64,000 bases of DNA from an uncultured Alphaproteobacteria bacterium (GTDB lineage: Bacteria > Pseudomonadota > Alphaproteobacteria > HIMB59 > GCA-002718135). The stretch lies in NCBI GenBank assembly GCA_902577425.1, contig CACGZD010000001.1, forward strand, positions 113,860-177,859. Direction: 5' to 3'. The notes beneath the pieces are model-generated. The model did no database searches. It saw nothing but the letters and a program-made list of their open reading frames with translations, and was not told the origin of the DNA. Shown piece by piece: positions 1-64,000 of the stretch (the stretch's first letter is position 1; every line of letters begins with the position of its first letter). Made by a program: the position numbers and the translations under genes.

Positions 1-972
1 TGAAACAGTTATTTGTCTATCAAATCTTCCTGGTCGTAATAAAGCAGGATCTAAAACATCTGGCCTGTTTGTTGCCGCTATTATAATAACTCCTGCATTG
101 GCCTCAAATCCATCCATTTCAACTAATAATTGATTTAATGTTTGTTCTCTCTCATCATTACCGCCCCCAAGACCTGCTCCTCTATGACGACCAACAGCAT
201 CTATTTCGTCAATAAATATGATACATGGTGAATTTTTTTTACCTTGTTCAAACATATCTCTAACACGACTAGCTCCTACGCCTACAAACATTTCTACAAA
301 ATCAGACCCTGATATAGAAAAGAAAGGAACATTTGCTTCACCTGCTATTGCTCTAGCAAGTAGAGTTTTTCCAGTTCCAGGAGGTCCCACAAGCAATGCT
401 CCTGTAGGAATTTTTCCTCCTAATCTAGAAAATTTTTTAGGATCTTTTAAAAATTCAACAACTTCTTCTAATTCTTGTTTTGCTTCATCTATACCCGCAA
501 CATCATCAAAGGTTACCTTACCAACAGCTTCATTTAAAAGTTTAGCTTTAGATTTACCAAAACCCATCGCTTTTCCACCGCCACCTTGCATTTGACGCAT
601 AAAAAAAATCCAAACACCAATTAACAATAACATTGGAAACCAAGATAATAAGATACTTAAAATTGGATGCATTGTTCTGTCTGATGGTTCAGCTGTAATT
701 TTAACTCCACTAGAATTTAATTTCTCAACCATATCTGGATAATTAGGAGAATATGTTGTAAATGGCCTTCCATCCTCAAAATAACCTTCAACATTGTTTC
801 CTCTAATATTTACTTCAGAAACATTGCCAGACTCTACGGCTACAATAAAATCAGAAAATGAGATATTTGACGCATTTCTGTTGGAAGATGTACCTTGAAA
901 AAGATTAAAAAGAGCAACTAAAAGCAAACCAATAATGATCCAAAGTACTATATTTTTACTGAAATTTTTCAT
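1..972 (-). CDS. ftsH: ATP-dependent zinc metalloprotease FtsH, N-terminal ~324 codons (rest of gene lies beyond window start)
   Basis: Not in the ORF track because it runs off the edge. My minus-strand translation from ATG (complement of 970..972) gives [25 protein letters not shown]... It continues through AAA+ Walker A GPPGTGKT (complement of ~370-400) and Walker B IIFIDEID, ending at RPGRFDRQ at the edge. It follows tilS as in other alphaproteobacteria. Confidence 0.93.
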
Positions 973-1040
973 TTTTAATTGTTATATATAAATAGGAATT
1001 AATTAAAAAAACACAATAGCTAAATATTAATTATTCTATT

Positions 1041-2000
1041 CTAATAGCCAAAATTAATAGAAAAATGATCCTTTTTGATATTAATACCACCTAAATTAGC
1101 CTTTACAATTTTATTACTTAATAAATTTTCTAAAAAATTATAAATTTTTCTAGATCTAATTGATTTTCTTTTTGGCATTAAAAATTTATAAATGATTTCA
1201 ATTATCTTAATTTGAATTTCTTTATCTTGTTCAAAAAATTTATCAGATTCAATTAAAATATTTTTATTATTTATTTTGATAATTGTTTTATTAAATATTT
1301 CATAAACCATTTGCAAATAAAAAGGATAATATTTTTCTATTTTTTCAAAATCTTTTTTTATTTTTTTATGAAGGATCTTATTGTGATTCAAAAAATTTCT
1401 TAAAGCTACTCGAGTATATTTAGTATTTAAATTACTAGGATCATTAAGATAAAAAATTTTATTGTTTGAATTAAACTCTAGTATTTCTTTTTTGGTATGA
1501 AGTAATAAAGGTCTTAATATCTGAATACAATTATTGATACTTTTATATTGCATTCCTCTAAGACCTTCAAAATTACTACCAGACAATTTACGAATTAAAA
1601 AAGTTTCTATATTATCATTATAATGATGTGCTAAAAATAAATGGAAGATATTTTTACGGTTACAATATTTGATTAACTTTTCATATCTATTTTCTCTCGC
1701 TTCTTTCATACTTTTTTTAATTACTAATTTTGTATTAATTTTTATAATTTTAGTAGAAATTTTATTTTTTAATAAATATTTTTTTATCAAATATGATTCT
1801 TCTTTTGATTCTTTTCTTAATTGATGATCAATAATTAGAGCAACAATGCTCCCTTTATTTTTATTTATCCAATTTTTTAATAAATAAATTAAACACATGC
1901 TATCAGGACCTCCTGATACTGCTACAGCTATAGTAGGTTTTTTTTCAAAAAAATAATTTTTATTCAAATATTGATTGAAAGAGTTTTGTAAAATCTTCAT
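1041..2000 (-). CDS. tilS: tRNA(Ile)-lysidine synthase
   Basis: N-terminal PP-loop motif VAVSGGPDS, ~320 aa, conserved position between cpoB and ftsH. 4-nt overlap with the upstream gene. Confidence 0.85.
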   Translation of the reverse strand: MKILQNSFNQYLNKNYFFEKKPTIAVAVSGGPDSMCLIYLLKNWINKNKGSIVALIIDHQLRKESKEESYLIKKYLLKNKISTKIIKINTKLVIKKSMKEARENRYEKLIKYCNRKNIFHLFLAHHYNDNIETFLIRKLSGSNFEGLRGMQYKSINNCIQILRPLLLHTKKEILEFNSNNKIFYLNDPSNLNTKYTRVALRNFLNHNKILHKKIKKDFEKIEKYYPFYLQMVYEIFNKTIIKINNKNILIESDKFFEQDKEIQIKIIEIIYKFLMPKRKSIRSRKIYNFLENLLSNKIVKANLGGINIKKDHFSINFGY

Positions 2001-2920
2001 TCAGGAGGTTTAGAACAATTTAATTCGGAGACCTTTTTGATAACCTTTGATTTTAATTTATTATCAGGATATTCTTTATCTAATTTTATTAAAGTTGAGC
2101 AAGCATCATTTTTTTTATCCATTAAAACTAATGACTCAGATAATTTATAAAGCATATCAGGGGCTTTGATACTTTGAGGATATTGCTGATATCCTTCAGC
2201 AAGTATTAGTGCAGCTTCTCTATATTCTTTTTTAAGTAAATAAATTTCACCCAACCAATAATGAGCAGTTCCAGATAATGTGTTGTCTTTATTCTCCTCT
2301 ATAAATATTAGAAATGAAGTTTTTGCTTCTTCAAATCTTTGATTTCTTAATAAATCAAAGGCCAGCTGAAATTTATCTTCTGGATTTAAATTAGAAAGAC
2401 TTTCTTCAGATGATTTTACTTGTTGATCTTGAGAAGTATTTTCACTTTTAGAAAGATCTTCAGAATTAATAACAAGAGATCCTAACGTATTTTCTTCTTT
2501 TATTTCAGAGTTTGATAAAGCTGTATTTTCATCAATTTTTTTTTCTAAGTTATTTTTGTTAATACTATTTTCAATTTTTAAAGAAATTGTAGATAAATCA
2601 ACATTTAGTTCTTTGTATAGCTTATTAAGATCATCAATTTGAAAAATCAACTCCTCAAAACTATTATTCAATTTTTTGATATCTTGTTCTAGATCATATA
2701 TTCTTAAATCAAAAGCTGTTAAATCTATTATACCTGTTGCATCATCTGTTGTTTCTTGCTGCTCAAAACTATCTCTTTTTGATGTAAATACTGACTTAGA
2801 CAAATCATTAACTTCCCTTTGCAGTCTATCTAATTGTTGCTTTAATGTTAACAAAGAATCTTCAGCATTACTAAAAGAACAAAAAAATAAAATTATAGAA
2901 AAAATTATATATTTAATCAT
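1997..2920 (-). CDS. cpoB: Tol-Pal system protein CpoB/YbgF (coiled coil plus C-terminal TPR)
   Basis: Signal peptide, long coiled-coil region, C-terminal TPR-like segment (AHYWLGEIYLLKKEYREAA). Last gene of the tol-pal cluster. Confidence 0.8.
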   Translation of the reverse strand: MIKYIIFSIILFFCSFSNAEDSLLTLKQQLDRLQREVNDLSKSVFTSKRDSFEQQETTDDATGIIDLTAFDLRIYDLEQDIKKLNNSFEELIFQIDDLNKLYKELNVDLSTISLKIENSINKNNLEKKIDENTALSNSEIKEENTLGSLVINSEDLSKSENTSQDQQVKSSEESLSNLNPEDKFQLAFDLLRNQRFEEAKTSFLIFIEENKDNTLSGTAHYWLGEIYLLKKEYREAALILAEGYQQYPQSIKAPDMLYKLSESLVLMDKKNDACSTLIKLDKEYPDNKLKSKVIKKVSELNCSKPPE

Positions 2921-2955
2921 TAAAAAATACTAAATTAAATATTAGTTCTAAATAA

Positions 2956-2977
2956 GGCGCTAATTTTTATTAGCGCC
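2956..2977 (-). terminator. Perfect 9-bp GC-containing hairpin (GGCGCTAAT-tttt-ATTAGCGCC) between pal and cpoB
   Basis: Read directly from the sequence. It is one of very few GC-rich stems in an intergenic spacer. It lies 24 nt downstream of the pal stop on the minus strand, followed by a weak T-rich tract (TTATTT). It could be a partial terminator or an mRNA-stabilising stem inside the operon. Confidence 0.4.
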
Positions 2978-3000
2978 CCTATAGTATTAAGGTTATTGAA

Positions 3001-3534
3001 TTAATTAACAGTAGTAACTGATCTTCTATTTTGACTCCAAGCACCCTTATTTGATCCAACTACTGCTGGTCTTTCCTTACCAAAACTAATCGTTGAAATT
3101 TGCGAAGATGAAATTCCCATACTAGTCATATAATTTTTGACGGACTGAGCTCTTTTTTCACCTAATGCTAGGTTATATTCTCTTGTTCCTCTTTCATCAC
3201 AATGTCCTTCAATGGTTACTGAAGCATTATGTTGCTTAATCCATGCAACTTGATCTTGAAGTAACTCTTTTGCATCTGAGTTTAATTCTGCACTGTCATA
3301 GTCAAAAAATACTCTATCTCCAACATTAACTATTAAATCCTCTTGTGAACCCGGTTCAATATTTGGGCCACCTAATTCTGTATTTTCTAAATCAGCAAGT
3401 ATATCTGCGTCACCAGAAGCAGGATCTGAACTTGAAGAACCACTACCAGATGCCCCAGATGTATCTTTAGGTGTAGTTGAACAAGCAGTTATAAAAGCTG
3501 CTAAAAAAATTGATAATAAAATCTTATAAAACAT
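3001..3534 (-). CDS. pal: Peptidoglycan-associated lipoprotein Pal (OmpA-like C-terminal domain)
   Basis: Lipobox FITAC, Gly/Ser-rich linker, OmpA domain motifs (FDYDSAEL, GHCDERGTREYNLALGEKRA). Lies downstream of tolB. Confidence 0.92.
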   Translation of the reverse strand: MFYKILLSIFLAAFITACSTTPKDTSGASGSGSSSSDPASGDADILADLENTELGGPNIEPGSQEDLIVNVGDRVFFDYDSAELNSDAKELLQDQVAWIKQHNASVTIEGHCDERGTREYNLALGEKRAQSVKNYMTSMGISSSQISTISFGKERPAVVGSNKGAWSQNRRSVTTVN

Positions 3535-3641
3535 TAATAACTCCCTTAATACTTATTATGCTTTTTGATATCTAATAAATCTAAGATTTAATAGCATTTT
3601 TTTATATAATTTATATATTTTTTTTTAAAAAAGGCTGAGAT

Positions 3642-4961
3642 TTAATGTAATAATGGTGACCATGCTGGGTCTGAGCCACCCAATGGGGTAATAATTTTTC
3701 TCTCGTTATATCCTGTTAAATCAATAGAATATAAGCTAGACTCACCCCCGCTTCCATCTTCAGCAGTACGTTCTTCCTTAAAATACATCAAATATCTGCC
3801 ATTTGGAGACCATGTTGGACCCTCTACATGGAATGATTTAGCTATCATTCTTTCATTTGATCCATCAACTTCCATTACGCCAATATAAAATTGCCCTCCT
3901 TCTTGTTTTGTAAAAGCTATAAAATCGCCTCTGGGAGACCAAACTGGCGTATAATAACTTCCGGCTTCTCTACTTATTCTTTTAATTTTTTTGCCATCTA
4001 AAGAAGTTATATATAGATGTCTTCTTCCGCTTCTATCAGAATTAAAAACAATTTGTTTTCCATCTGGAGAAAAACTAGCTGAAACATCTATTGCAGAACT
4101 ATTTGTAATTCTTTTTGAGATTCTTGTTGCTAAATCTAAAATATAAATTTCAGAATTACCAATTTTGGGATCAGCATATGACATAACTATTTTTTTTCCA
4201 TCTGGTGAAAAACGTGGTGCAAATGTCATTCCAGGAAAATCACCTACAATTTCTTGCCGTCCTGTTTCAATATCAAAAATAAAAACTCTAGGGTTGTTTC
4301 TTTTTATATATGACATGTAAGTAATTTTTTGAGAGTTTGGAGAAAAGCGAGGAGTAAGAACTAAGTAAGATCCATCTGTTAAAAAACGATGATTGGCTTG
4401 ATCTTGATCCATTATTGCTAATCTTTTTTGTTTATTATCTTTTGGACCAGTTTCTGCTACATAAACAATACGTGTATCAAAATATCCACTGTCACCTGTA
4501 AGTCTTGAAAAAATTGCATCAGAAATAATATGAGAAACTCTTCTCCAATTCTTTTCTGTAGTTTCATACTTTTTGCCTATTAATTCTTTTTGTGCAAAAA
4601 CATCATATAACCTAAACTCTACTGATATTTTATCTCCTCTTTTATTAATTTTACCAGATACTAGATGTTGAGATTTAATAACTTTCCAATCTTCAAATCT
4701 AGGACCTTGAGATAAAGACTTGGGACTTTGTATAAAAGCTTTTTGATCAATTGGTAAAAATAAACCAGAACGTTCTAAATTATCCGAAATAACCATAGAA
4801 ATATTTTTACCTATCCTAAATGTTGATTCAGTAGAGGAAAAAAAATTACTTACAGCTATCGGCGTTGGTTTAATACTTCCTTGAGTAATTGTTAAATCTA
4901 AAGATAAAACTTTATTATTAAGCAAGATAATTGTGATAAAAAAAAATAAAAACTTACGCAT
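3642..4961 (-). CDS. tolB: Tol-Pal system beta-propeller protein TolB
   Basis: Signal peptide plus repeated propeller blades (PRFSPDGKKIV, SFSPDGKQIVF, PVWSPRGDFIAF, PTWSPNGRYL). Correct size and synteny. Confidence 0.93.
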   Translation of the reverse strand: MRKFLFFFITIILLNNKVLSLDLTITQGSIKPTPIAVSNFFSSTESTFRIGKNISMVISDNLERSGLFLPIDQKAFIQSPKSLSQGPRFEDWKVIKSQHLVSGKINKRGDKISVEFRLYDVFAQKELIGKKYETTEKNWRRVSHIISDAIFSRLTGDSGYFDTRIVYVAETGPKDNKQKRLAIMDQDQANHRFLTDGSYLVLTPRFSPNSQKITYMSYIKRNNPRVFIFDIETGRQEIVGDFPGMTFAPRFSPDGKKIVMSYADPKIGNSEIYILDLATRISKRITNSSAIDVSASFSPDGKQIVFNSDRSGRRHLYITSLDGKKIKRISREAGSYYTPVWSPRGDFIAFTKQEGGQFYIGVMEVDGSNERMIAKSFHVEGPTWSPNGRYLMYFKEERTAEDGSGGESSLYSIDLTGYNERKIITPLGGSDPAWSPLLH

Positions 4962-4963
4962 GT

Positions 4964-5995
4964 TTAATTGCCTCTCATTATACTATAATCAAACTTCATA
5001 GTTAAATTTTTCCATAATTCATATTTATCTTCGGGAAGCTTTAAAGGAATACAATCTGGATTAAGTAAAGTTCTCATAGCACTTTCAGTAATAGGACCAT
5101 ATATAGTACTACTTTTAGATATATTTGTGTCAACAATACGAATAGAATTCTCTAAAACCCTCCTATTTCGTTGAATTTTTGCTGAAACTTTAACAAACAT
5201 TGATTTATTTATTTCAGCTCCAGCCGGAGCAATGAAGCATCTTGAGAGTTGTTGCAAAACAAGATCTATTTCACTAATAGATAGTTCTGCCCTTTCTTCA
5301 TCTACAACATCTTGAGTTTCTTTTTTAATTATATTTTTTTTTTCTTCTTCATTAATATTGTCTACTTTTGGAGTAGTTTTTTCATTTCTTAAATCTTTTA
5401 ACATAGAGGCTATATCAAATTCAGGTTCAGGTTTTGGTTTTGGTTTTGCTACTGCAGATACATCAGTTTTTTTATTATTTTCTATAATTTTAGGTTCAAT
5501 TTTAGGTTTTAACTTTGGTTTTATTTTCTCTGTAGGCAAGCTCTCAAAATTAGTTGTTTCAAGTTCTATTTTTTTTTTTATTACCTCATTAGGTATTGTT
5601 TTTTTTTCTTTTATTTGAACATTTTCTCTAGTATTAATTTTTTTTTCATCTTCAATATTTTTAACTTTTGGTTTATCTTTTATTTCGATTTTTTTAATTT
5701 CTTGACTTTCTGAAGAGTTAAATTTTTTTTCTTTTATTTGAACCTGTTTAGATTCTGATGGTTTAATATTTTTTATTTCTTTTGGTATGGAAGTAATTTC
5801 TGAAACATTTACTATCTCTATCGGGATGATTGTAGGGATATATATCGGCTTTGGATCAAAAAAATTTGGAATACCAATAGCAAACAACAAAATAGCAAAA
5901 TGTAAAAAAAAAGAAAAAGAAAATCCTAAATAATCGCTTCTAATATTTTCAAAAAAATATAAAAACTTACTATATTTTTCAACAAACTGATTCAT
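4964..5995 (-). CDS. tolA: TolA-like membrane-spanning protein (N-terminal TM, K/E/P-rich linker, TonB/TolA-type C-terminal domain)
   Basis: Position between tolR and tolB. One N-terminal TM segment, a long lysine/glutamate/proline low-complexity tract (KPKLKPKIEPK, KPKPKPEPE) and a globular C-terminus. Confidence 0.7.
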   Translation of the reverse strand: MNQFVEKYSKFLYFFENIRSDYLGFSFSFFLHFAILLFAIGIPNFFDPKPIYIPTIIPIEIVNVSEITSIPKEIKNIKPSESKQVQIKEKKFNSSESQEIKKIEIKDKPKVKNIEDEKKINTRENVQIKEKKTIPNEVIKKKIELETTNFESLPTEKIKPKLKPKIEPKIIENNKKTDVSAVAKPKPKPEPEFDIASMLKDLRNEKTTPKVDNINEEEKKNIIKKETQDVVDEERAELSISEIDLVLQQLSRCFIAPAGAEINKSMFVKVSAKIQRNRRVLENSIRIVDTNISKSSTIYGPITESAMRTLLNPDCIPLKLPEDKYELWKNLTMKFDYSIMRGN

Positions 5996-5998
5996 TTA

Positions 5999-6427
5999 TT
6001 AATCACTAGGATTTTGTGCAACTAAAGCTACCTTTATGTAGCCAGCAGAATTTATAATTGACATTATTTCCATTACCCTTCCGTAAGCAACCACTCTATC
6101 ACCTCTAACATAAATTCTAGCTTCAGTATTTTGATCAGTTATAGCATTAAGTCTAGGTATTAAATTTTCAATTTCTACTTCTGACTCTCCTAGATAAATT
6201 AAACCATCCAGTTTAACTGTAATTTCTATAGGGTCTTTTTGATCTGTTAATGCATCTGCTTTAACTTTAGGTAAATCAACAGGAATTCCAACAGTTAATA
6301 AGGGCGCTGTAACCATAAAAACAATTAGTAATACAAGCATAACATCAACAAATGGAGTGACATTAATTTCACTCATCTGAGAATATCTTTTTGTTCTTCT
6401 AGTGTTTTTTTGGTTAAATGTTTGCAA
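5999..6427 (-). CDS. tolR: Biopolymer transport protein TolR (ExbD family)
   Basis: ExbD/TolR N-terminus (EINVTPFVDVMLVLLIVFMV), ~140 aa, follows tolQ. Confidence 0.87.
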   Translation of the reverse strand: MQTFNQKNTRRTKRYSQMSEINVTPFVDVMLVLLIVFMVTAPLLTVGIPVDLPKVKADALTDQKDPIEITVKLDGLIYLGESEVEIENLIPRLNAITDQNTEARIYVRGDRVVAYGRVMEIMSIINSAGYIKVALVAQNPSD

Positions 6428-6428
6428 A

Positions 6429-7148
6429 TTATTTATTTTCTAGTTGGCGAAAAAAGATTGTTGTAAATTCATCTATGAATGTTTCTAATGATATAAAATA
6501 TTTTGATAAGTCACTAGAAATTTTGTTGTAAGCCACTACTGCAGGTATAGCGACAAATAAACCTAGAGCCGTAGCAAACAATGCTTCAGCTATTCCTGGG
6601 GCAACAACAGCTAAATTTGTATTTTGTGCTATAGCAATCGATTGAAAACTATTCATAATTCCCCAAACTGTTCCAAAAAGACCTATGAAAGGAGCAGTAG
6701 ATCCTGCAGTTGCTAAAAAGGTTAGATTTTTTTCTATATTTTCAGATTCTTTATTAAATGTAACTTGCATTGTTCTTAACATTCTTTCTTTTAAGGAATT
6801 TAATTCTTCAGGCTTAAGATTTTTTGTATCTGCATTAGTTTTTTTCCATTCCGCAATAGCTGAACAAAATATTTTAGACTTAGGATCTGACTGATTATAG
6901 TTAAATGTTTCATATAAATCATGAAAAGAATTACCAGACCAAAAAATTTCATCAAACTCCTCATCTAATTTTTTTAATCTATTTATTCTAATAATTTTAC
7001 CGACCATAATATTCCAAGAATATATAGAAGATAAAATTAATACAATTATTACAGATTTAACAACCCAGTCAGCTCTTAAAAAAAGAGTTAAAAATGAAAA
7101 GTCTACTGAGCCTGAGGCTATTTCTGATGCGATATTAACTTCTTCCAT
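6429..7148 (-). CDS. tolQ: Tol-Pal system protein TolQ (MotA/ExbB family)
   Basis: Three TM segments and the conserved MotA/TolQ/ExbB core (APFIGLFGTVWGIMNSF, APGIAEALFATALGL). Confidence 0.9.
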   Translation of the reverse strand: MEEVNIASEIASGSVDFSFLTLFLRADWVVKSVIIVLILSSIYSWNIMVGKIIRINRLKKLDEEFDEIFWSGNSFHDLYETFNYNQSDPKSKIFCSAIAEWKKTNADTKNLKPEELNSLKERMLRTMQVTFNKESENIEKNLTFLATAGSTAPFIGLFGTVWGIMNSFQSIAIAQNTNLAVVAPGIAEALFATALGLFVAIPAVVAYNKISSDLSKYFISLETFIDEFTTIFFRQLENK

Positions 7149-7151
7149 AAA

Positions 7152-7463
7152 TTAATTTTTTTCCCCTTTTATTTTTTCTAATTTATCTAAATCACTACTA
7201 TGAACCATAACCCAAAAACCCGGTCTATTTTTTTCACATAAAGCTATGACAGGTGTTTTGCCTTCTTCTTTTGCTAATTTAGCTGTTTCGTCCCATAGAG
7301 AAACTACAGTATGTTTTGCTCTTAATTTGCATTCTATAAATAAACTGTCGTGTATAACATCTGCTCTTGTTACCTTGCCATTTCCTCCACTTAAAGGAGT
7401 TCTCATTCCTTTAAAATATCCAGCTACATCTCTTTCTCTTTTTTTCCAAGCTTTATCTGGCAT
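7152..7463 (-). CDS. Small PD-(D/E)XK nuclease-fold protein resembling archaeal-type Holliday junction resolvase Hjc
   Basis: 103 aa. The motif order ERD...SGGNG...ADVIH...FIECK...PVIAL...GFWV parallels the Hjc pattern E...SAGS...D...E-x-K...PVLAVK...GWRF. It lies 3 nt upstream of tolQ and 15 nt downstream of yebC. The functional call rests on my by-eye alignment only. Confidence 0.5.
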   Translation of the reverse strand: MPDKAWKKRERDVAGYFKGMRTPLSGGNGKVTRADVIHDSLFIECKLRAKHTVVSLWDETAKLAKEEGKTPVIALCEKNRPGFWVMVHSSDLDKLEKIKGEKN

Positions 7464-7478
7464 TAAATTCCTTTCTTA

Positions 7479-8225
7479 TCATGTTAAAGAAGCAAGTGTT
7501 TCTTCACTTACTTCAAAGTTAGAAGATACACCTTGAACATCATCATTATCTTCAAGTGCATTTAATAATTTAAATAATTTTTCTGCTGAGTCTTTTTCAA
7601 CTTCAACCGATGTATCACTTTTCCATATTAATTCTGCAGATTTTGTTGAACCAAATTTAGAAACGATTTTATTATTTAAAATATGTAACACTGACTGCTC
7701 ACAATAAATAACATAATCGTCTTCATTTACTTCTAAATCTTCTGAACCATTTTCTACAGAAAAATCAAAAATTTCTTCTTCAGTTGCTAAATTTTTTTCA
7801 ATAGTAATAGCGCCTAATCTTTTAAATCCAAAACTTACGCTTCCACTCTCTCCTAAGTTTCCACCAGACTTACTAAATATTGATCTAATTTCTGCAGCTG
7901 TTCTATTTTTATTATTTGTCATTGCTTCTACTATTATAGCTGTCCCTTCTGGACCATAACCTTCATATCTAACTTCTTCATAATTTGAATCAGCATCATT
8001 GCCTTCACCTTTTTTAATAGCTCTTTCTATGTTATCTTTAGGCATATTAAGAGTTTTTGCTGTATTTATAGCAGACCTTAGACGTATGTTACTTTCAGGA
8101 TCAACTCCTCCAGTTTTTACTGCTACTGCAATTTCTTTTCCAAGCCTAGAAAATGTTTTGGCACGCTTTTTATCTTGAGCGCCCTTTCTATGCATTATAT
8201 TCTTAAATTTAGAATGACCTGCCAT
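7479..8225 (-). CDS. yebC: YebC/PmpR family DNA-binding transcriptional regulator
   Basis: Canonical N-terminus MAGHSKFKNIMHRKGAQDKKRAKTFSRLGKEI and full-length family match (~248 aa). Confidence 0.93.
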   Translation of the reverse strand: MAGHSKFKNIMHRKGAQDKKRAKTFSRLGKEIAVAVKTGGVDPESNIRLRSAINTAKTLNMPKDNIERAIKKGEGNDADSNYEEVRYEGYGPEGTAIIVEAMTNNKNRTAAEIRSIFSKSGGNLGESGSVSFGFKRLGAITIEKNLATEEEIFDFSVENGSEDLEVNEDDYVIYCEQSVLHILNNKIVSKFGSTKSAELIWKSDTSVEVEKDSAEKLFKLLNALEDNDDVQGVSSNFEVSEETLASLT

Positions 8226-8315
8226 AATTCTTATATAAATATTTAGTTCGTAATTAGTAAAGTGTTTTAATTATTTGATTTAAATATATTAATATTGTGT
8301 CCAATATGTGCAAAA

Positions 8316-9104
8316 TTATAATTGAAAAGCTTCTATTTTAAGGGCTAATCCAGACTTATCATCGGTTTCTATGTATGAACCACATAATTTGCCTTCTCCA
8401 TTAGCACAAACGAAACGACCATTTAAACGATATCCTTTTGTGAATAAATGAATGGGATTATCTTTTTCCATTCCAATAACTGAGTTGTAATTGCCAGTCA
8501 TACCAACATCTGTCTGATATGCTGTACCATTATCTAAAATTCTAGCATCTGAAGTTGGTATATGAGTATGTGTGCCTAAAACAGCTGAAACCTTTCCATC
8601 AACAAAATGACCAAAAGCATTTTTTTCAGATGTTGTTTCTCCGTGCATATCTATCAAGATTGCATTACAGGAAGAACCTAAAAATTCTTTTTTTAAACTT
8701 TTTTCTATGACTGCAAAAGGATCATCAACAGATAATCCCATAAACAATCTTAACAAAACTTGAATGATAATTATTGTTCTACCATCCTCTAATTCTATTT
8801 TATATTCCCCTTGTCCAGGAACTCCCTTAGGATAATTTAAGGCTCTAATTATTTTTGGACATTCTTCAATATATGACAGCATTTCTTTTTGATCCCAAGA
8901 ATGATTACCTAAAGTAATAACATCAACTCCTAAATCAAAAAGTTCATTAGCTATTTTTTTTGTTAATCCATAACCAGAAGCAGCATTTTCACCGTTAGCG
9001 ATTATAACATCTGGATTAAATTTTTTACTTATTATAGGTAATTTTTTTTCTATAGCTTCTCTTCCAGATTTACCAACTATATCACCTACAAATATTATCT
9101 TCAT
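8316..9104 (-). CDS. YmdB-like metallophosphoesterase (2',3'-cyclic-nucleotide phosphodiesterase family, TIGR00282-type)
   Basis: MKIIFVGDIVGKSGR, ANGENAASGYGLT, GNHSWDQ, DMHGETTSEK and GTHTHIPTSD motifs typical of the YmdB family. Confidence 0.85.
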   Translation of the reverse strand: MKIIFVGDIVGKSGREAIEKKLPIISKKFNPDVIIANGENAASGYGLTKKIANELFDLGVDVITLGNHSWDQKEMLSYIEECPKIIRALNYPKGVPGQGEYKIELEDGRTIIIIQVLLRLFMGLSVDDPFAVIEKSLKKEFLGSSCNAILIDMHGETTSEKNAFGHFVDGKVSAVLGTHTHIPTSDARILDNGTAYQTDVGMTGNYNSVIGMEKDNPIHLFTKGYRLNGRFVCANGEGKLCGSYIETDDKSGLALKIEAFQL

Positions 9105-9676
9105 AAAATATTATATAATTGTTTTTCTGTTAATATGTAATTTAATTTTTGGTCTAAATTGTCATGTATAACATTTTTAACTTTTTGCTCTTCATAAGCT
9201 AAACCAATACTAATAAATTTATGTTTTATTGAAAAAAAATTAGCTATACACTTATCATAATAACCTCCTCCATATCCTAACCTAAATCCATTTTCATCAA
9301 AAGCAAGGCATGGAACAAAAATTATATCAGGCAAATAAGTTTGAGAATTAACAGGCTCTCTTACTCCAAACTTTCCTATTTTTAATTCATCACCAAAACA
9401 ATATCTTTTAAATAGTAAAATTTCTTTATTATTTTCTATAACAGGTAAGCATAAAATTTTTTCTAAACTCAATAAATATTGATTTAAGTCATTTGTTGAA
9501 ATTTCAGACTTAATTGATAAAAAACTGGCTATTATTTTACTTTTATTAAACCAATCATAATTAGTTAGTTTTTTATAAAAAAAGTTTTCTGACAAAATAG
9601 AAGTATCAATAAGTGATCTTTTTTTAGCTTGTTCTTTTCTTTGTTTTTTTTTTAAAAGATAAAGTTCTTGATTCAT
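9101..9676 (-). CDS. 5-formyltetrahydrofolate cyclo-ligase
   Basis: Diagnostic C-terminal motif RLGYGGGYYD, ~190 aa. Lies directly downstream of zapA, as ygfA does in other proteobacteria. Confidence 0.82.
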   Translation of the reverse strand: MNQELYLLKKKQRKEQAKKRSLIDTSILSENFFYKKLTNYDWFNKSKIIASFLSIKSEISTNDLNQYLLSLEKILCLPVIENNKEILLFKRYCFGDELKIGKFGVREPVNSQTYLPDIIFVPCLAFDENGFRLGYGGGYYDKCIANFFSIKHKFISIGLAYEEQKVKNVIHDNLDQKLNYILTEKQLYNIL

Positions 9677-10116
9677 TATTTAATTGATTCTTTTATTCTA
9701 TCTTGAATTACTTTTGTTATTTTTTCTAATTCTTTTATGCCATCTGCAATTAAAGATTTATCTTGAATACTAGATATATTAGAGGATTTTATTTTTTCTA
9801 ATTCTTTTTTTAGCAAAATTTTTTCCTTGTTTAAATTTTCAATAATAAGGTCTTTATTTTGTAAACTTTTATCATTTGTATTTAGATTAATTTTTTTTTT
9901 CATTGTCTCTAATTCATCTTCAGTTTTTAATGCAGCAAGAAATAATATTTGATTAGAACTTGCCCTTCCGTCATTTGGAAATTGAGACAAACGTAACTTA
10001 AATTTTTCAATTAAATTATTTAATTTATCATATTCATTTTTTTCGTAATTGATTTCTATATTAGTTCCTAAAATTTCTGTTTTAAGTATTGGCATGATAT
10101 TCTTCGATAATTTCAT
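9676..10116 (-). CDS. zapA: Cell division protein ZapA-like
   Basis: ZapA-type N-terminal pattern (TEILGTNIEINYEKNEYDKLNNLI ... ILFLAALKTEDEL) followed by a coiled coil. Its stop overlaps the 5-FCL start by 1 nt. The true start may be the downstream Met at 10095. Confidence 0.62.
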   Translation of the reverse strand: MKLSKNIMPILKTEILGTNIEINYEKNEYDKLNNLIEKFKLRLSQFPNDGRASSNQILFLAALKTEDELETMKKKINLNTNDKSLQNKDLIIENLNKEKILLKKELEKIKSSNISSIQDKSLIADGIKELEKITKVIQDRIKESIK

Positions 10117-10285
10117 CTATTTTTTCAATATTGGTTCTAACTTCTTCTTTTAATTGAGATATAATTTTCTCTTTATTAGATACTCTGAGTTTTTGGGCCT
10201 CTAAACTTGAAATCAATTCTTCAACTAATAACTCTAATTCTATGATAGATTTTTTTAAATCCTTTATTTCTTTTTCTATCTCCAT
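10082..10285 (-). CDS. Small coiled-coil protein (DUF4164/ZauP-like position upstream of zapA)
   Basis: 67 aa, entirely heptad-like (IELELLVEELISSLEAQKL). The position matches the ZapA-partner gene of alphaproteobacteria. Sequence evidence is weak. Confidence 0.4.
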   Translation of the reverse strand: MEIEKEIKDLKKSIIELELLVEELISSLEAQKLRVSNKEKIISQLKEEVRTNIEKIDEIIEEYHANT

Positions 10286-10366
10286 GGTTAATTATAGTTT
10301 TATTTTTTTAAATTGTCACTTTATTGAAATTAATAATTAGTATAAAAGCTATGAAAGCAGGCTAAA

Positions 10367-12343
10367 TTGACTTCTAATATTAAAAATTTATCAGAAAATG
10401 AAAAATTATCGAATTGCATTAGATTTCTTGCTATAGATGCAGTTCAAGCAGCTAAGTCAGGGCATCCTGGTATGCCTATGGGAATGGCTGATATTGCTAC
10501 TGTTCTATTTAAAGAACATTTGAAATTTGATCCAGATGAACCTTATTGGATAGATCGAGATAGATTTATTATTTCAAATGGTCATGGATCAATGCTTTTA
10601 TATGCTCTTTTATATCTAACAGGGTATAAAGATATAACTTTAAATGACATAAAAAATTTCCGACAATTAGGTTTTCCAACAGCTGGACATCCAGAATACG
10701 GTGATCTAGCAGGAATTGAAACAACTACAGGTCCTTTGTCTCAAGGATTAGCAAACGGAGTTGGTTTTGCTCTGGCTGAAAAAATTTTACAAAATAGATT
10801 TGGGAAAGATCTATTTGATCATTTTACATATATTTTTGCAGGAGATGGATGTTTAATGGAAGGACTGAGTCATGAGGCTTCTAGTTTAGCTGGACATTTA
10901 GGATTATCAAAATTAATTGTTTTTTTTGACGACAATTCTATTTCCATTGACGGCTCAACTGAACTTAGTAATTCTGAAAATACAATGAAAAGATATGAGT
11001 CATATGGATGGGATACTATAAGTATAGATGGGCATAATCATTTTGAAATTTCTAAAGCTATTGTTAAAGCAAAAAAAAATATAAAACCTACTATTATAGC
11101 TTGTAAAACAAAAATAGGTTTTGGTTCTCCTAATAAAGAATCTAAATCTTCTTCTCATGGTTCTCCTTTAGGAGAAGATGAAATTAAATTAACTAGAAAA
11201 AACTTAGAATGGGAATTTGATAGTTTTGAAATTCCAGATGATATGCTATCAAAATGGAGAAGTTTTGCTGTAAAAAATAAAGCAATTAGACAAAATTGGA
11301 AGGAGAAAAATTCAAACACAATTTCTTCAAAAAAATATAAAGATTTTTTTTCAAAAAATTTATCAGATGAAATAATTGACAAATTAAAGGAATTTAAAAA
11401 TAAACATTTTAAAGAAAAAACAAATTGTGCTTCAAGAAAAGCAAGTGAGGCGGCAATAGAATTTTTTTCATCTGAGCTAGATAATTTAGTAGGAGGATCA
11501 GCTGATTTAACAGGATCTAATAACACCAAAACTAAAAATATGACCCATATTAGTAAAAATGATTTTAAGGGATCATATATCTATTATGGAATCAGAGAAC
11601 ACGGTATGGCAGCGATAATGAATGGTTTGGCTTTACACGGAGGCTTAAGACCATATGGTGGAACTTTTCTAGTCTTTACTGATTATTGTAGACCTTCTAT
11701 TCGATTAGCAGCTTTAATGAATTTACCTATAATTTATGTCATGACACATGATTCCATAGGTCTTGGTGAAGATGGACCTACCCATCAACCTGTAGAGCAT
11801 TTAGCTTCTCTTAGAGCAATACCTAATTTAACAGTTATTAGACCTTCAGATATGATTGAAACTATTGAAGCTTGGCAGTATGCTCTGGAATCACAATCTC
11901 CCTGTGTAATTGTTTTAACTAGACAAAACCTACCAATGCTTAGAACTAACAATAAAATAAATATAGTTGAAAATGGAGCATACCCCATTATTGATTTTGA
12001 AAATTATCAAGGAACTATTCTAGCCACTGGATCAGAGGTGGAAATAGCATGTGAAAGTTCAAAAATTTTATCTAGTGAAAATATAAATATTAGAGTTATT
12101 TCTTTTCCTAGTTGGGAAATATTTGATAAAAAGAGTAAAAAAGAAAAAATGGAAATTTTAGGAAATAAATTACTATTTGCCATTGAAGCTGGAAGTGTAA
12201 ATGGATGGGAGAAATATGTTTCAAATGAAAATTTTATAGGTATGAAATCTTTTGGAGCTAGCGGTCCATATAAAGAATTATTTGAACATTTTGAAATAAC
12301 CTCAAAAGCATTAGTTAAACTAATTAAAGAAAGAGTAAAATAA
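10367..12343 (+). CDS. tkt: Transketolase
   Basis: AAKSGHPGMPMGMADIA, the ThDP motif GDGCLMEG, and MTHDSIGLGEDGPTHQPVEHL. Apparent TTG start, with no upstream in-frame ATG. Confidence 0.95.
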   Translation: MTSNIKNLSENEKLSNCIRFLAIDAVQAAKSGHPGMPMGMADIATVLFKEHLKFDPDEPYWIDRDRFIISNGHGSMLLYALLYLTGYKDITLNDIKNFRQLGFPTAGHPEYGDLAGIETTTGPLSQGLANGVGFALAEKILQNRFGKDLFDHFTYIFAGDGCLMEGLSHEASSLAGHLGLSKLIVFFDDNSISIDGSTELSNSENTMKRYESYGWDTISIDGHNHFEISKAIVKAKKNIKPTIIACKTKIGFGSPNKESKSSSHGSPLGEDEIKLTRKNLEWEFDSFEIPDDMLSKWRSFAVKNKAIRQNWKEKNSNTISSKKYKDFFSKNLSDEIIDKLKEFKNKHFKEKTNCASRKASEAAIEFFSSELDNLVGGSADLTGSNNTKTKNMTHISKNDFKGSYIYYGIREHGMAAIMNGLALHGGLRPYGGTFLVFTDYCRPSIRLAALMNLPIIYVMTHDSIGLGEDGPTHQPVEHLASLRAIPNLTVIRPSDMIETIEAWQYALESQSPCVIVLTRQNLPMLRTNNKINIVENGAYPIIDFENYQGTILATGSEVEIACESSKILSSENINIRVISFPSWEIFDKKSKKEKMEILGNKLLFAIEAGSVNGWEKYVSNENFIGMKSFGASGPYKELFEHFEITSKALVKLIKERVK

Positions 12344-12344
12344 A

Positions 12345-13352
12345 ATGATAAAAGTTGCAATTAATGGATTTGGGAGAATTGGTAAATTAGTTTTTAGAGC
12401 TATAATAGAACAAAATTTAAAAAATGTACAAATTGTAGCTATAAATGAATTAGGTTCATTAGAATCTAGTCTTCATTTAGTTAATTTTGATAGTACACAT
12501 GGAGAATTAAAAACAAAATTATATAAAAGTAACAAAGGTATAAAATATAATAATAAAAATATTATTTTTTGTTCAGAAAGAAATCCAGCTAAATTACCTT
12601 GGAAAAAATTAGGTATTGATGTTGTATTGGAATGTAGTGGGGTTTTTACTTCCAAAGAAAAATCTCAATCACATATTATAGCTGGCGCAAAAAAAGTTAT
12701 TATTTCTGCTCCTGCTACGAATGTAGACGCAACAATTGTGCAAGGAGTAAATAATAATATCTTGAAAAAGAGGCACAATATTATTTCTAATGGTTCTTGT
12801 ACCACAAATTGTTTAGCGCCTGTAGCTATGGTTTTAGATAAAACAATAGGTATAGAATCTGGTTTTATGACTACAGTGCATAGCTTTACTGGAGATCAAA
12901 GAACTTTAGATCAAACTCATAGTGATTTGAGAAGAGCTAGAACAGCAACTAGTTCAATGATACCCACCTCTACAGGAGCTGCTAAAGCTTTAAGTTTAGT
13001 TTTACCAAAATTAAAAGGAAAACTTGACGGAACGGCAATTAGGGTTCCTACACCCAATGTTTCACTAATTGACTTCACATTTTCAAGTAAAAAAAAGGCA
13101 TCAGTAGATCTTATAAATCATTCAATGATTAAAGCTGCGAAAACAAAAAATCTAAGAGGCATTTTAACGGTGAATAATCTTCCTCTTGTTTCAATAGACT
13201 TTAATCATAATCCAAGCAGTTCAATTTTTGATTTAACCCAAACTCAAGTCGTTAGAGATAAATTTTGTCGAGTTTTGTCTTGGTATGATAACGAATGGGG
13301 TTTTTCAAATAGAATGATAGATACTTTAATAAATTTAAAAAAATTTCTATAA
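12345..13352 (+). CDS. gap: Glyceraldehyde-3-phosphate dehydrogenase (type I)
   Basis: INGFGRIGK NAD-binding N-terminus, active site SNGSCTTNCLAP, WYDNEWGFSNR near the C-terminus. Confidence 0.95.
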   Translation: MIKVAINGFGRIGKLVFRAIIEQNLKNVQIVAINELGSLESSLHLVNFDSTHGELKTKLYKSNKGIKYNNKNIIFCSERNPAKLPWKKLGIDVVLECSGVFTSKEKSQSHIIAGAKKVIISAPATNVDATIVQGVNNNILKKRHNIISNGSCTTNCLAPVAMVLDKTIGIESGFMTTVHSFTGDQRTLDQTHSDLRRARTATSSMIPTSTGAAKALSLVLPKLKGKLDGTAIRVPTPNVSLIDFTFSSKKKASVDLINHSMIKAAKTKNLRGILTVNNLPLVSIDFNHNPSSSIFDLTQTQVVRDKFCRVLSWYDNEWGFSNRMIDTLINLKKFL

Positions 13353-13727
13353 GTGATATTAAAAAGTTACTGTTTCTCTTTTACTAACTATAATCATACT
13401 GCAGAAATTATAAAAAATTGTAATAACACAAATCTGAAACCTGTATTATTTATAAATAATAAATTAATAAGTGGTTTAGGTGTAGATTGGCTAAATTCAT
13501 TGCGGACTATGTTAAATACTCAAAAAAAACTTAAAAATTTTAAATTATATGTAGATGTAAAAAAAAATTACGGTTTATTTATAAGTTTAGTTGAGAAAAA
13601 AATAGACTATATAAAAATTGAGACTTCAAAAGAGAATATTAACAAAATTAAAGAAATAGCAAAATTAAATAAAGTTTTAATAAATCCACAATTTAGTGTA
13701 GTAAATCCACTTAAATCTAAAATATAG
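13353..13727 (+). CDS. Hypothetical protein (orphan ORF directly after gap, GTG start)
   Basis: 124-aa ORF whose start abuts the gap stop codon. I recognise no family motif. Alternating hydrophobic/charged pattern suggests an alpha/beta fold. Coding status not certain. Confidence 0.35.
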   Translation: MILKSYCFSFTNYNHTAEIIKNCNNTNLKPVLFINNKLISGLGVDWLNSLRTMLNTQKKLKNFKLYVDVKKNYGLFISLVEKKIDYIKIETSKENINKIKEIAKLNKVLINPQFSVVNPLKSKI

Positions 13728-13778
13728 TTTTAAAACAATAATAAAGAAAATAAAATTCAATTAATAAAAAAGGGAAAG

Positions 13779-14348
13779 ATGAAAATTGAAGGAAATCAAA
13801 TAAAAATTGGGAATATATTAGAAATTAATAATAAACTTTGGAGAGTAACAAAAACTCAACATACTCAACCTGGAAAAGGTGGTGCATATATTCAAGTAGA
13901 AATGAAAGCGATAAAAGAGGGCACCAAAGCAAATGAAAGATTCCGGTCATCTGAAAATGTTGAAAGAGTTATTCTAGATGAAAAAAAATATCAATATCTC
14001 TATTCTAATGAAAATAAATTTTATTTTATGGATACAAAAAATTATGAACAGATAGAAATAGGTGAAGATATAATTAATGAAGGTCAATCTAAATTTTTAG
14101 TAGAAAATCAAGAAATTTTACTGCAGTTATATGACTCAATTCCAGTATCGATAATATTGCCAGAACATGTTAATTTAAAAGTAATAGAAGCAGATGCAGT
14201 AGTTAAAGGACAAACAGCAGCTTCTTCTTATAAACCAGCAATCTTAGAAAAAGGTATTAAGACTTCTGTCCCACCTTTTATAGAAGTTGGAGATGTAATA
14301 GTTGTGAGCACAACAGATTCTGCTTATGTAGAAAAATCTAAATCCTAA
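13779..14348 (+). CDS. efp: Elongation factor P
   Basis: Full-length EF-P pattern (HTQPGKGGAYIQVEMK, VKGQTAASSYKPA), 189 aa. Confidence 0.93.
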   Translation: MKIEGNQIKIGNILEINNKLWRVTKTQHTQPGKGGAYIQVEMKAIKEGTKANERFRSSENVERVILDEKKYQYLYSNENKFYFMDTKNYEQIEIGEDIINEGQSKFLVENQEILLQLYDSIPVSIILPEHVNLKVIEADAVVKGQTAASSYKPAILEKGIKTSVPPFIEVGDVIVVSTTDSAYVEKSKS

Positions 14349-14349
14349 A

Positions 14350-15132
14350 ATGATAAATCAACCCCCGGTAATAAATATTTTTGAAAAAGCAGCTAAAAAA
14401 GCAAGTAAATATTTAAAGCGAGATTTTGGAGAAATTGAAAATCTTCAAATACAATCAAAAAAAATATCTGATTTTGTTACAAATGCTGATTTAAAGTCTG
14501 AAGAAGTGCTTCTTGAAACTCTTAGATATTATTATCCTAACGCAACCTACATAACAGAGGAAGCAGGTATAATTAAAGGTAATGAAGAAACTATTGTTAT
14601 AGATCCAATAGATGGAACAACCAATTTTATTCATGGCATTCCTTTTGTATCAATTGTTATAGGAAGAATCATTAATGATGAAATTACCGATGGAATAATA
14701 CTCAATCCCATTCTTAATGAATTTTATTGGGCTTCTAAAGGTAAAGGTGCTTGGTGCAATAATAAGAGATTAAGAGTTTCTAAAAGACAGCAAATGATTA
14801 ACTGTTTAATAGGTACTGGAATTCCTTATGCTGATAATGGACATGAAAATTATTTAGATGAAATAGATATAATTTCAAAAAACTCCTGTGGGTTAAGAAG
14901 AATGGGAACTGCATCTTTAGATTTAGCTTTTGTTGCTTCGGGAAAACTTGATGGATTTTGGGAAAGAAATCTTAATATTTGGGATGTATGTTCTGGAGTT
15001 ATATTAGTTAAGGAAGCAGGTGGAAAAATAAGTCTTCCAAATGGAGGAATATGGGGCACAGAATCAAGAGATATACTTGCAACAAATACAAATATTCATG
15101 AAGAAATGCAAAATAAACTAACTTTACTTTAA
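14350..15132 (+). CDS. suhB: Inositol monophosphatase family protein (SuhB-like)
   Basis: IMPase motifs [14 protein letters not shown] and [15 protein letters not shown]. Confidence 0.86.
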
Positions 15133-15157
15133 AAAGTTTTTAGTTATAAGGAAAAAA

Positions 15158-15385
15158 ATGAAAAAAAATATTCATCCAGATTATCATGAAATAGAAGTCG
15201 AAATGACTGACGGATCAAAATTTAAAACTCGCTCTACTTGGGGTAAGGCCTCAGATACTCTTAAATTAGAAATTGATCCAAAGACTCACCCTGCATGGAC
15301 TGGAGGTAAAGCAAACATAAACGACTCTGAAGGGCAAGTAGCTAGATTTGAAAAAAGATTTAAAAATATTAAAATAGGTAAATAG
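15158..15385 (+). CDS. rpmE: 50S ribosomal protein L31
   Basis: [12 protein letters not shown]..., HPAWTGG, ARFEKRF. 75 aa. Confidence 0.9.
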
Positions 15386-15389
15386 TTTT

Positions 15390-15572
15390 TTATTTAAAAA
15401 ATTTTTGTGCTTCTTCCTTAGTTTTTAACCTTTTTTTTATTTCTTCCTCAGCTCTTTTCTGCTCATTAACCAAATCCGAAATATACTCTTCTAAATCTTC
15501 AACACTAAAATCTTCAAGATTAATAGATTTTACAGCTTTGGTATTTTCATCAAATTCAATAAAATTACTCAT
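15390..15572 (-). CDS. DUF1192-like small coiled-coil protein
   Basis: 60 aa with the DUF1192-type LEDFSVEDLEEYISDL...EEEIKKR pattern common in alphaproteobacteria. Convergent with rpmE, 4 nt apart. Confidence 0.55.
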   Translation of the reverse strand: MSNFIEFDENTKAVKSINLEDFSVEDLEEYISDLVNEQKRAEEEIKKRLKTKEEAQKFFK

Positions 15573-15643
15573 AATTAATAATTTTATATATATTTTTTAG
15601 GTTTGTGTTTGTATTAAATATTTTTTAATTTATAGACCTAATT

Positions 15644-16186
15644 ATGACTTTACCACTTATGCCAAAAGCAACAGCCATATGGTTGATAGAAAATACTGGG
15701 TTATCTTTTATACAAATAGCAAACTTTTGTGGATTACATGAACTAGAAGTACAAGGTATTGCTGATGGAGATGTTGCAAATGGTATGCAGGGATATGATC
15801 CTATTGATAATAATCAATTAACTAAAGAAGAAATAAATAGGTGTGAAAATGATCCTGAAGCAAGTTTAGTGCTTATAAGTTCAAAAACAATAGATGAATT
15901 ACCGCCTAGAAAAAAAGATACTAAATATACCCCTATTTCTTTAAGACAAGAAAAACCCTATGCTATTCTTTGGTTAATAAAACGATATCCTAATGAGTTA
16001 AGTAGTTCACAAATAGCCAAACTAACTGGCTCCACGAAGAACACTGTGGAAGCTATAAGAAATGGAACATATAGAGAGGCTGTATTAGAGTCAAAAAGTC
16101 CGATGGATATAGGGCTATGTACTTACGAAGAATTAGAAAAATCTCTTAATAGATCAAGAAAAAAATCTGAAACAGCAGCTATATAA
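15644..16186 (+). CDS. DUF1013 protein (TrcR-type cell-cycle transcriptional regulator family)
   Basis: Highly conserved alphaproteobacterial N-terminus PLMPKATAIWLIENTGLSFIQIANFCGLHELEVQGIADGDVA. Confidence 0.72.
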   Translation: MTLPLMPKATAIWLIENTGLSFIQIANFCGLHELEVQGIADGDVANGMQGYDPIDNNQLTKEEINRCENDPEASLVLISSKTIDELPPRKKDTKYTPISLRQEKPYAILWLIKRYPNELSSSQIAKLTGSTKNTVEAIRNGTYREAVLESKSPMDIGLCTYEELEKSLNRSRKKSETAAI

Positions 16187-16193
16187 CTTTATA

Positions 16194-17381
16194 TTATTTT
16201 GTTATTACAAAATGTGATACATCAGTTGTTCCTGCAATGAATCCAACTTCACAATAAGATAAATAGTATTCCCACATTTTTTTGAATCTATCTTTAAATC
16301 CTTGAGAAGCTATTTGAGGCCATGCATTTTGAAATTCATTTTTCCAAATATTTAATGTTTTCGCATAAGATTTACTAAAATTTTGTATTTCATTTATTTG
16401 CAAACCTAATTGAAGATTAATATCTGTTAATTGTTTTTTTGAAGGAAGAACGCCTCCAGGAAAAATGTATTGCTGAATAAAATCAGGATTATTTTGATAA
16501 AATTCTGCTTTTTCATCTTTAATGGTTATAATTTGTAAGGCTGCGGAACCTTCTTCTTTCAAAGATTCTTTGAGAATATTAAAAAAAACTTTCCAATATT
16601 TTTTTCCAACTGCCTCAAACATCTCTATTGAAGCTATGTTTGTATATTTCTTATCAACATCTCGATAATCTTTCATTTCTACATTAACTTTTTCATTCAA
16701 ACCTTCATTAAAAATTTTTTTTGAAGTAAATTCAAATTGCTCCTTAGAAATGGTAATTGCATTTACTCTAGAGCCATACTCTTTCGCAATATACGAGGAG
16801 AAACCTCCCCATCCACATCCAATTTCTAGTACATTAGAATTTTCATTTAGATTAAGGTTGTTTGCAATTTCTTTATATTTATTTTTTTGAGCTATATATA
16901 AATCTTTGTTTGAATTAGTAAATATACCAGAAGAATAAGTCATAGAAGGGTCTAGCCATAATTTGTAAAATTCATTACCTAAATCATAGTGAAAACTAAT
17001 ATTTTTTTTACTCCTTGACTTAGTATTTTCATTTAAATGATGTTTAATTCTTCTATATTTATTTAATACTTCGGATATTAGTCCTTTTTTTAAAAAAAAA
17101 CTTTGATTGTCATAAGCAAATAATAATAATTTAGATAAATTATCACTAGTAAAATCTTTTTCCATATAAGATTCTGCAAATCCTATTGATCCTTTTAATA
17201 ATAATTTAGAAAAAACTTTGTAATTAAAAAGTTTTATTTCAGCTTCATAGCCGTTTTGATCTCCTCTATACATAACTTTTTCATTATCTGGATAAGTTAC
17301 ATATAATGAACCCTTCTTTATCTTTTTGAAGAAATTATTTGAGATTTTTTTTAAAGATTTGTTAAAATTTATTTCTAGCAT
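16194..17381 (-). CDS. Cyclopropane-fatty-acyl-phospholipid synthase-like SAM-dependent methyltransferase
   Basis: SAM-binding motif VLEIGCGWGGFS and the CFA-synthase family C-terminal region (WEYYLSYCEVGF). ~395 aa. Confidence 0.8.
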   Translation of the reverse strand: MLEINFNKSLKKISNNFFKKIKKGSLYVTYPDNEKVMYRGDQNGYEAEIKLFNYKVFSKLLLKGSIGFAESYMEKDFTSDNLSKLLLFAYDNQSFFLKKGLISEVLNKYRRIKHHLNENTKSRSKKNISFHYDLGNEFYKLWLDPSMTYSSGIFTNSNKDLYIAQKNKYKEIANNLNLNENSNVLEIGCGWGGFSSYIAKEYGSRVNAITISKEQFEFTSKKIFNEGLNEKVNVEMKDYRDVDKKYTNIASIEMFEAVGKKYWKVFFNILKESLKEEGSAALQIITIKDEKAEFYQNNPDFIQQYIFPGGVLPSKKQLTDINLQLGLQINEIQNFSKSYAKTLNIWKNEFQNAWPQIASQGFKDRFKKMWEYYLSYCEVGFIAGTTDVSHFVITK

Positions 17382-17386
17382 AGAAT

Positions 17387-18160
17387 TTACAATTTTCCTT
17401 CAAAAGTTATTGAGTCAATAATTTTTTTTTCTCTACTATAATATTTTCCACCTTTAATAAATATAATTAATGCCTCATATAAGATTGCAAAAATTACTTT
17501 AAAAGTAACTAAAGGATTAAAAATTAACTGTTTAATCAATGTCATTGATCTTAATGGAACATTATTACCAAATTGTGAAGCTGTAAAAATTTTTTCATTT
17601 TTATCATTAAATAAATCAATGATAATAGACAATTTTTCTTCAGAAATTGAATTAGTGAATTTATAAACTCCTTTCATTTCAATAAATGGAGATACATAAA
17701 AAGATTTATTACATTGATGCTTGTATTCTTCTTTATTCTTTATTTCTTTACTTGCAAAAAAATAAGTATGTTGCTCATTAGAAGTATTTTTTACTTCATA
17801 AAAAATAGATATTAAATTGTCTTCATTATAACAATAAATTATAGATAGAGGATTAAAAACATATCCCAGTATTCTTGGAAAACATAAAATTTTAATTTTT
17901 AAATTTTTATATTTAATTTCTTGTTTATCTAAAAATTTTTTAACAAATTCTTCTAAAGTGCGTTTATCTCTAAATCCGTGATCTTCATCATAATAAGAAA
18001 ATAGATTAAATTTATTATAAGAAAAAAATTTTATATTTTTTGTAATTTTTTTTAATTCATCATAATCAAGATACATGGTCAATAATGTATATTGGAATTT
18101 GTGGTTAAAAGGTTTGAAACGCTTGTGAATGATCTTTGTTAAATAAAATAATGAATTCAT
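17387..18160 (-). CDS. DUF1365 family protein
   Basis: N-terminal HKRFKPFNHKFQY motif typical of DUF1365, ~257 aa. Sandwiched between the FAD oxidoreductase and the CFA-synthase-like gene, as in many proteobacteria. Confidence 0.7.
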   Translation of the reverse strand: MNSLFYLTKIIHKRFKPFNHKFQYTLLTMYLDYDELKKITKNIKFFSYNKFNLFSYYDEDHGFRDKRTLEEFVKKFLDKQEIKYKNLKIKILCFPRILGYVFNPLSIIYCYNEDNLISIFYEVKNTSNEQHTYFFASKEIKNKEEYKHQCNKSFYVSPFIEMKGVYKFTNSISEEKLSIIIDLFNDKNEKIFTASQFGNNVPLRSMTLIKQLIFNPLVTFKVIFAILYEALIIFIKGGKYYSREKKIIDSITFEGKL

Positions 18161-19449
18161 TAATTTCTAACCCGCAAAATAAAATTCTTGTTTCGTTTCC
18201 AAGGCAAATCTACATCTAGATACTTACATAAACTAGCTGCTGATTGTATCCCATCTTCATGAAAACCATATCCAAAATAACTACCGCAGAAATAAGTATT
18301 TTTTTTACCTTGTATTTTATATAAGTCTTTTTGAGCTTTTAAAGTTTCTAAAGAAAAAATTGGATGCTCAAAAATAGTTTTATCTATAATATTTTTAGGT
18401 AATTTAGAGGGATTTATAGTGACAAAATAATTTTTTTTACTAGGAAGATTTTGTAACTTATTCATCCAATATGTTAGAGAAAAATTATCTGAGTCATTTT
18501 TTTTTATAAAATTCCAACTAGACCAAGTTAATTTCCTTTGAGGCATATGTGTTGCATCCGAATGTAAAACAGCTAAATTTTTACTATATTTAAATGTAGA
18601 TAGTAAATTTTGTTCATCTTCAGTAGGTTTATCAATGAGAGAAAGAGCTTGGTCTGCATGTGTAGCTAATACCAATTTATCGAATGAGTAAATTTTATTA
18701 CTACTTAATATTTTAATTTTATCATTTTCTCTTTTTATTGATTTGATTTTAAAATTAGTTTCATAACTGAACATGTCTTTATCTATTAATTTTTCTATGT
18801 AGTTATTGCTACCATTTTTAATATATTTCCATTGAGGTCTTGAAATAATATTAAATAATCCATGATTTGAAAAAAACTCAATAAAAGATTTTAAAGGAAA
18901 TTGTTTTGCTTTTTCACTATTAGAAGACCAAATTGAAGATATCATTGGGTATATATGATAATCTTTTACAAATTTACTGAAATTATTCTTTTTTAAAAAT
19001 TCTTCAATAGAAATATTATCAATTAAATCTTTTGTGGAATATAATTTTTTACAAATTCTATAAAGTTTTAATATTTCAAAAATAAAAAAAATAAACTGTA
19101 AGGATAAAATATTTTTTCTTTGAGCAAATAATGAATTTATATTACCTCCCCCATATTCTATATTATTTCTTGTGTCAGAAACAGAGAAAGACATTTCAGA
19201 ATTTTCTGAATTAACATCAAGATAATTTAGAAATGATATGAAATCTTGGTAATTTTTTTTATTGAAAACAATAAACCCAGTATCAACTAATATTTTTTTT
19301 TTCTTTTCAAAAATTGAGACTGTTCTTGTATGTCCACCTAAAACATTATTTTTTTCAAATAATGAAACATTAAATTTTTTTGATAAAAAAAAAGCAGCAC
19401 TTAAACCAGATATTCCTGATCCAATCACTGCCAATCTTTGTTTTTCCAT
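18160..19449 (-). CDS. FAD/NAD(P)-binding amine-oxidase-like oxidoreductase
   Basis: Rossmann dinucleotide motif AVIGSGISGLSAAFFL...LFEKNNVLGGHTRT. ~429 aa. 1-nt overlap with the DUF1365 gene. Confidence 0.8.
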   Translation of the reverse strand: MEKQRLAVIGSGISGLSAAFFLSKKFNVSLFEKNNVLGGHTRTVSIFEKKKKILVDTGFIVFNKKNYQDFISFLNYLDVNSENSEMSFSVSDTRNNIEYGGGNINSLFAQRKNILSLQFIFFIFEILKLYRICKKLYSTKDLIDNISIEEFLKKNNFSKFVKDYHIYPMISSIWSSNSEKAKQFPLKSFIEFFSNHGLFNIISRPQWKYIKNGSNNYIEKLIDKDMFSYETNFKIKSIKRENDKIKILSSNKIYSFDKLVLATHADQALSLIDKPTEDEQNLLSTFKYSKNLAVLHSDATHMPQRKLTWSSWNFIKKNDSDNFSLTYWMNKLQNLPSKKNYFVTINPSKLPKNIIDKTIFEHPIFSLETLKAQKDLYKIQGKKNTYFCGSYFGYGFHEDGIQSAASLCKYLDVDLPWKRNKNFILRVRN

Positions 19450-19497
19450 AAATTTTATTTAGGTAAAGTAATCTAAAAATAAAGATTTAAATTATCT

Positions 19498-19689
19498 TTA
19501 TTTAGAATGAGGGGGCATTTTCTTTTCTACAAACCAAACATGCTTCTTTAAAACAGGGTCATACTTCTTAACACGTAATTTTTCTGCCACTTTTAGACCT
19601 TTTGTTGGTTTTCGAACAATATATTTAGTCCCCGTTTCAGGTTTTTCCTCTGGTAAAAGCTGTTTTAATGCGAATGATTTCTTAGCCAT
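19498..19689 (-). CDS. rpmG: 50S ribosomal protein L33
   Basis: L33 core pattern EKLRVKKYDPVLKKHVWFVEKK. 63 aa. Confidence 0.8.
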   Translation of the reverse strand: MAKKSFALKQLLPEEKPETGTKYIVRKPTKGLKVAEKLRVKKYDPVLKKHVWFVEKKMPPHSK

Positions 19690-19729
19690 AAAGAGCGTAT
19701 ATATTAATATTTATTTAAATAAAGTATTT

Positions 19730-20665
19730 TTAATACAAATCACCGGGTGAATATTTGAGGTAGGGGTTATATAATCCCTTAGTTTTTGAAATTTGAATTT
19801 GTTTATTTCTTTCTTTTAAAGCTTTTTTCTTTTTAGCAGATATCTTTCCAAAACAATCTGGGCAAGAAAGACCGTTAATGTATTTTGGTGAACTTTTGTC
19901 TTTTTTGTTTATTGGATTTCTACAAGCATGACATAATTCATAAGTTCCTTGTTTTAATTCATGAATAACTGACACTCTATTGTCAAATACAAAACATTCT
20001 CCAACCCAGCTTGAATTTTTTTTTGGAATTTTTGATAAATAATCTATCACTCCACCTTTTAATTGATTAACATCCATAAAGCCTTTTTTTATCATGTAAG
20101 ATGAAGCCTTTTCACATCTAATGCCACCCGTACAAAATAATGCAATTTTTTTGTTTTTAAAATCTTTTAAATTTTTGTTAATAAATTTTTTAAATTCAGT
20201 AAAATTTTCTGTTTTAGGATTAATTGAACCTTTAAAAGTTCCAACTTTATATTCAAATTTATTTCTAACATCAATTAATACAGTTCTGTCATTTTTTATT
20301 AAGTCATCCCAGTCCTGTGGATTGATATGATTTCCTTTTATATTTTGAGGATCAGTTTTATTAGATCTTAGTGTTACTATTTCTTTTTTCACTCTTACCT
20401 TAAGTCTAAAAAAAGGCATATATTTATTGTAAGAATATTTTGGCAGTAAATTATCAAAACCTTTTTTAATTAAAAAAGACTCTAGTAGTTTTATTTCTTT
20501 TGAAGTTCCTGCGACTGTTCCGTTAATACCTTCTTCGGCTAAAATAATAGTTCCACGAATTTTATTAAATTTGCACATATCTTTCAGTACAGCATGAAAA
20601 TTTATAATATTTGTAATTTTTTTAAATTGATAAAAAGTAATAATAGTAAAAAGTAAATTATTCAT
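19730..20665 (-). CDS. trhO: Rhodanese-domain protein of the UPF0176/TrhO (tRNA U34 hydroxylase) family
   Basis: Typical architecture with active-site loop FCTGGIRCEKAS and a C-terminal Cys cluster (CHAC...CPDC). Confidence 0.8.
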   Translation of the reverse strand: MNNLLFTIITFYQFKKITNIINFHAVLKDMCKFNKIRGTIILAEEGINGTVAGTSKEIKLLESFLIKKGFDNLLPKYSYNKYMPFFRLKVRVKKEIVTLRSNKTDPQNIKGNHINPQDWDDLIKNDRTVLIDVRNKFEYKVGTFKGSINPKTENFTEFKKFINKNLKDFKNKKIALFCTGGIRCEKASSYMIKKGFMDVNQLKGGVIDYLSKIPKKNSSWVGECFVFDNRVSVIHELKQGTYELCHACRNPINKKDKSSPKYINGLSCPDCFGKISAKKKKALKERNKQIQISKTKGLYNPYLKYSPGDLY

Positions 20666-20705
20666 TTATTGCGTTCTATATAATAACTTAATAAAAATAG
20701 CCATA

Positions 20706-21605
20706 ATGAGTAAAGAAAACATAGATATAATAAAGAGATATTTAAACAACTATACCATTGAAACAACTCCAAGCGTTTACAAAAAATATATTAGTTTCTC
20801 AGGTATAGTAGACAAAAGTCATGCAATTTATATTACCTACCTTCCAGATGAAGATTCTGAAAATGTCATTGAAACTGCAAAAAAATTAATTCTTGAAGGA
20901 TATGATGTTATCCCTCATCTTCCATCTCGAACAATGGAAAGTAAATCCGAATTAGAAAAATATATTGCAAATTTATCTGAAGAAAGTGGATGTAAAAAAA
21001 TATTAGTAATTGGAGGAGGAGGAAAACAAAATGGAAATATTTCTAGTAGTTTGGAAGTTTTACAAACAGAATACTTAGATAAATATAATTTTAATGAAGT
21101 TGGAGTAGCTGGACATCCAGAAGGTAGTCCAGATATAAGTGAAGAAGAATTAGAAAGAGCTATTATAGAAAAAAATAAATTTTCAGCTAATGCTGATTTT
21201 AAAATGTATTTAGCAACTCAATTTTTCTTTGAAGCTGACTCTTTAATAAACTGGGAAAAAAAACTTAAATCTATTGGAAATTCGCTAGATATCCATGCTG
21301 GTATACCAGGTCCAGCTTCTCTTAAAACTTTAATAGCCTATGCTAAATCTTGTGGTATTGGAAATTCTATTCGTTTTTTATCAAAACAAGCTCTTAATAT
21401 TACAAAGTTAGCTTCTCCCAAAACACCTGATAAATTAATCTATGATTTAGCAGAGTATAATAATACTAATAAAAATACTTGTTTAAAAAAGTTGCATTTC
21501 TATCCTTTTGGAGGAATTAAAAAAACATCTGAGTGGCTTGATTCTTTAAAAAAATCTAAATTTATCTATAATTCAAACAACGAATTTGAAATAATTAATA
21601 ATTAA
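20706..21605 (+). CDS. Methylenetetrahydrofolate reductase family protein (MetF-like)
   Basis: MTHFR-family pattern (VGVAGHPEGSPD, ATQFFFEAD, GIPGPAS), ~299 aa, immediately upstream of fhs. Confidence 0.72.
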   Translation: MSKENIDIIKRYLNNYTIETTPSVYKKYISFSGIVDKSHAIYITYLPDEDSENVIETAKKLILEGYDVIPHLPSRTMESKSELEKYIANLSEESGCKKILVIGGGGKQNGNISSSLEVLQTEYLDKYNFNEVGVAGHPEGSPDISEEELERAIIEKNKFSANADFKMYLATQFFFEADSLINWEKKLKSIGNSLDIHAGIPGPASLKTLIAYAKSCGIGNSIRFLSKQALNITKLASPKTPDKLIYDLAEYNNTNKNTCLKKLHFYPFGGIKKTSEWLDSLKKSKFIYNSNNEFEIINN

Positions 21606-21698
21606 TTAACATATTTTATGTTTTTTTATTTCTTATATTGAAATAACAATTTATAAAACCCAGAATTTCAAATATAAAAAAAATTTTAAAATTGAACA

Positions 21699-23360
21699 AT
21701 GTCAGACATAGAAATTGCACGTAAAGCTATAAAACAACATATAAAAGATGTTGCTGGTAAATTAGATTTAAAAGAAACTGACCTTCGTCCGTATGGTCAT
21801 CATATAGCTAAAATAGATATGGGTGCTATTAATAAGCTTCCTCAAAAAAATTCAAAATTAATTTTAGTAACTGCAATCTCACCTACTCCTGCAGGTGAAG
21901 GTAAAACTACAACTTCTGTTGGTTTGCATGATGGTTTATGTAAAATTGGTAAAAAAAGTATAGTATGTTTAAGAGAGCCAAGTCTTGGTCCAAGTTTTGG
22001 AATGAAAGGTGGTGCAGCTGGAGGGGGATATGCTCAGGTTATCCCTATGGAGCATATTAATCTTCATTTTACAGGAGACTTTCATGCCATTACATCTGCT
22101 AATAACTTGTTAGCCTCTTTAATTGATAATCATATTTATTGGGGTAACAAATTAGAAATTGATACTAGAAGAGTAGTTTGGAAAAGATGTGTTGATTTAA
22201 ATGATAGAGCTTTAAGAGAGATAACAGCTAATCTTGGAGGTGTATCTAATGGTTTTCCAAGAACTGATGGATTTAATATTACTGTTGCTTCTGAAGTTAT
22301 GGCTATATTCTGTTTAGCAAATGATCTTAAAGATTTAGAGAGAAGATTAGGAAATATTACAGTAGCATACACTCGAAATAAAAAACCAATTTTTGCTAAA
22401 GATTTAAAAGCTGAGGGTCCAATGACTGTTTTATTAAAACAAGCTTTGATGCCAAATTTAGTCCAAACACTAGAAAATAATCCGGCTATAATTCATGGTG
22501 GTCCATTTGCAAATATTGCTCATGGATGTAACAGTGTTATAGCTACCAAAACAAGTCTCAAGATTGCAGATTATGTTGTTACTGAAGCTGGCTTTGGAGC
22601 TGATCTAGGCGCAGAAAAGTTTCTTGATATTAAATGCAGAAAAGCAGATCTAAAACCTGATGGTGTAGTTCTTGTTGCAACTATTAGAGCTTTAAAGATG
22701 CATGGAGGTGTTGAAAAAAGTGATTTAGGAAAAGAGAATATTGAAGCTGTCAGATCTGGAATTTCTAATCTGAAAAGACATGTTGAAAATATAAAAAAAT
22801 ATGGTTTACCGATTATTGTAGCAATAAATCATTTTGTAGCAGATACTGAAAATGAAATGAGAATACTGCAAGAAGAATGTGAAAAAATAGGTGTTGAAGC
22901 CGTCCCCTGTAAACATTGGTCTGACGGAGGAAAAGGCACTGTTGATTTAGCTAAAAAAGTTGTTGATCTAGTTGATCAAAAAAATTCTTTTAAATTTTTA
23001 TACGAAGATAAAATAAGTTTATTAGATAAAATAGAAAAAATTGCTAAAGAAATTTACGGTGCTGATGAAATTATAGCTGATAGTAAAATAAGATCACAAC
23101 TAAAACAATTTGAAGAAAATGGTTATGGTGATTTTCCAATATGTATTGCCAAAACTCAATATAGCTTTTCTACTGATCCAACCCTTAAAGGAGCTCCTTC
23201 TGGACATAGTGTCCCAATTAGAGAGCTTAGACTTTCAAGTGGAGCTGAGTTTATTGTTGTCATTTGTGGAGAAATAATGACTATGCCAGGTTTGCCAAGT
23301 ATACCCGCAGCAGATTCAATAAAGCTAAATGACAAAGGAGAAATTGAAGGTCTTTTCTAA
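21699..23360 (+). CDS. fhs: Formate--tetrahydrofolate ligase
   Basis: Full-length FTHFS: [50 protein letters not shown]. Confidence 0.96.
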
Positions 23361-23391
23361 AACTGATATATATTTTTTAAATCAATAAATA

Positions 23392-24654
23392 ATGCATACT
23401 AAACCAAAAAAATATTCAGTTTTCTCTTTAATTAAAAATGCTCTTTCATATCATGAAAACTGGCAACCTGCCTGGAGATCTCCAGATCCAAAAAAAGAAT
23501 ATGATGCTATAATTGTTGGAGGTGGCGGACATGGCCTTACCACAGCTTATTATCTTGCTAAAAATCATGGATTAACAAATATAGCCGTTATTGAAAAAGG
23601 TTGGATAGGAGGTGGAAACACTGGAAGAAATACTACAATAATTAGATCAAATTATTTATGGGACCAAAGCGCCGCTCTTTATGAACATGCCTTAAAATTA
23701 TGGGAAGGTATGTCTCAAGAATTAAATTATAATGTCATGTTTTCACAAAGAGGGGTTATGAATGTTGCACACACGCTTCATGATGTCAGAGAACTCAAGC
23801 GAAGATGGCACGCAAATCGCTTAAATGATATTGATTGTGAATGGCTGAATACCGCTCAAGTTAAAGAGTTTTGTCCAATCATCAATACATCTCCTCATAT
23901 AAGATATCCTGTTCTAGGAGCAACTCTTCAAAGAAGAGCTGGCACAGCTAGACACGATGCAGTTGCCTGGGGATATGCAAGAGGAGCTGATGCAATGGGA
24001 GTAGACATAATCCAAAACTGTGAGGTAACTAATATTAATATATCTAACGGCCATGTATCAGGTATAGAAACGTCTAAGGGAACAATAAATTCAAAAAAAA
24101 TTGGAATAGTTGCAGCAGGACATTCTAGCGTAATTGGAAGTATGGTTGGTATTAGGCTACCTCTTGAAAGCAGACCTCTACAAGCTTTAGTTTCAGAACC
24201 TGTAAAGCCAATTATTGATACTGTTGTAATGTCCAATACAATTCACGCTTATGTTTCTCAATCTGATAAAGGTGAATTAGTAATTGGTGCAGGAACAGAT
24301 GGATATACTTCTTATTCTCAAAGAGGAGGTTTTAATATTGTTGAAGATACTATCTCTGCAGTTGTAGAATTGTTTCCTCTTTTTTCAAGAATGAAAATGT
24401 TAAGACACTGGGGAGGTATTGTCGATATTTGTCCTGATGCAAGTCCAATAGTAAGTAAAACTCATATTAATGGACTATATTTTAATTGTGGTTGGGGCAC
24501 AGGAGGTTTTAAAGCTACTCCTGGATCGGGCTGGGTATTTGCACATACAATAGCCAATGATGAACCTCATGAACTTAATGCACCTTTTACTATTAATCGT
24601 TTTTCAAGTGGTGAATTAGTAGATGAACATGGTGCTGCTGCTGTAGCTCATTAA
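23392..24654 (+). CDS. soxB: Heterotetrameric sarcosine oxidase, beta subunit
   Basis: FAD motif [16 protein letters not shown] and C-terminal [11 protein letters not shown]. Followed by the delta, alpha and gamma subunit genes. Confidence 0.9.
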
Positions 24655-24659
24655 AAGTT

Positions 24660-25013
24660 ATGTTTTTAATTAATTGTCCTTATTGTGGAGAGAGAGAACA
24701 GGTTGAATTTAGTTGTGGAGGAGAGGCTCATATAGAACGACCAAAAAATCCATCCGATTTAACTGATGATCAATGGGCAGATTATCTTTTCATGCGTAAA
24801 AATATAAAAGGAGTACAATTTGAAAGATGGAATCATATCAATGGATGTCGAAGATGGTTTAATGTTGCAAGAAATACTGCAACAGATGAAATATTAAAAG
24901 TATATAATATTGGAGAAAGTGCTCCTAGTATAAGTGGCAATAATCCGACAACACCTTCAGGTGAGCCAGTCATTGGCTCTGGAAATTTGTCTTCTTCTTT
25001 TGAGAAAAAATAA
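24660..25013 (+). CDS. soxD: Sarcosine oxidase, delta subunit
   Basis: Zinc-ribbon-type N-terminus INCPYCGEREQVEF...H...C and conserved position. It has a longer C-terminal tail than usual. Confidence 0.85.
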   Translation: MFLINCPYCGEREQVEFSCGGEAHIERPKNPSDLTDDQWADYLFMRKNIKGVQFERWNHINGCRRWFNVARNTATDEILKVYNIGESAPSISGNNPTTPSGEPVIGSGNLSSSFEKK

Positions 25014-25014
25014 T

Positions 25015-27972
25015 ATGTCAAAAAAAATTTCTTTTACTTTTGATGGAAAAAAATATTTTGGCAAAGAAAACCATTCTCTTGCTGAGGCTTTATTAGATAA
25101 TGGGATATTTTTATTAGGCAGAAGTTTTAAATATCATAGACCAAGAGGTCTTATAAGCGCCGGAAGTGAAGAGGCAAATGCAATAGTTCAATTAGAAACT
25201 GGGAATATTACTCAACCAAATGTAAGAGCAACAGAAATAACTCTTTATGAAGGATTAAAAGCTAAATCTCAAAATCATTGGCCAACTTTAAATTTAGATA
25301 TTGGTTCAATTAATGATTTTCTTTCACGTTTTTTTCCTGCTGGATTTTATTATAAAACTTTTATGTGGCCTCCTAAATTTTGGGAAAAATATGAATACTT
25401 TATAAGAAGAGCTGCAGGTTTAGGCGAATCTCCTACTGAGGATGATCCTGATAAATATGAACATTTTCATTACCATTGTGATGTACTTATAGTTGGAGGA
25501 GGAATAAGTGGTTTATATGCTGCTGAATTAGCAGCAAAAGCAAACTTAAAAGTTTTAGTATTAGAACAATACCCTAAACTTGGTGGAGAAATAAATAATC
25601 AAGGTAAAGTAAGTGCAAATAAATTTAGAGAAAGTGATCAAAATATTATTTATCAAAATATTTTTTCTAAACTAGAAAAATTTGATAATGTAAAAATAGT
25701 TACTTCTACAACAGTTTTTGCTTACATGCATAATAATTACTTACTTGCATCTCAAAAAACTAATAATACAAAAATCAGAGAAATTATTTGGAAAATAAGA
25801 ACAAAAAAAGTAGTTTTAGCGACAGGATCAATAGAAAGACCATTAACATTTCATAATAATGATAGACCAGGCATAATGCTTTCTCACAGTGCAAGAAAAT
25901 ATGCAAATAAAGGAATAGATTTAGGAAAAAATATAATCGTATTTACAAATAATGATTATGCGTATGAAGCAGCGATAGACTTCAAATTGATTAATAATGA
26001 AAACAAAGTAACTGTTATTGATATTCGTAATAATTCAAAAGGAGATCTGATAAAAGAAGCAAAATCAATAGGAATAAAAATTCTTTTTAACCATATTGTA
26101 ACTAATACTAGGGGAAGAAAGAGGATTAATTCAATTTTTGTTCACAAAATTGATAATGAAACAAATAAAATAATTGATAATTATGGAAAGATTTCTTGTG
26201 ATATACTTTGTGTATCTGGAGGATGGTCTCCTACTGTTCATCTCTTTACACAATCTAGAGGTAAATTAATTTTTCGAGAATCTGATGCAACTTTTATACC
26301 AAATGAATCTTTTCAAAATGAAATCAGCGTAGGCGCTTGCAATGGAACATATGCTTTAGAAGAAATATTAGAAGAAATAGATAATAAAATGTCAAATTTA
26401 TTATCTAGTTTTAAAATAGATATTAAAAATAATAATCACCCAAGTTTAAATAAAATAAAAAAAATATTTTATGATAAGATGAAACATCTTTGGATTATCC
26501 CTTCGAATATTAATTTTAAAAAAACTAAAATGTTTGTTGATTTTCAAAATGATGTAACGGCTAAAGATATACAATTAGCTTTAAAAGAAGGATACAGATC
26601 TATAGAACATGTAAAGCGATACACAACTACTGGTATGGCTACTGATCAAGGAAAAACGAGTAATATAAATGCCCTTGGTATTATTTCTAAATTAACAGAT
26701 ACTCCTATTCATAAACTTGGAACTACTACTTTTAGACTACCCTATACTCCAGTTACTTTTGGAGCGTTAGCTGGGAGACATGTAAAAGAATTTTTTGATG
26801 TTGAAAGAACTACTCCAATGCATCAATGGCATTTAGACAACAATGCTAAATTTGAAGATGTAGGTCAATGGAAAAGAGCTTGGTATTATCCAATTAATAA
26901 TGAAAATATGCATCAAGCCGTAAATCGAGAGGTTAAAGCAACAAGAAAAGGCATAGGAATTCTTGATGCTTCAACTTTAGGAAAGATTGATATTAAGGGA
27001 CGTGATGCAAATGAATTTCTAAATAGAGTATACACAAATTCATGGTCAAAACTTGGTATTGGAAAATGTCGCTATGGCTTAATGCTTGGAGATGACGGAA
27101 TGGTAATTGATGATGGGGTGACAAGTAGACTTGGTGAAAATCATTATGTAATGACAACAACAACTGGTAATGCTGCAAGTGTAATGAGTAAATTAGAAGA
27201 CTGGCTACAAACAGAGTGGCCTGAACTTAAAGTGTTTTTAACCTCTGTGACTGAACAATTTGCTACAATTAGTATAAATGGCCCATTTGCTACAAATCTA
27301 ATGCAAAAACTTTGTGTAAATTTTGATTTTTCTTATGAAAATTTCCCTCATATGAGTTTTAAAAATATTGAAATAGGTGGTGTAAATTGTCGCGTAATGC
27401 GTATTAGCTTTACTGGAGAAAAGTGTTACGAAATTAATATACCATCAAGTTATGCTCAATCTTTATGGTCAAAATGTTTTGAAATTGGAAAAGATTTTAA
27501 TATTACACCTTATGGAACAGAAGCTATGCATGTTTTAAGAGCAGAAAAAGGATTTGTAATTGTTGGGCAAGAAACTGATGGATCAGTTACTCCTGTTGAT
27601 TTAGATATGAGTTGGATTGTAAGCAAGAAAAAATATGATTTTATAGGCAAAAGAGCTCTTTATAGAAGTGATACGGTAAGAGAAGATAGAAAACAATTAG
27701 TGGGAATATTAACTAAAGATCCAAATATTGTTTTGGAAGAAGGAGCGCAACTTGTTGAAGAAGTATCTAAACCTCCTATGAAAATGATTGGTCATATTAC
27801 TTCTAGTTATCACTCTCCTAATTTAGGAAGATCAATTGCCTTAGCTCTTGTAAAAGAAGGATTAAAGAAAAAAGGAAAAACAATATACGCTCCTATGCCT
27901 ACCAAAACGATAGAAGTTGAAATATGTGATCCTGTGTTTATTGATCCTTTAAATGAAAGGCTTAGTGCATGA
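25015..27972 (+). CDS. soxA: Sarcosine oxidase, alpha subunit
   Basis: I place the start at ATG 25015 (MSKKISFTFDGKKY...), 1 nt after the soxD stop. The track start at 24934 would overlap soxD. NAD/FAD motif VGGGISGLYAA and a C-terminal GcvT-like folate-binding domain. Confidence 0.9.
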   Translation: MSKKISFTFDGKKYFGKENHSLAEALLDNGIFLLGRSFKYHRPRGLISAGSEEANAIVQLETGNITQPNVRATEITLYEGLKAKSQNHWPTLNLDIGSINDFLSRFFPAGFYYKTFMWPPKFWEKYEYFIRRAAGLGESPTEDDPDKYEHFHYHCDVLIVGGGISGLYAAELAAKANLKVLVLEQYPKLGGEINNQGKVSANKFRESDQNIIYQNIFSKLEKFDNVKIVTSTTVFAYMHNNYLLASQKTNNTKIREIIWKIRTKKVVLATGSIERPLTFHNNDRPGIMLSHSARKYANKGIDLGKNIIVFTNNDYAYEAAIDFKLINNENKVTVIDIRNNSKGDLIKEAKSIGIKILFNHIVTNTRGRKRINSIFVHKIDNETNKIIDNYGKISCDILCVSGGWSPTVHLFTQSRGKLIFRESDATFIPNESFQNEISVGACNGTYALEEILEEIDNKMSNLLSSFKIDIKNNNHPSLNKIKKIFYDKMKHLWIIPSNINFKKTKMFVDFQNDVTAKDIQLALKEGYRSIEHVKRYTTTGMATDQGKTSNINALGIISKLTDTPIHKLGTTTFRLPYTPVTFGALAGRHVKEFFDVERTTPMHQWHLDNNAKFEDVGQWKRAWYYPINNENMHQAVNREVKATRKGIGILDASTLGKIDIKGRDANEFLNRVYTNSWSKLGIGKCRYGLMLGDDGMVIDDGVTSRLGENHYVMTTTTGNAASVMSKLEDWLQTEWPELKVFLTSVTEQFATISINGPFATNLMQKLCVNFDFSYENFPHMSFKNIEIGGVNCRVMRISFTGEKCYEINIPSSYAQSLWSKCFEIGKDFNITPYGTEAMHVLRAEKGFVIVGQETDGSVTPVDLDMSWIVSKKKYDFIGKRALYRSDTVREDRKQLVGILTKDPNIVLEEGAQLVEEVSKPPMKMIGHITSSYHSPNLGRSIALALVKEGLKKKGKTIYAPMPTKTIEVEICDPVFIDPLNERLSA

Positions 27973-28544
27973 ATTTACAACAAGATAACTGTATAAATTC
28001 TCTAAGTAATAATAAAGTTGAAAATCACTTTGGAGTAGAGATTCAAGAACTACCTTTTATAAATAAAATAAATGTAAGAATTGATATTAACGATAATCAA
28101 AATATAATAAAATGTGGAAAATTAATAAATGCTATATTGCCAATTCAACCTAATACTTATGTTAAAAATGACAATGTAAAAGCAATATGGTTGGGGCCAA
28201 ATGAATGGTTAATAACTAATAATCAAAACTTATATAGCAATTTAAAAAGTGAAATAGGTAACATTCAAGCTAGTGTCACAGATGTATCAGAAAATAGAAC
28301 AGTAATTAGAATATCAGGTGAACAAATCTTTAAATTATTGTCTAAATTTTTAGTTTTAGATTTAGAAAAAAATTTACCAGATGAATCATCATGTGCCCAA
28401 ACATTATTTGTAAAAGTTCCTATACTTTTAGTTAGAAATAATAATGAAAAACAAATTCCAGAAATTGATATTTTTACTAATAGATCTCATGCTAATTATA
28501 TCTACAATCTAATTGTGGATGGAAGCCAATATCTTGATTTTTAA
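27969..28544 (+). CDS. soxG: Sarcosine oxidase, gamma subunit
   Basis: Size (~190 aa), 4-nt overlap with soxA and a family-like core (WLGPNEWLI, RISGEQIFKLLSK). Weaker sequence signal than the other subunits. Confidence 0.72.
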   Translation: MNLQQDNCINSLSNNKVENHFGVEIQELPFINKINVRIDINDNQNIIKCGKLINAILPIQPNTYVKNDNVKAIWLGPNEWLITNNQNLYSNLKSEIGNIQASVTDVSENRTVIRISGEQIFKLLSKFLVLDLEKNLPDESSCAQTLFVKVPILLVRNNNEKQIPEIDIFTNRSHANYIYNLIVDGSQYLDF

Positions 28545-29010
28545 ATTTTTATTTATCTTTTTTTTATATTTTTTAATTTACTATATTAATCAAAATCAAA
28601 TAATAATTTTAGGTGATGCAAAAGTAATTGACGGTGATACTATTCACATAAATAATAATAAAATTCGGCTACATGGAATTGATGCGCCTGAATTAAATCA
28701 AAATTGTATTTATAAAGAAAAAAACTGGGAATGTGGGAGGAATTCTAAAAAATATTTGTTAAATTTAACAAATTCTAATCAAGTTAAATGTAAAGTTATT
28801 GGGATAGATAGATATAAAAGATTCATTGCTAGTTGTTTTATAGATCATGTAAATATCAACAAAATGATGGTTAAAGAAGGGTGGGCTATAGCATATCGAT
28901 ATTATTCAAAAGATTATGTAGACGAAGAATTTATCGCTAAAAAAAATAAGTTAGGTATTTGGAAGGGGGAATTTATTGAGCCTTATTTATTCCGAAGAAA
29001 AAAAAAATAA
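28519..29010 (+). CDS. Membrane-anchored thermonuclease (staphylococcal nuclease, SNase-like) family protein
   Basis: N-terminal TM segment, then SNase motifs (VIDGDTI, IRLHGIDAPE, GWAIAY, GIWKG). The start is ATG 28519 or TTG 28513, and both overlap the end of soxG. Confidence 0.75.
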   Translation: MEANILIFKFLFIFFLYFLIYYINQNQIIILGDAKVIDGDTIHINNNKIRLHGIDAPELNQNCIYKEKNWECGRNSKKYLLNLTNSNQVKCKVIGIDRYKRFIASCFIDHVNINKMMVKEGWAIAYRYYSKDYVDEEFIAKKNKLGIWKGEFIEPYLFRRKKK

Positions 29011-29014
29011 TATT

Positions 29015-29677
29015 TTACTGATGGTGAGAGGTATCTTGCAAAACTTTAATTAATAAATTTTGCTCCTCAATTAAATTTTCTAATTTATTAATTTTTTTCT
29101 GCAATTCTTTTTTTTGATTATTTAATTTTATATTTTTATTAGAAATAATCTTATATTCTTTTAAAAGAACTGCTGTCTCATTATTAGAATTAACCAAACT
29201 ATTTTGTAATAATTTTTTTTCTTCATTAATATCAAATAATCTTTTATTTAATTTTTCTATTTCTTGCTTTGCTTCTAATTTTGTTTTGCTAATTTGATCA
29301 TTAATATTTTTGATTTGATCTTTTTCCAAACTATCAAGCTTTAACTTTTCTTCTAAATTTTCAACTAATTTAGATAATTTCTTTATTTCAATTTTATGAT
29401 TTAAAATATCTTCTTTAAATATTTTTATTTGTCTATCTCTAAAATTTATTTTCTGTTCTTTATCAAAAATCTTTAATTCCAATTCCTCAATGGTTGAATC
29501 TAAATTTGGTTCAAAAATTTCATTTTCTTGAGGTAAAAATTCGTCAGTTGGGATATTTTCATTTAATTGTATTCTTGGATTAATAAAAATAAATAAAACT
29601 ATAATTATTAATATAGATAAAATTATAAAGGTATTTCGCCTTTTTTTTCTTGCTCTCTCTCCTACAAAACCAGCCAT
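29015..29677 (-). CDS. Hypothetical membrane-anchored coiled-coil protein
   Basis: Basic N-terminus plus one TM segment (FIILSILIIIVLFIF), then ~170 aa of K/E/L/N-rich heptad-like sequence. No family recognised. Confidence 0.5.
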   Translation of the reverse strand: MAGFVGERARKKRRNTFIILSILIIIVLFIFINPRIQLNENIPTDEFLPQENEIFEPNLDSTIEELELKIFDKEQKINFRDRQIKIFKEDILNHKIEIKKLSKLVENLEEKLKLDSLEKDQIKNINDQISKTKLEAKQEIEKLNKRLFDINEEKKLLQNSLVNSNNETAVLLKEYKIISNKNIKLNNQKKELQKKINKLENLIEEQNLLIKVLQDTSHHQ

Positions 29678-29736
29678 ATTAATTTGAATTTATTTATCTC
29701 ATTACTAAAAAATTATGATTAAAACAAATAATTGTT

Positions 29737-30570
29737 TTAATTAAGGTAATTTGAAGGATCTAAGGAATAAGTTTGTTTACGAATATATTTAGTAATTTCT
29801 TTTAAATCTCCAATTTCTTTTAACTGGTTAAAATCAATCACTTCGCCAATATGTAAATTAATAGTATCACCAATTTTTCTTTTTAATTCATACATCATTA
29901 AGGAATATCGAAAAGTTTGTCCTATTTTATTAGCTATGTGAAAAAGTTGACTATTTTCACCTTCAAAAAAAATTGGTAATATAGGCGAACTAGTTTTAAT
30001 TGCTAATTTAGAAGTAAATTGCTTCCAATCACCGTCATCAGCTTTAATTTTTTTACTAATTTTATTTTTTGTAGCTATTTGTCCTGAAGGAAAAATAACT
30101 ACTAAACCATTATCTTTTAAATGAGACTCGGCTGATTTTCGAGCTTCAATATTATTTTTAACTGCCTCTCTAGTTTTTGAAAAATCTATAGGAATAATTT
30201 TTTCTTTAACTGCTTCTGCTTGTCTTAGAACTTTATGTGTAATCATTTTATAATCTTGCCTTAATTTTGAAATTAAAGAACAAATTGTTACACCATCAGC
30301 AACTCCAAAAGCATGATTGGCTACTACAATTAATCTGCCATTTTTAGGTATGCCTTTTTCAGAATGATAATGTGATACTACACTTAATTTTAATTTTTTT
30401 ATTGCATCATTCCAAAAATTTTCTGGAGGATTATTTTCTGACAAATATTGATCATAAAGTTTTTTTAAAATCAATTTTCCAGTTAATAATTCTATTATTT
30501 TAATAAATTGTTGTCCAATTTTATTAACTTCAGAAGAAGCAAATGTAAAAGCTAATTTATTATCTTTCAT
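29737..30570 (-). CDS. Lysophospholipid (PlsC-type) acyltransferase family protein
   Basis: Acyltransferase HX4D motif (NHAFGVAD) and the downstream FPSG motif (VIFPSGQ). ~277 aa. Confidence 0.7.
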   Translation of the reverse strand: MKDNKLAFTFASSEVNKIGQQFIKIIELLTGKLILKKLYDQYLSENNPPENFWNDAIKKLKLSVVSHYHSEKGIPKNGRLIVVANHAFGVADGVTICSLISKLRQDYKMITHKVLRQAEAVKEKIIPIDFSKTREAVKNNIEARKSAESHLKDNGLVVIFPSGQIATKNKISKKIKADDGDWKQFTSKLAIKTSSPILPIFFEGENSQLFHIANKIGQTFRYSLMMYELKRKIGDTINLHIGEVIDFNQLKEIGDLKEITKYIRKQTYSLDPSNYLN

Positions 30571-30622
30571 TAATACAAAATTAATTTTTAATCATAATTT
30601 TAAATAATATATTAATGTTTTA

Positions 30623-32260
30623 TTACATATTTGCATAATTAGGCCCCCCTGCTCCTTCAGGTGTAACCCAATTAATATTTTGAGATGGTTCTTTAATATC
30701 ACATGTTTTACAATGGATGCAGTTTTGAGCATTAATTACAAATTTTGGGTTTAACTCTTCAGAATCTTTTTGAATTTCATAAACTCCAGCTGGACAATAT
30801 CTTTGTGAAGGTTCATCATATTTTTCTAAACAATAACTAATTGGTAAGTTGTGATCTTTTAGCTGTAGATGAACAGGTTGGTTTTCTTCATGATTAGTCC
30901 CAGTCAAATAAACAGAGCTAGTTTTATCAAAAGTCAAAATATTATCATACTTTGGATATTGAATTTTTTTAGCTTTATTTGCTGGAATTAAGGTTTCATG
31001 ATCTGCATGAGGATGTTTTAATGTGAAAGGAAGTTTTCCTCTAAAAATAACTTGATCTAAACCTGTAAAAATAATTGCAGGTATTAATCCCCAGTTGAAG
31101 CTTGGTTTGACATTTCTTGCTAAATATAATTCTTTATATGCCCAAGAATTGTTAAATTTTTTTTCATAAGAAGATAAAGGTGTTTTATTTTTAATAAAAT
31201 CATATGCGCTTTCAGCAGCTAAGATTCCACTTTTCATAGCAGTATGTGAACCTTTAATTTTTGGCATATTCAAAGTTCCTGCATCACATCCAATAAGTAA
31301 ACCACCTGGCATATACATTTGAGGCAAACTTTGAATTCCTCCTTCTATTAATGCTCTAGCTCCATAAGATAATCTTTTTCCTCCCTTTAGAAATTTACTA
31401 ATTGCAGAATGTGTTTTAAACTGTTGAAATTCATCATACGGAGATAAATGTGGGTTTTTGTAATCTAATCCAATTACATAGCCAATATAAACTTGATTAT
31501 TTTCTGCATGATAACAAAAACTTCCGCCATATGTTTTATTATCTAATGGCCATCCAGTTGTATGCATCACAAGACCTTCTTCATGATGATTATTATCAAT
31601 TTCCCAAATCTCTTTAAAACCAATACCATACTGCTGAGGAGATTTATTTTTATTAAGTTCGAATTTTTTTATTACCTGCTTACCTAAATGGCCTCTACAG
31701 CCTTCAGCTAATATTGTCACCTTGCCGTGAATTTCTATTCCTGGTTCAAAATTATCTTTTTTATTACCTTCTTTATCTAAACCCATATCACCTGTTTGAA
31801 CACCTTTAAGAGAATTATCAGAATTGTATAATAATTTTGAAGCATCAAATCCGGGGAATATTTCTACTCCTAAACTTTCTGCCTTATCAGCAAGCCATCG
31901 ACATAAATTACCAAGACTAATAATATAATTATTATGATTTTTTTGAACTGAAGGTAATAACCAAGTAGGCCAACTTAAAGATGAATTTTGGCTTAAAAAC
32001 AAAAATTTTTCTTTTGTTACTTTTGTTTTTATTGGAGCTCCTTCTTCCTTCCAAGTAGGTATTAACTCATCAAGAGCTCTGGTTTCAAAAACATTCCCAC
32101 TTAGAATATGTGCACCAACTTCAGAACCTTTTTCTAAAATACAAACTGAAATTTCTGAGTCAAGTTGCCGTAATTTTATCGCTGTAGAAAGTCCTGCTGG
32201 ACCAGCTCCAACAATCACAACATCATATTCCATTATTTCTCTTTTTATTTCCTCAGCCAT
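30623..32260 (-). CDS. Electron-transfer flavoprotein:ubiquinone oxidoreductase
   Basis: FAD motif VVIVGAGPAGLS and the C-terminal 4Fe-4S cluster region (CPAGVYE...CIHCKTCDIK). ~545 aa. Confidence 0.93.
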   Translation of the reverse strand: MAEEIKREIMEYDVVIVGAGPAGLSTAIKLRQLDSEISVCILEKGSEVGAHILSGNVFETRALDELIPTWKEEGAPIKTKVTKEKFLFLSQNSSLSWPTWLLPSVQKNHNNYIISLGNLCRWLADKAESLGVEIFPGFDASKLLYNSDNSLKGVQTGDMGLDKEGNKKDNFEPGIEIHGKVTILAEGCRGHLGKQVIKKFELNKNKSPQQYGIGFKEIWEIDNNHHEEGLVMHTTGWPLDNKTYGGSFCYHAENNQVYIGYVIGLDYKNPHLSPYDEFQQFKTHSAISKFLKGGKRLSYGARALIEGGIQSLPQMYMPGGLLIGCDAGTLNMPKIKGSHTAMKSGILAAESAYDFIKNKTPLSSYEKKFNNSWAYKELYLARNVKPSFNWGLIPAIIFTGLDQVIFRGKLPFTLKHPHADHETLIPANKAKKIQYPKYDNILTFDKTSSVYLTGTNHEENQPVHLQLKDHNLPISYCLEKYDEPSQRYCPAGVYEIQKDSEELNPKFVINAQNCIHCKTCDIKEPSQNINWVTPEGAGGPNYANM

Positions 32261-32286
32261 TAAAAATGGATATTTATTGTAAAATT

Positions 32287-33240
32287 CTACTTCTGGATAG
32301 TATTTAATTTATCTAATTCAGAAGATAATTGTGGTATTGCTTCAAATAAATCTGCACACAATCCATAGTCAGCAACATTAAAAATAGGAGCTTCTTCATC
32401 TTTATTGATTGCTACAATAATTTTACTCTCTTTCATACCTGCAAGATGCTGAATAGCTCCGGATATTCCAACAGCGATATACAAATCTGGAACAACAACT
32501 TTACCTGTTTGGCCAACTTGAGAATCATTGCTTATGTATCCTGCATCTACTGCTGCTCTTGAAGCACCAATCGCTGCATTTAATTTATCTGCAATTTTAT
32601 TTAATAAAGAAAAATTTTCTGCACTTCCTAATCCTCTTCCTCCTGAAATAACAACTCTTGCAGATCCGAGTTCAGGTCTATCAGATTTAGTTTCTTCTCT
32701 TCCCATAAATTCAACATTACTAATATCAATATCCAAGTCTAGCTTTTGAATCTCTCCATTCCCGCCCTCCTTAGAAACTGCATCAAAAGAAGTTGGACGA
32801 ACAGTAATAACTTTTTTTGAATCTTGTGATTGAACTGTAGCTAGTGCGTTACCAGCATAAATTGGTCTTACAAAAGTATCTTTTCCTTCAATTTTTATTA
32901 TATCACTAATTTGAGCAACATCTAATATAGCCGCAACACGAGGCATAATGTTTTTTCCAAAAGTTGATGCTGGAGCTAAAATATGAGTATATTCTTCTGC
33001 ACAAGAAGTAATTATCTTTGATATATTTTCGGCAATCGGATTTTGAAATTTTGTATCATCAATTAGTAAAATTTTTTTTATGTATTGAGTATTTGACAAT
33101 TCACTAGTTACGTTATTACAGTCTGATCCAACTACAAGAACATCTATATTTTGATCTATCTGCGATGCTGCATTAATAGTACTAAATGTTGAAGCTTTTA
33201 CATTTTCATTATTATGCTCAGCTATTACAAGTATTTTCAT
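32287..33240 (-). CDS. etfA: Electron transfer flavoprotein, alpha subunit
   Basis: C-terminal FAD-binding signature (GASRAAVDAGY...QVGQTGKVVVPDLYIAVGISGAIQHLAGM). Confidence 0.94.
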   Translation of the reverse strand: MKILVIAEHNNENVKASTFSTINAASQIDQNIDVLVVGSDCNNVTSELSNTQYIKKILLIDDTKFQNPIAENISKIITSCAEEYTHILAPASTFGKNIMPRVAAILDVAQISDIIKIEGKDTFVRPIYAGNALATVQSQDSKKVITVRPTSFDAVSKEGGNGEIQKLDLDIDISNVEFMGREETKSDRPELGSARVVISGGRGLGSAENFSLLNKIADKLNAAIGASRAAVDAGYISNDSQVGQTGKVVVPDLYIAVGISGAIQHLAGMKESKIIVAINKDEEAPIFNVADYGLCADLFEAIPQLSSELDKLNTIQK

Positions 33241-33989
33241 TAAATTACCTTTGCTTCATTTTTAAGTTTTTGCACAAGTTCTGCTACGTCAGCAACCATA
33301 ATACCTTTACTTCTTTTTGGTGGCTCAATAACTTTCAGTTGTTTTAATCTTGGAGTAATATCAATGCCAAGTTCTTCTGCAGATAAACTTTCTATTGGTT
33401 TCTTTTTTGCCTTCATAATGTTCGGAAGAGAGGCATATCTTGGTTCATTTAATCTTAAATCACAAGTTGCTACAATTGGTAAAGGCATTTTTATTGTTTC
33501 CAAACCCTCATCAATTTCACGAGTAACTTTTATATTATCACCATCTATTTCAATTTTTGAGGCAAAGGTTGCTTGTGTCCAATTTAATTTTGCTGAAACC
33601 ATCTGACCTGTTTGATTGCTATCATCATCAATCGCTTGTTTACCCATTAGAATTAATTGCGGTTTCTCTTTATCTACAATTTTCTCAATTATTTTAGCTA
33701 CTCCTAAAGGTTCAGTATCATTTGATGCCTTAACATAAATACCTCTATCAGCACCCATCGCAAGAGCAGTACGTATAGTTTCTTGAGATTTTTCTTCTCC
33801 AATTGATAAAATTATTATTTCGTCAGCTTTTCCTGCTTCTTTTATTCTTAAAGCCTCTTCCACAGCATTTTCATCAGGAGGATTCATAGACATTTTAACA
33901 TTATCAGTTTCAACACCTGATTGATCACTTTTAACTCTTATTTGAACATTGTAATCAATAACTCTTTTTACAGTAACTAATATTTTCAT
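33240..33989 (-). CDS. etfB: Electron transfer flavoprotein, beta subunit
   Basis: [19 protein letters not shown]..., [15 protein letters not shown]. 1-nt overlap with etfA. Confidence 0.94.
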
Positions 33990-33993
33990 ATAA

Positions 33994-36426
33994 TTAAGCT
34001 CTAATTAAATCATTATTTGGATCATAAGGACTATCTTCAATCACTTTAACAGGATGTATTTTTCCTAAAATATCCATACTTAACTCTGTACCCACTTTTG
34101 CATATTTAGGTTCAACCATAGCAATTGCAAGAGATTTTTGCACTCTAAATCCATAGTTACCTCCTGTCGCACGTCCTACAACCTTTTCATCTTTGTAAAT
34201 TGGATTATTTCCCAACGCATCTGCATCTTCGATATCCATCACTTCCAAAGTAACTAGTTTATTTTTAAAACCTTTTTGTTGCCATGCTACTAGTTCATCT
34301 CGACCTATAAAATTACCTTTATTTAGGTGTATAAATCTATCTAAGCCCGATTCGAGAGGAGAATATTCTATCGACATCTCTGTTCCTACTAATTTATAAG
34401 TTTTTTCAATTCTTAAACTATCCATTGCTCTAATACCAAATGGTTTTAGACTAAACTCTTCTCCAGCTTTCATAAGTACATCAAATATATGATTTTGGTA
34501 TTCAATAGGATGATGAAGTTCCCAGCCTAGCTCTCCAACAAAATTCATTCTCATCGCTATTGTTGGCGCTAATCCAACTTCAATTTTTTTGGATGAAAGC
34601 CATGGAAAATTTGAGTTAGAAAAATCAGTTTTTGATACTTTTTTCATTAAATCTCTAGCTTTAGGTCCCGCAACTACAAGCACCCCAATGCTGTTAGTTA
34701 AATTTTCAAAAGTAACTGATCTATCCTTTGGCATCCATTTCTTGATCCAATCATGATCTAATCTTTGAAAAGCTCCTGCTGAAACAATATAAAAAGAATC
34801 ATTTTTTTCTTTAGCAATAGTGTATTCAGATAGTACTCCTCCTTTGGTATTCAACGCATGACAAAGATTAACTCTTCCATCTTTTTTAGGAATTTTGTTT
34901 GCTACTAAATTATCTAAAAAACTCTCTGCCCCAGGACCTGATATTCTACACTTAGCAAATGCAGACATGTCAAGCAATCCAACATTTTGTTGAACATTTT
35001 TACATTCATTACCAACATGTTCAAACCACTTTGATCTTCTAAACGACCAATCATCTTTTTGCTCGACCCCTTTTGGAGCAAACCAATTTGCTCTTTCCCA
35101 ACCAAACTTTTGACCAAACACAGCTCCTAAATTTTTTAATCTATCATAGCAAGGAGGCTGTCTTAATGGTCTTGCGGCCTCTCTTTCTTCATCAGGATAA
35201 TGAATGGTAAATACATTGCTATATGCTTCTTCATTTTTTTCTATAAGATAAGATTTTGAAACATAGTCTCCGTATCTTCTAGGTTCAACACCAAGCATAT
35301 CAACAGTTGGTTCTCCATCTATTATCCATTCAGATAATTGCCAACCCGCTCCCCCTGCTGCAGTAATTCCAAAACTATGACCCTCATTTATCCAAAAATT
35401 TTTTAACCCCCATGCTGGTCCAACTATAGGATTTCCATCAGGAGTATAACATATAGCTCCATTATATACCTTTTTAACGCCTACTTCTCCAAAAGCAGGC
35501 ACACGATGAATTGCACCTTCAATATGAGGAGTAAGCCTCTCTAAGTCTTCCTGAAATAATTCATACTCTGAATCTTTTGAAGGTCCATCAACATAACAAC
35601 ATGGTGCGCCCTTCTCGTATGGCCCCAGTATTAATCCTCCCGCTTCTTCTCTCATATACCACTGGGTATCACTATCTCTGAGCACACCCATTTCAGGTTT
35701 TCCTTCTTTTTTTCTTTTTACAATTTCTGGATGAGGTTCAGTAACTATATACTGATGCTCTACAGGAATTACAGGAATATCTAAACCAACCATAGCTCCA
35801 GTTTGTCTTGCAAAATTTCCTGTACACGAAACTATATGTTCACATTCAATTGTATTTTTATCTGTTTCAACAACCCAACCATTTGAAGTTTGTTTAATTC
35901 CAACTACACTAGTATTTCTGTAAATTTCAGCTCCTCTATTTCTAGCACCTGTAGCAAGGGCTTGAGTTAGATCAGCAGGCTGAATATAACCATCTTCAGG
36001 ATGCTGAATAGCTCCAATTAATCCTTCAATGTTACATAAAGGCCAAATTTCTTTTACTTGTTCTGGAGTAAGGAATTTTACTTCAACTCCAATGGTTTTA
36101 GCAACACCTGCATACTGATGATATTCATCCATTCTATCTTTATTGCTTGCTAACCTAATATTAGATACAACACTAAAACCAACGTTTTGACCTGTCTCTT
36201 CTTCTAAAGTTTTATAAAAATTTACTGCATATTTATGCAACTGACCTACAGAATAGCTCATATTAAATAAAGGAAGCAATCCTGCTGCATGCCATGTCGA
36301 TCCAGATGTTAATTCCTTTCTCTCAATAAGGACAACATCAGACCATCCTTTTTTAGCTAGATGGTAAAGAGTGCTAACTCCTACAACTCCCCCTCCAATA
36401 ACTACAACCTTAGTTTTACTTTTCAT
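33994..36426 (-). CDS. Dimethylglycine/sarcosine dehydrogenase family protein (FAD oxidoreductase fused to GcvT-like folate domain)
   Basis: N-terminal DAO-type FAD motif [13 protein letters not shown]...STWHAAGL and a C-terminal aminomethyltransferase-type domain. 810 aa. Directly upstream of etfBA and ETF-QO on the same strand. Confidence 0.87.
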
Positions 36427-36482
36427 AATTGATAAAAAAAATTCTGTACTTCTCTAATCACATTAACTAATGTGGGTCAATC

Positions 36483-37106
36483 ATGAGATTGTCACTTAGG
36501 GTATTTTTTCTAGTATTCTTTTTTTCTGTCACATCATTTAGTGGCAAAGCTGAGATCACCCTAAAAGATCTAATTTTTGATGATAGCAAGCCTTATCACA
36601 TAAAGATATTAGAAACACTTCCAAAGAATGCTATTATTCAAGTTGGACCAGATAATGCCAAACATACTGTTATAGAGTTTTTTGATTATTTTTGTGGATA
36701 CTGCAAAAAAATTCATCCTGAATTAATTAACTTAGCTAATTCTAGAGACGATGTTAGAGTAGTTTTTTTACAGCATCCAATTCTCAATGAAAGTTCTAAT
36801 GTAATTGCCAGATTTGCTATTGCTGCAAATATGCAAGGAAAAGGTATTGAATTTCATAATGAAATTTTTTCAATAGAAGGTTCAATCACTCATGAAAAAT
36901 TAAAAGAAGCAGTAGTTAAGTCAGGAGTAAACCAAATTAAATTTCAAATCGACTTAGAAAAAGATGAAGTGGATAAATTAATTGCTTTATCTTCCTTTAT
37001 AGCAGGAGGATCAGGAGCTAGAGGAACGCCTTCTATGTTTGTAAATGAATTTTTTTACCCTGGGTATCTATCAAAAGCTAGAATTGAAAGTATTTTAAAT
37101 CAATAA
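36483..37106 (+). CDS. DsbA-family periplasmic thiol:disulfide oxidoreductase
   Basis: Signal peptide, thioredoxin-fold active site FFDYFCGYCKK and a C-terminal GTPSMFVN motif. Confidence 0.76.
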   Translation: MRLSLRVFFLVFFFSVTSFSGKAEITLKDLIFDDSKPYHIKILETLPKNAIIQVGPDNAKHTVIEFFDYFCGYCKKIHPELINLANSRDDVRVVFLQHPILNESSNVIARFAIAANMQGKGIEFHNEIFSIEGSITHEKLKEAVVKSGVNQIKFQIDLEKDEVDKLIALSSFIAGGSGARGTPSMFVNEFFYPGYLSKARIESILNQ

Positions 37107-37131
37107 GCCCCTAATTAAATTATTAGGAGCT
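37106..37131. terminator. Hairpin between convergent dsbA-like and dmdA-like genes (10-bp stem with one mismatch, 6-nt loop)
   Basis: AGCCCCTAAT-taaatt-ATTAGGAGCT, read from the sequence. It starts at the last base of the dsbA-like stop codon and lies 22 nt from the other gene end. There are no long U-tracts, so assignment as an intrinsic terminator is tentative. Confidence 0.45.
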
Positions 37132-37153
37132 TATAAAAATTAAATTATAAATC

Positions 37154-38509
37154 TTAAGCTTTTGAAACTTCTCTGGTGTTAGCGTTGTAAGATTCAGTAA
37201 ATGGAATAGAAACAACTTCAGCATCTACTGGAACACCTGGTGAGTCAGCATATTCATCTGGAAGATGAACTTTAAATTTTTGTCCAACTTTACCAATTGG
37301 AAAACCATTATTACTAAGAGTTCCATCAAAAGGCACATAACCCATAGCAATATTTCTTTTTTGTTCTGGATGGTACCATGGAGAAGTAACATAACCACAA
37401 GGATCCCCTCCTTCAGCAGGAGAAATTAACCAAAAATCAGGAGCATATTCCTCTATTGGTTTTCCACCTAATACCATTCCCACTAACTGAAGTTTGTAAG
37501 GTTTATTTCCTGCTGAAATTTCCTTTTTCATTTTTTCTAGAGCTTCTTTACCAATATAGTCAGCAGATTTATTCCATTCTCCTACACCAGAAAGAGATAC
37601 CTGATATCCTAGGTTGCATTGAAAAGGATTATGTTGATTATCCATATCCTGGCCCCATGATAAAATTCCAGCTTGAATTCTTCTATGGTGAGCAGGAGCA
37701 ATTACCATTAAATTATGTTTTTTACCTGCTTCCAAAACAGCATTCCACATGTCATCTGCATAGAGAGTTGCATCATAAAGATATATTTCAAAGCCTGCTG
37801 CTCCAGAAAATCCTGTTTGAGAAATTACACATTTTCTTCCTCCAACATTTGCTTCAGCTAAACCATAAAAAGGCATACCATCAATATCTACTTGATCACC
37901 AATTAAATCTTTCATTAATGCGTGAGCTTTAGGGCCTTGAATTTGAACTGGACAAACATCAATTTCATCAATTTCAACATCAAATTTTTTGTCGTGATTA
38001 ACTCCCTGTAAGTATAATCCAATATCAGAGTCAGACAATGAAAACCAAAATTCATCTTTTGCTACTCTTAAAAGGATAGGATCATTTAAAACGCCACCCA
38101 TATGATTACAAAGAATAACATATCTAGCTGCTCTCACAGATCCATCAGCTTTCATAACTGGTATTCTTGTTGCATCACGGGTAATAACATAATCAGTAAA
38201 TGCTTCAGCATCAGGACCCTTAACTTGTATTTGTCTTTCAACAGCCACATTCCACATAGTTACGTGATTTTTTATAGCTTCATATTCAACCATTGCTCCA
38301 CCATCTTCAGGTTTAACATACCCTCTAGGGTGGTAGACGCGATTATAAACAGTTGCTCTCCAGCAACCTGCTTCCATAGATAAGTGCCAATATGGAGATT
38401 TTCTTACTCTGGTAGAAATCAACATCTGCACAGGAGTTGGTCCACTTTGACGAAGATTATATGGTACTTTTCTGTCAGACTGGTCAACTGTTGTAACATG
38501 CTTAGTCAT
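37154..38509 (-). CDS. GcvT-family, DmdA-like tetrahydrofolate-dependent aminomethyltransferase/demethylase (substrate unknown)
   Basis: Block-by-block resemblance to DMSP demethylase DmdA: VRKSPYW, VYNRVYHP, MWNVAVERQIQVKGPDA, GGVLNDPILLRVAKDEFWFSLSDSD, FDVEIDEIDVCPVQIQGPKA, GFSGAAGFEIYL, GILSWGQDM. It is ~80 aa longer than the DmdA I recall. Strong AAGGAG RBS. Confidence 0.8.
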   Translation of the reverse strand: MTKHVTTVDQSDRKVPYNLRQSGPTPVQMLISTRVRKSPYWHLSMEAGCWRATVYNRVYHPRGYVKPEDGGAMVEYEAIKNHVTMWNVAVERQIQVKGPDAEAFTDYVITRDATRIPVMKADGSVRAARYVILCNHMGGVLNDPILLRVAKDEFWFSLSDSDIGLYLQGVNHDKKFDVEIDEIDVCPVQIQGPKAHALMKDLIGDQVDIDGMPFYGLAEANVGGRKCVISQTGFSGAAGFEIYLYDATLYADDMWNAVLEAGKKHNLMVIAPAHHRRIQAGILSWGQDMDNQHNPFQCNLGYQVSLSGVGEWNKSADYIGKEALEKMKKEISAGNKPYKLQLVGMVLGGKPIEEYAPDFWLISPAEGGDPCGYVTSPWYHPEQKRNIAMGYVPFDGTLSNNGFPIGKVGQKFKVHLPDEYADSPGVPVDAEVVSIPFTESYNANTREVSKA

Positions 38510-38672
38510 GCTTAGCTCCTTATAAATAATTATATCAGTGTGCGGTATCTAAACTTCTTTTTGAACGCAATAATAAATTTGATTTTTGTGAAATAATTTG
38601 GGGACTTAAAAATCCTAAATTGGTCTTTCTTAGGCCATTTTTTTGACATTAAAAAATTATATGTGTTGCTTT

Positions 38673-39584
38673 ATGGCAATATATAATAAATTTTTATTAA
38701 TTATTACATTTTTTTTTCTTTATTCTTGTTCAGCTAGCTACGAAAAACTCAATAATTCAAACTTTTCTCCACCTAATGATTTTTCTAATCACCTTTTTGA
38801 TATGTATAAGGAAAAAGCTATTTTTGAAGCTAAAAAAATGCATGATTGGAACTCTGCGAAACTTTACTCTGAGAAAGCTCTGGATGCAGCTGAAGGAAAA
38901 AAGATAGTGCCTGAAAATATCAACTATTGGAAAATACCAAAGAAACATCACACTCAAATAAAATTGGCTTATGATAATTTGATGTCAATTTATGAACCTG
39001 CTTTAATTCATGATCCTTATAATCTTGCAAAAGCTATTAGTTCTCTTGATTGTTGGTCTGAACAACAAGAAGAAAATTGGCAAACATGGGATATCAATAA
39101 TTGTAAAGATAATTTTATAGAGTCAATGCATAAAATATATGAAAATTTACTAAAAAATGAAAAAGAAGAAAAGAAAAACTCTCAAGAAAAAAATAATGAA
39201 AATATCAATAAAGTTGAATCGAATGCAACTTTAGTTACAGAAGATATAAATAGTAATATTTTACAAATAATCTATTTTGATTTTGATAAATCTGAATTAT
39301 CCTCAATTAGTAAAAAAGAAATTAAACAATTTTTAGAAAAATACAAAAATATCATTAGTAATTTTTTAATTGTTGGTCATACTGATACCAAGGGAACAAA
39401 AGAGTATAACTATAAACTTTCAATAGAAAGAGCAAATGTGGTTAAAAATTTATTAATAGATTTAGGAATAAAAGAGAAAAATATTAAAATTTTAGGTAAG
39501 GGTGAAATTGATTTAAGTATCAAAACTAATGATGAAGTTCCTCATCCAGCAAATAGAAGGGCAGAAATCAGCCCTATAAATTAG
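38673..39584 (+). CDS. OmpA-domain lipoprotein
   Basis: I prefer ATG 38673 (MAIYNKFLLIITFFFLYSC, lipobox LYSC) over the TTG at 38643. C-terminal OmpA domain (IYFDFDKSEL, VGHTDTKGTKEYNYKLSIERA, NRRAEI). Confidence 0.76.
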   Translation: MAIYNKFLLIITFFFLYSCSASYEKLNNSNFSPPNDFSNHLFDMYKEKAIFEAKKMHDWNSAKLYSEKALDAAEGKKIVPENINYWKIPKKHHTQIKLAYDNLMSIYEPALIHDPYNLAKAISSLDCWSEQQEENWQTWDINNCKDNFIESMHKIYENLLKNEKEEKKNSQEKNNENINKVESNATLVTEDINSNILQIIYFDFDKSELSSISKKEIKQFLEKYKNIISNFLIVGHTDTKGTKEYNYKLSIERANVVKNLLIDLGIKEKNIKILGKGEIDLSIKTNDEVPHPANRRAEISPIN

Positions 39585-39629
39585 CTTCTATAAGACTTTA
39601 ACTTGGTGTAATAGGAAGTTGAATTTTCA

Positions 39630-40022
39630 ATGTATACTAAAACAACAAAAAAAATTTCTATTACGGTTAATCCATATTATTTAGAAGATCAATCAGAACC
39701 AGATGACCAACATTATGTTTGGGCTTATCAAGTAACAATAAATAATCTAGGAGAAGAGCGTGTACAATTAAAAAATCGATATTGGAAAATTATTGATAGT
39801 AACGGAGAAAAACAAGAGGTTAGAGGTGAAGGAGTTGTTGGGGAGCAACCTATTCTTAATCCAGGTGAAAAATATGAATATACAAGTGGAACTCCTTTAG
39901 CTACTCCCTCAGGATTTATGGAAGGTCATTATGAAATGGAAACAAAAAATGGTTTTATATTTGAAGCTTCAATACCCTTATTTTCTCTAGATAGTCCTTT
40001 TACTTCTACAAAATTAAATTAA
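39630..40022 (+). CDS. apaG: ApaG (DUF525) protein
   Basis: Canonical ApaG pattern: YVWAYQVTINNLGEERVQLKNRYWKIIDSNG, VRGEGVVGEQPIL.PGE.YEYTSG. Confidence 0.88.
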   Translation: MYTKTTKKISITVNPYYLEDQSEPDDQHYVWAYQVTINNLGEERVQLKNRYWKIIDSNGEKQEVRGEGVVGEQPILNPGEKYEYTSGTPLATPSGFMEGHYEMETKNGFIFEASIPLFSLDSPFTSTKLN

Positions 40023-40032
40023 AAAAATTTAA

Positions 40033-41481
40033 ATGAGAGATTTTCGCTCAGTAATTCATATCATCGGCTTGTTACTTTGTATAGAAGCAATAGCAATGAC
40101 AATACCAATGATAACAGACTTGATTTATAAAAATGAAGATTGGGATGAATTTTTACTATCTTCATTAATCACTTTTTTTATTGGCTTAGTATTATATTAT
40201 TCATTTCGAAAAGAAAAAATAATTATCAAAGTAAGGCAAGCTTTTGTTCTAACTTTTTTGTCTTGGATAGTGATTGCAATTTTTGCCTCAATACCTTTCG
40301 TATTTACCTCTGCTAATTTAAATTATTCAGATTCTTTTTTTGAGTCAATAAGTGGAATAACAACAACTGGAGCAACAGTTATAAAAAATTTAGATGATCT
40401 TCACCATGGAATTTTAATCTGGAGAGCTTTATTGCAATGGTTTGGTGGAATTGGAATAATTGTTTTAGCTATGGCAATTTTACCAACTCTTCAGATTGGT
40501 GGAATGCAATTACTTCACATGGAGCATGATGATCCATATGAGAAGACTCTACCTAAAATAAATCAGTTTGTAATAGAGATTTTTTTACTTTATTCTTTTT
40601 TAACTCTACTTTGTGCAATTCTATATTATCTATTAGGAATGAGTGGTTTTGATGCAATTACTCATTCAATGACCACAATTTCTACTGGGGGTTTTTCTAA
40701 TCACAACTCTTCTTTTAGTTTTTTTAACTCTCAGAATATTGAAATAATCAGTGTAGTGTTTATGATTATTGGAAGCTTGCCATTTGTAGTTTTTTTAAAA
40801 TTTATACATGGAGAAAAAAAATCCATATATAGTGATGATCAAATTAAACTATTTTTTTCAATATTATTTTTTTTAGTAATTATAACTAGTTTCTGGTTAT
40901 ATTATAATTACTATTTTAATTTTAGTTATTCATTCAGATTAGCTATATTTAATATAACTTCAATACTAACCGGAACTGGTTATGTGAGTACAAATTATAA
41001 TTTATGGGGAGGATTTGGTTTTGTAATAATGATAATAATAATGTTTATTGGAGGATGCGCAGGCTCTACAACTGGAGGTATTAAGATTTTTCGCCTTTTA
41101 CTTTTATTCAGAGGAGCAAAAGTTCAAATTAAAAAATTAACTCAACCTCATGGAGTATTCATTACTTCTTTTAATGGACGGTCAGTAAATGATGATACTT
41201 ATAATTCTATTATGGGATTCTTTTTTATTTATATATTAATTTTTATATTAGCCTCCATATCTTTAAGTTTTTTTAATTTAGACTTTTTAACTGCATTTTC
41301 TGCCTCAGCTTCAGCTATCTCTAATGTTGGACCTGGCCTTGGAGATATTATTGGCCCTCAAGGAAATTATAGCTCCTTACCTATAGGTGCAAAATGGATT
41401 TTATCTTTTACAATGCTTATCGGAAGGCTAGAGTTATTTACTTTTTTAGTAATATTATCTGTTACTTTTTGGAAAAAATAA
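40033..41481 (+). CDS. trkH: Trk-type potassium uptake protein TrkH
   Basis: ~482 aa polytopic protein with TrkH selectivity-filter-like repeats (SGITTTGATV, TISTGGFSN, LTGTGYVS, NVGPGLG). Confidence 0.88.
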   Translation: MRDFRSVIHIIGLLLCIEAIAMTIPMITDLIYKNEDWDEFLLSSLITFFIGLVLYYSFRKEKIIIKVRQAFVLTFLSWIVIAIFASIPFVFTSANLNYSDSFFESISGITTTGATVIKNLDDLHHGILIWRALLQWFGGIGIIVLAMAILPTLQIGGMQLLHMEHDDPYEKTLPKINQFVIEIFLLYSFLTLLCAILYYLLGMSGFDAITHSMTTISTGGFSNHNSSFSFFNSQNIEIISVVFMIIGSLPFVVFLKFIHGEKKSIYSDDQIKLFFSILFFLVIITSFWLYYNYYFNFSYSFRLAIFNITSILTGTGYVSTNYNLWGGFGFVIMIIIMFIGGCAGSTTGGIKIFRLLLLFRGAKVQIKKLTQPHGVFITSFNGRSVNDDTYNSIMGFFFIYILIFILASISLSFFNLDFLTAFSASASAISNVGPGLGDIIGPQGNYSSLPIGAKWILSFTMLIGRLELFTFLVILSVTFWKK

Positions 41482-41484
41482 ATA

Positions 41485-42063
41485 CTACAAAATATATTGG
41501 TTCATATGATCTTCAATAAGCTCTTCTGTTTTATTTGAAAAATCTTTTAAGCACTTATAAATCATATCATCAATTATTCTTTCTGTTTCTATTAAAGAAA
41601 TATATTTTCCAGAAGTTGTAGTCCGATTTGCCTCTACAATTGTGCTTGCTAATTTAAAATTAGAATCATCATATATAACAAATTCAACTAAATAATTAAC
41701 TTCATATAAAAAAATTGTTTTTTCTTCATATTTTTTTGAATCTATGTTTGGTATTTCAGTTTTCTTGACTGAAGCATCTATAACATTAATTTCAAAATGA
41801 TTATTCGCGCCAAAAGTTTGTATATTATTTTTAGTCCAATTGTTAAAATAGAATATTGGTGAGTTTTCTAGTGAATGATCAATAAATGGTTCAACAAATT
41901 TAGGCTCATATAAAATTATAGTATTCTTTTTTTCTGCATTAATAGATACCTTAGTAAACTGATTATAATCAAAAACTATAGGATCTAAAATCTCTACTTT
42001 TTGACATGATGAAATGAATACTAAAATAATAAATATAAATATTTTATTTTTATTTTTTAACAT
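41485..42063 (-). CDS. Hypothetical lipoprotein
   Basis: Signal peptide with lipobox (VFISSC). No family recognised. Overlaps the 3' end of argF by 14 nt. Confidence 0.5.
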   Translation of the reverse strand: MLKNKNKIFIFIILVFISSCQKVEILDPIVFDYNQFTKVSINAEKKNTIILYEPKFVEPFIDHSLENSPIFYFNNWTKNNIQTFGANNHFEINVIDASVKKTEIPNIDSKKYEEKTIFLYEVNYLVEFVIYDDSNFKLASTIVEANRTTTSGKYISLIETERIIDDMIYKCLKDFSNKTEELIEDHMNQYIL

Positions 42064-42958
42064 CTTTTAATAAATAATATAAAATACTTTGCTGTACATA
42101 TATTCTATTTTTAGCCTGCTCCCATACTAAAGATTTATTACTATCTATAACAGAATCGGTAACTTCTTCATTTCTATGCGCAGGTAAACAATGCATAAAT
42201 ATAGCTTGTTTTTTTGCTTTTTTCATAATTATATCATTAACTTGAAATCTTTTTAGCATTTTTAATTTACTTTGAGATTTTTTTTCACCCATAGAAATCC
42301 AAGTATCTGTCATAATACAATCAGAGTTTTTTAAAGCCCTATCAAAATCATCACAAAAATTAGAGTTTACTAATTTTTTATTGTTTAATTTTTTCTTAGC
42401 CATTTTCATAATTTTTTTAGGTATCAAAATATTTAATTTAAAATTAAATATTTCTGCAGCATGTATTAACGAAGTTAGCACATTATTAAAATCACCTAAC
42501 CAAGTTACTTGCTTGTTTTCAATTTTTCCTAATTTTTCAGTAATTGTAAAAATATCTGACAAAACTTGACATGGATGACTGTAGTTAGACAAACCATTTA
42601 TAATACTAATTTTGTTATAAGCAGCACATTGAACTAATTCTTCATGAGAATTATTTCTTATCATTAATACATCTATATACTGAGAAAGAGCTTGTAATAC
42701 ATCTGAAGTAGACTCTCGTTTACCAAATCCAATTTTTTTACTATCTAATTCTATTACATTTCCTCCAAGTTTCTGCATGCCTATATTAAATGAAACCCTT
42801 GTTCTTGTAGACTCTTTTTCAAATAATAAACCTAAAGATTTATTATTTAAAATATTTGAATATTTTTTTTGATTTTTTTTTATTTTAGTAGCAAAACTTA
42901 AAATATTCCCTAATTCAGTTTTTGTAAAATTATCTAAATCTATAAAATGTTTAATCAT
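42050..42958 (-). CDS. argF: Ornithine carbamoyltransferase
   Basis: Carbamoyl-phosphate motif STRTR, ornithine-binding HPCQ and HCLP motifs. Confidence 0.92.
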   Translation of the reverse strand: MIKHFIDLDNFTKTELGNILSFATKIKKNQKKYSNILNNKSLGLLFEKESTRTRVSFNIGMQKLGGNVIELDSKKIGFGKRESTSDVLQALSQYIDVLMIRNNSHEELVQCAAYNKISIINGLSNYSHPCQVLSDIFTITEKLGKIENKQVTWLGDFNNVLTSLIHAAEIFNFKLNILIPKKIMKMAKKKLNNKKLVNSNFCDDFDRALKNSDCIMTDTWISMGEKKSQSKLKMLKRFQVNDIIMKKAKKQAIFMHCLPAHRNEEVTDSVIDSNKSLVWEQAKNRIYVQQSILYYLLKDVKK

Positions 42959-44130
42959 AAATTCTCTTTAAAGGTTAAATCTATAATTTGTAATGCTTTA
43001 TCTATTTCTTTTTTGGTAACAATTAGTGGAGGTGCAAATCTTATAATATTATCTGCGGCGGGCACACATAATAACTTTTTTTGAATAAGCTTATTACTCA
43101 TTTCTTCATTGTTCATTTTTGTTTTTATTCCTATTAGTAATCCAGCACCTCTAATTTCAGTTACTCCTTCATACTTAGCTTCAATATTTTTTAAGCCATT
43201 CCATAAATAATTAGATTGCTTAATTACATTTTCTAAAAAACCTTCTTCTAGTATAATCTTAATAACTTCGATGCCCACTGACATTGCCAAAGGATTTCCG
43301 GCATATGTAGAGCCGTGAACGCCTTTGGTCATACCTATAGATGCTTTATTTGTAGCTAAACAAGCGCCCATTGGAAATCCTGAACCTATACCTTTTGCAG
43401 TAGCCACTATATCAGGCTCAAAATTTGCCCACTCATGAGCAAATAATTTACCTGATCTTCCAAAACCACTTTGAACCTCGTCTAAAAAAAATAATAAATT
43501 ATTTTTTTCACAGATTTTTTTTATATCATATAAAAATTTTAAATTAGCAGGTCTAATTCCCCCCTCACCCTGAATAGGTTCTATCATTATGGCAGCAGTA
43601 TTTTTGTTAATATTTTTTTTAACAGCCTCAATATCATTGAAAGGAATATTAATAAATCCAGATAATAACGGCTCAAATCCTTTAGAATATTTTTCATTTT
43701 GTTGTGCTGATAAAGCAGCAAAAGTTCTGCCATGAAATGCTCCTTCAAAAGTAATTATATTCTTTTGATCTTTATTGTTATGATAATGATGATAGCTTTT
43801 TATCACTTTGATTCCAGCTTCAATTGATTCAACTCCGGAATTAGTGAAAAATATTTTTTCAGCAAAACTATTTAAACATAAAAGTTTTGCATATTCCTCC
43901 TGTGTGGAATTATGATAAAGATTAGATATATGCCATAACTTAGAAGATTGAAGCTGCAAAGCTTTTACTAATCTAGGATGACAATGACCTAAAGAATTAA
44001 CAGCTATACCACTACCAAAATCAAGGTATTTATTATTATCTGTGGAAGTTAAATAACACCCTTGACCTTCGATAAATTCTAGATTTCTATCACCATATGT
44101 TGGCATTATATATGTTGAGTTTTTTGACAT
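42955..44130 (-). CDS. argD: Acetylornithine aminotransferase (class III PLP aminotransferase)
   Basis: Class III aminotransferase blocks (FTNSGVESIEA, DEVQSGFGRSGKLFA, TAKGIGSGFP). 4-nt overlap with argF. Confidence 0.88.
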   Translation of the reverse strand: MSKNSTYIMPTYGDRNLEFIEGQGCYLTSTDNNKYLDFGSGIAVNSLGHCHPRLVKALQLQSSKLWHISNLYHNSTQEEYAKLLCLNSFAEKIFFTNSGVESIEAGIKVIKSYHHYHNNKDQKNIITFEGAFHGRTFAALSAQQNEKYSKGFEPLLSGFINIPFNDIEAVKKNINKNTAAIMIEPIQGEGGIRPANLKFLYDIKKICEKNNLLFFLDEVQSGFGRSGKLFAHEWANFEPDIVATAKGIGSGFPMGACLATNKASIGMTKGVHGSTYAGNPLAMSVGIEVIKIILEEGFLENVIKQSNYLWNGLKNIEAKYEGVTEIRGAGLLIGIKTKMNNEEMSNKLIQKKLLCVPAADNIIRFAPPLIVTKKEIDKALQIIDLTFKENL

Positions 44131-44140
44131 ATTTCTACTT

Positions 44141-44911
44141 TTAATATTTTAATTTGTATCCAGTTTTAAACATTAAATAACAAAAAAATAACAAAATAGT
44201 ATTGAGAAAAATCAAAGTTAAACTGCCTATAATCAATGAACTGTCTGATTGTCCAATAAATGCAAATCTAAATCCATCAATATTATAAAAAAATGGATTA
44301 AAATATGCAAATTTTTGCCAGAATTCAGGTAATCTCGCTATAGAATAAAAAGTGCCAGATAAAAAGGTAAGAGGCAATACTATAAAATTTGTTATACCTT
44401 GTTGCTGATCCCATTTATCTGCCCATATTCCTACCATTGTTCCGAGTGTACCCATCATTAAACAACCCATAAAAGAATAAAATAGAAGTGCTGAAATTGA
44501 ATAAATTGAAATAGGAATAAAAATATAAATACTTATTCCTGTAACAATTCCACAGATTAATCCTCTGGCGATAGAACCCCCTACATAGCCAAATGTTAAG
44601 TCAACACTATCTAATGGTGCCATTAAAATATCTACTATATTACCTTGGGATTTAGCTTGGCCTATGCTGGAGGCTGAATTGGCAAATGAGTTTTGAAGCA
44701 TTGTCATCATTATTAATCCTGGAGCAATAAAATTAGCAAAATTAATACCATTTATAGTCTGAACAGTTCTACTTAAAGCTAAGTTAAAAACAGCTAAAAA
44801 TAGTAATGAGCTAATAGCCGGGCCAACTATAGTTTGAATGCCTACCTTTAGAAACCTTAAAACCTCTTTTTTAAATAATGACCAAAGAGATAGATAATTT
44901 GAAGAAATCAT
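44141..44911 (-). CDS. ABC-2 type transporter permease (YadH-like)
   Basis: Six predicted TM segments. The N-terminus after Met at 44911 (MISSNYLSLWSLFKKEVLRFLKVGIQTIVGP) fits the ABC-2 permease family start, so the track start at 44944 is probably too early. No adjacent ATPase gene. Confidence 0.68.
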   Translation of the reverse strand: MISSNYLSLWSLFKKEVLRFLKVGIQTIVGPAISSLLFLAVFNLALSRTVQTINGINFANFIAPGLIMMTMLQNSFANSASSIGQAKSQGNIVDILMAPLDSVDLTFGYVGGSIARGLICGIVTGISIYIFIPISIYSISALLFYSFMGCLMMGTLGTMVGIWADKWDQQQGITNFIVLPLTFLSGTFYSIARLPEFWQKFAYFNPFFYNIDGFRFAFIGQSDSSLIIGSLTLIFLNTILLFFCYLMFKTGYKLKY

Positions 44912-44970
44912 ACAATTGTTTATCCTGATTACATAATATATCATTTAATAAGAATAAACAATTTTTAAGA

Positions 44971-45450
44971 ATGCCTGAAATTTTTAATTTAGTAAAATAC
45001 GCTATAAATTACTTAAGCAAATATAGCTCAAGTAAAACAAATTTAGAAAGAATATTAAGAAATAAAATTAGAAGAACAAATATTGAGAAAAAAGAAAAAT
45101 TTACTTTATATAACTCAATACCTGAAATTATAAAAAAATTAGAAAAAAATAATTTTTTAAATGATTATAATTATGCAACTTCTAAAATTAATTTACTTAT
45201 TTCTAATGGTAAATCTAAAATTTTTATAAAAAATTATTTATTAAAAAAAGGAATAGATAAGAAATTATCTTCAGAAATATTTGCAGAATTAAATGAAAAA
45301 GATTCTAATTGGGAAATTAAATCTGCAAGAAAATTTGCAAGAAAAAAAAATTTTCAAAATACTAAAAATAATAATGAAAAAAATTTATCTAAAATGGCTA
45401 GAGCTGGATTTAGCTATGAAATAGCAAAAAAAATTTTAGAAGAAAGCTAA
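44971..45450 (+). CDS. recX: RecX-like regulatory protein
   Basis: Size and repeated three-helix pattern (AINYLSKYSSSKTNLERILRNK..., KIFIKNYLLKKGIDKKL..., KMARAGFSYEIAKKIL). Moderate sequence signal only. Confidence 0.55.
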   Translation: MPEIFNLVKYAINYLSKYSSSKTNLERILRNKIRRTNIEKKEKFTLYNSIPEIIKKLEKNNFLNDYNYATSKINLLISNGKSKIFIKNYLLKKGIDKKLSSEIFAELNEKDSNWEIKSARKFARKKNFQNTKNNNEKNLSKMARAGFSYEIAKKILEES

Positions 45451-46463
45451 TTGTTTTTTAAGTGAATTTTACCTTCAAGAAAAAGTGATATAGGTTTGGT
45501 AGTTTCAAATTTTTCAAAAGAAATTTTAATAATAGCAGTTAAAGGAGCTGCAAGTAAAACACCAATAATACCCCAAATCATACCCCAGAAGATCAAAGAT
45601 AGAATAACAGTTATTGGATGAAGACCAAATGTTTCACCAAAAATTTTAGGTTCTATTATATTGCCAATAATAATATGTACTATTGCAGGCAATAATATAA
45701 TCAAAACAAAAAAAGTAGGATCTTGAAATTGAAGAAAAGCAACAGGTATAGGAATTAAAACTGCTATAACAGATCCAAAGACTGGTATAAAATTTAATAT
45801 AAAGGTTAAAGTTCCAAAAATAAATGCTAGTTCAATACCTAAAAACCAGTAAATTAAACCTGCTAAAACACCAGTTGCAGAAGAAGTTATGAACTTGGTA
45901 AAAATATATTTTTTTACATTAAAAATTATTTCGTTCCATTCGTTTGAGGTATTAACATTTTTTTTACCTAACAATAGAAATAATGTCATAATTACAACAA
46001 GAACAAACTTTGAAATAAAATTGGCACTATTGCTTAGTATTGTTGAAGCCCAATCTAAAAAAGGAAGTGTTGTAAGAGTATTTCGAATAACTTCTCTATC
46101 AATTTCTACATCATATGCAGAAAGTTGGTTAATTATATAGTCAATCAATACTAATACTTTTGCATTATAATCATCAGCTGATTCAAGAAAAGTTCCCACA
46201 GAGCCAATTATGAAAGGGACAATAATTATAAATAAAATAACTATTAAAATTAAACTAACGAACACAGCTATAATTCTATGAACTCTTAGATTTGTGGTTT
46301 GAAAATCAATTATTGGATCTATAAGAATTCTAATTAATAGAGCCATTACAAAAGGAATCATTATAGGTTTAGTAAAATTCAGAGTGAAGGCTACTGCTAC
46401 TAAAGCTATAATCAATAATGAAGCTGTAATAAATTTATTGTTTTCTAGATTACTTTGATTCAT
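45447..46463 (-). CDS. AI-2E family transporter (PerM/YhhT-like permease)
   Basis: ~338 aa polytopic protein with the family-typical C-terminal region (NFIPVFGSVIA, GNIIEPKIFG, GVLLAAPLTA). Confidence 0.8.
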   Translation of the reverse strand: MNQSNLENNKFITASLLIIALVAVAFTLNFTKPIMIPFVMALLIRILIDPIIDFQTTNLRVHRIIAVFVSLILIVILFIIIVPFIIGSVGTFLESADDYNAKVLVLIDYIINQLSAYDVEIDREVIRNTLTTLPFLDWASTILSNSANFISKFVLVVIMTLFLLLGKKNVNTSNEWNEIIFNVKKYIFTKFITSSATGVLAGLIYWFLGIELAFIFGTLTFILNFIPVFGSVIAVLIPIPVAFLQFQDPTFFVLIILLPAIVHIIIGNIIEPKIFGETFGLHPITVILSLIFWGMIWGIIGVLLAAPLTAIIKISFEKFETTKPISLFLEGKIHLKNN

Positions 46464-47596
46464 TAAGTTTTATTTTTTGGATTAAATATTTCAGGTGCCT
46501 CCTCAGGAAAAGATTCTAAGTAAATAGATTGACTTGGAAAAGCAAAGCCAGCTTTATTTTTTTCAACTATTTCAATAATATTTACAGCTAAAGACTCTTT
46601 AATTTTCAAAAATTCTCCCCAATCATTTGTTTCAGTAAAGGCCTGTACAAGCATATCTATTGAGCTATCAGAAAAACTGTCAATTCTTACAAAAAAATTT
46701 GTATTTTCATTTTTGGCATATTTTGAGTCATCTTGAATTAAAGAACTTATCTGATCTCTAATACTTTTAAGTTGCTGTGTGGTTGTTCTATATTCCAAAC
46801 CGATAAGCCATCTAATCCTTCTATGGTGCCGACGAGTATGATTTATTACAGATTGTTCAGCAAATTTATAATTTGGTATCATTACTGGGGTGGTATCAAA
46901 TCTCCGTATTAAAGTAGATCTAAAACCTATTTGTTCTACAACACCTTCAACTTCACCAGAAACTAAAATAACATCTCCTATAGTAAAACGTTTTTCCATC
47001 AAAATCATAATGCCTGAAATTAAATTTTTAAATAAATCTTGAGCGCCTAAAGCAACAGCTACACCAAATAAACCTAAACCAGCAATAACAGGACCAACTT
47101 TTATGCCCCATAACTCTAAAATTGCTACTATACCTAAAACAAATATTAAAATTTTTAAACCTCTCAGTGTCCAGTCAACTAATGGTTTAGAAATTTTATC
47201 TTCAAATTTTTTTATTAAAAAAGAAAAAGGTACAACCAATTGATGCAACAACCAAAAAATAAAAATTGTAATAAGACTTCGATTAATCAAATCAATAAAA
47301 TTTTGAACATTTGAAGAAAAATCAATGTAAGAAGAAGCTATAAAAAATCCAATTACTACAGGCAAAAACTTTAAAGGACCTTCAATTACATCTATGATAG
47401 CATCATCAATTTGATTTTTTGATCTTAAGACAAACTTACTTAATCTTCTTATTATGAAACGAGCAAATAATCTTCTTAAAACATAAAAAAATAAAAAGAT
47501 AATTAGTCCTATTATAATTTCTGATACATTTATTCCAAAAATACCTTGAAACCATATTTCTTGAAAAAGGGTAAAAAACTGATTGAAAGCTTCCAT
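46463..47596 (-). CDS. Mechanosensitive ion channel family protein (MscS-like)
   Basis: TM3/beta-domain signature (GLGLFGVAVALGAQDLFKNLISGIMILMEKRFTIGD). ~377 aa. Confidence 0.85.
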   Translation of the reverse strand: MEAFNQFFTLFQEIWFQGIFGINVSEIIIGLIIFLFFYVLRRLFARFIIRRLSKFVLRSKNQIDDAIIDVIEGPLKFLPVVIGFFIASSYIDFSSNVQNFIDLINRSLITIFIFWLLHQLVVPFSFLIKKFEDKISKPLVDWTLRGLKILIFVLGIVAILELWGIKVGPVIAGLGLFGVAVALGAQDLFKNLISGIMILMEKRFTIGDVILVSGEVEGVVEQIGFRSTLIRRFDTTPVMIPNYKFAEQSVINHTRRHHRRIRWLIGLEYRTTTQQLKSIRDQISSLIQDDSKYAKNENTNFFVRIDSFSDSSIDMLVQAFTETNDWGEFLKIKESLAVNIIEIVEKNKAGFAFPSQSIYLESFPEEAPEIFNPKNKT

Positions 47597-47635
47597 TTAT
47601 AAACTATGTAAATTAATATTAAAAAATGTCATATC

Positions 47636-48172
47636 ATGAAAAAGATAAAATTATCCCTAATATTACTTATTTTTTTACTAACCAGCAATAAACTTATGGC
47701 TGAAAGTAAGTCAATTTATGATTTCAATTTTTTAGATATTGAGGGAAATATGGTCGAATTATCTATTTTTAAAGGAAAGCCTTTACTAATAGTAAATACA
47801 GCTTCTAGATGCGGTTTTACTCCTCAATATGAAGGACTTCAAAATCTTTTTACAAAATATAGAAAAACAGATCTTACAATCATAGCTACTACTTCAAATT
47901 CGTTTAATCAAGAATTTGAAAATCCAGATGATATTAAAAGAATATGTTTAGTTAATTATAATGTCGGTTTTATTACTTCTAGCCCCATAGAAGTTAAAGG
48001 TCCTAATACTCATCCAATGTTTAAATGGATTAAAAAAAATTATAATCAATCACCCAAGTGGAATTTTTATAAATACTTATTTAATCGTTATGGGACGCTT
48101 GAGGATTCTTGGAGTTCAATTACTAAACCTGACAGTAAAAAAATAATCAAAAAAATTGACAGTTTGATATAA
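47636..48172 (+). CDS. Glutathione peroxidase family protein (Cys-type, signal peptide)
   Basis: GPx motifs LIVNTASRCGFTPQYEGLQ and KWNFYKYL. Confidence 0.88.
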   Translation: MKKIKLSLILLIFLLTSNKLMAESKSIYDFNFLDIEGNMVELSIFKGKPLLIVNTASRCGFTPQYEGLQNLFTKYRKTDLTIIATTSNSFNQEFENPDDIKRICLVNYNVGFITSSPIEVKGPNTHPMFKWIKKNYNQSPKWNFYKYLFNRYGTLEDSWSSITKPDSKKIIKKIDSLI

Positions 48173-48174
48173 AA

Positions 48175-48200
48175 AAAGAGCCACTTTAAAGTGGCTCTTT
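48175..48200. terminator. Bidirectional intrinsic terminator between convergent gpx and groEL
   Basis: Perfect 10-bp stem AAAGAGCCAC-tttaaa-GTGGCTCTTT, with the A/T runs forming U-tracts in both orientations. Read directly from the sequence. Confidence 0.7.
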
Positions 48201-48226
48201 TCAATTATGATAGTTTAATTAAAAAA

Positions 48227-49906
<1,680 letters not shown>

Positions 49907-49917
49907 TTAATTATTAT

Positions 49918-50223
49918 TTATTTCTTTTTTTTGCTTGATGTAATGATCCCCATAATGTCAGATTCTTTCATTATAAGATATTCTTCTCCATTCATCTTTA
50001 CTTCTGTTCCAGACCATTTACCAAACAAAATTTTATCTCCTTTTTTAACATCCAAAGGCTCAAGTTTTCCGTTTTCGTTTCTAGAACCTGAACCAACTTC
50101 AAGAACTTCTCCTTCCATTGGTTTTTCCTGAGCTGTATCAGGTATTATTATACCGCCAGCTGTTTTTTCATCAGAGGCCACTCTTTTAACAAGGACTCTA
50201 TCATGTAATGGTTTAAAATTCAT
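49918..50223 (-). CDS. groES: Co-chaperonin GroES
   Basis: [14 protein letters not shown]...[18 protein letters not shown]. ~100 aa. Upstream of groEL. Confidence 0.96.
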
Positions 50224-50265
50224 ATTTTACCTCAATTTAAGTTATTGATATTTAGTAATTTTTTA

Positions 50266-50292
50266 TTAGCACTCTTTATCATAGAGTGCTAG
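50266..50292 (-). promoter_or_regulatory. CIRCE operator (HrcA binding site) upstream of groES
   Basis: TTAGCACTC-N9-GAGTGCTAg matches the consensus TTAGCACTC-N9-GAGTGCTAA at 17 of 18 positions. It lies 43 nt upstream of the groES start. A CTTGAA box (complement of 50317..50322) further upstream could be the -35 element. Confidence 0.88.
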
Positions 50293-50374
50293 TCATGTAA
50301 TCATTCTTATGAAGTATTCAAGAGGAATTTAAAAAATATTTATAATTTATTGTTAAACAGATAAAAAGGTGGTT

Positions 50375-51433
50375 ATGAATTATTTTTTTCAAGTATTTTC
50401 AAAAACTTTAGGTTTTTTGCTAGCTATAGTGTTTCTAATAGTTTTGATAAGCCTTTTTTTATTCTTTTTTAGAGAAAATCAACAAAAGTATTTTACTTAT
50501 TTAGAAGGAAATAAAGATTCTTCTGAAATTATTGCTATTTTAAAATTGAATGGACCTATAATTTCAGAACCTCCTAATTTTAATGATTATAAAATATTTC
50601 AAAATTTAGAGGTAATTTATCCATCGCTAATAAAAGAATACTTGAGAGAATTAGAACAAAACAATGCAAAAGGTCTAATAATATCAATAAACTCTCCAGG
50701 TGGTGGTGTTTCTGCTACACAAAAAATATATAATTCAATAAAAGACTTTAAAGAAAAAAATAAAATTCCTATTTTTTTTCATACTAAAGATATTCTTACT
50801 TCAGGAAGTTATTGGGTAGCTTTATCAGGTGATAAAATTTTTGCTGATTATGGAAGTATTATAGGAAGTATTGGTGTAAGAGGTCCAAATTGGCTATATT
50901 ATAATTCGCCAACTTTGTTATCTGAAGGTCTATTTGGAAGATCTGTAGAGTCACAAAATGGATTAAAATTATTTTCGAATACTGCTGGTATGTACAAAGA
51001 TATTTTTAATCCCTTTAGAAAACCAACAAAAGAAGAGATAAATAAACTACAAATCATGGTTGATGATATTTATGCTGATTTTGTTAATTTAGTTTCCATA
51101 AATAGAAAAATAGAAAAAAGAATTATTACTGATGAAATAGGTGCCATGGTTTTTAACTCAAAAAGAGCAAAGTTAAATTATTTAATTGATGATGAAAAAA
51201 ATATTAATGAAATTATTGCATTGATTTCAAAAAAATTAAAATTAGAAAATGAAAAAATTCTCATAAATAAGTATAATGAAAAATATAATTTATTTAATTT
51301 AAATTTTACTAACTTTTATAATAATAAAATAGCTAATAAAGATTTAAAAATTATGATTAATAAAAAGTTTTGTAATAATTACTATAACGAATTTAGTAGC
51401 ATAGCGCAAAATTATATATCAATTAATTGTTAA
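50375..51433 (+). CDS. sppA: Signal peptide peptidase SppA (36K type, S49 family)
   Basis: N-terminal TM segment and S49 motifs (INSPGGGVSA, SGSYWVA). I prefer ATG 50375, preceded by AAAGGTGG, over GTG 50369. Confidence 0.8.
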   Translation: MNYFFQVFSKTLGFLLAIVFLIVLISLFLFFFRENQQKYFTYLEGNKDSSEIIAILKLNGPIISEPPNFNDYKIFQNLEVIYPSLIKEYLRELEQNNAKGLIISINSPGGGVSATQKIYNSIKDFKEKNKIPIFFHTKDILTSGSYWVALSGDKIFADYGSIIGSIGVRGPNWLYYNSPTLLSEGLFGRSVESQNGLKLFSNTAGMYKDIFNPFRKPTKEEINKLQIMVDDIYADFVNLVSINRKIEKRIITDEIGAMVFNSKRAKLNYLIDDEKNINEIIALISKKLKLENEKILINKYNEKYNLFNLNFTNFYNNKIANKDLKIMINKKFCNNYYNEFSSIAQNYISINC

Positions 51434-52454
51434 AATTTAATATACTTTTTAATTTTTTAACTTTAACTATTAAATTTTTAAAATAATTACTTTCATCATA
51501 AATTTTAGGAATAATTGTTTTACGAGATCCAGGATTGTCAATATTTATCGAATCTGCTTCCAAATTAAAATAATCAAGATTTAAAATTTTTGCAATTGAG
51601 CTGTATCGATTTTTAAAAATATCTTCATATTTATGCTTATACTTTGGAGTAATCTCAATAATTTTTGTTCCTTTTTGACAAAACACCGTATTAACTAAAC
51701 CAGAACCAGTAGGTGATATGATAATTTCTGCACTTGAAAATAAGTCTATCTGCTCTGGTATACTAAGATTATGCAAATCTACAATTTGAAAGTTTAATTC
51801 AGATAAATAAGATAATACATCATTTTCATTTACTAAATTTCTATAGTTGCAGTTTTGTCTACTAATATATATTTTTTTCTTTTTACTTTTTTTATTAGAA
51901 ACCAAATTATTTAATATTTTAATAGAATTATTTTGATCTAAAAATTGTGGTATTTGTGAATTTTTAAATTTATAAAAACCATCATCTAAAAAAATAAATT
52001 TTGTTTCTATTTGATTTTTATTACAAATTATTTTTATAAAATTTCTAAATTTATTTGGAGTGTTTCTATGTAGTGCAATATTAATTTTTTTTTTATTTAT
52101 ATAAAAAATCCTTGGCAAAAAGCTAATTATATTTCTATAATAATTGTCCTGGGCACTAGATCCCAGAACAAAAATATCAGAAAAAGATTTGAAATTTTTT
52201 TTATTCAAATTAAAATTATTGATAAAATCTTTCTTATAAAAATTATCATATTTTAATGTATCTCCCCACATAAATAATTCAGAAAAAGTAAACATCTCAT
52301 CTGTGATAGGATAATAGTTATGTGTATCAAGATAAAAATTATCATTTAAAATATTACAAGTAAAATCAATATTATTACCTTTTATAGATTGAAACCGAGA
52401 AGATAGGTTGTCGAGTTTTTTTATTTCTAAATTATTATGGTCAGTAAGTTTCAT
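51423..52454 (-). CDS. Glycosyltransferase family 61 / DUF563-like protein
   Basis: C-terminal pattern of DUF563 enzymes (KIYISRQN...R.L.NE, FSSAEIIISPTGSGLVNTVFC). Its 3' end overlaps the convergent sppA by 11 nt. Confidence 0.6.
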   Translation of the reverse strand: MKLTDHNNLEIKKLDNLSSRFQSIKGNNIDFTCNILNDNFYLDTHNYYPITDEMFTFSELFMWGDTLKYDNFYKKDFINNFNLNKKNFKSFSDIFVLGSSAQDNYYRNIISFLPRIFYINKKKINIALHRNTPNKFRNFIKIICNKNQIETKFIFLDDGFYKFKNSQIPQFLDQNNSIKILNNLVSNKKSKKKKIYISRQNCNYRNLVNENDVLSYLSELNFQIVDLHNLSIPEQIDLFSSAEIIISPTGSGLVNTVFCQKGTKIIEITPKYKHKYEDIFKNRYSSIAKILNLDYFNLEADSINIDNPGSRKTIIPKIYDESNYFKNLIVKVKKLKSILNFNN

Positions 52455-52506
52455 TTTAATTTTTTTATCATTTTTTTTTGAACTTTGTCACTTTAAAAAA
52501 GCAAAT

Positions 52507-52583
52507 TGGCGCGCCCGAGAAGAGTCGAACTCCTAACCTTATGATCCGTAGTCATACGCTCTATCCAATTGAGCTACGGGCGC
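52507..52583 (-). tRNA. tRNA-Arg (anticodon ACG), CCA encoded
   Basis: The reverse complement folds as a cloverleaf: acceptor GCGCCCG/CGGGCGC, D-arm GCTC/GAGC, anticodon stem TATGA/TCATA with loop CTACGGA, T-arm AGGAG-TTCGACT-CTTCT. 77 nt. Confidence 0.93.
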
Positions 52584-52717
52584 TTTTAAAATTCAAAATT
52601 AAAATAGTTATTATATTCTTACTTAATATATAATTTATTTTAAAATTTCTATGATTTATAATATTTAAAGATTTCAATAATTGGCAAATTAAGTGCTTTA
52701 ATGTTAAAATCAAACTA

Positions 52718-53263
52718 GTGATAAAATCAATTTTATTCTTTCTATTTTTTTGTCTATTATTTAATGCTTCATATTCAAATGAAATTGGTCAAGTGACCGG
52801 GTATAAAATACCTCGATTTGTGTCTTTAAAATCGGATGAGGTCAATCTTAGAATTGGTTCAAGTACTAACTATCCAATCATTGTAAAATATGTAACCAAA
52901 AATATACCAGTTGAAATTACTGATGAATATAAAAGATGGAGAAAAATTACAGATATGCAAGGAAATGAAGGTTGGATTCATGGAGATCTTCTGAAGGGAG
53001 ATAGATTCGTAATAATTATTAAGAATAATAAATCGATAATTCATATGTATTCAAAACCAGATGGAGTTCCAATAGGAGAAATAGGAGAGTCAAATATTGC
53101 AAAAATAAAAGTTTGTTTAGAAAAATGGTGTAAAATAAAATTTGAAAGTCATAAAGGTTGGGTTAATAAAAAAAATTTATGGGGTGTTTATGAAAAAGAA
53201 GAAGTCAATATACCCTTCTACCAACCAATAATTAATTTAATTTGGAAATTAAATTTATACTAA
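52718..53263 (+). CDS. Secreted bacterial SH3-domain protein (DUF1058-like)
   Basis: Signal peptide and two SH3-like segments (PRFVSLKSDEVNLRIGSSTNYPI...WRKI.D..GNEGWIH, and ...WCKIKFESHKGWVNKKNLWGV). GTG start. Confidence 0.65.
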   Translation: MIKSILFFLFFCLLFNASYSNEIGQVTGYKIPRFVSLKSDEVNLRIGSSTNYPIIVKYVTKNIPVEITDEYKRWRKITDMQGNEGWIHGDLLKGDRFVIIIKNNKSIIHMYSKPDGVPIGEIGESNIAKIKVCLEKWCKIKFESHKGWVNKKNLWGVYEKEEVNIPFYQPIINLIWKLNLY

Positions 53264-53271
53264 AATCATAT

Positions 53272-53820
53272 TTAATTTTTTTTCAGAACTTTCCATGCTA
53301 AAGATATTCTCAGGCCCATAAATCTTTGACTAGGAGCTTCAGCGTAATGACAAATATTTCCAGGAAAAAATACAGCTCTATTAGGTTTATAGCTTACAGT
53401 TTTAATAATTTCAGTATCCAAGGAGGGTTGCTGGCCCATGTGATTTAAAAAAAATAAAGCTCCGTTCCATCTTAAATCCCACTCAGGATTTGGATAATAC
53501 AAGAAAGTAAATGCATTAGCATCAGGTTCTTTTACATCAGAATGAGCAGTGCCATTTTGGTTTGCAGTTTGTCCATTTGCATAACAAGTTATTAATTGAT
53601 AATTAGAAGGATCAGATTTTAGAAATTTTTCACAGATTATTTTAAATAAGGTATCCTGGAAAAAACTTTCTTGATCCAATTTTTCCATATGCCAAAATCT
53701 TCCACCAGTTGCACTTCCACCAGTATAACTCCATTTAGGCCTTTGAAGTAATTCCCAAGTTTTTTTAGCTAAATCTGCTGGGAAGACATTATCAAAAACT
53801 TTTATTTCCAAATCAGCCAT
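53272..53820 (-). CDS. 2OG-Fe(II) oxygenase superfamily protein (small, prolyl-hydroxylase-like)
   Basis: HxD (GTAHSD), a distal His (ICHYAE) and an RxS-like motif (RISLAW) in the expected order and spacing. 182 aa. Confidence 0.6.
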   Translation of the reverse strand: MADLEIKVFDNVFPADLAKKTWELLQRPKWSYTGGSATGGRFWHMEKLDQESFFQDTLFKIICEKFLKSDPSNYQLITCYANGQTANQNGTAHSDVKEPDANAFTFLYYPNPEWDLRWNGALFFLNHMGQQPSLDTEIIKTVSYKPNRAVFFPGNICHYAEAPSQRFMGLRISLAWKVLKKN

Positions 53821-53903
53821 TATATAAAATAAAGTAAATTATATTTTACAAAAATTCTATATTTTTTTTTATTTAATATTTATATTAATAAGAATAAATT
53901 TAA

Positions 53904-55253
53904 ATGCCCAATAAACCCTCAAATATTAACTATGAACTATCAATTATAGCTGATCAGCTTAGTAAAAAGTTAGATAAAATTTCTACTGATGAAATTATAA
54001 AAAAATTAATTTATTTTAAAAAATCTGAACCTAGTGAAATCAAGGTATATAATTACTTATCACTTTTTTATAATAAAAGTTCAAAATATTTAAAAGCAAT
54101 AAATATTTGTAAAGAAGGTATTCATCTTTTTCCAAATGACTCAAATAGTTATTATATAATATCTGAATCTTTTTTAAAATTAAATAAAACAAATGAGGCA
54201 ATTAGTAATTTAAAAAAAGCTATATTAATAAATAATAATAATTATTTTGCACATAATGCATTAGGAAATATTTATTGGAAAAATGACAATATTGATGAAG
54301 CAATATGTTGCTTTCAAAATGTCTTAAAAATAAATCCTAATTTTAAAGATGCAGAAAAAAAAATAAAGATTGCTAGAAAAAAACGTATAGGACTAATTAA
54401 CCATCTTACTTATCATCTCCCAAAAAAGAGTGATAATTTGAGTACAATAAATATTGTTAATGATAAACTTCAAAAAATTAATTCAAATTTTAGTTTAAAT
54501 TGCCTAATTGAGGATGCAAAGATTATTGAACTAATAAATGACATTCAACAAATAATAGAAATAAACCAAATAAATACAGATTTTGAAGGATCTCAAATTT
54601 TTAGAAAAGGTATAATAAAGTATAACTGCACAAGACACTTTAAAATTTTTAATAAATTTAAAGTTATTCCTTATAATTGTTTTAGTTGTTATAAAATTCA
54701 AATTGAACCTAGAAATATTATTGAATTAATAAAATTATATTTGGTTCTTGAAAACTTAGATTTAGAAAAAAATTTAACAAGAAAATGTATGGTTGAAACT
54801 AGAAATAATATTTCAGGAAAATATAAAGGTTATATTTATTGTATAGGATTAAAGGAAGCTGAACACACCCTTAAATTAATTAATCCAATTTTAGATAATA
54901 CTATAGGAGTTAAAATACCAAGATTTATTAAAAGAGGTTGTTCAGAGTTTGGTATTACTTACCCAAATTATAAAGAATTGAATCCATTAAGTACAAATTT
55001 TATGAAATATAATAAAACATGGAAAGAAAAAGAGGAGATTATTGACAGTGAATTAAAAGAGCAGGTTAAAGGAAAAAAATTAATTGACGAAGATAAGTTC
55101 TATATGAAAAAAAATAAAATTGGAATTACTATAAGAGATGTATTGGTAATATATAATTGGTTATTTTATGCTCAAAAAATAAAAGATGAAAATGTTAAAA
55201 AATTGTGTAAAAAAATAACATATTCTAACTTTATTGATAAAAAATTTATATAA
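53904..55253 (+). CDS. TPR-repeat protein with uncharacterised Cys-containing C-terminal domain
   Basis: N-terminal ~150 aa has TPR-like repeats (YYIISESFLKLNKTNEAISNLKKAILINNNNYFAHNALGNIYWKNDNIDEAICCFQNVLKINPN). The C-terminal ~285 aa has conserved-looking Cys pairs (CTRH...CFSCYK, RKCM, RGCSEF) and no family I recognise. Confidence 0.6.
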   Translation: MPNKPSNINYELSIIADQLSKKLDKISTDEIIKKLIYFKKSEPSEIKVYNYLSLFYNKSSKYLKAINICKEGIHLFPNDSNSYYIISESFLKLNKTNEAISNLKKAILINNNNYFAHNALGNIYWKNDNIDEAICCFQNVLKINPNFKDAEKKIKIARKKRIGLINHLTYHLPKKSDNLSTINIVNDKLQKINSNFSLNCLIEDAKIIELINDIQQIIEINQINTDFEGSQIFRKGIIKYNCTRHFKIFNKFKVIPYNCFSCYKIQIEPRNIIELIKLYLVLENLDLEKNLTRKCMVETRNNISGKYKGYIYCIGLKEAEHTLKLINPILDNTIGVKIPRFIKRGCSEFGITYPNYKELNPLSTNFMKYNKTWKEKEEIIDSELKEQVKGKKLIDEDKFYMKKNKIGITIRDVLVIYNWLFYAQKIKDENVKKLCKKITYSNFIDKKFI

Positions 55254-55260
55254 TAAATAA

Positions 55261-55335
55261 TGGCTGGGGCGGTAGGATTCGAACCTACGAATGTCGGCTC
55301 CAAAAGCCGATGCCTTACCGCTTGGCGACGCCCCA
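55261..55335 (-). tRNA. tRNA-Gln (anticodon UUG), CCA encoded
   Basis: The reverse complement TGGGGCGTCGCCAAGCGGTAAGGCATCGGCTTTTGGAGCCGACATTCGTAGGTTCGAATCCTACCGCCCCAGCCA closely parallels E. coli tRNA-Gln. Anticodon loop TTTTGGA. Confidence 0.93.
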
Positions 55336-55425
55336 ATAATTATATTTTTTTCTTATATAATAAATGTCTATTATCGAAAACAAAACTTAAAAGGAACAAA
55401 AAAAACATTTATACCATAAATTAGT

Positions 55426-57159
55426 ATGAGCAAATACTTTAATGTATTACCAAAAAATGAAGATATTAAAACATCTGATATATTCAATGGTTGGGCAAAT
55501 ATTTACTCCCTTATAAAAAAAGAAACTCGTAATAAAAGCATGATTATTGCTATAGATGGTGATTATTCTACAAATTGGGATATTTATATTCAAAACTTAA
55601 ATTTAATTTTTAAAGATAAAAAAATAAAAATTTTAAATTTTAATAAATGCATTTTAAGTTTTAAAAAAATTAATAATTATTTTTTAAATCATTTATCAGA
55701 TAAAGATAAGTTATTTGGAAAAATTACTAATAAAAATATTGACAGCATAATCAACAAAAAGATTTTGAAACAATATAAAAGAATTTTTTTTAAAATTTTG
55801 CACTCAAATAAATTAAGTTACATTATATGTATTGGAACTGGCATTGGAAATTTAAATATTAACAAATATTTTGATCTATTATTTTATTCAAATTTAACTA
55901 GGCATGAATCAATAAATAGCAATAACTGGAGTAAAAAAATTGGCAAAACCCAAACCATAAGCCCTAATACTTTCTATTACCATATCTTTCCAATTATGGA
56001 AAAATATCAAAATCAACTTATAAAAAAAATTGATTATTACATTAATTTTAGTAAGAATAATTTTCCTGTAATAATATCAAATGATAATTTAAAAAAAATA
56101 ATTAATGCCTCAACTCAAATTCCTATAAAATTTAATCCTTTATATGAGCCGGGGGTTTGGGGTGGGCAATGGCTATGTAAAAAAAGAAAATTAAAATTGC
56201 CAAACTGCTCGATAGGTTTAGAATTAATTGCGCAAGAACAAAGTTTAATTTTTAAATTTAAAAATAAAAAATTAGAAATTCCTTTTTCATTAATAATGTA
56301 TTTAAAGTCTAAAAATATATTAGGAGTAAAATTTTCAAAAAAATATAAAAATTATTTTCCTGTAAGAATAGCCTATGATGATACTTATAAAAATAAAGGA
56401 GACAATCTTTCAATACAAGTTCATCCAGATAAAACATATATGAAAAAAAATTTTAATGAACCAATTGGTCAATCAGAAATATATTATATTACTGATAGTT
56501 ATAAAAAAAGTGGAGTATTTTTAGGTTTTAAAAAAAAGATATCAAAAAAAGAATTTATAAAAGATGTTATTAATTCTAGCAAAAAAAATGTAAAAATTGA
56601 TTATGAAAAATATATTAACTTTGAAAAAGCTAAAAAAGGAAATCTTTATTTAATTCCACCAGGAACCGTTCATGCTTCAGGCAAAAATAATTTTGTTTTA
56701 GAAATTAGTAACACACCCTATCGATATACATTTAAAATATATGATTATTGTAGAAAAAATCTAGATGGAAAAAAAAGATCATTATCTATAGATCATGCAT
56801 TAAAAGTTTTAAAATTTAATAGAACTGAAAATTGGATTAAACAAAATCTAATTCCCAAACCTCAATTTATAAGAAATATTAATCAAGGTACAGAATATCT
56901 ATTATCAAACAATAAAAATTTTACTTTTAACATTTACAGGATTCATTTTAAGAAATATTATTTTGATAAAACTCAAAATAGTCTTCATATTATTAATCTT
57001 GTAGAAGGATCCAAAATTAGGATAATAGCTAAAAAAAATAACCATGAAGTAGTAATCAAACATTCACAAACTCTACTTTTACCTCAATCATTAAATGAAT
57101 ATAAAATATTGAATATGGGTAAGGGCGAATGTAAAATTATTAAGATAATTTTGAAGTAG
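55426..57159 (+). CDS. Class I mannose-6-phosphate isomerase-like cupin with ~235-aa uncharacterised N-terminal extension
   Basis: The C-terminal half carries PMI type I motifs (YEPGVWGGQWL, LSIQVHPD, SEIYYI, PPGTVHASG). No family recognised for the N-terminal part. Confidence 0.6.
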   Translation: MSKYFNVLPKNEDIKTSDIFNGWANIYSLIKKETRNKSMIIAIDGDYSTNWDIYIQNLNLIFKDKKIKILNFNKCILSFKKINNYFLNHLSDKDKLFGKITNKNIDSIINKKILKQYKRIFFKILHSNKLSYIICIGTGIGNLNINKYFDLLFYSNLTRHESINSNNWSKKIGKTQTISPNTFYYHIFPIMEKYQNQLIKKIDYYINFSKNNFPVIISNDNLKKIINASTQIPIKFNPLYEPGVWGGQWLCKKRKLKLPNCSIGLELIAQEQSLIFKFKNKKLEIPFSLIMYLKSKNILGVKFSKKYKNYFPVRIAYDDTYKNKGDNLSIQVHPDKTYMKKNFNEPIGQSEIYYITDSYKKSGVFLGFKKKISKKEFIKDVINSSKKNVKIDYEKYINFEKAKKGNLYLIPPGTVHASGKNNFVLEISNTPYRYTFKIYDYCRKNLDGKKRSLSIDHALKVLKFNRTENWIKQNLIPKPQFIRNINQGTEYLLSNNKNFTFNIYRIHFKKYYFDKTQNSLHIINLVEGSKIRIIAKKNNHEVVIKHSQTLLLPQSLNEYKILNMGKGECKIIKIILK

Positions 57160-57161
57160 AT

Positions 57162-58070
57162 ATGAAAAATATTATAGCACTTGATATTGGAGGCACTTCA
57201 ATTAAATCAGCAATAATTAAATCCAATGGATCATTTTTAGAAAATTCTTGTAAAATTAGTGAGATTGATTCAAATCAAAACAAAGATTATATTATTAATA
57301 AGTTTATTTTTCCAATTAAACAATCTATTCAATATTTAAATGAACAGAAAATTGATTTGGATGGTATTGCTATCTCTATATGTGGTCCTTTTGACTATGA
57401 AAAAGGAATTTCATTAATAAAGAATCTAGATAAATATGAGTCAATTTATAATTTAAATATAAAAAAAATAATTAGAGAAAAATTATTTTTATCAAATAAA
57501 ATTCCTATAGTATTTGATCCAGATGCATGGAGTTTTGGAAGAGGAGAAGTAAATTTTAATAATTATGAAAATTATAATAAAATCATTGTATTCACTATGG
57601 GTACTGGAATTGGAAGTTGCTTTATTGAAAACAAAAAAGTTGTTTCAGAAGGCAAAGGTATTCCTTGTTTTGGGTGGGTCTCTGGCCAAAAATATAAAGA
57701 TGGAATATTAAATGACTACACTTCAAGTATATTTATGAAAAAAAAATATTTTGAGATAACTAAAGAAAATATTAGCATAAAATCTATGGCAGAAAGAGCT
57801 AGAAAAGAAGATAAAAATGCAAAAGCTATTTTTGATGAAATAGGCAATACTCTAGGATCTTTTTTAAAAGAAAATTTTGTAGATGAATTTAAGACAAATT
57901 GTATAATATTTGGAGGCCAAATATCTATGGCATCAGACCTATTTATTGACAAAATACAATATCATCTTCAAAATAGTAAGTATTTAAAAAAAATTACAAA
58001 AGCACAAGATATACAATTTGCTGCTCTAAAAGGTGCTGCTCAACTTTTATTTGAAAAAAAACTAAGATGA
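57162..58070 (+). CDS. ROK-family sugar kinase-like protein (lacks the CxCGxxGC zinc motif)
   Basis: ASKHA/ROK N-terminus ALDIGGTSIKSA, the second phosphate motif TMGTGIGS and a C-terminal GGQIS...AALKGAA. No Cys-rich zinc motif is present. Confidence 0.68.
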   Translation: MKNIIALDIGGTSIKSAIIKSNGSFLENSCKISEIDSNQNKDYIINKFIFPIKQSIQYLNEQKIDLDGIAISICGPFDYEKGISLIKNLDKYESIYNLNIKKIIREKLFLSNKIPIVFDPDAWSFGRGEVNFNNYENYNKIIVFTMGTGIGSCFIENKKVVSEGKGIPCFGWVSGQKYKDGILNDYTSSIFMKKKYFEITKENISIKSMAERARKEDKNAKAIFDEIGNTLGSFLKENFVDEFKTNCIIFGGQISMASDLFIDKIQYHLQNSKYLKKITKAQDIQFAALKGAAQLLFEKKLR

Positions 58071-58882
58071 ATGATTTAAGAAATCAATTAACAAAAGAAG
58101 GATATATAAAAATTAATAATTTAATTGACAAAAAATTACTTACAAAAATAAATGTTTTAACTACAGATCTAGTAAATAATCAAACTGAAAAAGAAAAAAA
58201 AGAACAGGTCTCAACTGGCAGTATGATTAGTGTATCAAATCATGAAAATTTTTTAAGTTTAATAATAAACGATGAATTACTTAAAATTTTTAGTAGAATG
58301 GGGTACAATAATCCTAAATGGTCTTCAGGTTATATTATTGGTAAAGAATCTAATTCAGCACCTCTTTATTGGCATACTGATTGGTGGGCATGGGATGACC
58401 CTATAAGTTTTTCTAAAGAACCTCCAATGATATTTGTAATGTTTTATTTAACAAATACAAATAAAACAAATGGTTGTCTAAGGGTAATTCCTGGATCTCA
58501 TTTAAAATTTAATGAAGTGCACAAATATATAAAGAAACACCATTCACATTATAGATTATATAATAATCCGGATGACCCCGTATTCAAATCTGTAAAAGAC
58601 GAATTAGATGTAACATCAAATTTAGGAGATGTTATTATTGGAGATGGTCGTATCCTTCATGCAGCTCATCCTAATTTAAGTAATAAAATGCGGACTGTTG
58701 TTACCTTATGGTATTACCCTGACTTTGATGAATTACCTGATCATATTAAAGCAAGTTCAGAGGATCATCACAAATGGCCAAAAAATTGGAATGAAAAATC
58801 ATTAGATATTTTAAAAAAATACTTTCCAAAATATGAAGGAAATGCAAAAAAAATTAAATGGAATAGAATAAGATATGAATAA
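58067..58882 (+). CDS. Phytanoyl-CoA dioxygenase (PhyH) family Fe(II)/2OG oxygenase
   Basis: HxD (WHTD), NGCLRVIPGSH, distal His (RILHAAHPN) and an Arg (KMRTVVTLWY) in PhyH order. 4-nt overlap with the ROK gene. Confidence 0.7.
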   Translation: MNDLRNQLTKEGYIKINNLIDKKLLTKINVLTTDLVNNQTEKEKKEQVSTGSMISVSNHENFLSLIINDELLKIFSRMGYNNPKWSSGYIIGKESNSAPLYWHTDWWAWDDPISFSKEPPMIFVMFYLTNTNKTNGCLRVIPGSHLKFNEVHKYIKKHHSHYRLYNNPDDPVFKSVKDELDVTSNLGDVIIGDGRILHAAHPNLSNKMRTVVTLWYYPDFDELPDHIKASSEDHHKWPKNWNEKSLDILKKYFPKYEGNAKKIKWNRIRYE

Positions 58883-59642
58883 AAAAGAGATTTCTATTCA
58901 GCTCTATACTGCTAGAAATTTCAAACCTTACGAAAATATATTTAAATTTTTATCTGAGCAAGGCTTCCAGGATGTTGAATTATTTGAAGTTGAAGCCTTT
59001 GATGAAACTAGAGATTTATTAGATAAATATAATTTAAATGCCAAATCCTCTCATATAGGATTTGATACTCTTAAAGATACAAAGAATATTATTTCAAATT
59101 TACAAAAGCTAAAAGTTAAACATGCAATTATACCTTGCCCAGTTGGAAAACCAGGAGGAAAGTTTGAAGCAATTTTTGATAAAAATGAAAAAGAATGGAA
59201 TGATTTTGGTAAAGAACTAGCTTCTTATGTAAAAATTTTTGAAGATAATGGAATGACCTTAGGTTATCACAATCACGCATTCGAATTTAATATGCTTCCT
59301 AGTGGTAAAATGCCTATAGAGTGTATTTTGAATCATAATGAAAAATTAAAATATGAAATTGATATAGGCTGGGTAGTAGCTGGAAAAGCAGATCCGATAT
59401 TTTGGATTAAAAAATATGCTTCGAGAATCATTGCTTGTCATTTGAAAGATTTTTCTTCACCTGATAAAAATTTAATTGATCACAATTCACAATGTGCAAT
59501 TGGTAATGGTTTTATAGATTGGAAATCTATTCTTTATGAAATAAAAAAAACCAACTGTGAAATTTTAGCCTTAGAACATGATGATCCTAAAGATTATAAA
59601 GACTATGTTTTGAAATCTTTAAATTTTTTGAGTAACATATAA
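58875..59642 (+). CDS. Xylose-isomerase-like TIM-barrel protein (sugar phosphate isomerase/epimerase family)
   Basis: Metal-ligand pattern of the AP endonuclease 2/XI-like TIM barrel (E..., YHNHAFEF, DIGW, HLKD, EHD). 8-nt overlap with the PhyH gene. Confidence 0.7.
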   Translation: MNKKEISIQLYTARNFKPYENIFKFLSEQGFQDVELFEVEAFDETRDLLDKYNLNAKSSHIGFDTLKDTKNIISNLQKLKVKHAIIPCPVGKPGGKFEAIFDKNEKEWNDFGKELASYVKIFEDNGMTLGYHNHAFEFNMLPSGKMPIECILNHNEKLKYEIDIGWVVAGKADPIFWIKKYASRIIACHLKDFSSPDKNLIDHNSQCAIGNGFIDWKSILYEIKKTNCEILALEHDDPKDYKDYVLKSLNFLSNI

Positions 59643-59643
59643 A

Positions 59644-60768
59644 ATGAAAGTTGGAATCATAGGTTGTGGAAATATTTCTGAAATATATTTTAAATGTCAA
59701 AATATTTATAATAATTTTGAAATAGTCGCTTGTGCAGATATAAAACTTGAAGCTGCAAAAAAAACTGCAGAAAAATTCAATTTAAAGTTTCAAAGTGTTG
59801 AAAATCTTCTTTCAAATAGTGAGATTGACTTAATAATTAATCTAACCATTCCATCAGCTCACAAAGAAATAACAATTAATTCTTTAAAAGCTGGAAAACA
59901 TTGTTTTAGTGAAAAGCCACTTGCTATGAACTTTGCTGAAGGAAATGAAATTCAAGAAATATCTAAACAAAAAAATCTTTATGTAGGTTGTGCTCCTGAT
60001 ACTTTTTTAGGTGCAGCAGGTCAAAAAGCAAGAGCTTTAATCGATGAAAATAAAATTGGAAATATAGTTCTGGGAACTTTTAATCTCATGAATCACGGAA
60101 TGGAACACTGGCATCCTAATCCAGATTTTTTTTTCAAACCTGGAGCAGGCCCTGTATTTGATGTTGGAGTATATTATATTACTCATTTAGTTAATTTAAT
60201 TGGTCCTGTAAAAACTATAAGCGCTATAAGTGTAACGGTAAATGATGAAAGAACTATTACAAGCGAACTTAGATATGGAGAAAAAATAAAAGTTGAAACT
60301 CCCTCAACATTAATAGGTACTTTAGGTTTTACAAATAATGCAAAAATACAGTTTTTTTGTTCTTGGGATGTTTGGAAACATCAACACTCAACAATAGAGC
60401 TATATGGTTTAAATGGATCAATGATATTACCAGATCCAAATTTTTTTAGTGGTGATATTTTGGTTGCTAATAAAGATAAAGATTGGCAATTAATCAACAA
60501 TGATAATATGTTGTTAGGGATACCAAACATGACTGATAGTGATGGATCTAAGATAGCAAATTATAGAGGCATAGGATTATCAGATATGATTGATTCTATT
60601 AAAAATCAAAGACAGGCGAGATGTTCGCTTACTCTTTCAATGCATGTTTTAGAAGTAATGGAAGGAATCATTAAATCTGCAGAAAAAGAAGAAATTTATA
60701 ATTTAAAAACTCAACCTTCTCAACCCAAATTTTTTGATGAGAATGAAATTAGAAAATTAAAAAAATAA
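59644..60768 (+). CDS. Gfo/Idh/MocA family NAD(P)-dependent oxidoreductase
   Basis: N-terminal Rossmann VGIIGCGNIS and the family EKP motif (CFSEKPLA). 374 aa. Confidence 0.8.
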   Translation: MKVGIIGCGNISEIYFKCQNIYNNFEIVACADIKLEAAKKTAEKFNLKFQSVENLLSNSEIDLIINLTIPSAHKEITINSLKAGKHCFSEKPLAMNFAEGNEIQEISKQKNLYVGCAPDTFLGAAGQKARALIDENKIGNIVLGTFNLMNHGMEHWHPNPDFFFKPGAGPVFDVGVYYITHLVNLIGPVKTISAISVTVNDERTITSELRYGEKIKVETPSTLIGTLGFTNNAKIQFFCSWDVWKHQHSTIELYGLNGSMILPDPNFFSGDILVANKDKDWQLINNDNMLLGIPNMTDSDGSKIANYRGIGLSDMIDSIKNQRQARCSLTLSMHVLEVMEGIIKSAEKEEIYNLKTQPSQPKFFDENEIRKLKK

Positions 60769-60798
60769 ATTTATATAAATTTTTGTTAAATATAATTA

Positions 60799-63450
60799 CT
60801 AAGAAATAACTATAACTTTTCTTTCATGGGGCTTAAAATCAATAAAATATTTTCCTGAAGAACTAGGATCTACTTTTTCTAACAATTTATTTGACATATT
60901 TTCAATAGATAATTTTTTTATCTTAATATAGTTAGATTCAATTTCAAATGTTTTATCCTCTGAAGAGTAGTTCATAAGATGTAAATAGGATTTTTTATTA
61001 TTTTTTTTCACATCAGTAATATAAATATTATTTGAAGCAATATTGAACATTTTTATATTAGTTCTTTTTTTAGAATTTCCTCTATCTTGGTAGTTATGAA
61101 CAATTGGTTCATATATATAAGGCATGATATCTTGTATACGCTGCAAAAGATCCTTTGCTTTTTCAAAATTGATTACAAATTCATATTTTATGAGCTTTGA
61201 TTCATCTGCTAAAAAATTAGTATTCCAATAATTATTATATAACCACGCAGAAAGCATTTTGTACTTTCTCTCTACTTTATTATTTTTGTCAAATTTACCA
61301 AAATTTAATCCTCCTACTTGCCATAGCGGACAATCTTTAGTTGAAATTGTAATACCTCCATTACTTCCATGATAAGATATCCAATTTTGAGTTGTAAGAT
61401 AGTGTTTACAAGAGAAAGGAAGGTGATCTTTATCTAACTGCAGTATTGCCCCGGCAGTTTCGAAATGACATTTTGTATTTGTTCCTGAATTTATTGGCAT
61501 TGGCAAATAAAGAGCATGAGGATTACTGTCTGGTTTTTTCAAAATTTCCACATTAATAATTAAAGATGATTGGTTAGTAAAAAGTTTGTAATTAATTTTA
61601 AATTCATCTCCGTTAGATAAATAAAACTCTTCTTCAACCGATATGTAATTTGTCTTTTTAAAAAATTTTCTTTCTTTTAATTTTGCATTCTCTTTAATAT
61701 TTTTCCATTTATTATTCCAAGAAGAGCTCCAATCAAGTGAGCCAGAGACAACAGGTTTGAAAATTTCAGTTCTTTTTTGAGTTTTAGGATATTCTAAAAT
61801 AGGAACACCAAAGAAAAATTCTTTATTATTTTTAATAAAATTATGTTTCTTTGAAAAAATATTTTCAATTCCTCCTTTTTCCGCAAATTGAACACTAATT
61901 TTTTTATTGCTAATTTCTAATTTTTTTATTTTTAAATCATTAGAAATACTTTTTTGAAAATCTATTTTTTTAGCAGTTAAAGGAGGTATTTCTATTGGAC
62001 CCAACCAATCAACAAGATCATCATTTATTTCAGACATGGTCATATCTTGACGATGGACTGAATTTACTTTTTTTTGTCTTGTTAAGTCAATTTCTCTTCT
62101 TACCCACCAATTGTCTTTTTCATTCATTTTATCAAAATCAAGTTTCATTTTTTTTCCTGCTTTATTCACTTCACTTAAATATGAATAGACACCTTTGAAT
62201 TTAGGAATTTTGATAAATGTTTTTATTTTAAAAGGAAGGGAGTTAAAAGCTATAGCGCTAGCTTTTTCTCCTCCCATTAATTGAGCTATTTTTTCAACAC
62301 CATCTCTTCTAAGCATTCTAGCTATTGATAAGCCTTCGTACGGTAAGACTTGTTTCATGATCCACTGCATTTTAGTTTCATCGGAAAAAGGGAAATTTAT
62401 TGATCTATCTGCTCCCCATGTATGTTCAGCATATAAAGCTAAGGATTCTTTTGATTTTTTTTCTAGATCTGTTCGTCTAATGTCATCTTTTTTAGTATGC
62501 GTAAAAAGATTAACTATGTTAGCCTGGCGTAAGGCTTTCTGACCAGCTGAATTTATACGAGTTTCATTAGGCGTACTTCCACAACCAAAATTCCACCAAT
62601 CAGACCAATCTCCTTGCATAGTTGGAATTTTTTCTTGGGTTTTTAGTTTTTCAAAAAATTCTGAAATGGTCACCATGCGTATAGGAAAATTTTTATATTT
62701 ATTATTCCAAGTTTTTAAAAAAGGAATGATATCTGGATTTGGAGGAGCATTATCATGATGATTAGTATTTGTAATCTGGGCCATAAAAAAATCATAAGAA
62801 TAATTTGGCTTTTTTAAAAACTTAGGAAAATTTTCAATTGTTTTTTTTGTTCCAGATATTGAAAATGGAATTTTTAAAAAGTGTCCTGCTGTAGCTCCGT
62901 ATATAGGGCCATTATAAGCAAGTAGTTTTCTTTTTGTTGGACTTTGCCAATAAAAACCACTTGGCCAAGGTTTTAAAGCATGTCCGTAAAATTCATTGAT
63001 AGCCATGCTAAAACCTTTAATACCAAAATCAAGCAATGCATCTACCATCCCCCAAGGAACGCCATTAATATCACAGTCCATGGCATAATTAATTTTCATT
63101 CCTTCTTTACGTAAAAAAGTAATCGGTTCTAAGTTTTCGATAATCATTTGATGGTCCATTAACGGCGTCATGTGCCATTTGCATCCGGCTACATCAATTA
63201 ATCCTTTGTGATGCAATTTTAAAAATCTTTTGCGATATTGGGGTGTTGTATTTTTCCACCAATCCATTGTTATTCCTGTAACCTCACATGTCCATTTAAA
63301 TTGACAATTAGGTTCATTAGATGCATTTTTTTCTGCTAACTCTATTGCTTCCTCTATATATCTTTTATGTAATTCAAATATTACAGGCTGAGGAGAAGTA
63401 TAACCTATATCAGTGTGAGAATGATGAAGAAGCAAAATTTCTTTAATCAT
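60799..63450 (-). CDS. GH38-like glycoside hydrolase (alpha-mannosidase family resemblance, N-terminal domain)
   Basis: The N-terminus LLHHSHTDIGYT matches the GH38 H-x-H-x-D metal-binding start, and the multidomain size (883 aa) fits. I could not confirm the catalytic nucleophile region by eye, so the family call is tentative. Confidence 0.5.
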   Translation of the reverse strand: MIKEILLLHHSHTDIGYTSPQPVIFELHKRYIEEAIELAEKNASNEPNCQFKWTCEVTGITMDWWKNTTPQYRKRFLKLHHKGLIDVAGCKWHMTPLMDHQMIIENLEPITFLRKEGMKINYAMDCDINGVPWGMVDALLDFGIKGFSMAINEFYGHALKPWPSGFYWQSPTKRKLLAYNGPIYGATAGHFLKIPFSISGTKKTIENFPKFLKKPNYSYDFFMAQITNTNHHDNAPPNPDIIPFLKTWNNKYKNFPIRMVTISEFFEKLKTQEKIPTMQGDWSDWWNFGCGSTPNETRINSAGQKALRQANIVNLFTHTKKDDIRRTDLEKKSKESLALYAEHTWGADRSINFPFSDETKMQWIMKQVLPYEGLSIARMLRRDGVEKIAQLMGGEKASAIAFNSLPFKIKTFIKIPKFKGVYSYLSEVNKAGKKMKLDFDKMNEKDNWWVRREIDLTRQKKVNSVHRQDMTMSEINDDLVDWLGPIEIPPLTAKKIDFQKSISNDLKIKKLEISNKKISVQFAEKGGIENIFSKKHNFIKNNKEFFFGVPILEYPKTQKRTEIFKPVVSGSLDWSSSWNNKWKNIKENAKLKERKFFKKTNYISVEEEFYLSNGDEFKINYKLFTNQSSLIINVEILKKPDSNPHALYLPMPINSGTNTKCHFETAGAILQLDKDHLPFSCKHYLTTQNWISYHGSNGGITISTKDCPLWQVGGLNFGKFDKNNKVERKYKMLSAWLYNNYWNTNFLADESKLIKYEFVINFEKAKDLLQRIQDIMPYIYEPIVHNYQDRGNSKKRTNIKMFNIASNNIYITDVKKNNKKSYLHLMNYSSEDKTFEIESNYIKIKKLSIENMSNKLLEKVDPSSSGKYFIDFKPHERKVIVIS

Positions 63451-63453
63451 AAA

Positions 63454-64000
63454 TTATCCTTTTCCTGTTCCCATAGATCCAAGAGTAAGTCCACGAATAA
63501 AATGTCTTTGAAGTAATAAAAAGATAACTAATGTTGGTATACTTGCCATGACTGTAGCCATTAAAATTGTAGGGCCATCCATTTGTGCATATAAGTTTTG
63601 CATTCCAACTAAGGCACTAGTAACTGGTCTCACTGAGGTTGATCTTGATAAAACCATTCCAAAAAGTAAATCATTCCATATCCAAGTAAATTGAATTAAA
63701 AAAACTAATAGCAAAGGAGCCTTAGCTAAGGGCATCATAATTTTATAAAGTATTTGCAAATTAGATGCTCCTTCTATTTTAGCTAATTCTTGTAATTCCC
63801 AAGGGACGGTTAAGAAAAAACCTCTTAAGACAAATGTTGCAAATGGTATACATATGGAAACATACATCAAAATAAGTCCAAATTTTGTATTATAAATTCC
63901 AATAGCTACATATGCTTCAAATAAAGGCAATAGATACATTTGAAAGGGAAATACAGTTCCAGAATATATAAGCAAAAACCAAAGTAAGCCATTTTTCATT
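63454..64000 (-). CDS. Carbohydrate-type ABC transporter permease (MalG/binding-protein-dependent family), C-terminal part, gene continues past window end
   Basis: EAA loop AKIEGASNLQILYKIMMPLAKAP and a typical C-terminal TM pattern. The Met at 63999 is probably internal. Its stop lies 3 nt upstream of the GH38-like gene start. Confidence 0.8.
   Translation of the reverse strand, partial: MKNGLLWFLLIYSGTVFPFQMYLLPLFEAYVAIGIYNTKFGLILMYVSICIPFATFVLRGFFLTVPWELQELAKIEGASNLQILYKIMMPLAKAPLLLVFLIQFTWIWNDLLFGMVLSRSTSVRPVTSALVGMQNLYAQMDGPTILMATVMASIPTLVIFLLLQRHFIRGLTLGSMGTGKG

Follow-up and report, generated by a model that had tools for sequence, protein, structure and literature searches.

The window, a 64,000-nt stretch of DNA from an uncultured alphaproteobacterium, closes with one end of what is probably (at roughly 60%) a small mosaic sugar-utilisation island for importing an alpha-mannoside and passing mannose to glycolysis, with add-on modules. 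We infer all enzymatic activities, the order of the steps and the identity of the sugar. A CUT1 ABC importer that depends on a solute-binding protein (SBP) would take in a small alpha-mannoside; the genes for this SBP and the first permease would lie just past the window end, with that for the ATPase elsewhere. A cytoplasmic, highly divergent GH38 enzyme would free mannose, an atypical ROK kinase would convert mannose to mannose-6-phosphate, and a long-form class-I phosphomannose isomerase (PMI) would convert this to fructose-6-phosphate. A DgpA/LgdA-like Gfo/Idh/MocA oxidoreductase (GFO) and an AtOGE-type Mn eliminase most likely combine C3 oxidation with beta-elimination to cut a second glycosidic bond; the hexose freed would again feed the ROK kinase. 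A PhyH Fe/2-oxoglutarate (2OG) dioxygenase presumably acts on the substrate or its aglycone; speculatively, it might strip a modification, such as a methyl group. The sequence-only reading of this DNA had proposed mannoside uptake and catabolism; its core was upheld, and roles for PhyH, the TIM-barrel protein and GFO were missing from it.

Host and layout of the locus

Gene content, folds, conserved catalytic residues, gene neighbourhoods and cassette indels were established directly. All seven open reading frames, their junctions and a tRNA-Gln were recovered, by ORF list and ARAGORN, where they had been placed before. The tRNA-Gln (anticodon ttg; 55261..55335, minus strand) lies upstream of the first gene on the plus strand at a distance of 90 nt, holds the same position in relatives L008, L009 and L010, and is the border of the variable region. 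Five plus-strand genes encode the PMI-like, ROK, PhyH, TIM-barrel and GFO proteins, and their junctions are, in order, a gap of 2 nt, overlaps of 4 and 8 nt, and a gap of 1 nt. On the minus strand, a permease gene is followed after a 3-nt gap by the GH38-like gene. The arrangement exceeds chance, and the linkage recurs in other marine lineages and other phyla.

The host belongs to the HIMB59/AEGEAN-169 lineage, which is abundant in the open ocean, is now classified outside true SAR11 and has already been described in the literature as having expanded sugar transport and metabolism. It had been taken for a streamlined SAR11-type oligotroph poor in glycoside hydrolases. Because the lineage lies outside SAR11 and is known for broad sugar use, that contrast is weakened. 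A very K/N/I-rich composition was borne out in part only: these residues account for 32% of the six complete proteins, GC content is 0.268 in the region against 0.281 in the window, and the PMI/ROK part (0.216–0.226) is near the lowest in the window. The label "accessory" fits the PMI gene and the TIM+GFO pair, which are indels, and is unsupported for the ABC-GH38-PhyH-ROK core. Relatives that differ by these indels have GH38-like proteins 94–98% identical. The locus is not universally conserved, and a literature search found no paper placing it in a pathway.

The family assignments stood for ROK, PhyH, AP_endonuc_2, GFO_IDH_MocA, Glyco_hydro_38N and BPD_transp_1, all above Pfam gathering scores, and failed at this level for the PMI-like protein.

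Predicted importer, hydrolase, kinase and isomerase

The permease gene (63454..63999, minus strand), cut by the window end, encodes a CUT1-type ABC sugar permease whose C-terminal 181 aa lie inside the window (Pfam BPD_transp_1, 48.6 bits). Its NCBIfam matches are GlcU-, UgpE- and MalG-like, all under cut-off. The fragment is 100% identical to that of near-identical L009 and L010, where the operon extends upstream through genes for an SBP (410 aa) and two permeases (290 and 283 aa). No informative characterised relative of the SBP was found.

The adjacent gene (60799..63450, minus strand) encodes an 883-aa, divergent GH38-clan glycoside hydrolase. Residues 5–275 match Pfam Glyco_hydro_38N (PF01074; profile 2–258 of 270) at 53.0 bits against a cut-off of 25; the middle and C-terminal GH38 domains (PF09261, PF07748, PF17677) gave no sequence match in this protein. 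An AlphaFold2 (AF2) model (pLDDT 83, pTM 0.87) was searched with Foldseek, and all of the top 40 matches are GH38 alpha-mannosidases (TM 0.62–0.72, E 1e-34 to 1e-23). The next fold is GH57, at TM 0.25. The model superposes on solved GH38 enzymes across ~930–1000 alignment columns. Identity to characterised GH38 enzymes is 10–16%, and phmmer with this protein found no solved relative. Representative homologues at E≤1e-30 number 595, and those on plasmids are named "hypothetical protein" in RefSeq.

Residues H10, H12 and D14 (HHSHTD), D127 (DCDING) and D233 (HHDNA) are invariant in the family, its paralogues and E. coli MngB. Together with H343, they appear to match the metal ligands, the nucleophile and the candidate acid/base of GH38 enzymes, which in Drosophila mannosidase II (dGMII) are H90, D92, D204, H471 and D341. 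The family profile aligns with dGMII residues 342–511 and places H343 on the Zn ligand H471. The fourth metal ligand is less certain because MAFFT instead pairs the MngB "HD" with "ADRS"; the model is also weak there (pLDDT <50 at 340–344). No signal peptide was seen by eye. Fold and motifs suggest a cytoplasmic exo-alpha-mannosidase, and the GH38 assignment survived the test set with it, by the GH38N threshold, the full-length fold, and the metal-ligand and nucleophile motifs.

The second plus-strand gene (57162..58070) encodes a 302-aa ROK-family sugar kinase (Pfam PF00480, 80.7 bits, residues 5–296) with a DIGGT ATP motif at 8–12 and DPDAW at 119–123. Canonical ROK glucokinases carry the Zn-binding motif GHx..CxCGxxGCxE. 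No such Cys cluster occurs here; the equivalent stretch reads KGIPCFGWVSGQKY, and ROK orthologues beside GH38-like genes are similar. All NCBIfam matches are below cut-off, the best being a glucokinase subfamily at 80.5 bits. In the PDB the protein matches glucokinase 2qm1 (E 1e-12). The protein is probably a hexose 6-kinase for mannose and possibly glucose. Compared with the window, two allele classes occur, at 92% identity in L010 and 66–67% in L008 and L009.

The first plus-strand gene (55426..57159) encodes a 577-aa, long-form class-I PMI-like protein. The PMI cupin domain spans residues ~227–577 and has Q331, H333, E351 and H416 as its putative metal ligands; residues 1–225 form an extra alpha/beta domain ahead of it, for which no known relative was found. 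The protein aligns at residue level with B. subtilis PMI 1QWR (E 3.6e-15). Foldseek with the AF2 model (pLDDT 88.5) ranked 1QWR best (TMt 0.84), followed by further PMIs from Archaeoglobus, Salmonella and Candida. The double-cupin fold and the Gln/His/Glu/His metal site are both present, and the four ligands are invariant in 22 homologues, so that the cupin groups with class-I PMIs and not with other cupins. There is no Pfam match at E≤0.01, hence none to PMI_typeI. Among family profiles TIGR00218 manA alone matches, and its 33.3 bits fall far short of the 116.2 required; the protein is therefore not to be filed as a ManA equivalog. Alignment and model point to conversion of mannose-6-phosphate to fructose-6-phosphate. 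The gene is part of a PMI cassette, an indel (55336..57097) delimited by blastn breakpoints and tblastn matrices. The cassette was found in the window, L010, L034 and L041 and is missing from L008 and L009, where the ROK gene directly adjoins the tRNA-Gln.

Mannose as the product is suggested by different mannose-linked enzymes paired with the ABC/GH38 core elsewhere. In L001 the core is accompanied by a genuine mannonate dehydratase, UxuA (470 bits, cut-off 191). The UxuA/KdgK/Eda genes adjoining that locus could be an unrelated hexuronate pathway. In L003–L007 and Deinococcus AJ005 the core occurs with a member of the AGE family that best matches D-mannose isomerase. In Kaistia, Halocynthiibacter and Devosia, neighbours from the enolase superfamily were considered as ManD and rejected: they match glucarate dehydratase best, with 171 bits where the cut-off is 829.

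It is unlikely that the GH38-like enzyme is not specific for mannosides, with the "PMI" and ROK acting on a different hexose and hexose phosphate and another small glycoside being catabolised. The low identity to any characterised GH38 leaves room for this, as do the lack of equivalog-level matches for PMI and ROK, the Rhizobiales enolase-superfamily neighbours that are not ManD, and the SBP, whose best solved relatives bind chitin oligosaccharides or galactose. The characterised GH38 enzymes known to us are all alpha-mannosidases or mannosylglycerate hydrolases. The top 40 structural matches, all alpha-mannosidases, are in line with these activities and argue for mannose, as does the joining of the core by three independent mannose-linked families (PMI fold, UxuA and AGE) across lineages.

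Somewhat less likely still is a route in which ROK phosphorylates the imported glycoside at C6, the GH38-like enzyme yields mannose-6-phosphate and aglycone, and PMI follows. E. coli MngB acts on the phosphorylated (6-phospho) product, and its gene is annotated next to a mannosylglycerate-specific PTS enzyme II. Such a route mirrors E. coli MngA/MngB, with the PTS swapped for an ABC importer and a kinase. The ROK protein is without the Zn motif that hexokinase-type ROKs typically carry and matches beta-glucoside kinase BglK full-length (NCBIfam 47 bits; PDB 4htl), but its glucokinase-subfamily score exceeds the BglK score. The GH38-like protein and MngB share only 16% identity, and ROK-PMI fusion proteins of ~885 aa occur, which argue for consecutive kinase and isomerase steps on a free hexose.

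Predicted eliminase cassette and dioxygenase

The fourth plus-strand gene (58875..59642) encodes a 255-aa homologue of the AtOGE-type Mn-dependent 3-keto-O-glycoside beta-eliminase, a xylose-isomerase-like TIM barrel (Pfam AP_endonuc_2, 53.7 bits). Residues 6–253 align with residues 10–252 of A. tumefaciens AtOGE (8BVK; E 1.8e-29). All five key residues, the Mn ligands H132, D163, H189 and E233 plus the catalytic H134, are identical, their roles in AtOGE having been described (PMC10628242). The fifth gene (59644..60768, plus strand) encodes a 374-aa Gfo/Idh/MocA NAD(P) oxidoreductase (Pfam GFO_IDH_MocA, 78.6 bits) with a GxGxxS Rossmann motif at 7–12 and EKP at 90–92. Its best solved relatives are DgpA structures 7xr9 and 9m3d (58–59 bits). 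The best NCBIfam match is levoglucosan dehydrogenase, at 66 bits and far under the cut-off of 650. The protein may be a glycoside C3 dehydrogenase, a 3-keto-sugar reductase or both, as partner of the eliminase. Together, the two predicted enzymes point to a second, non-hydrolytic route to glycoside cleavage.

The two genes form a 1.9-kb cassette, an indel (58874..60781) mapped by blastn breakpoints and tblastn. The cassette was found in the window, L008, L009 and L036 and is missing from L010, L024, L034, L039 and L041, with ~10 bp in its place in L010. The genes are gained or lost jointly and inherited as one cassette. A search of the locus found no hydratase (AtHYD, or a BT2156-type second TIM protein) and no GlycDH; the one pathway partner there is the adjacent, co-inherited GFO. 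Devosia has a 42% identical GFO orthologue in a cluster without the eliminase, beside lactonase, SDR and dehydratase genes, and GFO may therefore have another role.

The third gene (58067..58882, plus strand) encodes a 271-aa PhyH-family Fe(II)/2-oxoglutarate dioxygenase (PF05721, 73.5 bits). By eye, H103-T-D105, H201 and R209 supply the HxD...H facial triad and the 2OG-binding Arg, the ligands expected for iron and 2-oxoglutarate. PDB matches are weak (SnoK, E 7e-4), and against the ectoine hydroxylase profile the protein reaches 31.5 of the 336.5 bits required. In marine lineages, the GH38-like gene has PhyH as its most constant partner, which occurs in each marine version of the locus and is adjacent in every HIMB59-type locus as well as in the operons of L027/L043. 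The textbook mannoside route offers no step for it.

Recurrence and known systems

Plasmids of Deinococcus and Arthrobacter also carry the set of long PMI, atypical ROK, CUT1 ABC importer and GH38-like genes. On two of the former and one of the latter the order is PMI-ROK-SBP-permease-permease-GH38-like, with PMI-like and ROK orthologues close to the GH38-like gene. Their PMIs are 28–32% identical to the HIMB59 PMI, and their SBPs are 43–47% (Deinococcus) and 26% (Arthrobacter, partial alignment) identical to the HIMB59 SBP. In L027 and L043, from another marine lineage, a co-directional permease-permease-GH38like-PMI-ROK-PhyH run is followed by unrelated housekeeping genes. The proposed link from importer through GH38 and ROK to PMI held up in neighbourhoods in three phyla, in the ROK-PMI fusions and in this co-directional marine operon. 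The set is an old, horizontally mobile unit.

Least probable of the alternatives is that the convergent units, which because of that orientation are separate transcripts and whose cassettes come and go independently, are unrelated neighbours in a flexible island, with the plus-strand genes serving another sugar or cyclitol pathway (GFO and TIM as IolG/IolE-like inositol enzymes, for example, or GFO as an aldose 1-dehydrogenase): GFO matches IolG (58.8 bits) and its Devosia orthologue has the neighbours named above, but the TIM protein, with complete catalytic residues, fits AtOGE far better than IolE (106 against 39.8 bits), L027 and L043 have PMI, ROK and PhyH downstream of the GH38-like gene and on its strand, and the ABC and GH38-like genes are linked to PMI and ROK in Deinococcus and Arthrobacter. 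Given the cross-lineage linkage and the AtOGE match, it is therefore viable only for the GFO+TIM cassette and PhyH.

The mannoside reading has several known counterparts. E. coli MngR-MngA-MngB with ManA likewise combines alpha-mannoside uptake, GH38 cleavage, and mannose-6-phosphate and PMI leading to glycolysis, and MngB shares the metal-ligand and nucleophile motifs. In that system the PTS phosphorylates mannosylglycerate on uptake, and the annotated mngR-mngA-mngB stretch has no ABC importer or ROK kinase, whereas HIMB59 has both. The B. subtilis class-I PMI 1QWR shares the cupin fold, metal ligands and "YDY.R" motif over ~250 residues; unlike Bacillus-type enzymes, the HIMB59 PMI has the extra ~225-aa N-terminal domain, scores below the TIGR00218 cut-off and belongs to a family that is also ROK-fused.

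B. thetaiotaomicron BT2156-2160 is another oxidation/beta-elimination system for glycoside cleavage. The A. tumefaciens GlycDH-AtOGE-AtHYD-Gfo pathway resembles HIMB59, whose TIM protein is homologous to AtOGE along its full length and shares the Mn site and catalytic His, and the gut-bacterial PUE pathway DgpA-DgpBC includes the nearest solved relatives of GFO. In contrast to these pathways, the HIMB59 module has just two genes, without a hydratase or flavin GlycDH, and is set within a GH38 locus of a streamlined marine genome. GFO is far under the equivalog cut-offs for LgdA (levoglucosan LgdA/B/C) and the BT2158/9 families.

In S. pneumoniae, SP_2141-2146 and ABCNG bring together an ATPase-less ABC importer for oligosaccharides that contain mannose, a GH38 exo-alpha-mannosidase located inside the cell, and a ROK kinase (PMC5215778). 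Like HIMB59, the streptococcal N-glycan locus (SpGH38/SpyGH38) combines an SBP-type importer without its own ATPase gene, GH38 and ROK, and SpyGH38 structures rank among the best structural matches to the HIMB59 model. By structural alignment, the HIMB59 enzyme, from another subfamily, is only ~10% identical to S. pyogenes SpyGH38. In the streptococcal locus the partners are GH125, GH92, GH29 and GH20, directed at host N-glycans, and the PMI, PhyH, eliminase and GFO found in HIMB59 are absent; the HIMB59 host is a free-living oligotroph. The four-part set of importer, GH38-like, ROK and PMI genes is shared with the distant bacteria named above, and in HIMB59 it bears swappable extra modules.

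Gene layout and genomic setting

The sequence-only reading described two convergent, tightly packed transcription units, and the ORF list reproduces that description exactly. The plus-strand unit encodes a 577-aa protein resembling mannose-6-phosphate isomerase (PMI; 55426–57159), a ROK kinase (57162–58070), a PhyH-family oxygenase (58067–58882), a 255-aa xylose-isomerase-like TIM barrel protein (58875–59642), and a GFO/IDH/MocA oxidoreductase (GFO; 59644–60768), with junctions of +2, −4, −8, and +1 nt. The minus-strand unit encodes an 883-aa GH38-like protein (60799–63450) and, 3 nt away, the C-terminal 181 aa of an ABC permease cut by the window end (63454–63999). The ROK, PhyH, TIM barrel, GFO/IDH/MocA, GH38N, and ABC permease assignments all exceed Pfam gathering scores. 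Promoter and terminator scans of this AT-rich stretch were not informative: promoter-like sites numbered 66 where 62 were expected, and terminator-like sites 1 where 3 were expected.

The nearest genomes are one HIMB59-labelled MAG and two "uncultured Alphaproteobacteria" single-cell genomes, AG-447-P01 and AG-414-E06, whose GH38-like proteins are 94–98% identical to that of the window. Two of these three relatives (L009 and L010) continue past the window end, where the minus-strand operon reads solute-binding protein (SBP; 410 aa), permease (290 aa), permease (283 aa), and GH38-like gene. No ABC ATPase or regulator was seen in the HIMB59 locus, including this extension. A 251-aa HpcH/HpaI-family aldolase gene (6064–6819 in both L009 and L010) diverges from the SBP gene and may be part of the system; its best NCBIfam matches, HpaI and 2-keto-3-deoxy-rhamnonate aldolase, are both below cut-off.

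On the other side lie tRNA-Gln (55261–55335) and tRNA-Arg(acg) (52507–52583), and beyond them the housekeeping genes for GroEL/ES and an S49 peptidase, with GroEL 100% identical in relatives. A 343-aa GT61-family glycosyltransferase gene (51423–52454) adjoins tRNA-Arg(acg), so that the two tRNAs bracket a short variable stretch just outside the locus.

The host had been framed as SAR11-type and poor in glycoside hydrolases. That framing is not supported: HIMB59/AEGEAN-169, the former "SAR11 subclade V," is now considered separate from SAR11 and metabolically distinct in that it transports and uses a wider range of sugars (PMC10308909). Mannosidases and GH38 go unmentioned both there and in the HIMB59 genomic-island paper, and a literature search for GH38 or alpha-mannosidase in SAR11 or HIMB59 found no paper.

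Enzymes of the predicted mannoside route

The 883-aa protein passes the Pfam threshold for the GH38 N-terminal domain and does not pass the mid and C-terminal GH38 profiles. A phmmer search against PDB sequences returned nothing at E ≤ 1, and the tie to solved GH38 enzymes comes from a family profile and a fold search only. An AlphaFold model built with 22 homologues is confident (pLDDT 83, pTM 0.87). Every one of its best 40 PDB fold matches is a GH38 alpha-mannosidase, with the alignment spanning the full chain (TM 0.62–0.72, E 1e-34 to 1e-23, 8–12% identity); the sources are Enterococcus, S. pyogenes, yeast (Ams1), Bifidobacterium, jack bean, and Drosophila (GMII). GH57 is the fold that follows, at TM 0.25. 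Residues H10, H12, and D14 (HHSHTD), D127 (DCDING), and D233 (HHDNA) are invariant in an alignment with E. coli MngB and the canonical GH38 paralogues of related loci. With the N-terminal profile passed and these motifs invariant, the GH38 call of the earlier reading stands. In the family profile, H343 (EHTWG) aligns with the Zn ligand H471 of Drosophila GMII; as a ligand it is less certain, because MAFFT puts the motif elsewhere and the model is weak there. The N-terminus enters the first catalytic strand directly, and visual inspection shows no signal peptide; a cytoplasmic location is therefore probable.

The GH38-like subfamily has 595 representatives at E ≤ 1e-30, among which no characterized member was found; the plasmid homologues inspected are labelled "hypothetical protein" in RefSeq. 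On a Haladaptatus salinisoli plasmid (L023, 8992–11768), the gene is split into two adjacent ORFs of 413 and 512 aa, and similar split matches occur on haloarchaeal megaplasmids of Halomontanus and Haloprofundus. The split genes lie near Gfo/Idh/MocA, sugar-phosphate isomerase/epimerase, and ThuA genes. The haloarchaeal GFO and TIM proteins were rejected as orthologues of the window pair, at 23–24% identity.

A Pfam search of the 577-aa protein gave no match, and the protein falls far below the ManA equivalog cut-off. Residues 227–474 align with the B. subtilis PMI 1QWR (E 3.6e-15), and the protein model (pLDDT 88.5) matches 1QWR at TM 0.84, followed by PMIs of Archaeoglobus, Salmonella, and Candida, with other cupins well behind. 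Q331, H333, E351, and H416 are invariant in 22 homologues. The extra N-terminal alpha/beta domain of ~225 aa (residues 1–225; 55426–56100) has no Pfam or significant PDB relative; the highest-ranking match, to the P-loop protein 1rz3, which resembles uridine kinase, has E 0.056, and the domain has no Walker A motif. This domain contains the conserved motifs IDG..G.DW and KTQ.I.P..YY. Long PMIs (~590 aa) are a widespread family that includes many ROK kinase fusions (~885 aa), a pattern which suggests that kinase and isomerase act in sequence. A 577-aa protein on contig L045, encoded beside PhyH and likewise without a Pfam match, was rejected as a long PMI because it is unrelated.

Conserved neighborhoods and cassette exchange

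The core model, in which an alpha-mannoside would be taken up by the ABC system and processed in turn by the GH38-like, ROK, and PMI proteins, has its strongest evidence in conserved neighborhoods. With the GH38-like protein as query, tblastn against plasmids matched two Deinococcus plasmids and one Arthrobacter citreus plasmid. Their annotated order is "class I mannose-6-phosphate isomerase" (~590 aa), ROK (with an AGE-family isomerase or ROK regulator ahead of it), SBP, two permeases, and last the GH38-like gene, annotated "hypothetical protein." The Arthrobacter PMI is 32% identical to that of the window over residues 30–573, N-terminal domain included. SBPs of Deinococcus and Kaistia are 43–48% identical to the HIMB59 SBP, and the ROKs of Deinococcus/Arthrobacter-type loci share their Zn-less sequence type with that of the HIMB59 locus. 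In marine loci L027 and L043, with GH38-like proteins 58–66% identical, the genes form one co-directional operon (permease, permease, GH38-like, PMI, ROK, PhyH) followed by unrelated housekeeping genes.

Other lineages retain the ABC and GH38-like core, to which a further GH38 of more canonical type is usually added, and swap the downstream module. This module is a bona fide UxuA with KdgK/Eda in L001 and L002; an AGE enzyme (best match D-mannose isomerase), SGL lactonase, PfkB, and Eda in L003–L007 and L011; and a lactonase, an SDR, and an enolase-superfamily dehydratase without assignment in Kaistia, Halocynthiibacter, and Devosia. Several alternative mannose-funneling modules around one core are as expected of a mannose-releasing system. 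The last-named dehydratases were rejected as ManD (best NCBIfam match glucarate dehydratase, far below cut-off) and are therefore not counted as mannose evidence. Compared with solved structures, the SBP has generic CUT1 relatives only, such as NagB1 and AcbH, which give no clue to the substrate. Together, the GH38 and PMI folds and motifs and the conserved neighborhoods support the earlier proposal of mannoside uptake and catabolism.

In architecture, the system resembles the streptococcal N-glycan locus (PMC5215778), where a ROK kinase and an intracellular GH38 accompany an ABC importer that lacks an ATPase of its own; in logic, it resembles E. coli MngAB with ManA. It differs in its GH38 subfamily, for which no characterized member was found, in its long-form PMI and Zn-less ROK, in its constant PhyH, and in the eliminase module of some strains, which is of the AtOGE type (named for the A. 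tumefaciens 3-keto-O-glycoside beta-eliminase).

Comparison with the three closest genomes (L008, L009, and L010) by blastn gave clean breakpoints. The segment 53282–55257, encoding a 2OG oxygenase and a TPR protein, is missing from L009 and L010; ~55336–57097, the PMI gene, is missing from L008 and L009; and 58874–60781, the eliminase and GFO genes, is exchanged for ~10 bp in L010. Both tRNAs are kept in all three. These relatives share ~90–94% DNA identity with the window, and their GH38-like proteins 94–98%. Encoded on opposite strands, the 2OG-Fe(II) oxygenase (182 aa, minus) and the TPR protein (449 aa, plus) make up an indel cassette of their own (53272–55253) between an SH3-domain gene and tRNA-Gln, present in the window and L008.

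With metagenome contigs included, nine HIMB59-type loci show the downstream side. The eliminase and GFO cassette is present in the window, L008, L009, and L036 and absent from L010, L024, L034, L039, and L041. The PMI gene is readable in six of the nine (L024, L036, and L039 end before its position); it is present in the window, L010, L034, and L041 and absent from L008 and L009. The two are seen together in the window alone. The ROK allele is 92% identical to that of the window in L010 and 66–67% in L008 and L009, while flanking genes are 86–98% identical; these two allele classes suggest replacement by recombination rather than gradual divergence. From the clean cassette indels and the ROK alleles, the island is a site of cassette exchange. 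The ABC–GH38–PhyH–ROK core is stable among the close relatives found by pattern-based scans. The indels provide a compact example of streamlined populations varying catabolic capacity at a fixed genomic position.

Predicted oxygenase and eliminase modules

No step from a mannoside to fructose-6-phosphate needs an oxygenase, which makes PhyH the main unexplained feature. Its iron-binding motif is intact (H103-x-D105, H201, R209), and it adjoins the GH38-like gene in every HIMB59-type locus with that side visible. PhyH also occurs in the L027/L043 operon and is absent from soil versions. In a marine group with GH38-like proteins 59–65% identical, a 34–38% identical PhyH and an FA_hydroxylase flank the GH38-like gene. 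In L003, this FA_hydroxylase-family (PF04116) membrane oxygenase gene (10473–11429) abuts the GH38-like gene beside the distant PhyH, and the same gene occurs in L004–L007, L028–L031, and L038, so that the glycosidase has two oxygenases for neighbors. NCBIfam gives the FA_hydroxylase no assignment.

Contig L017 (4601–8818) encodes a 41% identical PhyH homologue directly beside bona fide HxlA and HxlB, formaldehyde-fixing RuMP enzymes, together with a PfkB kinase, an FrlB-like SIS protein, a LacI regulator, and a CUT1 ABC system. The presence of formaldehyde fixation within a cluster for sugar uptake suggests that a sugar derivative is demethylated oxidatively there. L019 encodes a 44% identical PhyH homologue with an MtaA/CmuA-like methyltransferase, an FrlB-like SIS protein, a PfkB kinase, a GFO, and a TIM protein. 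Of six sampled contexts of 38–44% identical PhyH homologues, two (L017 and L019) are linked to methyl groups or formaldehyde and four show no such link. The sugar O-demethylases known so far belong to the P450s, and their formaldehyde is detoxified by the RuMP route (PMC6292453, PMC9400963). Demethylation by PhyH is an improbable reading, useful as a lead only.

Over its full length, the 255-aa TIM protein is homologous to AtOGE (PDB 8BVK, E 1.8e-29), and the residues for Mn binding (H132, D163, H189, and E233) and catalysis (H134) are all identical. AtOGE is an Mn-dependent eliminase that cleaves C3-oxidized O-glucosides in A. tumefaciens (PMC10628242). The closest solved relatives of GFO are DgpA proteins, glycoside C3 oxidoreductases of the C-glycoside pathway. 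DgpA returns hydride to the 3-keto sugar. The best NCBIfam match of GFO is levoglucosan dehydrogenase, far below cut-off. Known oxidation/elimination pathways also employ a hydratase and a reductase, and the locus contains no hydratase; either the GFO and eliminase pair would suffice, with GFO returning hydride to the 3-keto sugar, or partners would be encoded elsewhere. A different role, as an aldose dehydrogenase, may apply to GFO: a Devosia orthologue of 42% identity has no eliminase neighbor. A literature search by PDB codes 8TCD, 8TCS, and 8TCT, presumably entries from the B. thetaiotaomicron alternative glycan-breakdown study, returned noise only.

Joining the core model to these modules, the marine islands would target a modified, for example O-methylated, alpha-mannoside from algal or dissolved organic matter. 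PhyH, with the FA_hydroxylase-type oxygenase in the SAR11-like group, would represent a new non-P450 class of sugar-demodifying oxygenases, making the sugar accessible to the kinase. A second linkage would be cleaved in some HIMB59 strains by the GFO and AtOGE-type pair, together serving as a non-hydrolytic "glycosidase" of two proteins. This combined reading is given a probability of about 0.2. If true, the system would be a hybrid of hydrolysis and elimination and, to our knowledge, the first case of an oxidative beta-elimination route in streamlined pelagic bacterioplankton.

HIMB59/AEGEAN-169 bacteria can reach several per cent of cells in oligotrophic surface waters, and the cultured strain grew poorly on the tested medium (PMC10308909). 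The locus provides a concrete substrate hypothesis for this group, a small alpha-mannoside. It also delineates an uncharacterized set of enzymes shared by Deinococcota, Actinomycetota, and Alphaproteobacteria, in which a "hypothetical protein" GH38 subfamily is joined by a Zn-less ROK and by the long-form PMI with its extra N-terminal domain. If PhyH or the eliminase module acts as speculated, the locus would add new chemistry to marine carbohydrate turnover.

Follow-up and report, generated by a model that had tools for sequence, protein, structure and literature searches.

Three genes that close a sugar operon in a marine alphaproteobacterium, encoding a PhyH-family dioxygenase, a xylose-isomerase-like TIM barrel and a Gfo/Idh/MocA oxidoreductase, do not form a conserved unit. 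They belong to two separately evolving modules that have been joined in one marine HIMB59-type lineage. Our reading, held at slightly better than even odds (about 0.55 for the explanation as a whole), is of a mannoside-utilisation locus in a HIMB59/AEGEAN-169 alphaproteobacterium, into whose operon a cassette of TIM barrel and oxidoreductase, dedicated to oxidation and elimination, has been inserted. The original prediction, which saw in the three genes a single functional trio, is partly supported. The window, by which we mean the whole 64,000-nucleotide stretch of DNA that was analysed, carries the following features at and around the locus.

55261..55335, minus strand: tRNA-Gln(ttg) (ARAGORN, Rfam)
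55426..57159, plus strand: 'long PMI', 577 aa, with a C-terminal class I mannose-6-phosphate-isomerase-like cupin domain
57162..58070, plus strand: ROK-family sugar kinase, 302 aa (PF00480, 80.7 bits)
58067..58882, plus strand: PhyH-family Fe(II)/2-oxoglutarate (2OG) dioxygenase, 271 aa (PF05721)
58875..59642, plus strand: xylose-isomerase-like TIM barrel, 255 aa (AP_endonuc_2, PF01261)
59644..60768, plus strand: Gfo/Idh/MocA NAD(P)-dependent oxidoreductase, 374 aa (PF01408, PF22725, PF02894)
60799..63450, minus strand: GH38-like glycoside hydrolase, 883 aa, putative alpha-mannosidase (PF01074)
63454..64000, minus strand: 3' portion of a gene for an ABC sugar-transporter permease, truncated at the window end (PF00528)

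The five plus-strand genes make up the operon, in the order long PMI, ROK kinase, PhyH, TIM barrel, Gfo. It converges with the genes for the GH38-like hydrolase and the ABC transporter and has the tRNA-Gln alongside. Start and stop codons agree exactly with the coordinates and spacing first described for the last three genes: the PhyH stop (TAA, 58880-58882) lies beyond the TIM ATG at 58875, an overlap of 8 nt (sequence ATGAATAA), and a single nucleotide separates the TIM stop (59640-59642) from the Gfo ATG at 59644. That description of three coupled genes holds for the trio and is incomplete for the operon. The ROK kinase and PhyH genes overlap by 4 nt (ATGA), and long PMI stops 2 nt upstream of the kinase, so that ROK, PhyH, TIM and Gfo are chained by overlaps or a 1-nt gap and the coupling reaches upstream of the trio. 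The 8-nt overlap recurs in loci L005, L006 and L105 and, from tblastn coordinates, in L100 and L101; it is therefore not a one-off. L005 and L006 are HIMB59-clade genomes whose proteins are 86-98% identical to those of the window.

Translational coupling of all three genes favours an integrated pathway, in which PhyH, TIM and Gfo would act one after another on the same substrate, for example a methylated or aminated sugar or a cyclitol; the oxygenase would strip a substituent, leaving the ring to be processed by the dehydrogenase and the TIM enzyme. Rhizopine catabolism, with its MocDEF oxygenase, MocA and MocC, provides a precedent. Retention of the PhyH/TIM overlap in L005, L006, L100 and L101 points the same way, as does L105, one further lineage with a TIM gene after PhyH, albeit a divergent one (41% identity). 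Even among distant loci, two (L002 and L081, the latter from Paenibacillus montanisoli) have PhyH homologues of 40-44% identity near both TIM and Gfo. We nevertheless consider this pathway unlikely, because of where the genes are found elsewhere. Among 11 related, dereplicated PhyH contexts (PhyH 53-97% identical), a TIM gene directly follows PhyH in only three; the other eight, L102-L104 at 86-87% identity among them, have neither TIM nor Gfo. The 121 proteins encoded within three genes of the PhyH homologues in 24 distant dereplicated loci included 5 with a Gfo match and 3 with a match to the TIM family, a rate not clearly above chance for families so abundant. Only one narrow sublineage of HIMB59 has the full trio (the window and L100 on one side, L005, L006 and L101 on the other). 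The claim of one functional trio finds no support here, with co-occurrence outside the genome so limited and at least eight related PhyH contexts doing without the pair.

The modules separate when seen from the other two genes as well. A Gfo homologue of 373-374 aa lies directly 3' of the TIM homologue in every TIM locus sampled, and the 255- and 374-aa proteins form an invariant adjacent pair (64-81% identity) in another ABC-transporter locus that has no PhyH, ROK or GH38. The gene-neighbourhood check proposed for the trio thus went against it: most TIM-Gfo homologue pairs sit in that separate locus, and all the sampled homologues at 64-81% identity are elsewhere, away from PhyH. Summed by hand, cluster memberships come to about 1,900 sequences for the TIM clade and about 415 for that of PhyH.

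What, then, does the pair do? The TIM barrel (53.7 bits to AP_endonuc_2, gathering score 31.1) is predicted from sequence and model to be a metal-dependent 3-keto-glycoside 1,2-lyase, or beta-eliminase. Its match to AtOGE, the 3-keto-O-glycoside beta-eliminase of Agrobacterium tumefaciens (PDB 8BVK; 259 aa), is full-length and far stronger than any other in the PDB (E 1.8e-29, 32.9% identity over 240 aa). The ligands of the AtOGE Mn site, His132, Asp163, His189 and Glu233, and the catalytic His134 are kept (H132, D163, H189, E234 and H134 in the window), as are E39, H66 and E161; all eight metal-site and catalytic residues are invariant in 20 homologues. The one changed residue is the second-shell Asn52 of AtOGE, which is Arg46 here. 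An AlphaFold2 (AF2) model (pLDDT 94.1) placed chains of three 3-keto-glycoside 1,2-lyases, AL1, AtOGE and BT1, at Foldseek ranks 1-6 (TMq 0.68-0.81, TMt 0.72-0.84), with AL1 on top at TM 0.81. AtHYD, IolI, IolE and YcjR came below all the lyases, at ranks 19, 21, 23 and 44. The structural comparison once suggested, with IolE/IolI, LgdB-type and C-glycoside lyase barrels, has come out on the side of the 3-keto-glycoside 1,2-lyases, and what was originally offered as an alternative, that cleavage has a second, redox-based route by way of 3-keto intermediates, is now the best reading of the pair.

Two other assignments draw on the same matches. In one, TIM and Gfo would interconvert sugars through a 3-keto intermediate and cleave no glycosidic bond, in the manner of the Escherichia coli YcjS/YcjR pair (a 3-dehydrogenase and a 3-keto-glucoside 4-epimerase) or of a 3-keto-glycal hydratase. 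Epimerases, hydratases and dehydratases share this fold and its metal chemistry, AtHYD, IolI, IolE and YcjR do appear in the structural list, and AL1 and BT1 themselves show slow hydratase activity (bioRxiv 10.1101/2024.03.25.586180). Set against the full-length AtOGE match, the retention of His134 with every metal ligand and the lyase chains filling the top six ranks, we regard interconversion as improbable. In the other, the genes would be an ordinary iolG/iolE pair of inositol catabolism, as the weak NCBIfam matches to IolE (3.7e-10) and IolG (3.9e-16) might suggest. We rejected it, and give it hardly any weight: the scores are far under the equivalog cut-offs (39.8 against 290 for IolE, 58.8 against 355 for IolG), the IolE and IolI structures rank below every lyase, and there are no inositol genes in the annotated 44971-64000 stretch or in the full L006 locus. 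The fallback under which the module would have been ordinary, orthology to iolG/iolE, goes with it.

The Gfo protein has both the Rossmann N-domain and the Gfo C-domain (PF01408, GFO_IDH_MocA, 78.6 bits against a gathering score of 24; PF22725, 63.5 bits; PF02894), with GxGxxG at residues 6-11 and an SEKP motif. Its top PDB match is DgpA, a C-glycoside 3-oxidoreductase (3.5e-15), and its top NCBIfam match levoglucosan dehydrogenase (LevoglcsnDh, 66.5 bits, cut-off 650). Both are C3 oxidoreductases with TIM-barrel partners, and by analogy we predict that the window protein is a sugar or glycoside C3 dehydrogenase-reductase partnering the TIM barrel. The C3 specificity comes from analogy because the protein matches no NCBIfam equivalog model (BT_2158, 27.1 against 750; BT_2159, 34 against 650; IolG as above). 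The DgpA/DgpBC and LgdA/LgdB systems differ in that the window scores fall far under their equivalog cut-offs and in that the TIM barrel is nearer the O-glycoside lyases; NCBIfam, PDB sequence and Foldseek searches gave it no DgpB/C-like or LgdB-like match.

Two characterised systems come closer. The A. tumefaciens pathway consists of GlycDH, AtOGE, AtHYD and a Gfo reductase (PMC10628242). There too a Gfo/Idh/MocA oxidoreductase is encoded alongside the lyase in an ABC-transporter sugar locus; the window locus differs in lacking the FAD-dependent GlycDH and in being built round a GH38 enzyme in an oligotrophic marine bacterium. In the AL and BT clusters of gut Bacteroidota, AL1/BT1 is a 3-keto-beta-glucoside 1,2-lyase, AL2/BT2 a DUF1080 lyase-hydratase and AL3/BT3 a Gfo 3-dehydrogenase (PDB 8TCD, 8TCR, 8TCT), so that the 3-keto substrate is made by a Gfo/Idh/MocA enzyme; the AL cluster came from a screen for alpha-thiomannosidases (bioRxiv 10.1101/2024.03.25.586180). 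The logic of Gfo 3-dehydrogenase and TIM lyase is the same, but the window barrel is only 22-23% identical to AL1 and BT1, and AL1-AL3 carry secretion signals, are periplasmic and bind NAD tightly, whereas the window proteins, from a reading of their N termini, have no signal peptides.

We suppose that the cassette would be a cytosolic, two-enzyme version of this oxidation-elimination route. Gfo would oxidise the glycoside at C3 with NAD+; with no FAD-dependent GlycDH in the locus, the oxidation would have to fall to Gfo. The TIM lyase, using its metal, would abstract H2 and expel the aglycone. After hydration of the keto-glycal so formed, the 3-keto sugar would be returned to the reduced state, a step that probably falls to Gfo once more. 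The locus has no hydratase of the DUF1080/AL2 or AtHYD type. The cassette, in this lineage, would have been inserted downstream of PhyH, ahead of the convergent GH38 gene, becoming translationally coupled afterwards; its probable role is to deal with a linkage beyond the reach of GH38 hydrolysis.

The region is mosaic in origin. DNA identity to L006 climbs from 70-76% to 93-97% at about 58300, a recombination breakpoint inside PhyH, and there are indels of the PMI gene, missing from the sister genomes L005 and L006, and at 53255-55260. The tRNA-Gln, which occupies the position just 5' of the operon in L005, L006, L102 and L104 too, marks the left boundary both of the sugar locus and of this variable, recombining segment. 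Such a spot, together with the cassette's usual home in another locus, could mean that TIM and Gfo are passengers, functionally unrelated to their neighbours and sharing only a transcript. We see a slim chance of that. Several genomes preserve the tight PhyH overlap, and this position is also filled by a second variant of TIM. Streamlined genomes seldom retain useless co-transcribed genes. Oxidative glycosidase clusters, moreover, are known to act on mannosides (bioRxiv 10.1101/2024.03.25.586180).

The rest of the locus, on the two-module reading, would be the mannoside module proper: ABC transporter, GH38-like hydrolase, long PMI, ROK kinase and PhyH. In the 11 related contexts the ROK kinase is always immediately 5' of the PhyH homologue, long PMI is found in most, and GH38 is present in all nine whose contigs extend far enough. 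The GH38-like protein, the 'neighbouring hydrolase' of the original prediction, scores 53 bits (threshold 25) against PF01074, the N-terminal catalytic domain (GH38-N), and has an HHSHTD motif at its N terminus. Pfam finds neither PF09261 nor PF07748, the middle and C-terminal GH38 domains, and there is no NCBIfam match and no PDB sequence match at E 0.01. As only the N-terminal model matches and the PDB offers nothing, the putative alpha-mannosidase specificity is taken from family and context. Halocynthiibacter and Kaistia have homologues, about 36% identical, whose neighbours are an ABC transporter, a lactonase, an acid-sugar dehydratase and an SDR protein resembling aldose dehydrogenases; the company of aldose-oxidation genes in these cultured alphaproteobacteria implies that a free aldose is released. 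In L006, where the permease is complete (283 aa), the genes that follow encode another permease and an SBP_bac_1 binding protein of 410 aa.

Long PMI has its cupin domain at about residues 227-560, after an additional 226-aa N-terminal domain with no family match. It aligns with Bacillus subtilis PMI (PDB 1QWR, E 3.6e-15) through SIQVHPD, E and GTVHA, which we take to be the zinc-binding motifs of 1QWR, and scores 33 bits against TIGR00218, under the cut-off of 116. Its family has 153 representatives at E<1e-30, some of them fused to ROK kinases. Here, as for the cassette, we infer what each enzyme acts on, the sequence of the steps and the reaction of PhyH. An alpha-mannoside would be imported and cleaved by GH38, the ROK kinase would phosphorylate the mannose (or mannoside), PMI would isomerise mannose-6-P to fructose-6-P, and PhyH would perform a single oxidation, of the sugar or of a substituent, that enables the kinase and isomerase to use the sugar.

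PhyH itself looks, from sequence and model, like an active Fe(II)/2OG dioxygenase. It scores 73.5 bits against PF05721 (gathering score 22), and its AF2 model (pLDDT 94.8) has a confident double-stranded beta-helix fold. All 21 homologues compared (35-86% identity) have H103, D105, H198 and R209; by family analogy the first three would be the HxD...H iron triad and R209 the binder of the 2OG C5-carboxylate. Loss of metal or 2OG ligands had been raised as an objection for PhyH and the TIM barrel alike, and the homologue alignments show them intact in both. Foldseek gives probability 1.00 to SptF, SnoK and KanJ (TM 0.55-0.62), and the nearest PDB folds are SptF, SnoK, SnoN, EvdO1 and KanJ, at just 14-22% identity. 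SnoK, SnoN, EvdO1/AviO1 and KanJ share the fold and the iron and 2OG ligands and oxidise C-H bonds of sugar moieties, but they are 15-22% identical to the window protein, are biosynthetic, act on large glycosylated antibiotics and imply no orthology. NCBIfam and the PDB (identity at most 22%) likewise do not support orthology to characterised EctD, KanJ, PhnY or chlorinases (EctD model, 31.5 bits, cut-off 336; chlorinating enzyme, 18.6, cut-off 226).

To meet a PhyH oxygenase among catabolic sugar genes had been thought unusual, a view that calls for some qualification. The clade recurs in sugar loci, with GH38, ROK and PMI, with FrlB-like, PfkB and HxlAB proteins, and with GH32, sulfatase or Gfo; we found no published function for it. 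The reaction of the window PhyH might, at a guess, be the oxidative removal of a sugar substituent, for instance O-demethylation. Marine Bacteroidota have a P450 that demethylates 6-O-methyl-D-galactose and is linked to formaldehyde detoxification by the RuMP pathway (PMC6292453, PMC9400963). The likeness is one of functional analogy only, an oxygenase in a marine sugar locus that removes a blocking substituent before kinase and isomerase; a haem P450 with redox partners belongs to a family unrelated to Fe/2OG PhyH, and the window has no formaldehyde-handling gene. One PhyH homologue, at 41% identity, lies directly 3' of hxlA-hxlB.

All three genes of the trio lie on the plus strand where the original prediction had placed them, and their families are borne out by Pfam matches above the gathering scores: a PhyH Fe(II)/2OG dioxygenase, an AP_endonuc_2 TIM barrel (TIM), and an oxidoreductase with both the N- and C-terminal Gfo/Idh/MocA domains (Gfo). 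The PhyH stop codon, TAA at 58880-58882, falls within ATGAATAA, where the TIM start at 58875 also lies, making an overlap of 8 nt; a single base separates the TIM stop (59640-59642) from the Gfo ATG at 59644. The coupled block extends beyond the trio. A ROK sugar kinase overlaps PhyH through ATGA, and the gene for a mannose-6-phosphate-isomerase-like protein of 577 aa (the long PMI) stops two bases 5' of ROK.

Features of the sugar locus in the window
53272-53820, minus strand, FlmC-family 2OG-Fe(II) oxygenase, part of a block at 53255-55260
53904-55253, 449-aa TPR protein, part of the same block
55261-55335, minus strand, tRNA-Gln
55426-57159, plus strand, long PMI, first gene of a five-gene operon that begins just past tRNA-Gln
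57162-58070, plus strand, ROK, second gene
58067-58882, plus strand, PhyH, third gene
58875-59642, plus strand, TIM, fourth gene
59644-60768, plus strand, Gfo, fifth gene
60799-63450, convergent with the operon, GH38-N protein by Pfam, a putative alpha-mannosidase (GH38)
beyond GH38, convergent with the operon, ABC permease truncated by the window end

Scanning for promoters and terminators, we found no terminator-like site on the plus strand within the operon; the promoter scan was uninformative in such AT-rich DNA (53 promoter-like sites observed against 43 expected, in a window of about 27% G+C). The genes flanking the sugar locus are housekeeping ones (GroEL, MscS and others). The nearest genomes are an HIMB59 metagenome-assembled genome (L005) and a single-cell genome (L006), whose proteins from PhyH to the permease are 86-98% identical to those of the window. 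In L006 the locus is complete: after tRNA-Gln, one strand carries ROK-PhyH-TIM-Gfo and the opposite strand GH38, two permeases and a binding protein; an HpaI-like aldolase and ispE come next. The 53255-55260 block, which sits between tRNA-Arg and tRNA-Gln, is found in L005 and is missing from L006.

The original prediction had treated PhyH, TIM and Gfo as one possible oxidative module, and it is here that the comparative evidence led us elsewhere. Contig look-ups together with scans of genomes and metagenomes gave us 11 dereplicated contexts of close PhyH relatives (53-97% identity); the exact window PhyH had no match in the contig index. ROK lies directly 5' of PhyH in all 11, mostly with a 4-nt overlap, the long PMI lies 5' of ROK in most, and GH38 and ABC genes occur in every context with sufficient contig reach (9 of 11). 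TIM-Gfo follows PhyH only in the window and L100, and in L005, L006 and L101. PhyH is the last gene in 8 of the 11 (L001, L085-87, L088, L089/90, L102/L104, L103, L106 and L107), and in L102, L103 and L104, none of which has TIM-Gfo, it is 86-87% identical to the window's, as near as in the trio-bearing L005 and L006. In one contig, L105, a PhyH of 79% identity is overlapped, again by 8 nt, by a divergent OGE-like TIM (3721-4074; 41% identical to the window TIM), and the contig stops before any Gfo.

The TIM-Gfo pair, for its part, is housed mostly in a locus of its own. Among the matches listed, member counts that we summed by hand put the TIM clade at about 1,900 metagenome sequences and the close PhyH clade at about 415. 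Every long contig that we examined has a TIM of 255-257 aa followed directly by a Gfo of 373-374 aa. The neighbors there are LacI, a binding protein, two permeases and MalK, or a class I aldolase, a second Gfo and an aldo-keto reductase, and then MlaC, MlaA, UvrD and LigA; in L091-L096 the pair (255 and 374 aa) is at home in an ABC sugar locus with a class I fructose-bisphosphate aldolase and a second Gfo of 347 aa. No PhyH, ROK or GH38 occurs in this other locus on the long contigs examined. Since PhyH is often without TIM-Gfo, and TIM-Gfo is found elsewhere without PhyH, the trio is best described as two modules joined in one sublineage: ABC genes, GH38, long PMI, ROK and PhyH on one side and the TIM-Gfo cassette on the other. 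The three-gene combination is a lineage-specific juxtaposition. The idea of a single functional unit is therefore not supported; the part of the original prediction that is supported is its suggestion of a redox, 3-keto cleavage route, which is the best reading of TIM-Gfo.

The best match of TIM among PDB sequences is 8BVK, full-length, at E 1.8e-29. The entry is AtOGE, a beta-eliminase from Agrobacterium tumefaciens that depends on Mn2+ and cuts 3-keto-O-glucosides (PMC10628242). The two share 32.9% identity over 240 positions, and TIM keeps all of the metal-site residues described for AtOGE (H132, D163, H189 and E233, as well as E39, H66 and E161 of the alternative site; PMC10628242) together with the catalytic H134, the sole difference being the second-shell residue N52. 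The metal-site residues and catalytic histidine are invariant across 20 marine homologues. We rejected inositol catabolism by an IolG/IolE pair: in NCBIfam the IolE model gives 39.8 bits where its cut-off is 290, and the IolG model 58.8 where it is 355. The structural comparison envisaged in the original prediction also favors a lyase over an inositol enzyme: a search of the PDB with the AlphaFold model of TIM (pLDDT 94.1) returned 3-keto-glycoside 1,2-lyases at ranks 1-6 (Alistipes AL1, AtOGE and Bacteroides BT1), with the hydratase AtHYD at rank 19, IolI at 21, IolE at 23 and the epimerase YcjR at 44. Gfo is nearest to C3 oxidoreductases (DgpA in the PDB, 3.5e-15; levoglucosan dehydrogenase in NCBIfam, 1.7e-18). 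It reaches no NCBIfam equivalog threshold, so its regiochemistry is something we infer.

In the AL/BT system, whose gene cluster was found through a screen for alpha-thiomannosidases, a Gfo enzyme that binds its NAD tightly produces the 3-keto-glycoside and the TIM lyase then eliminates the aglycone (bioRxiv 10.1101/2024.03.25.586180). Unlike AL/BT, the window proteins have no signal peptide at their N termini, as read from the sequence, and the locus lacks both a DUF1080 partner and an AtHYD-type hydratase. TIM-Gfo is a predicted minimal, cytosolic, marine version of an oxidation-elimination mode that is itself already known.

PhyH, always behind ROK in a mannoside locus, is uncharacterized and the more novel element of the two. 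Its H103-x-D105...H198 triad and R209 are invariant, and its model is a confident double-stranded beta-helix (pLDDT 94.8). The nearest solved folds are SptF, SnoK, SnoN, EvdO1, KanJ and proline hydroxylases, with identities of 14-22% and TM scores of 0.55-0.62; no characterized orthologue is among them, and several of these structural neighbors oxidize sugar C-H bonds. Our literature searches yielded no characterized PhyH associated with mannosides or with ROK/PMI, and the papers on AEGEAN-169/HIMB59 make no mention of mannosides, mannosidases or a PhyH-type oxygenase like that of the window. Looser relatives (35-44% identity) abound in sponge symbionts, where large PhyH expansions have already been described (PMC3909097). 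We surveyed 24 dereplicated loci in this range, mostly from Poribacteria, Latescibacterota and Caldilineaceae. Their 121 neighbor proteins form a mixed set, largely tied to carbohydrates; the commonest families are PhyH paralogues (10), Gfo (5), sulfatase (4), TIM (3) and SIS (3), and GH32 and binding proteins also occur. No single partner is conserved across the 24 loci, and neighborhoods so heterogeneous do not fix the function of PhyH. Two apparent PhyH fusions of 635 and 790 aa (L053 and L076) are artefacts of long-ORF calling in high-GC DNA. Paenibacillus montanisoli (L081, 8115-12466) has a cluster made up of a DeoR regulator, a TIM barrel and three PhyH paralogues; a few kilobases upstream are an ABC permease and a Gfo. 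The organism is culturable, which opens the PhyH/TIM/Gfo association to genetic testing.

Over residues 227-474 the long PMI resembles PMI 1QWR of Bacillus (E 3.6e-15), and the SIQVHPD, E and GTVHA motifs line up in the alignment. The N-terminal 226 aa (window 55426-56103) match no Pfam or NCBIfam family, and this domain is conserved across a large family of PMI-like proteins of 560-620 aa, for which an exhaustive HMMER search gave 153 representatives at E<1e-30. Some proteins of about 890-990 aa have ROK fused to the long PMI (P0373, P0381, P0383, P0405 and P0440), which ties kinase and isomerase to one pathway. Because the weak NCBIfam matches of ROK include the beta-glucoside kinase BglK, its substrate might be a glycoside rather than free mannose. 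On reading its sequence, we saw that ROK lacks the CxCGxxGCxE cysteine-rich zinc motif that ROK sugar kinases typically have. For the GH38-like protein, Pfam gives a match to the N-domain model alone, and neither the PDB nor NCBIfam gives one by which its specificity could be refined. Its homologues in Halocynthiibacter and Kaistia (about 36% identity) share their neighborhoods with GntR, a second GH38, an ABC transporter, an SDR aldose-dehydrogenase-like protein, a lactonase and an acid-sugar dehydratase, a context compatible with the release of free aldose. We could not identify the enolase-superfamily gene adjoining these homologues specifically as ManD. We also considered GH38 as a mannosylglycerate hydrolase (MngB) and found no supporting evidence.

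What might such an oxygenase do? In L003 (7601-11818), a PhyH homologue of 41% identity lies directly 3' of bona fide HxlA and HxlB, the formaldehyde-fixing enzymes of the RuMP pathway. Here and in L002 (8862-13053), the homologues (41-44%) have an FrlB-like SIS protein on one side and a PfkB kinase on the other, and in L002 an MtaA/CmuA-like methyltransferase adjoins. In marine bacteria a P450 demethylates 6-O-methyl-galactose, and the formaldehyde so released is detoxified via RuMP (PMC6292453, PMC9400963), and microalgal N-glycans bear methylated mannose (PMC6344472). Together these make O-demethylation a reasonable guess: PhyH would be a new catabolic, carbohydrate-active Fe(II)/2OG dioxygenase that oxidatively strips a blocking substituent, most plausibly O-methyl released as formaldehyde, from mannose or mannosides for ROK and PMI. 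HxlA/HxlB near further PhyH homologues were found solely in L003/L004, one organism, which makes the formaldehyde clue anecdotal, and we therefore put this reading at about 15%. Compared with the P450 methyl-galactose demethylase, PhyH would be the non-haem-iron counterpart, in abundant oligotrophic bacterioplankton, joined in some lineages to a cytosolic two-gene oxidative glycosidase. Just 3' of the sugar genes on L002, a metagenomic contig, is a cluster of Cas1, Cas2 and a reverse transcriptase (RVT_1; 13574-16430).

The operon structure, family memberships, intact catalytic residues and separability of the modules are shown by the data; the steps of a mechanism we infer. An ABC system would bring in an alpha-mannoside, from which GH38 would free mannose, unless ROK first phosphorylates the mannoside. 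ROK and PMI would supply fructose-6-P, and PhyH would remove or oxidize a substituent blocking the hydrolase, kinase or isomerase steps. Where present, Gfo and TIM might cut a GH38-refractory linkage by C3 oxidation, C2 deprotonation and elimination, hydration and re-reduction.

Oligotrophic surface oceans harbor abundant HIMB59/AEGEAN-169 bacteria, which are thought to rely more on imported sugars than SAR11 (PMC10308909); their sugar pathways are so far uncharacterized. Relatives of TIM are numerous in marine metagenomes. If TIM-Gfo is a minimal cytosolic oxidation-elimination glycosidase, then non-hydrolytic glycoside cleavage, so far known from Agrobacterium in soil and Bacteroidota in the gut, would be widespread among ocean bacterioplankton. 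The kinase-following PhyH clade offers a well-defined target for a new sugar-modifying oxygenase reaction, and may bear on the unexplained PhyH expansions of sponge symbionts (PMC3909097).

The window is itself a mosaic. Its DNA is 70-76% identical to L006 over ROK and the first third of PhyH (57098-58300) and 93-97% identical from about 58300 to 64000, placing a recombination breakpoint within the PhyH gene, near 58300. The window ROK allele is nearest to those of lineages without TIM-Gfo (L103, 95%; L104, 92%), and the long-PMI gene is an indel (55338-57097) relative to the sister genomes L005 and L006, where ROK directly follows tRNA-Gln.

Glycosyltransferase family GT61 is mostly eukaryotic and unexpected in a streamlined marine bacterium. 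The window encodes a GT61 protein of 343 aa on the minus strand (51423-52454), adjoining tRNA-Arg.
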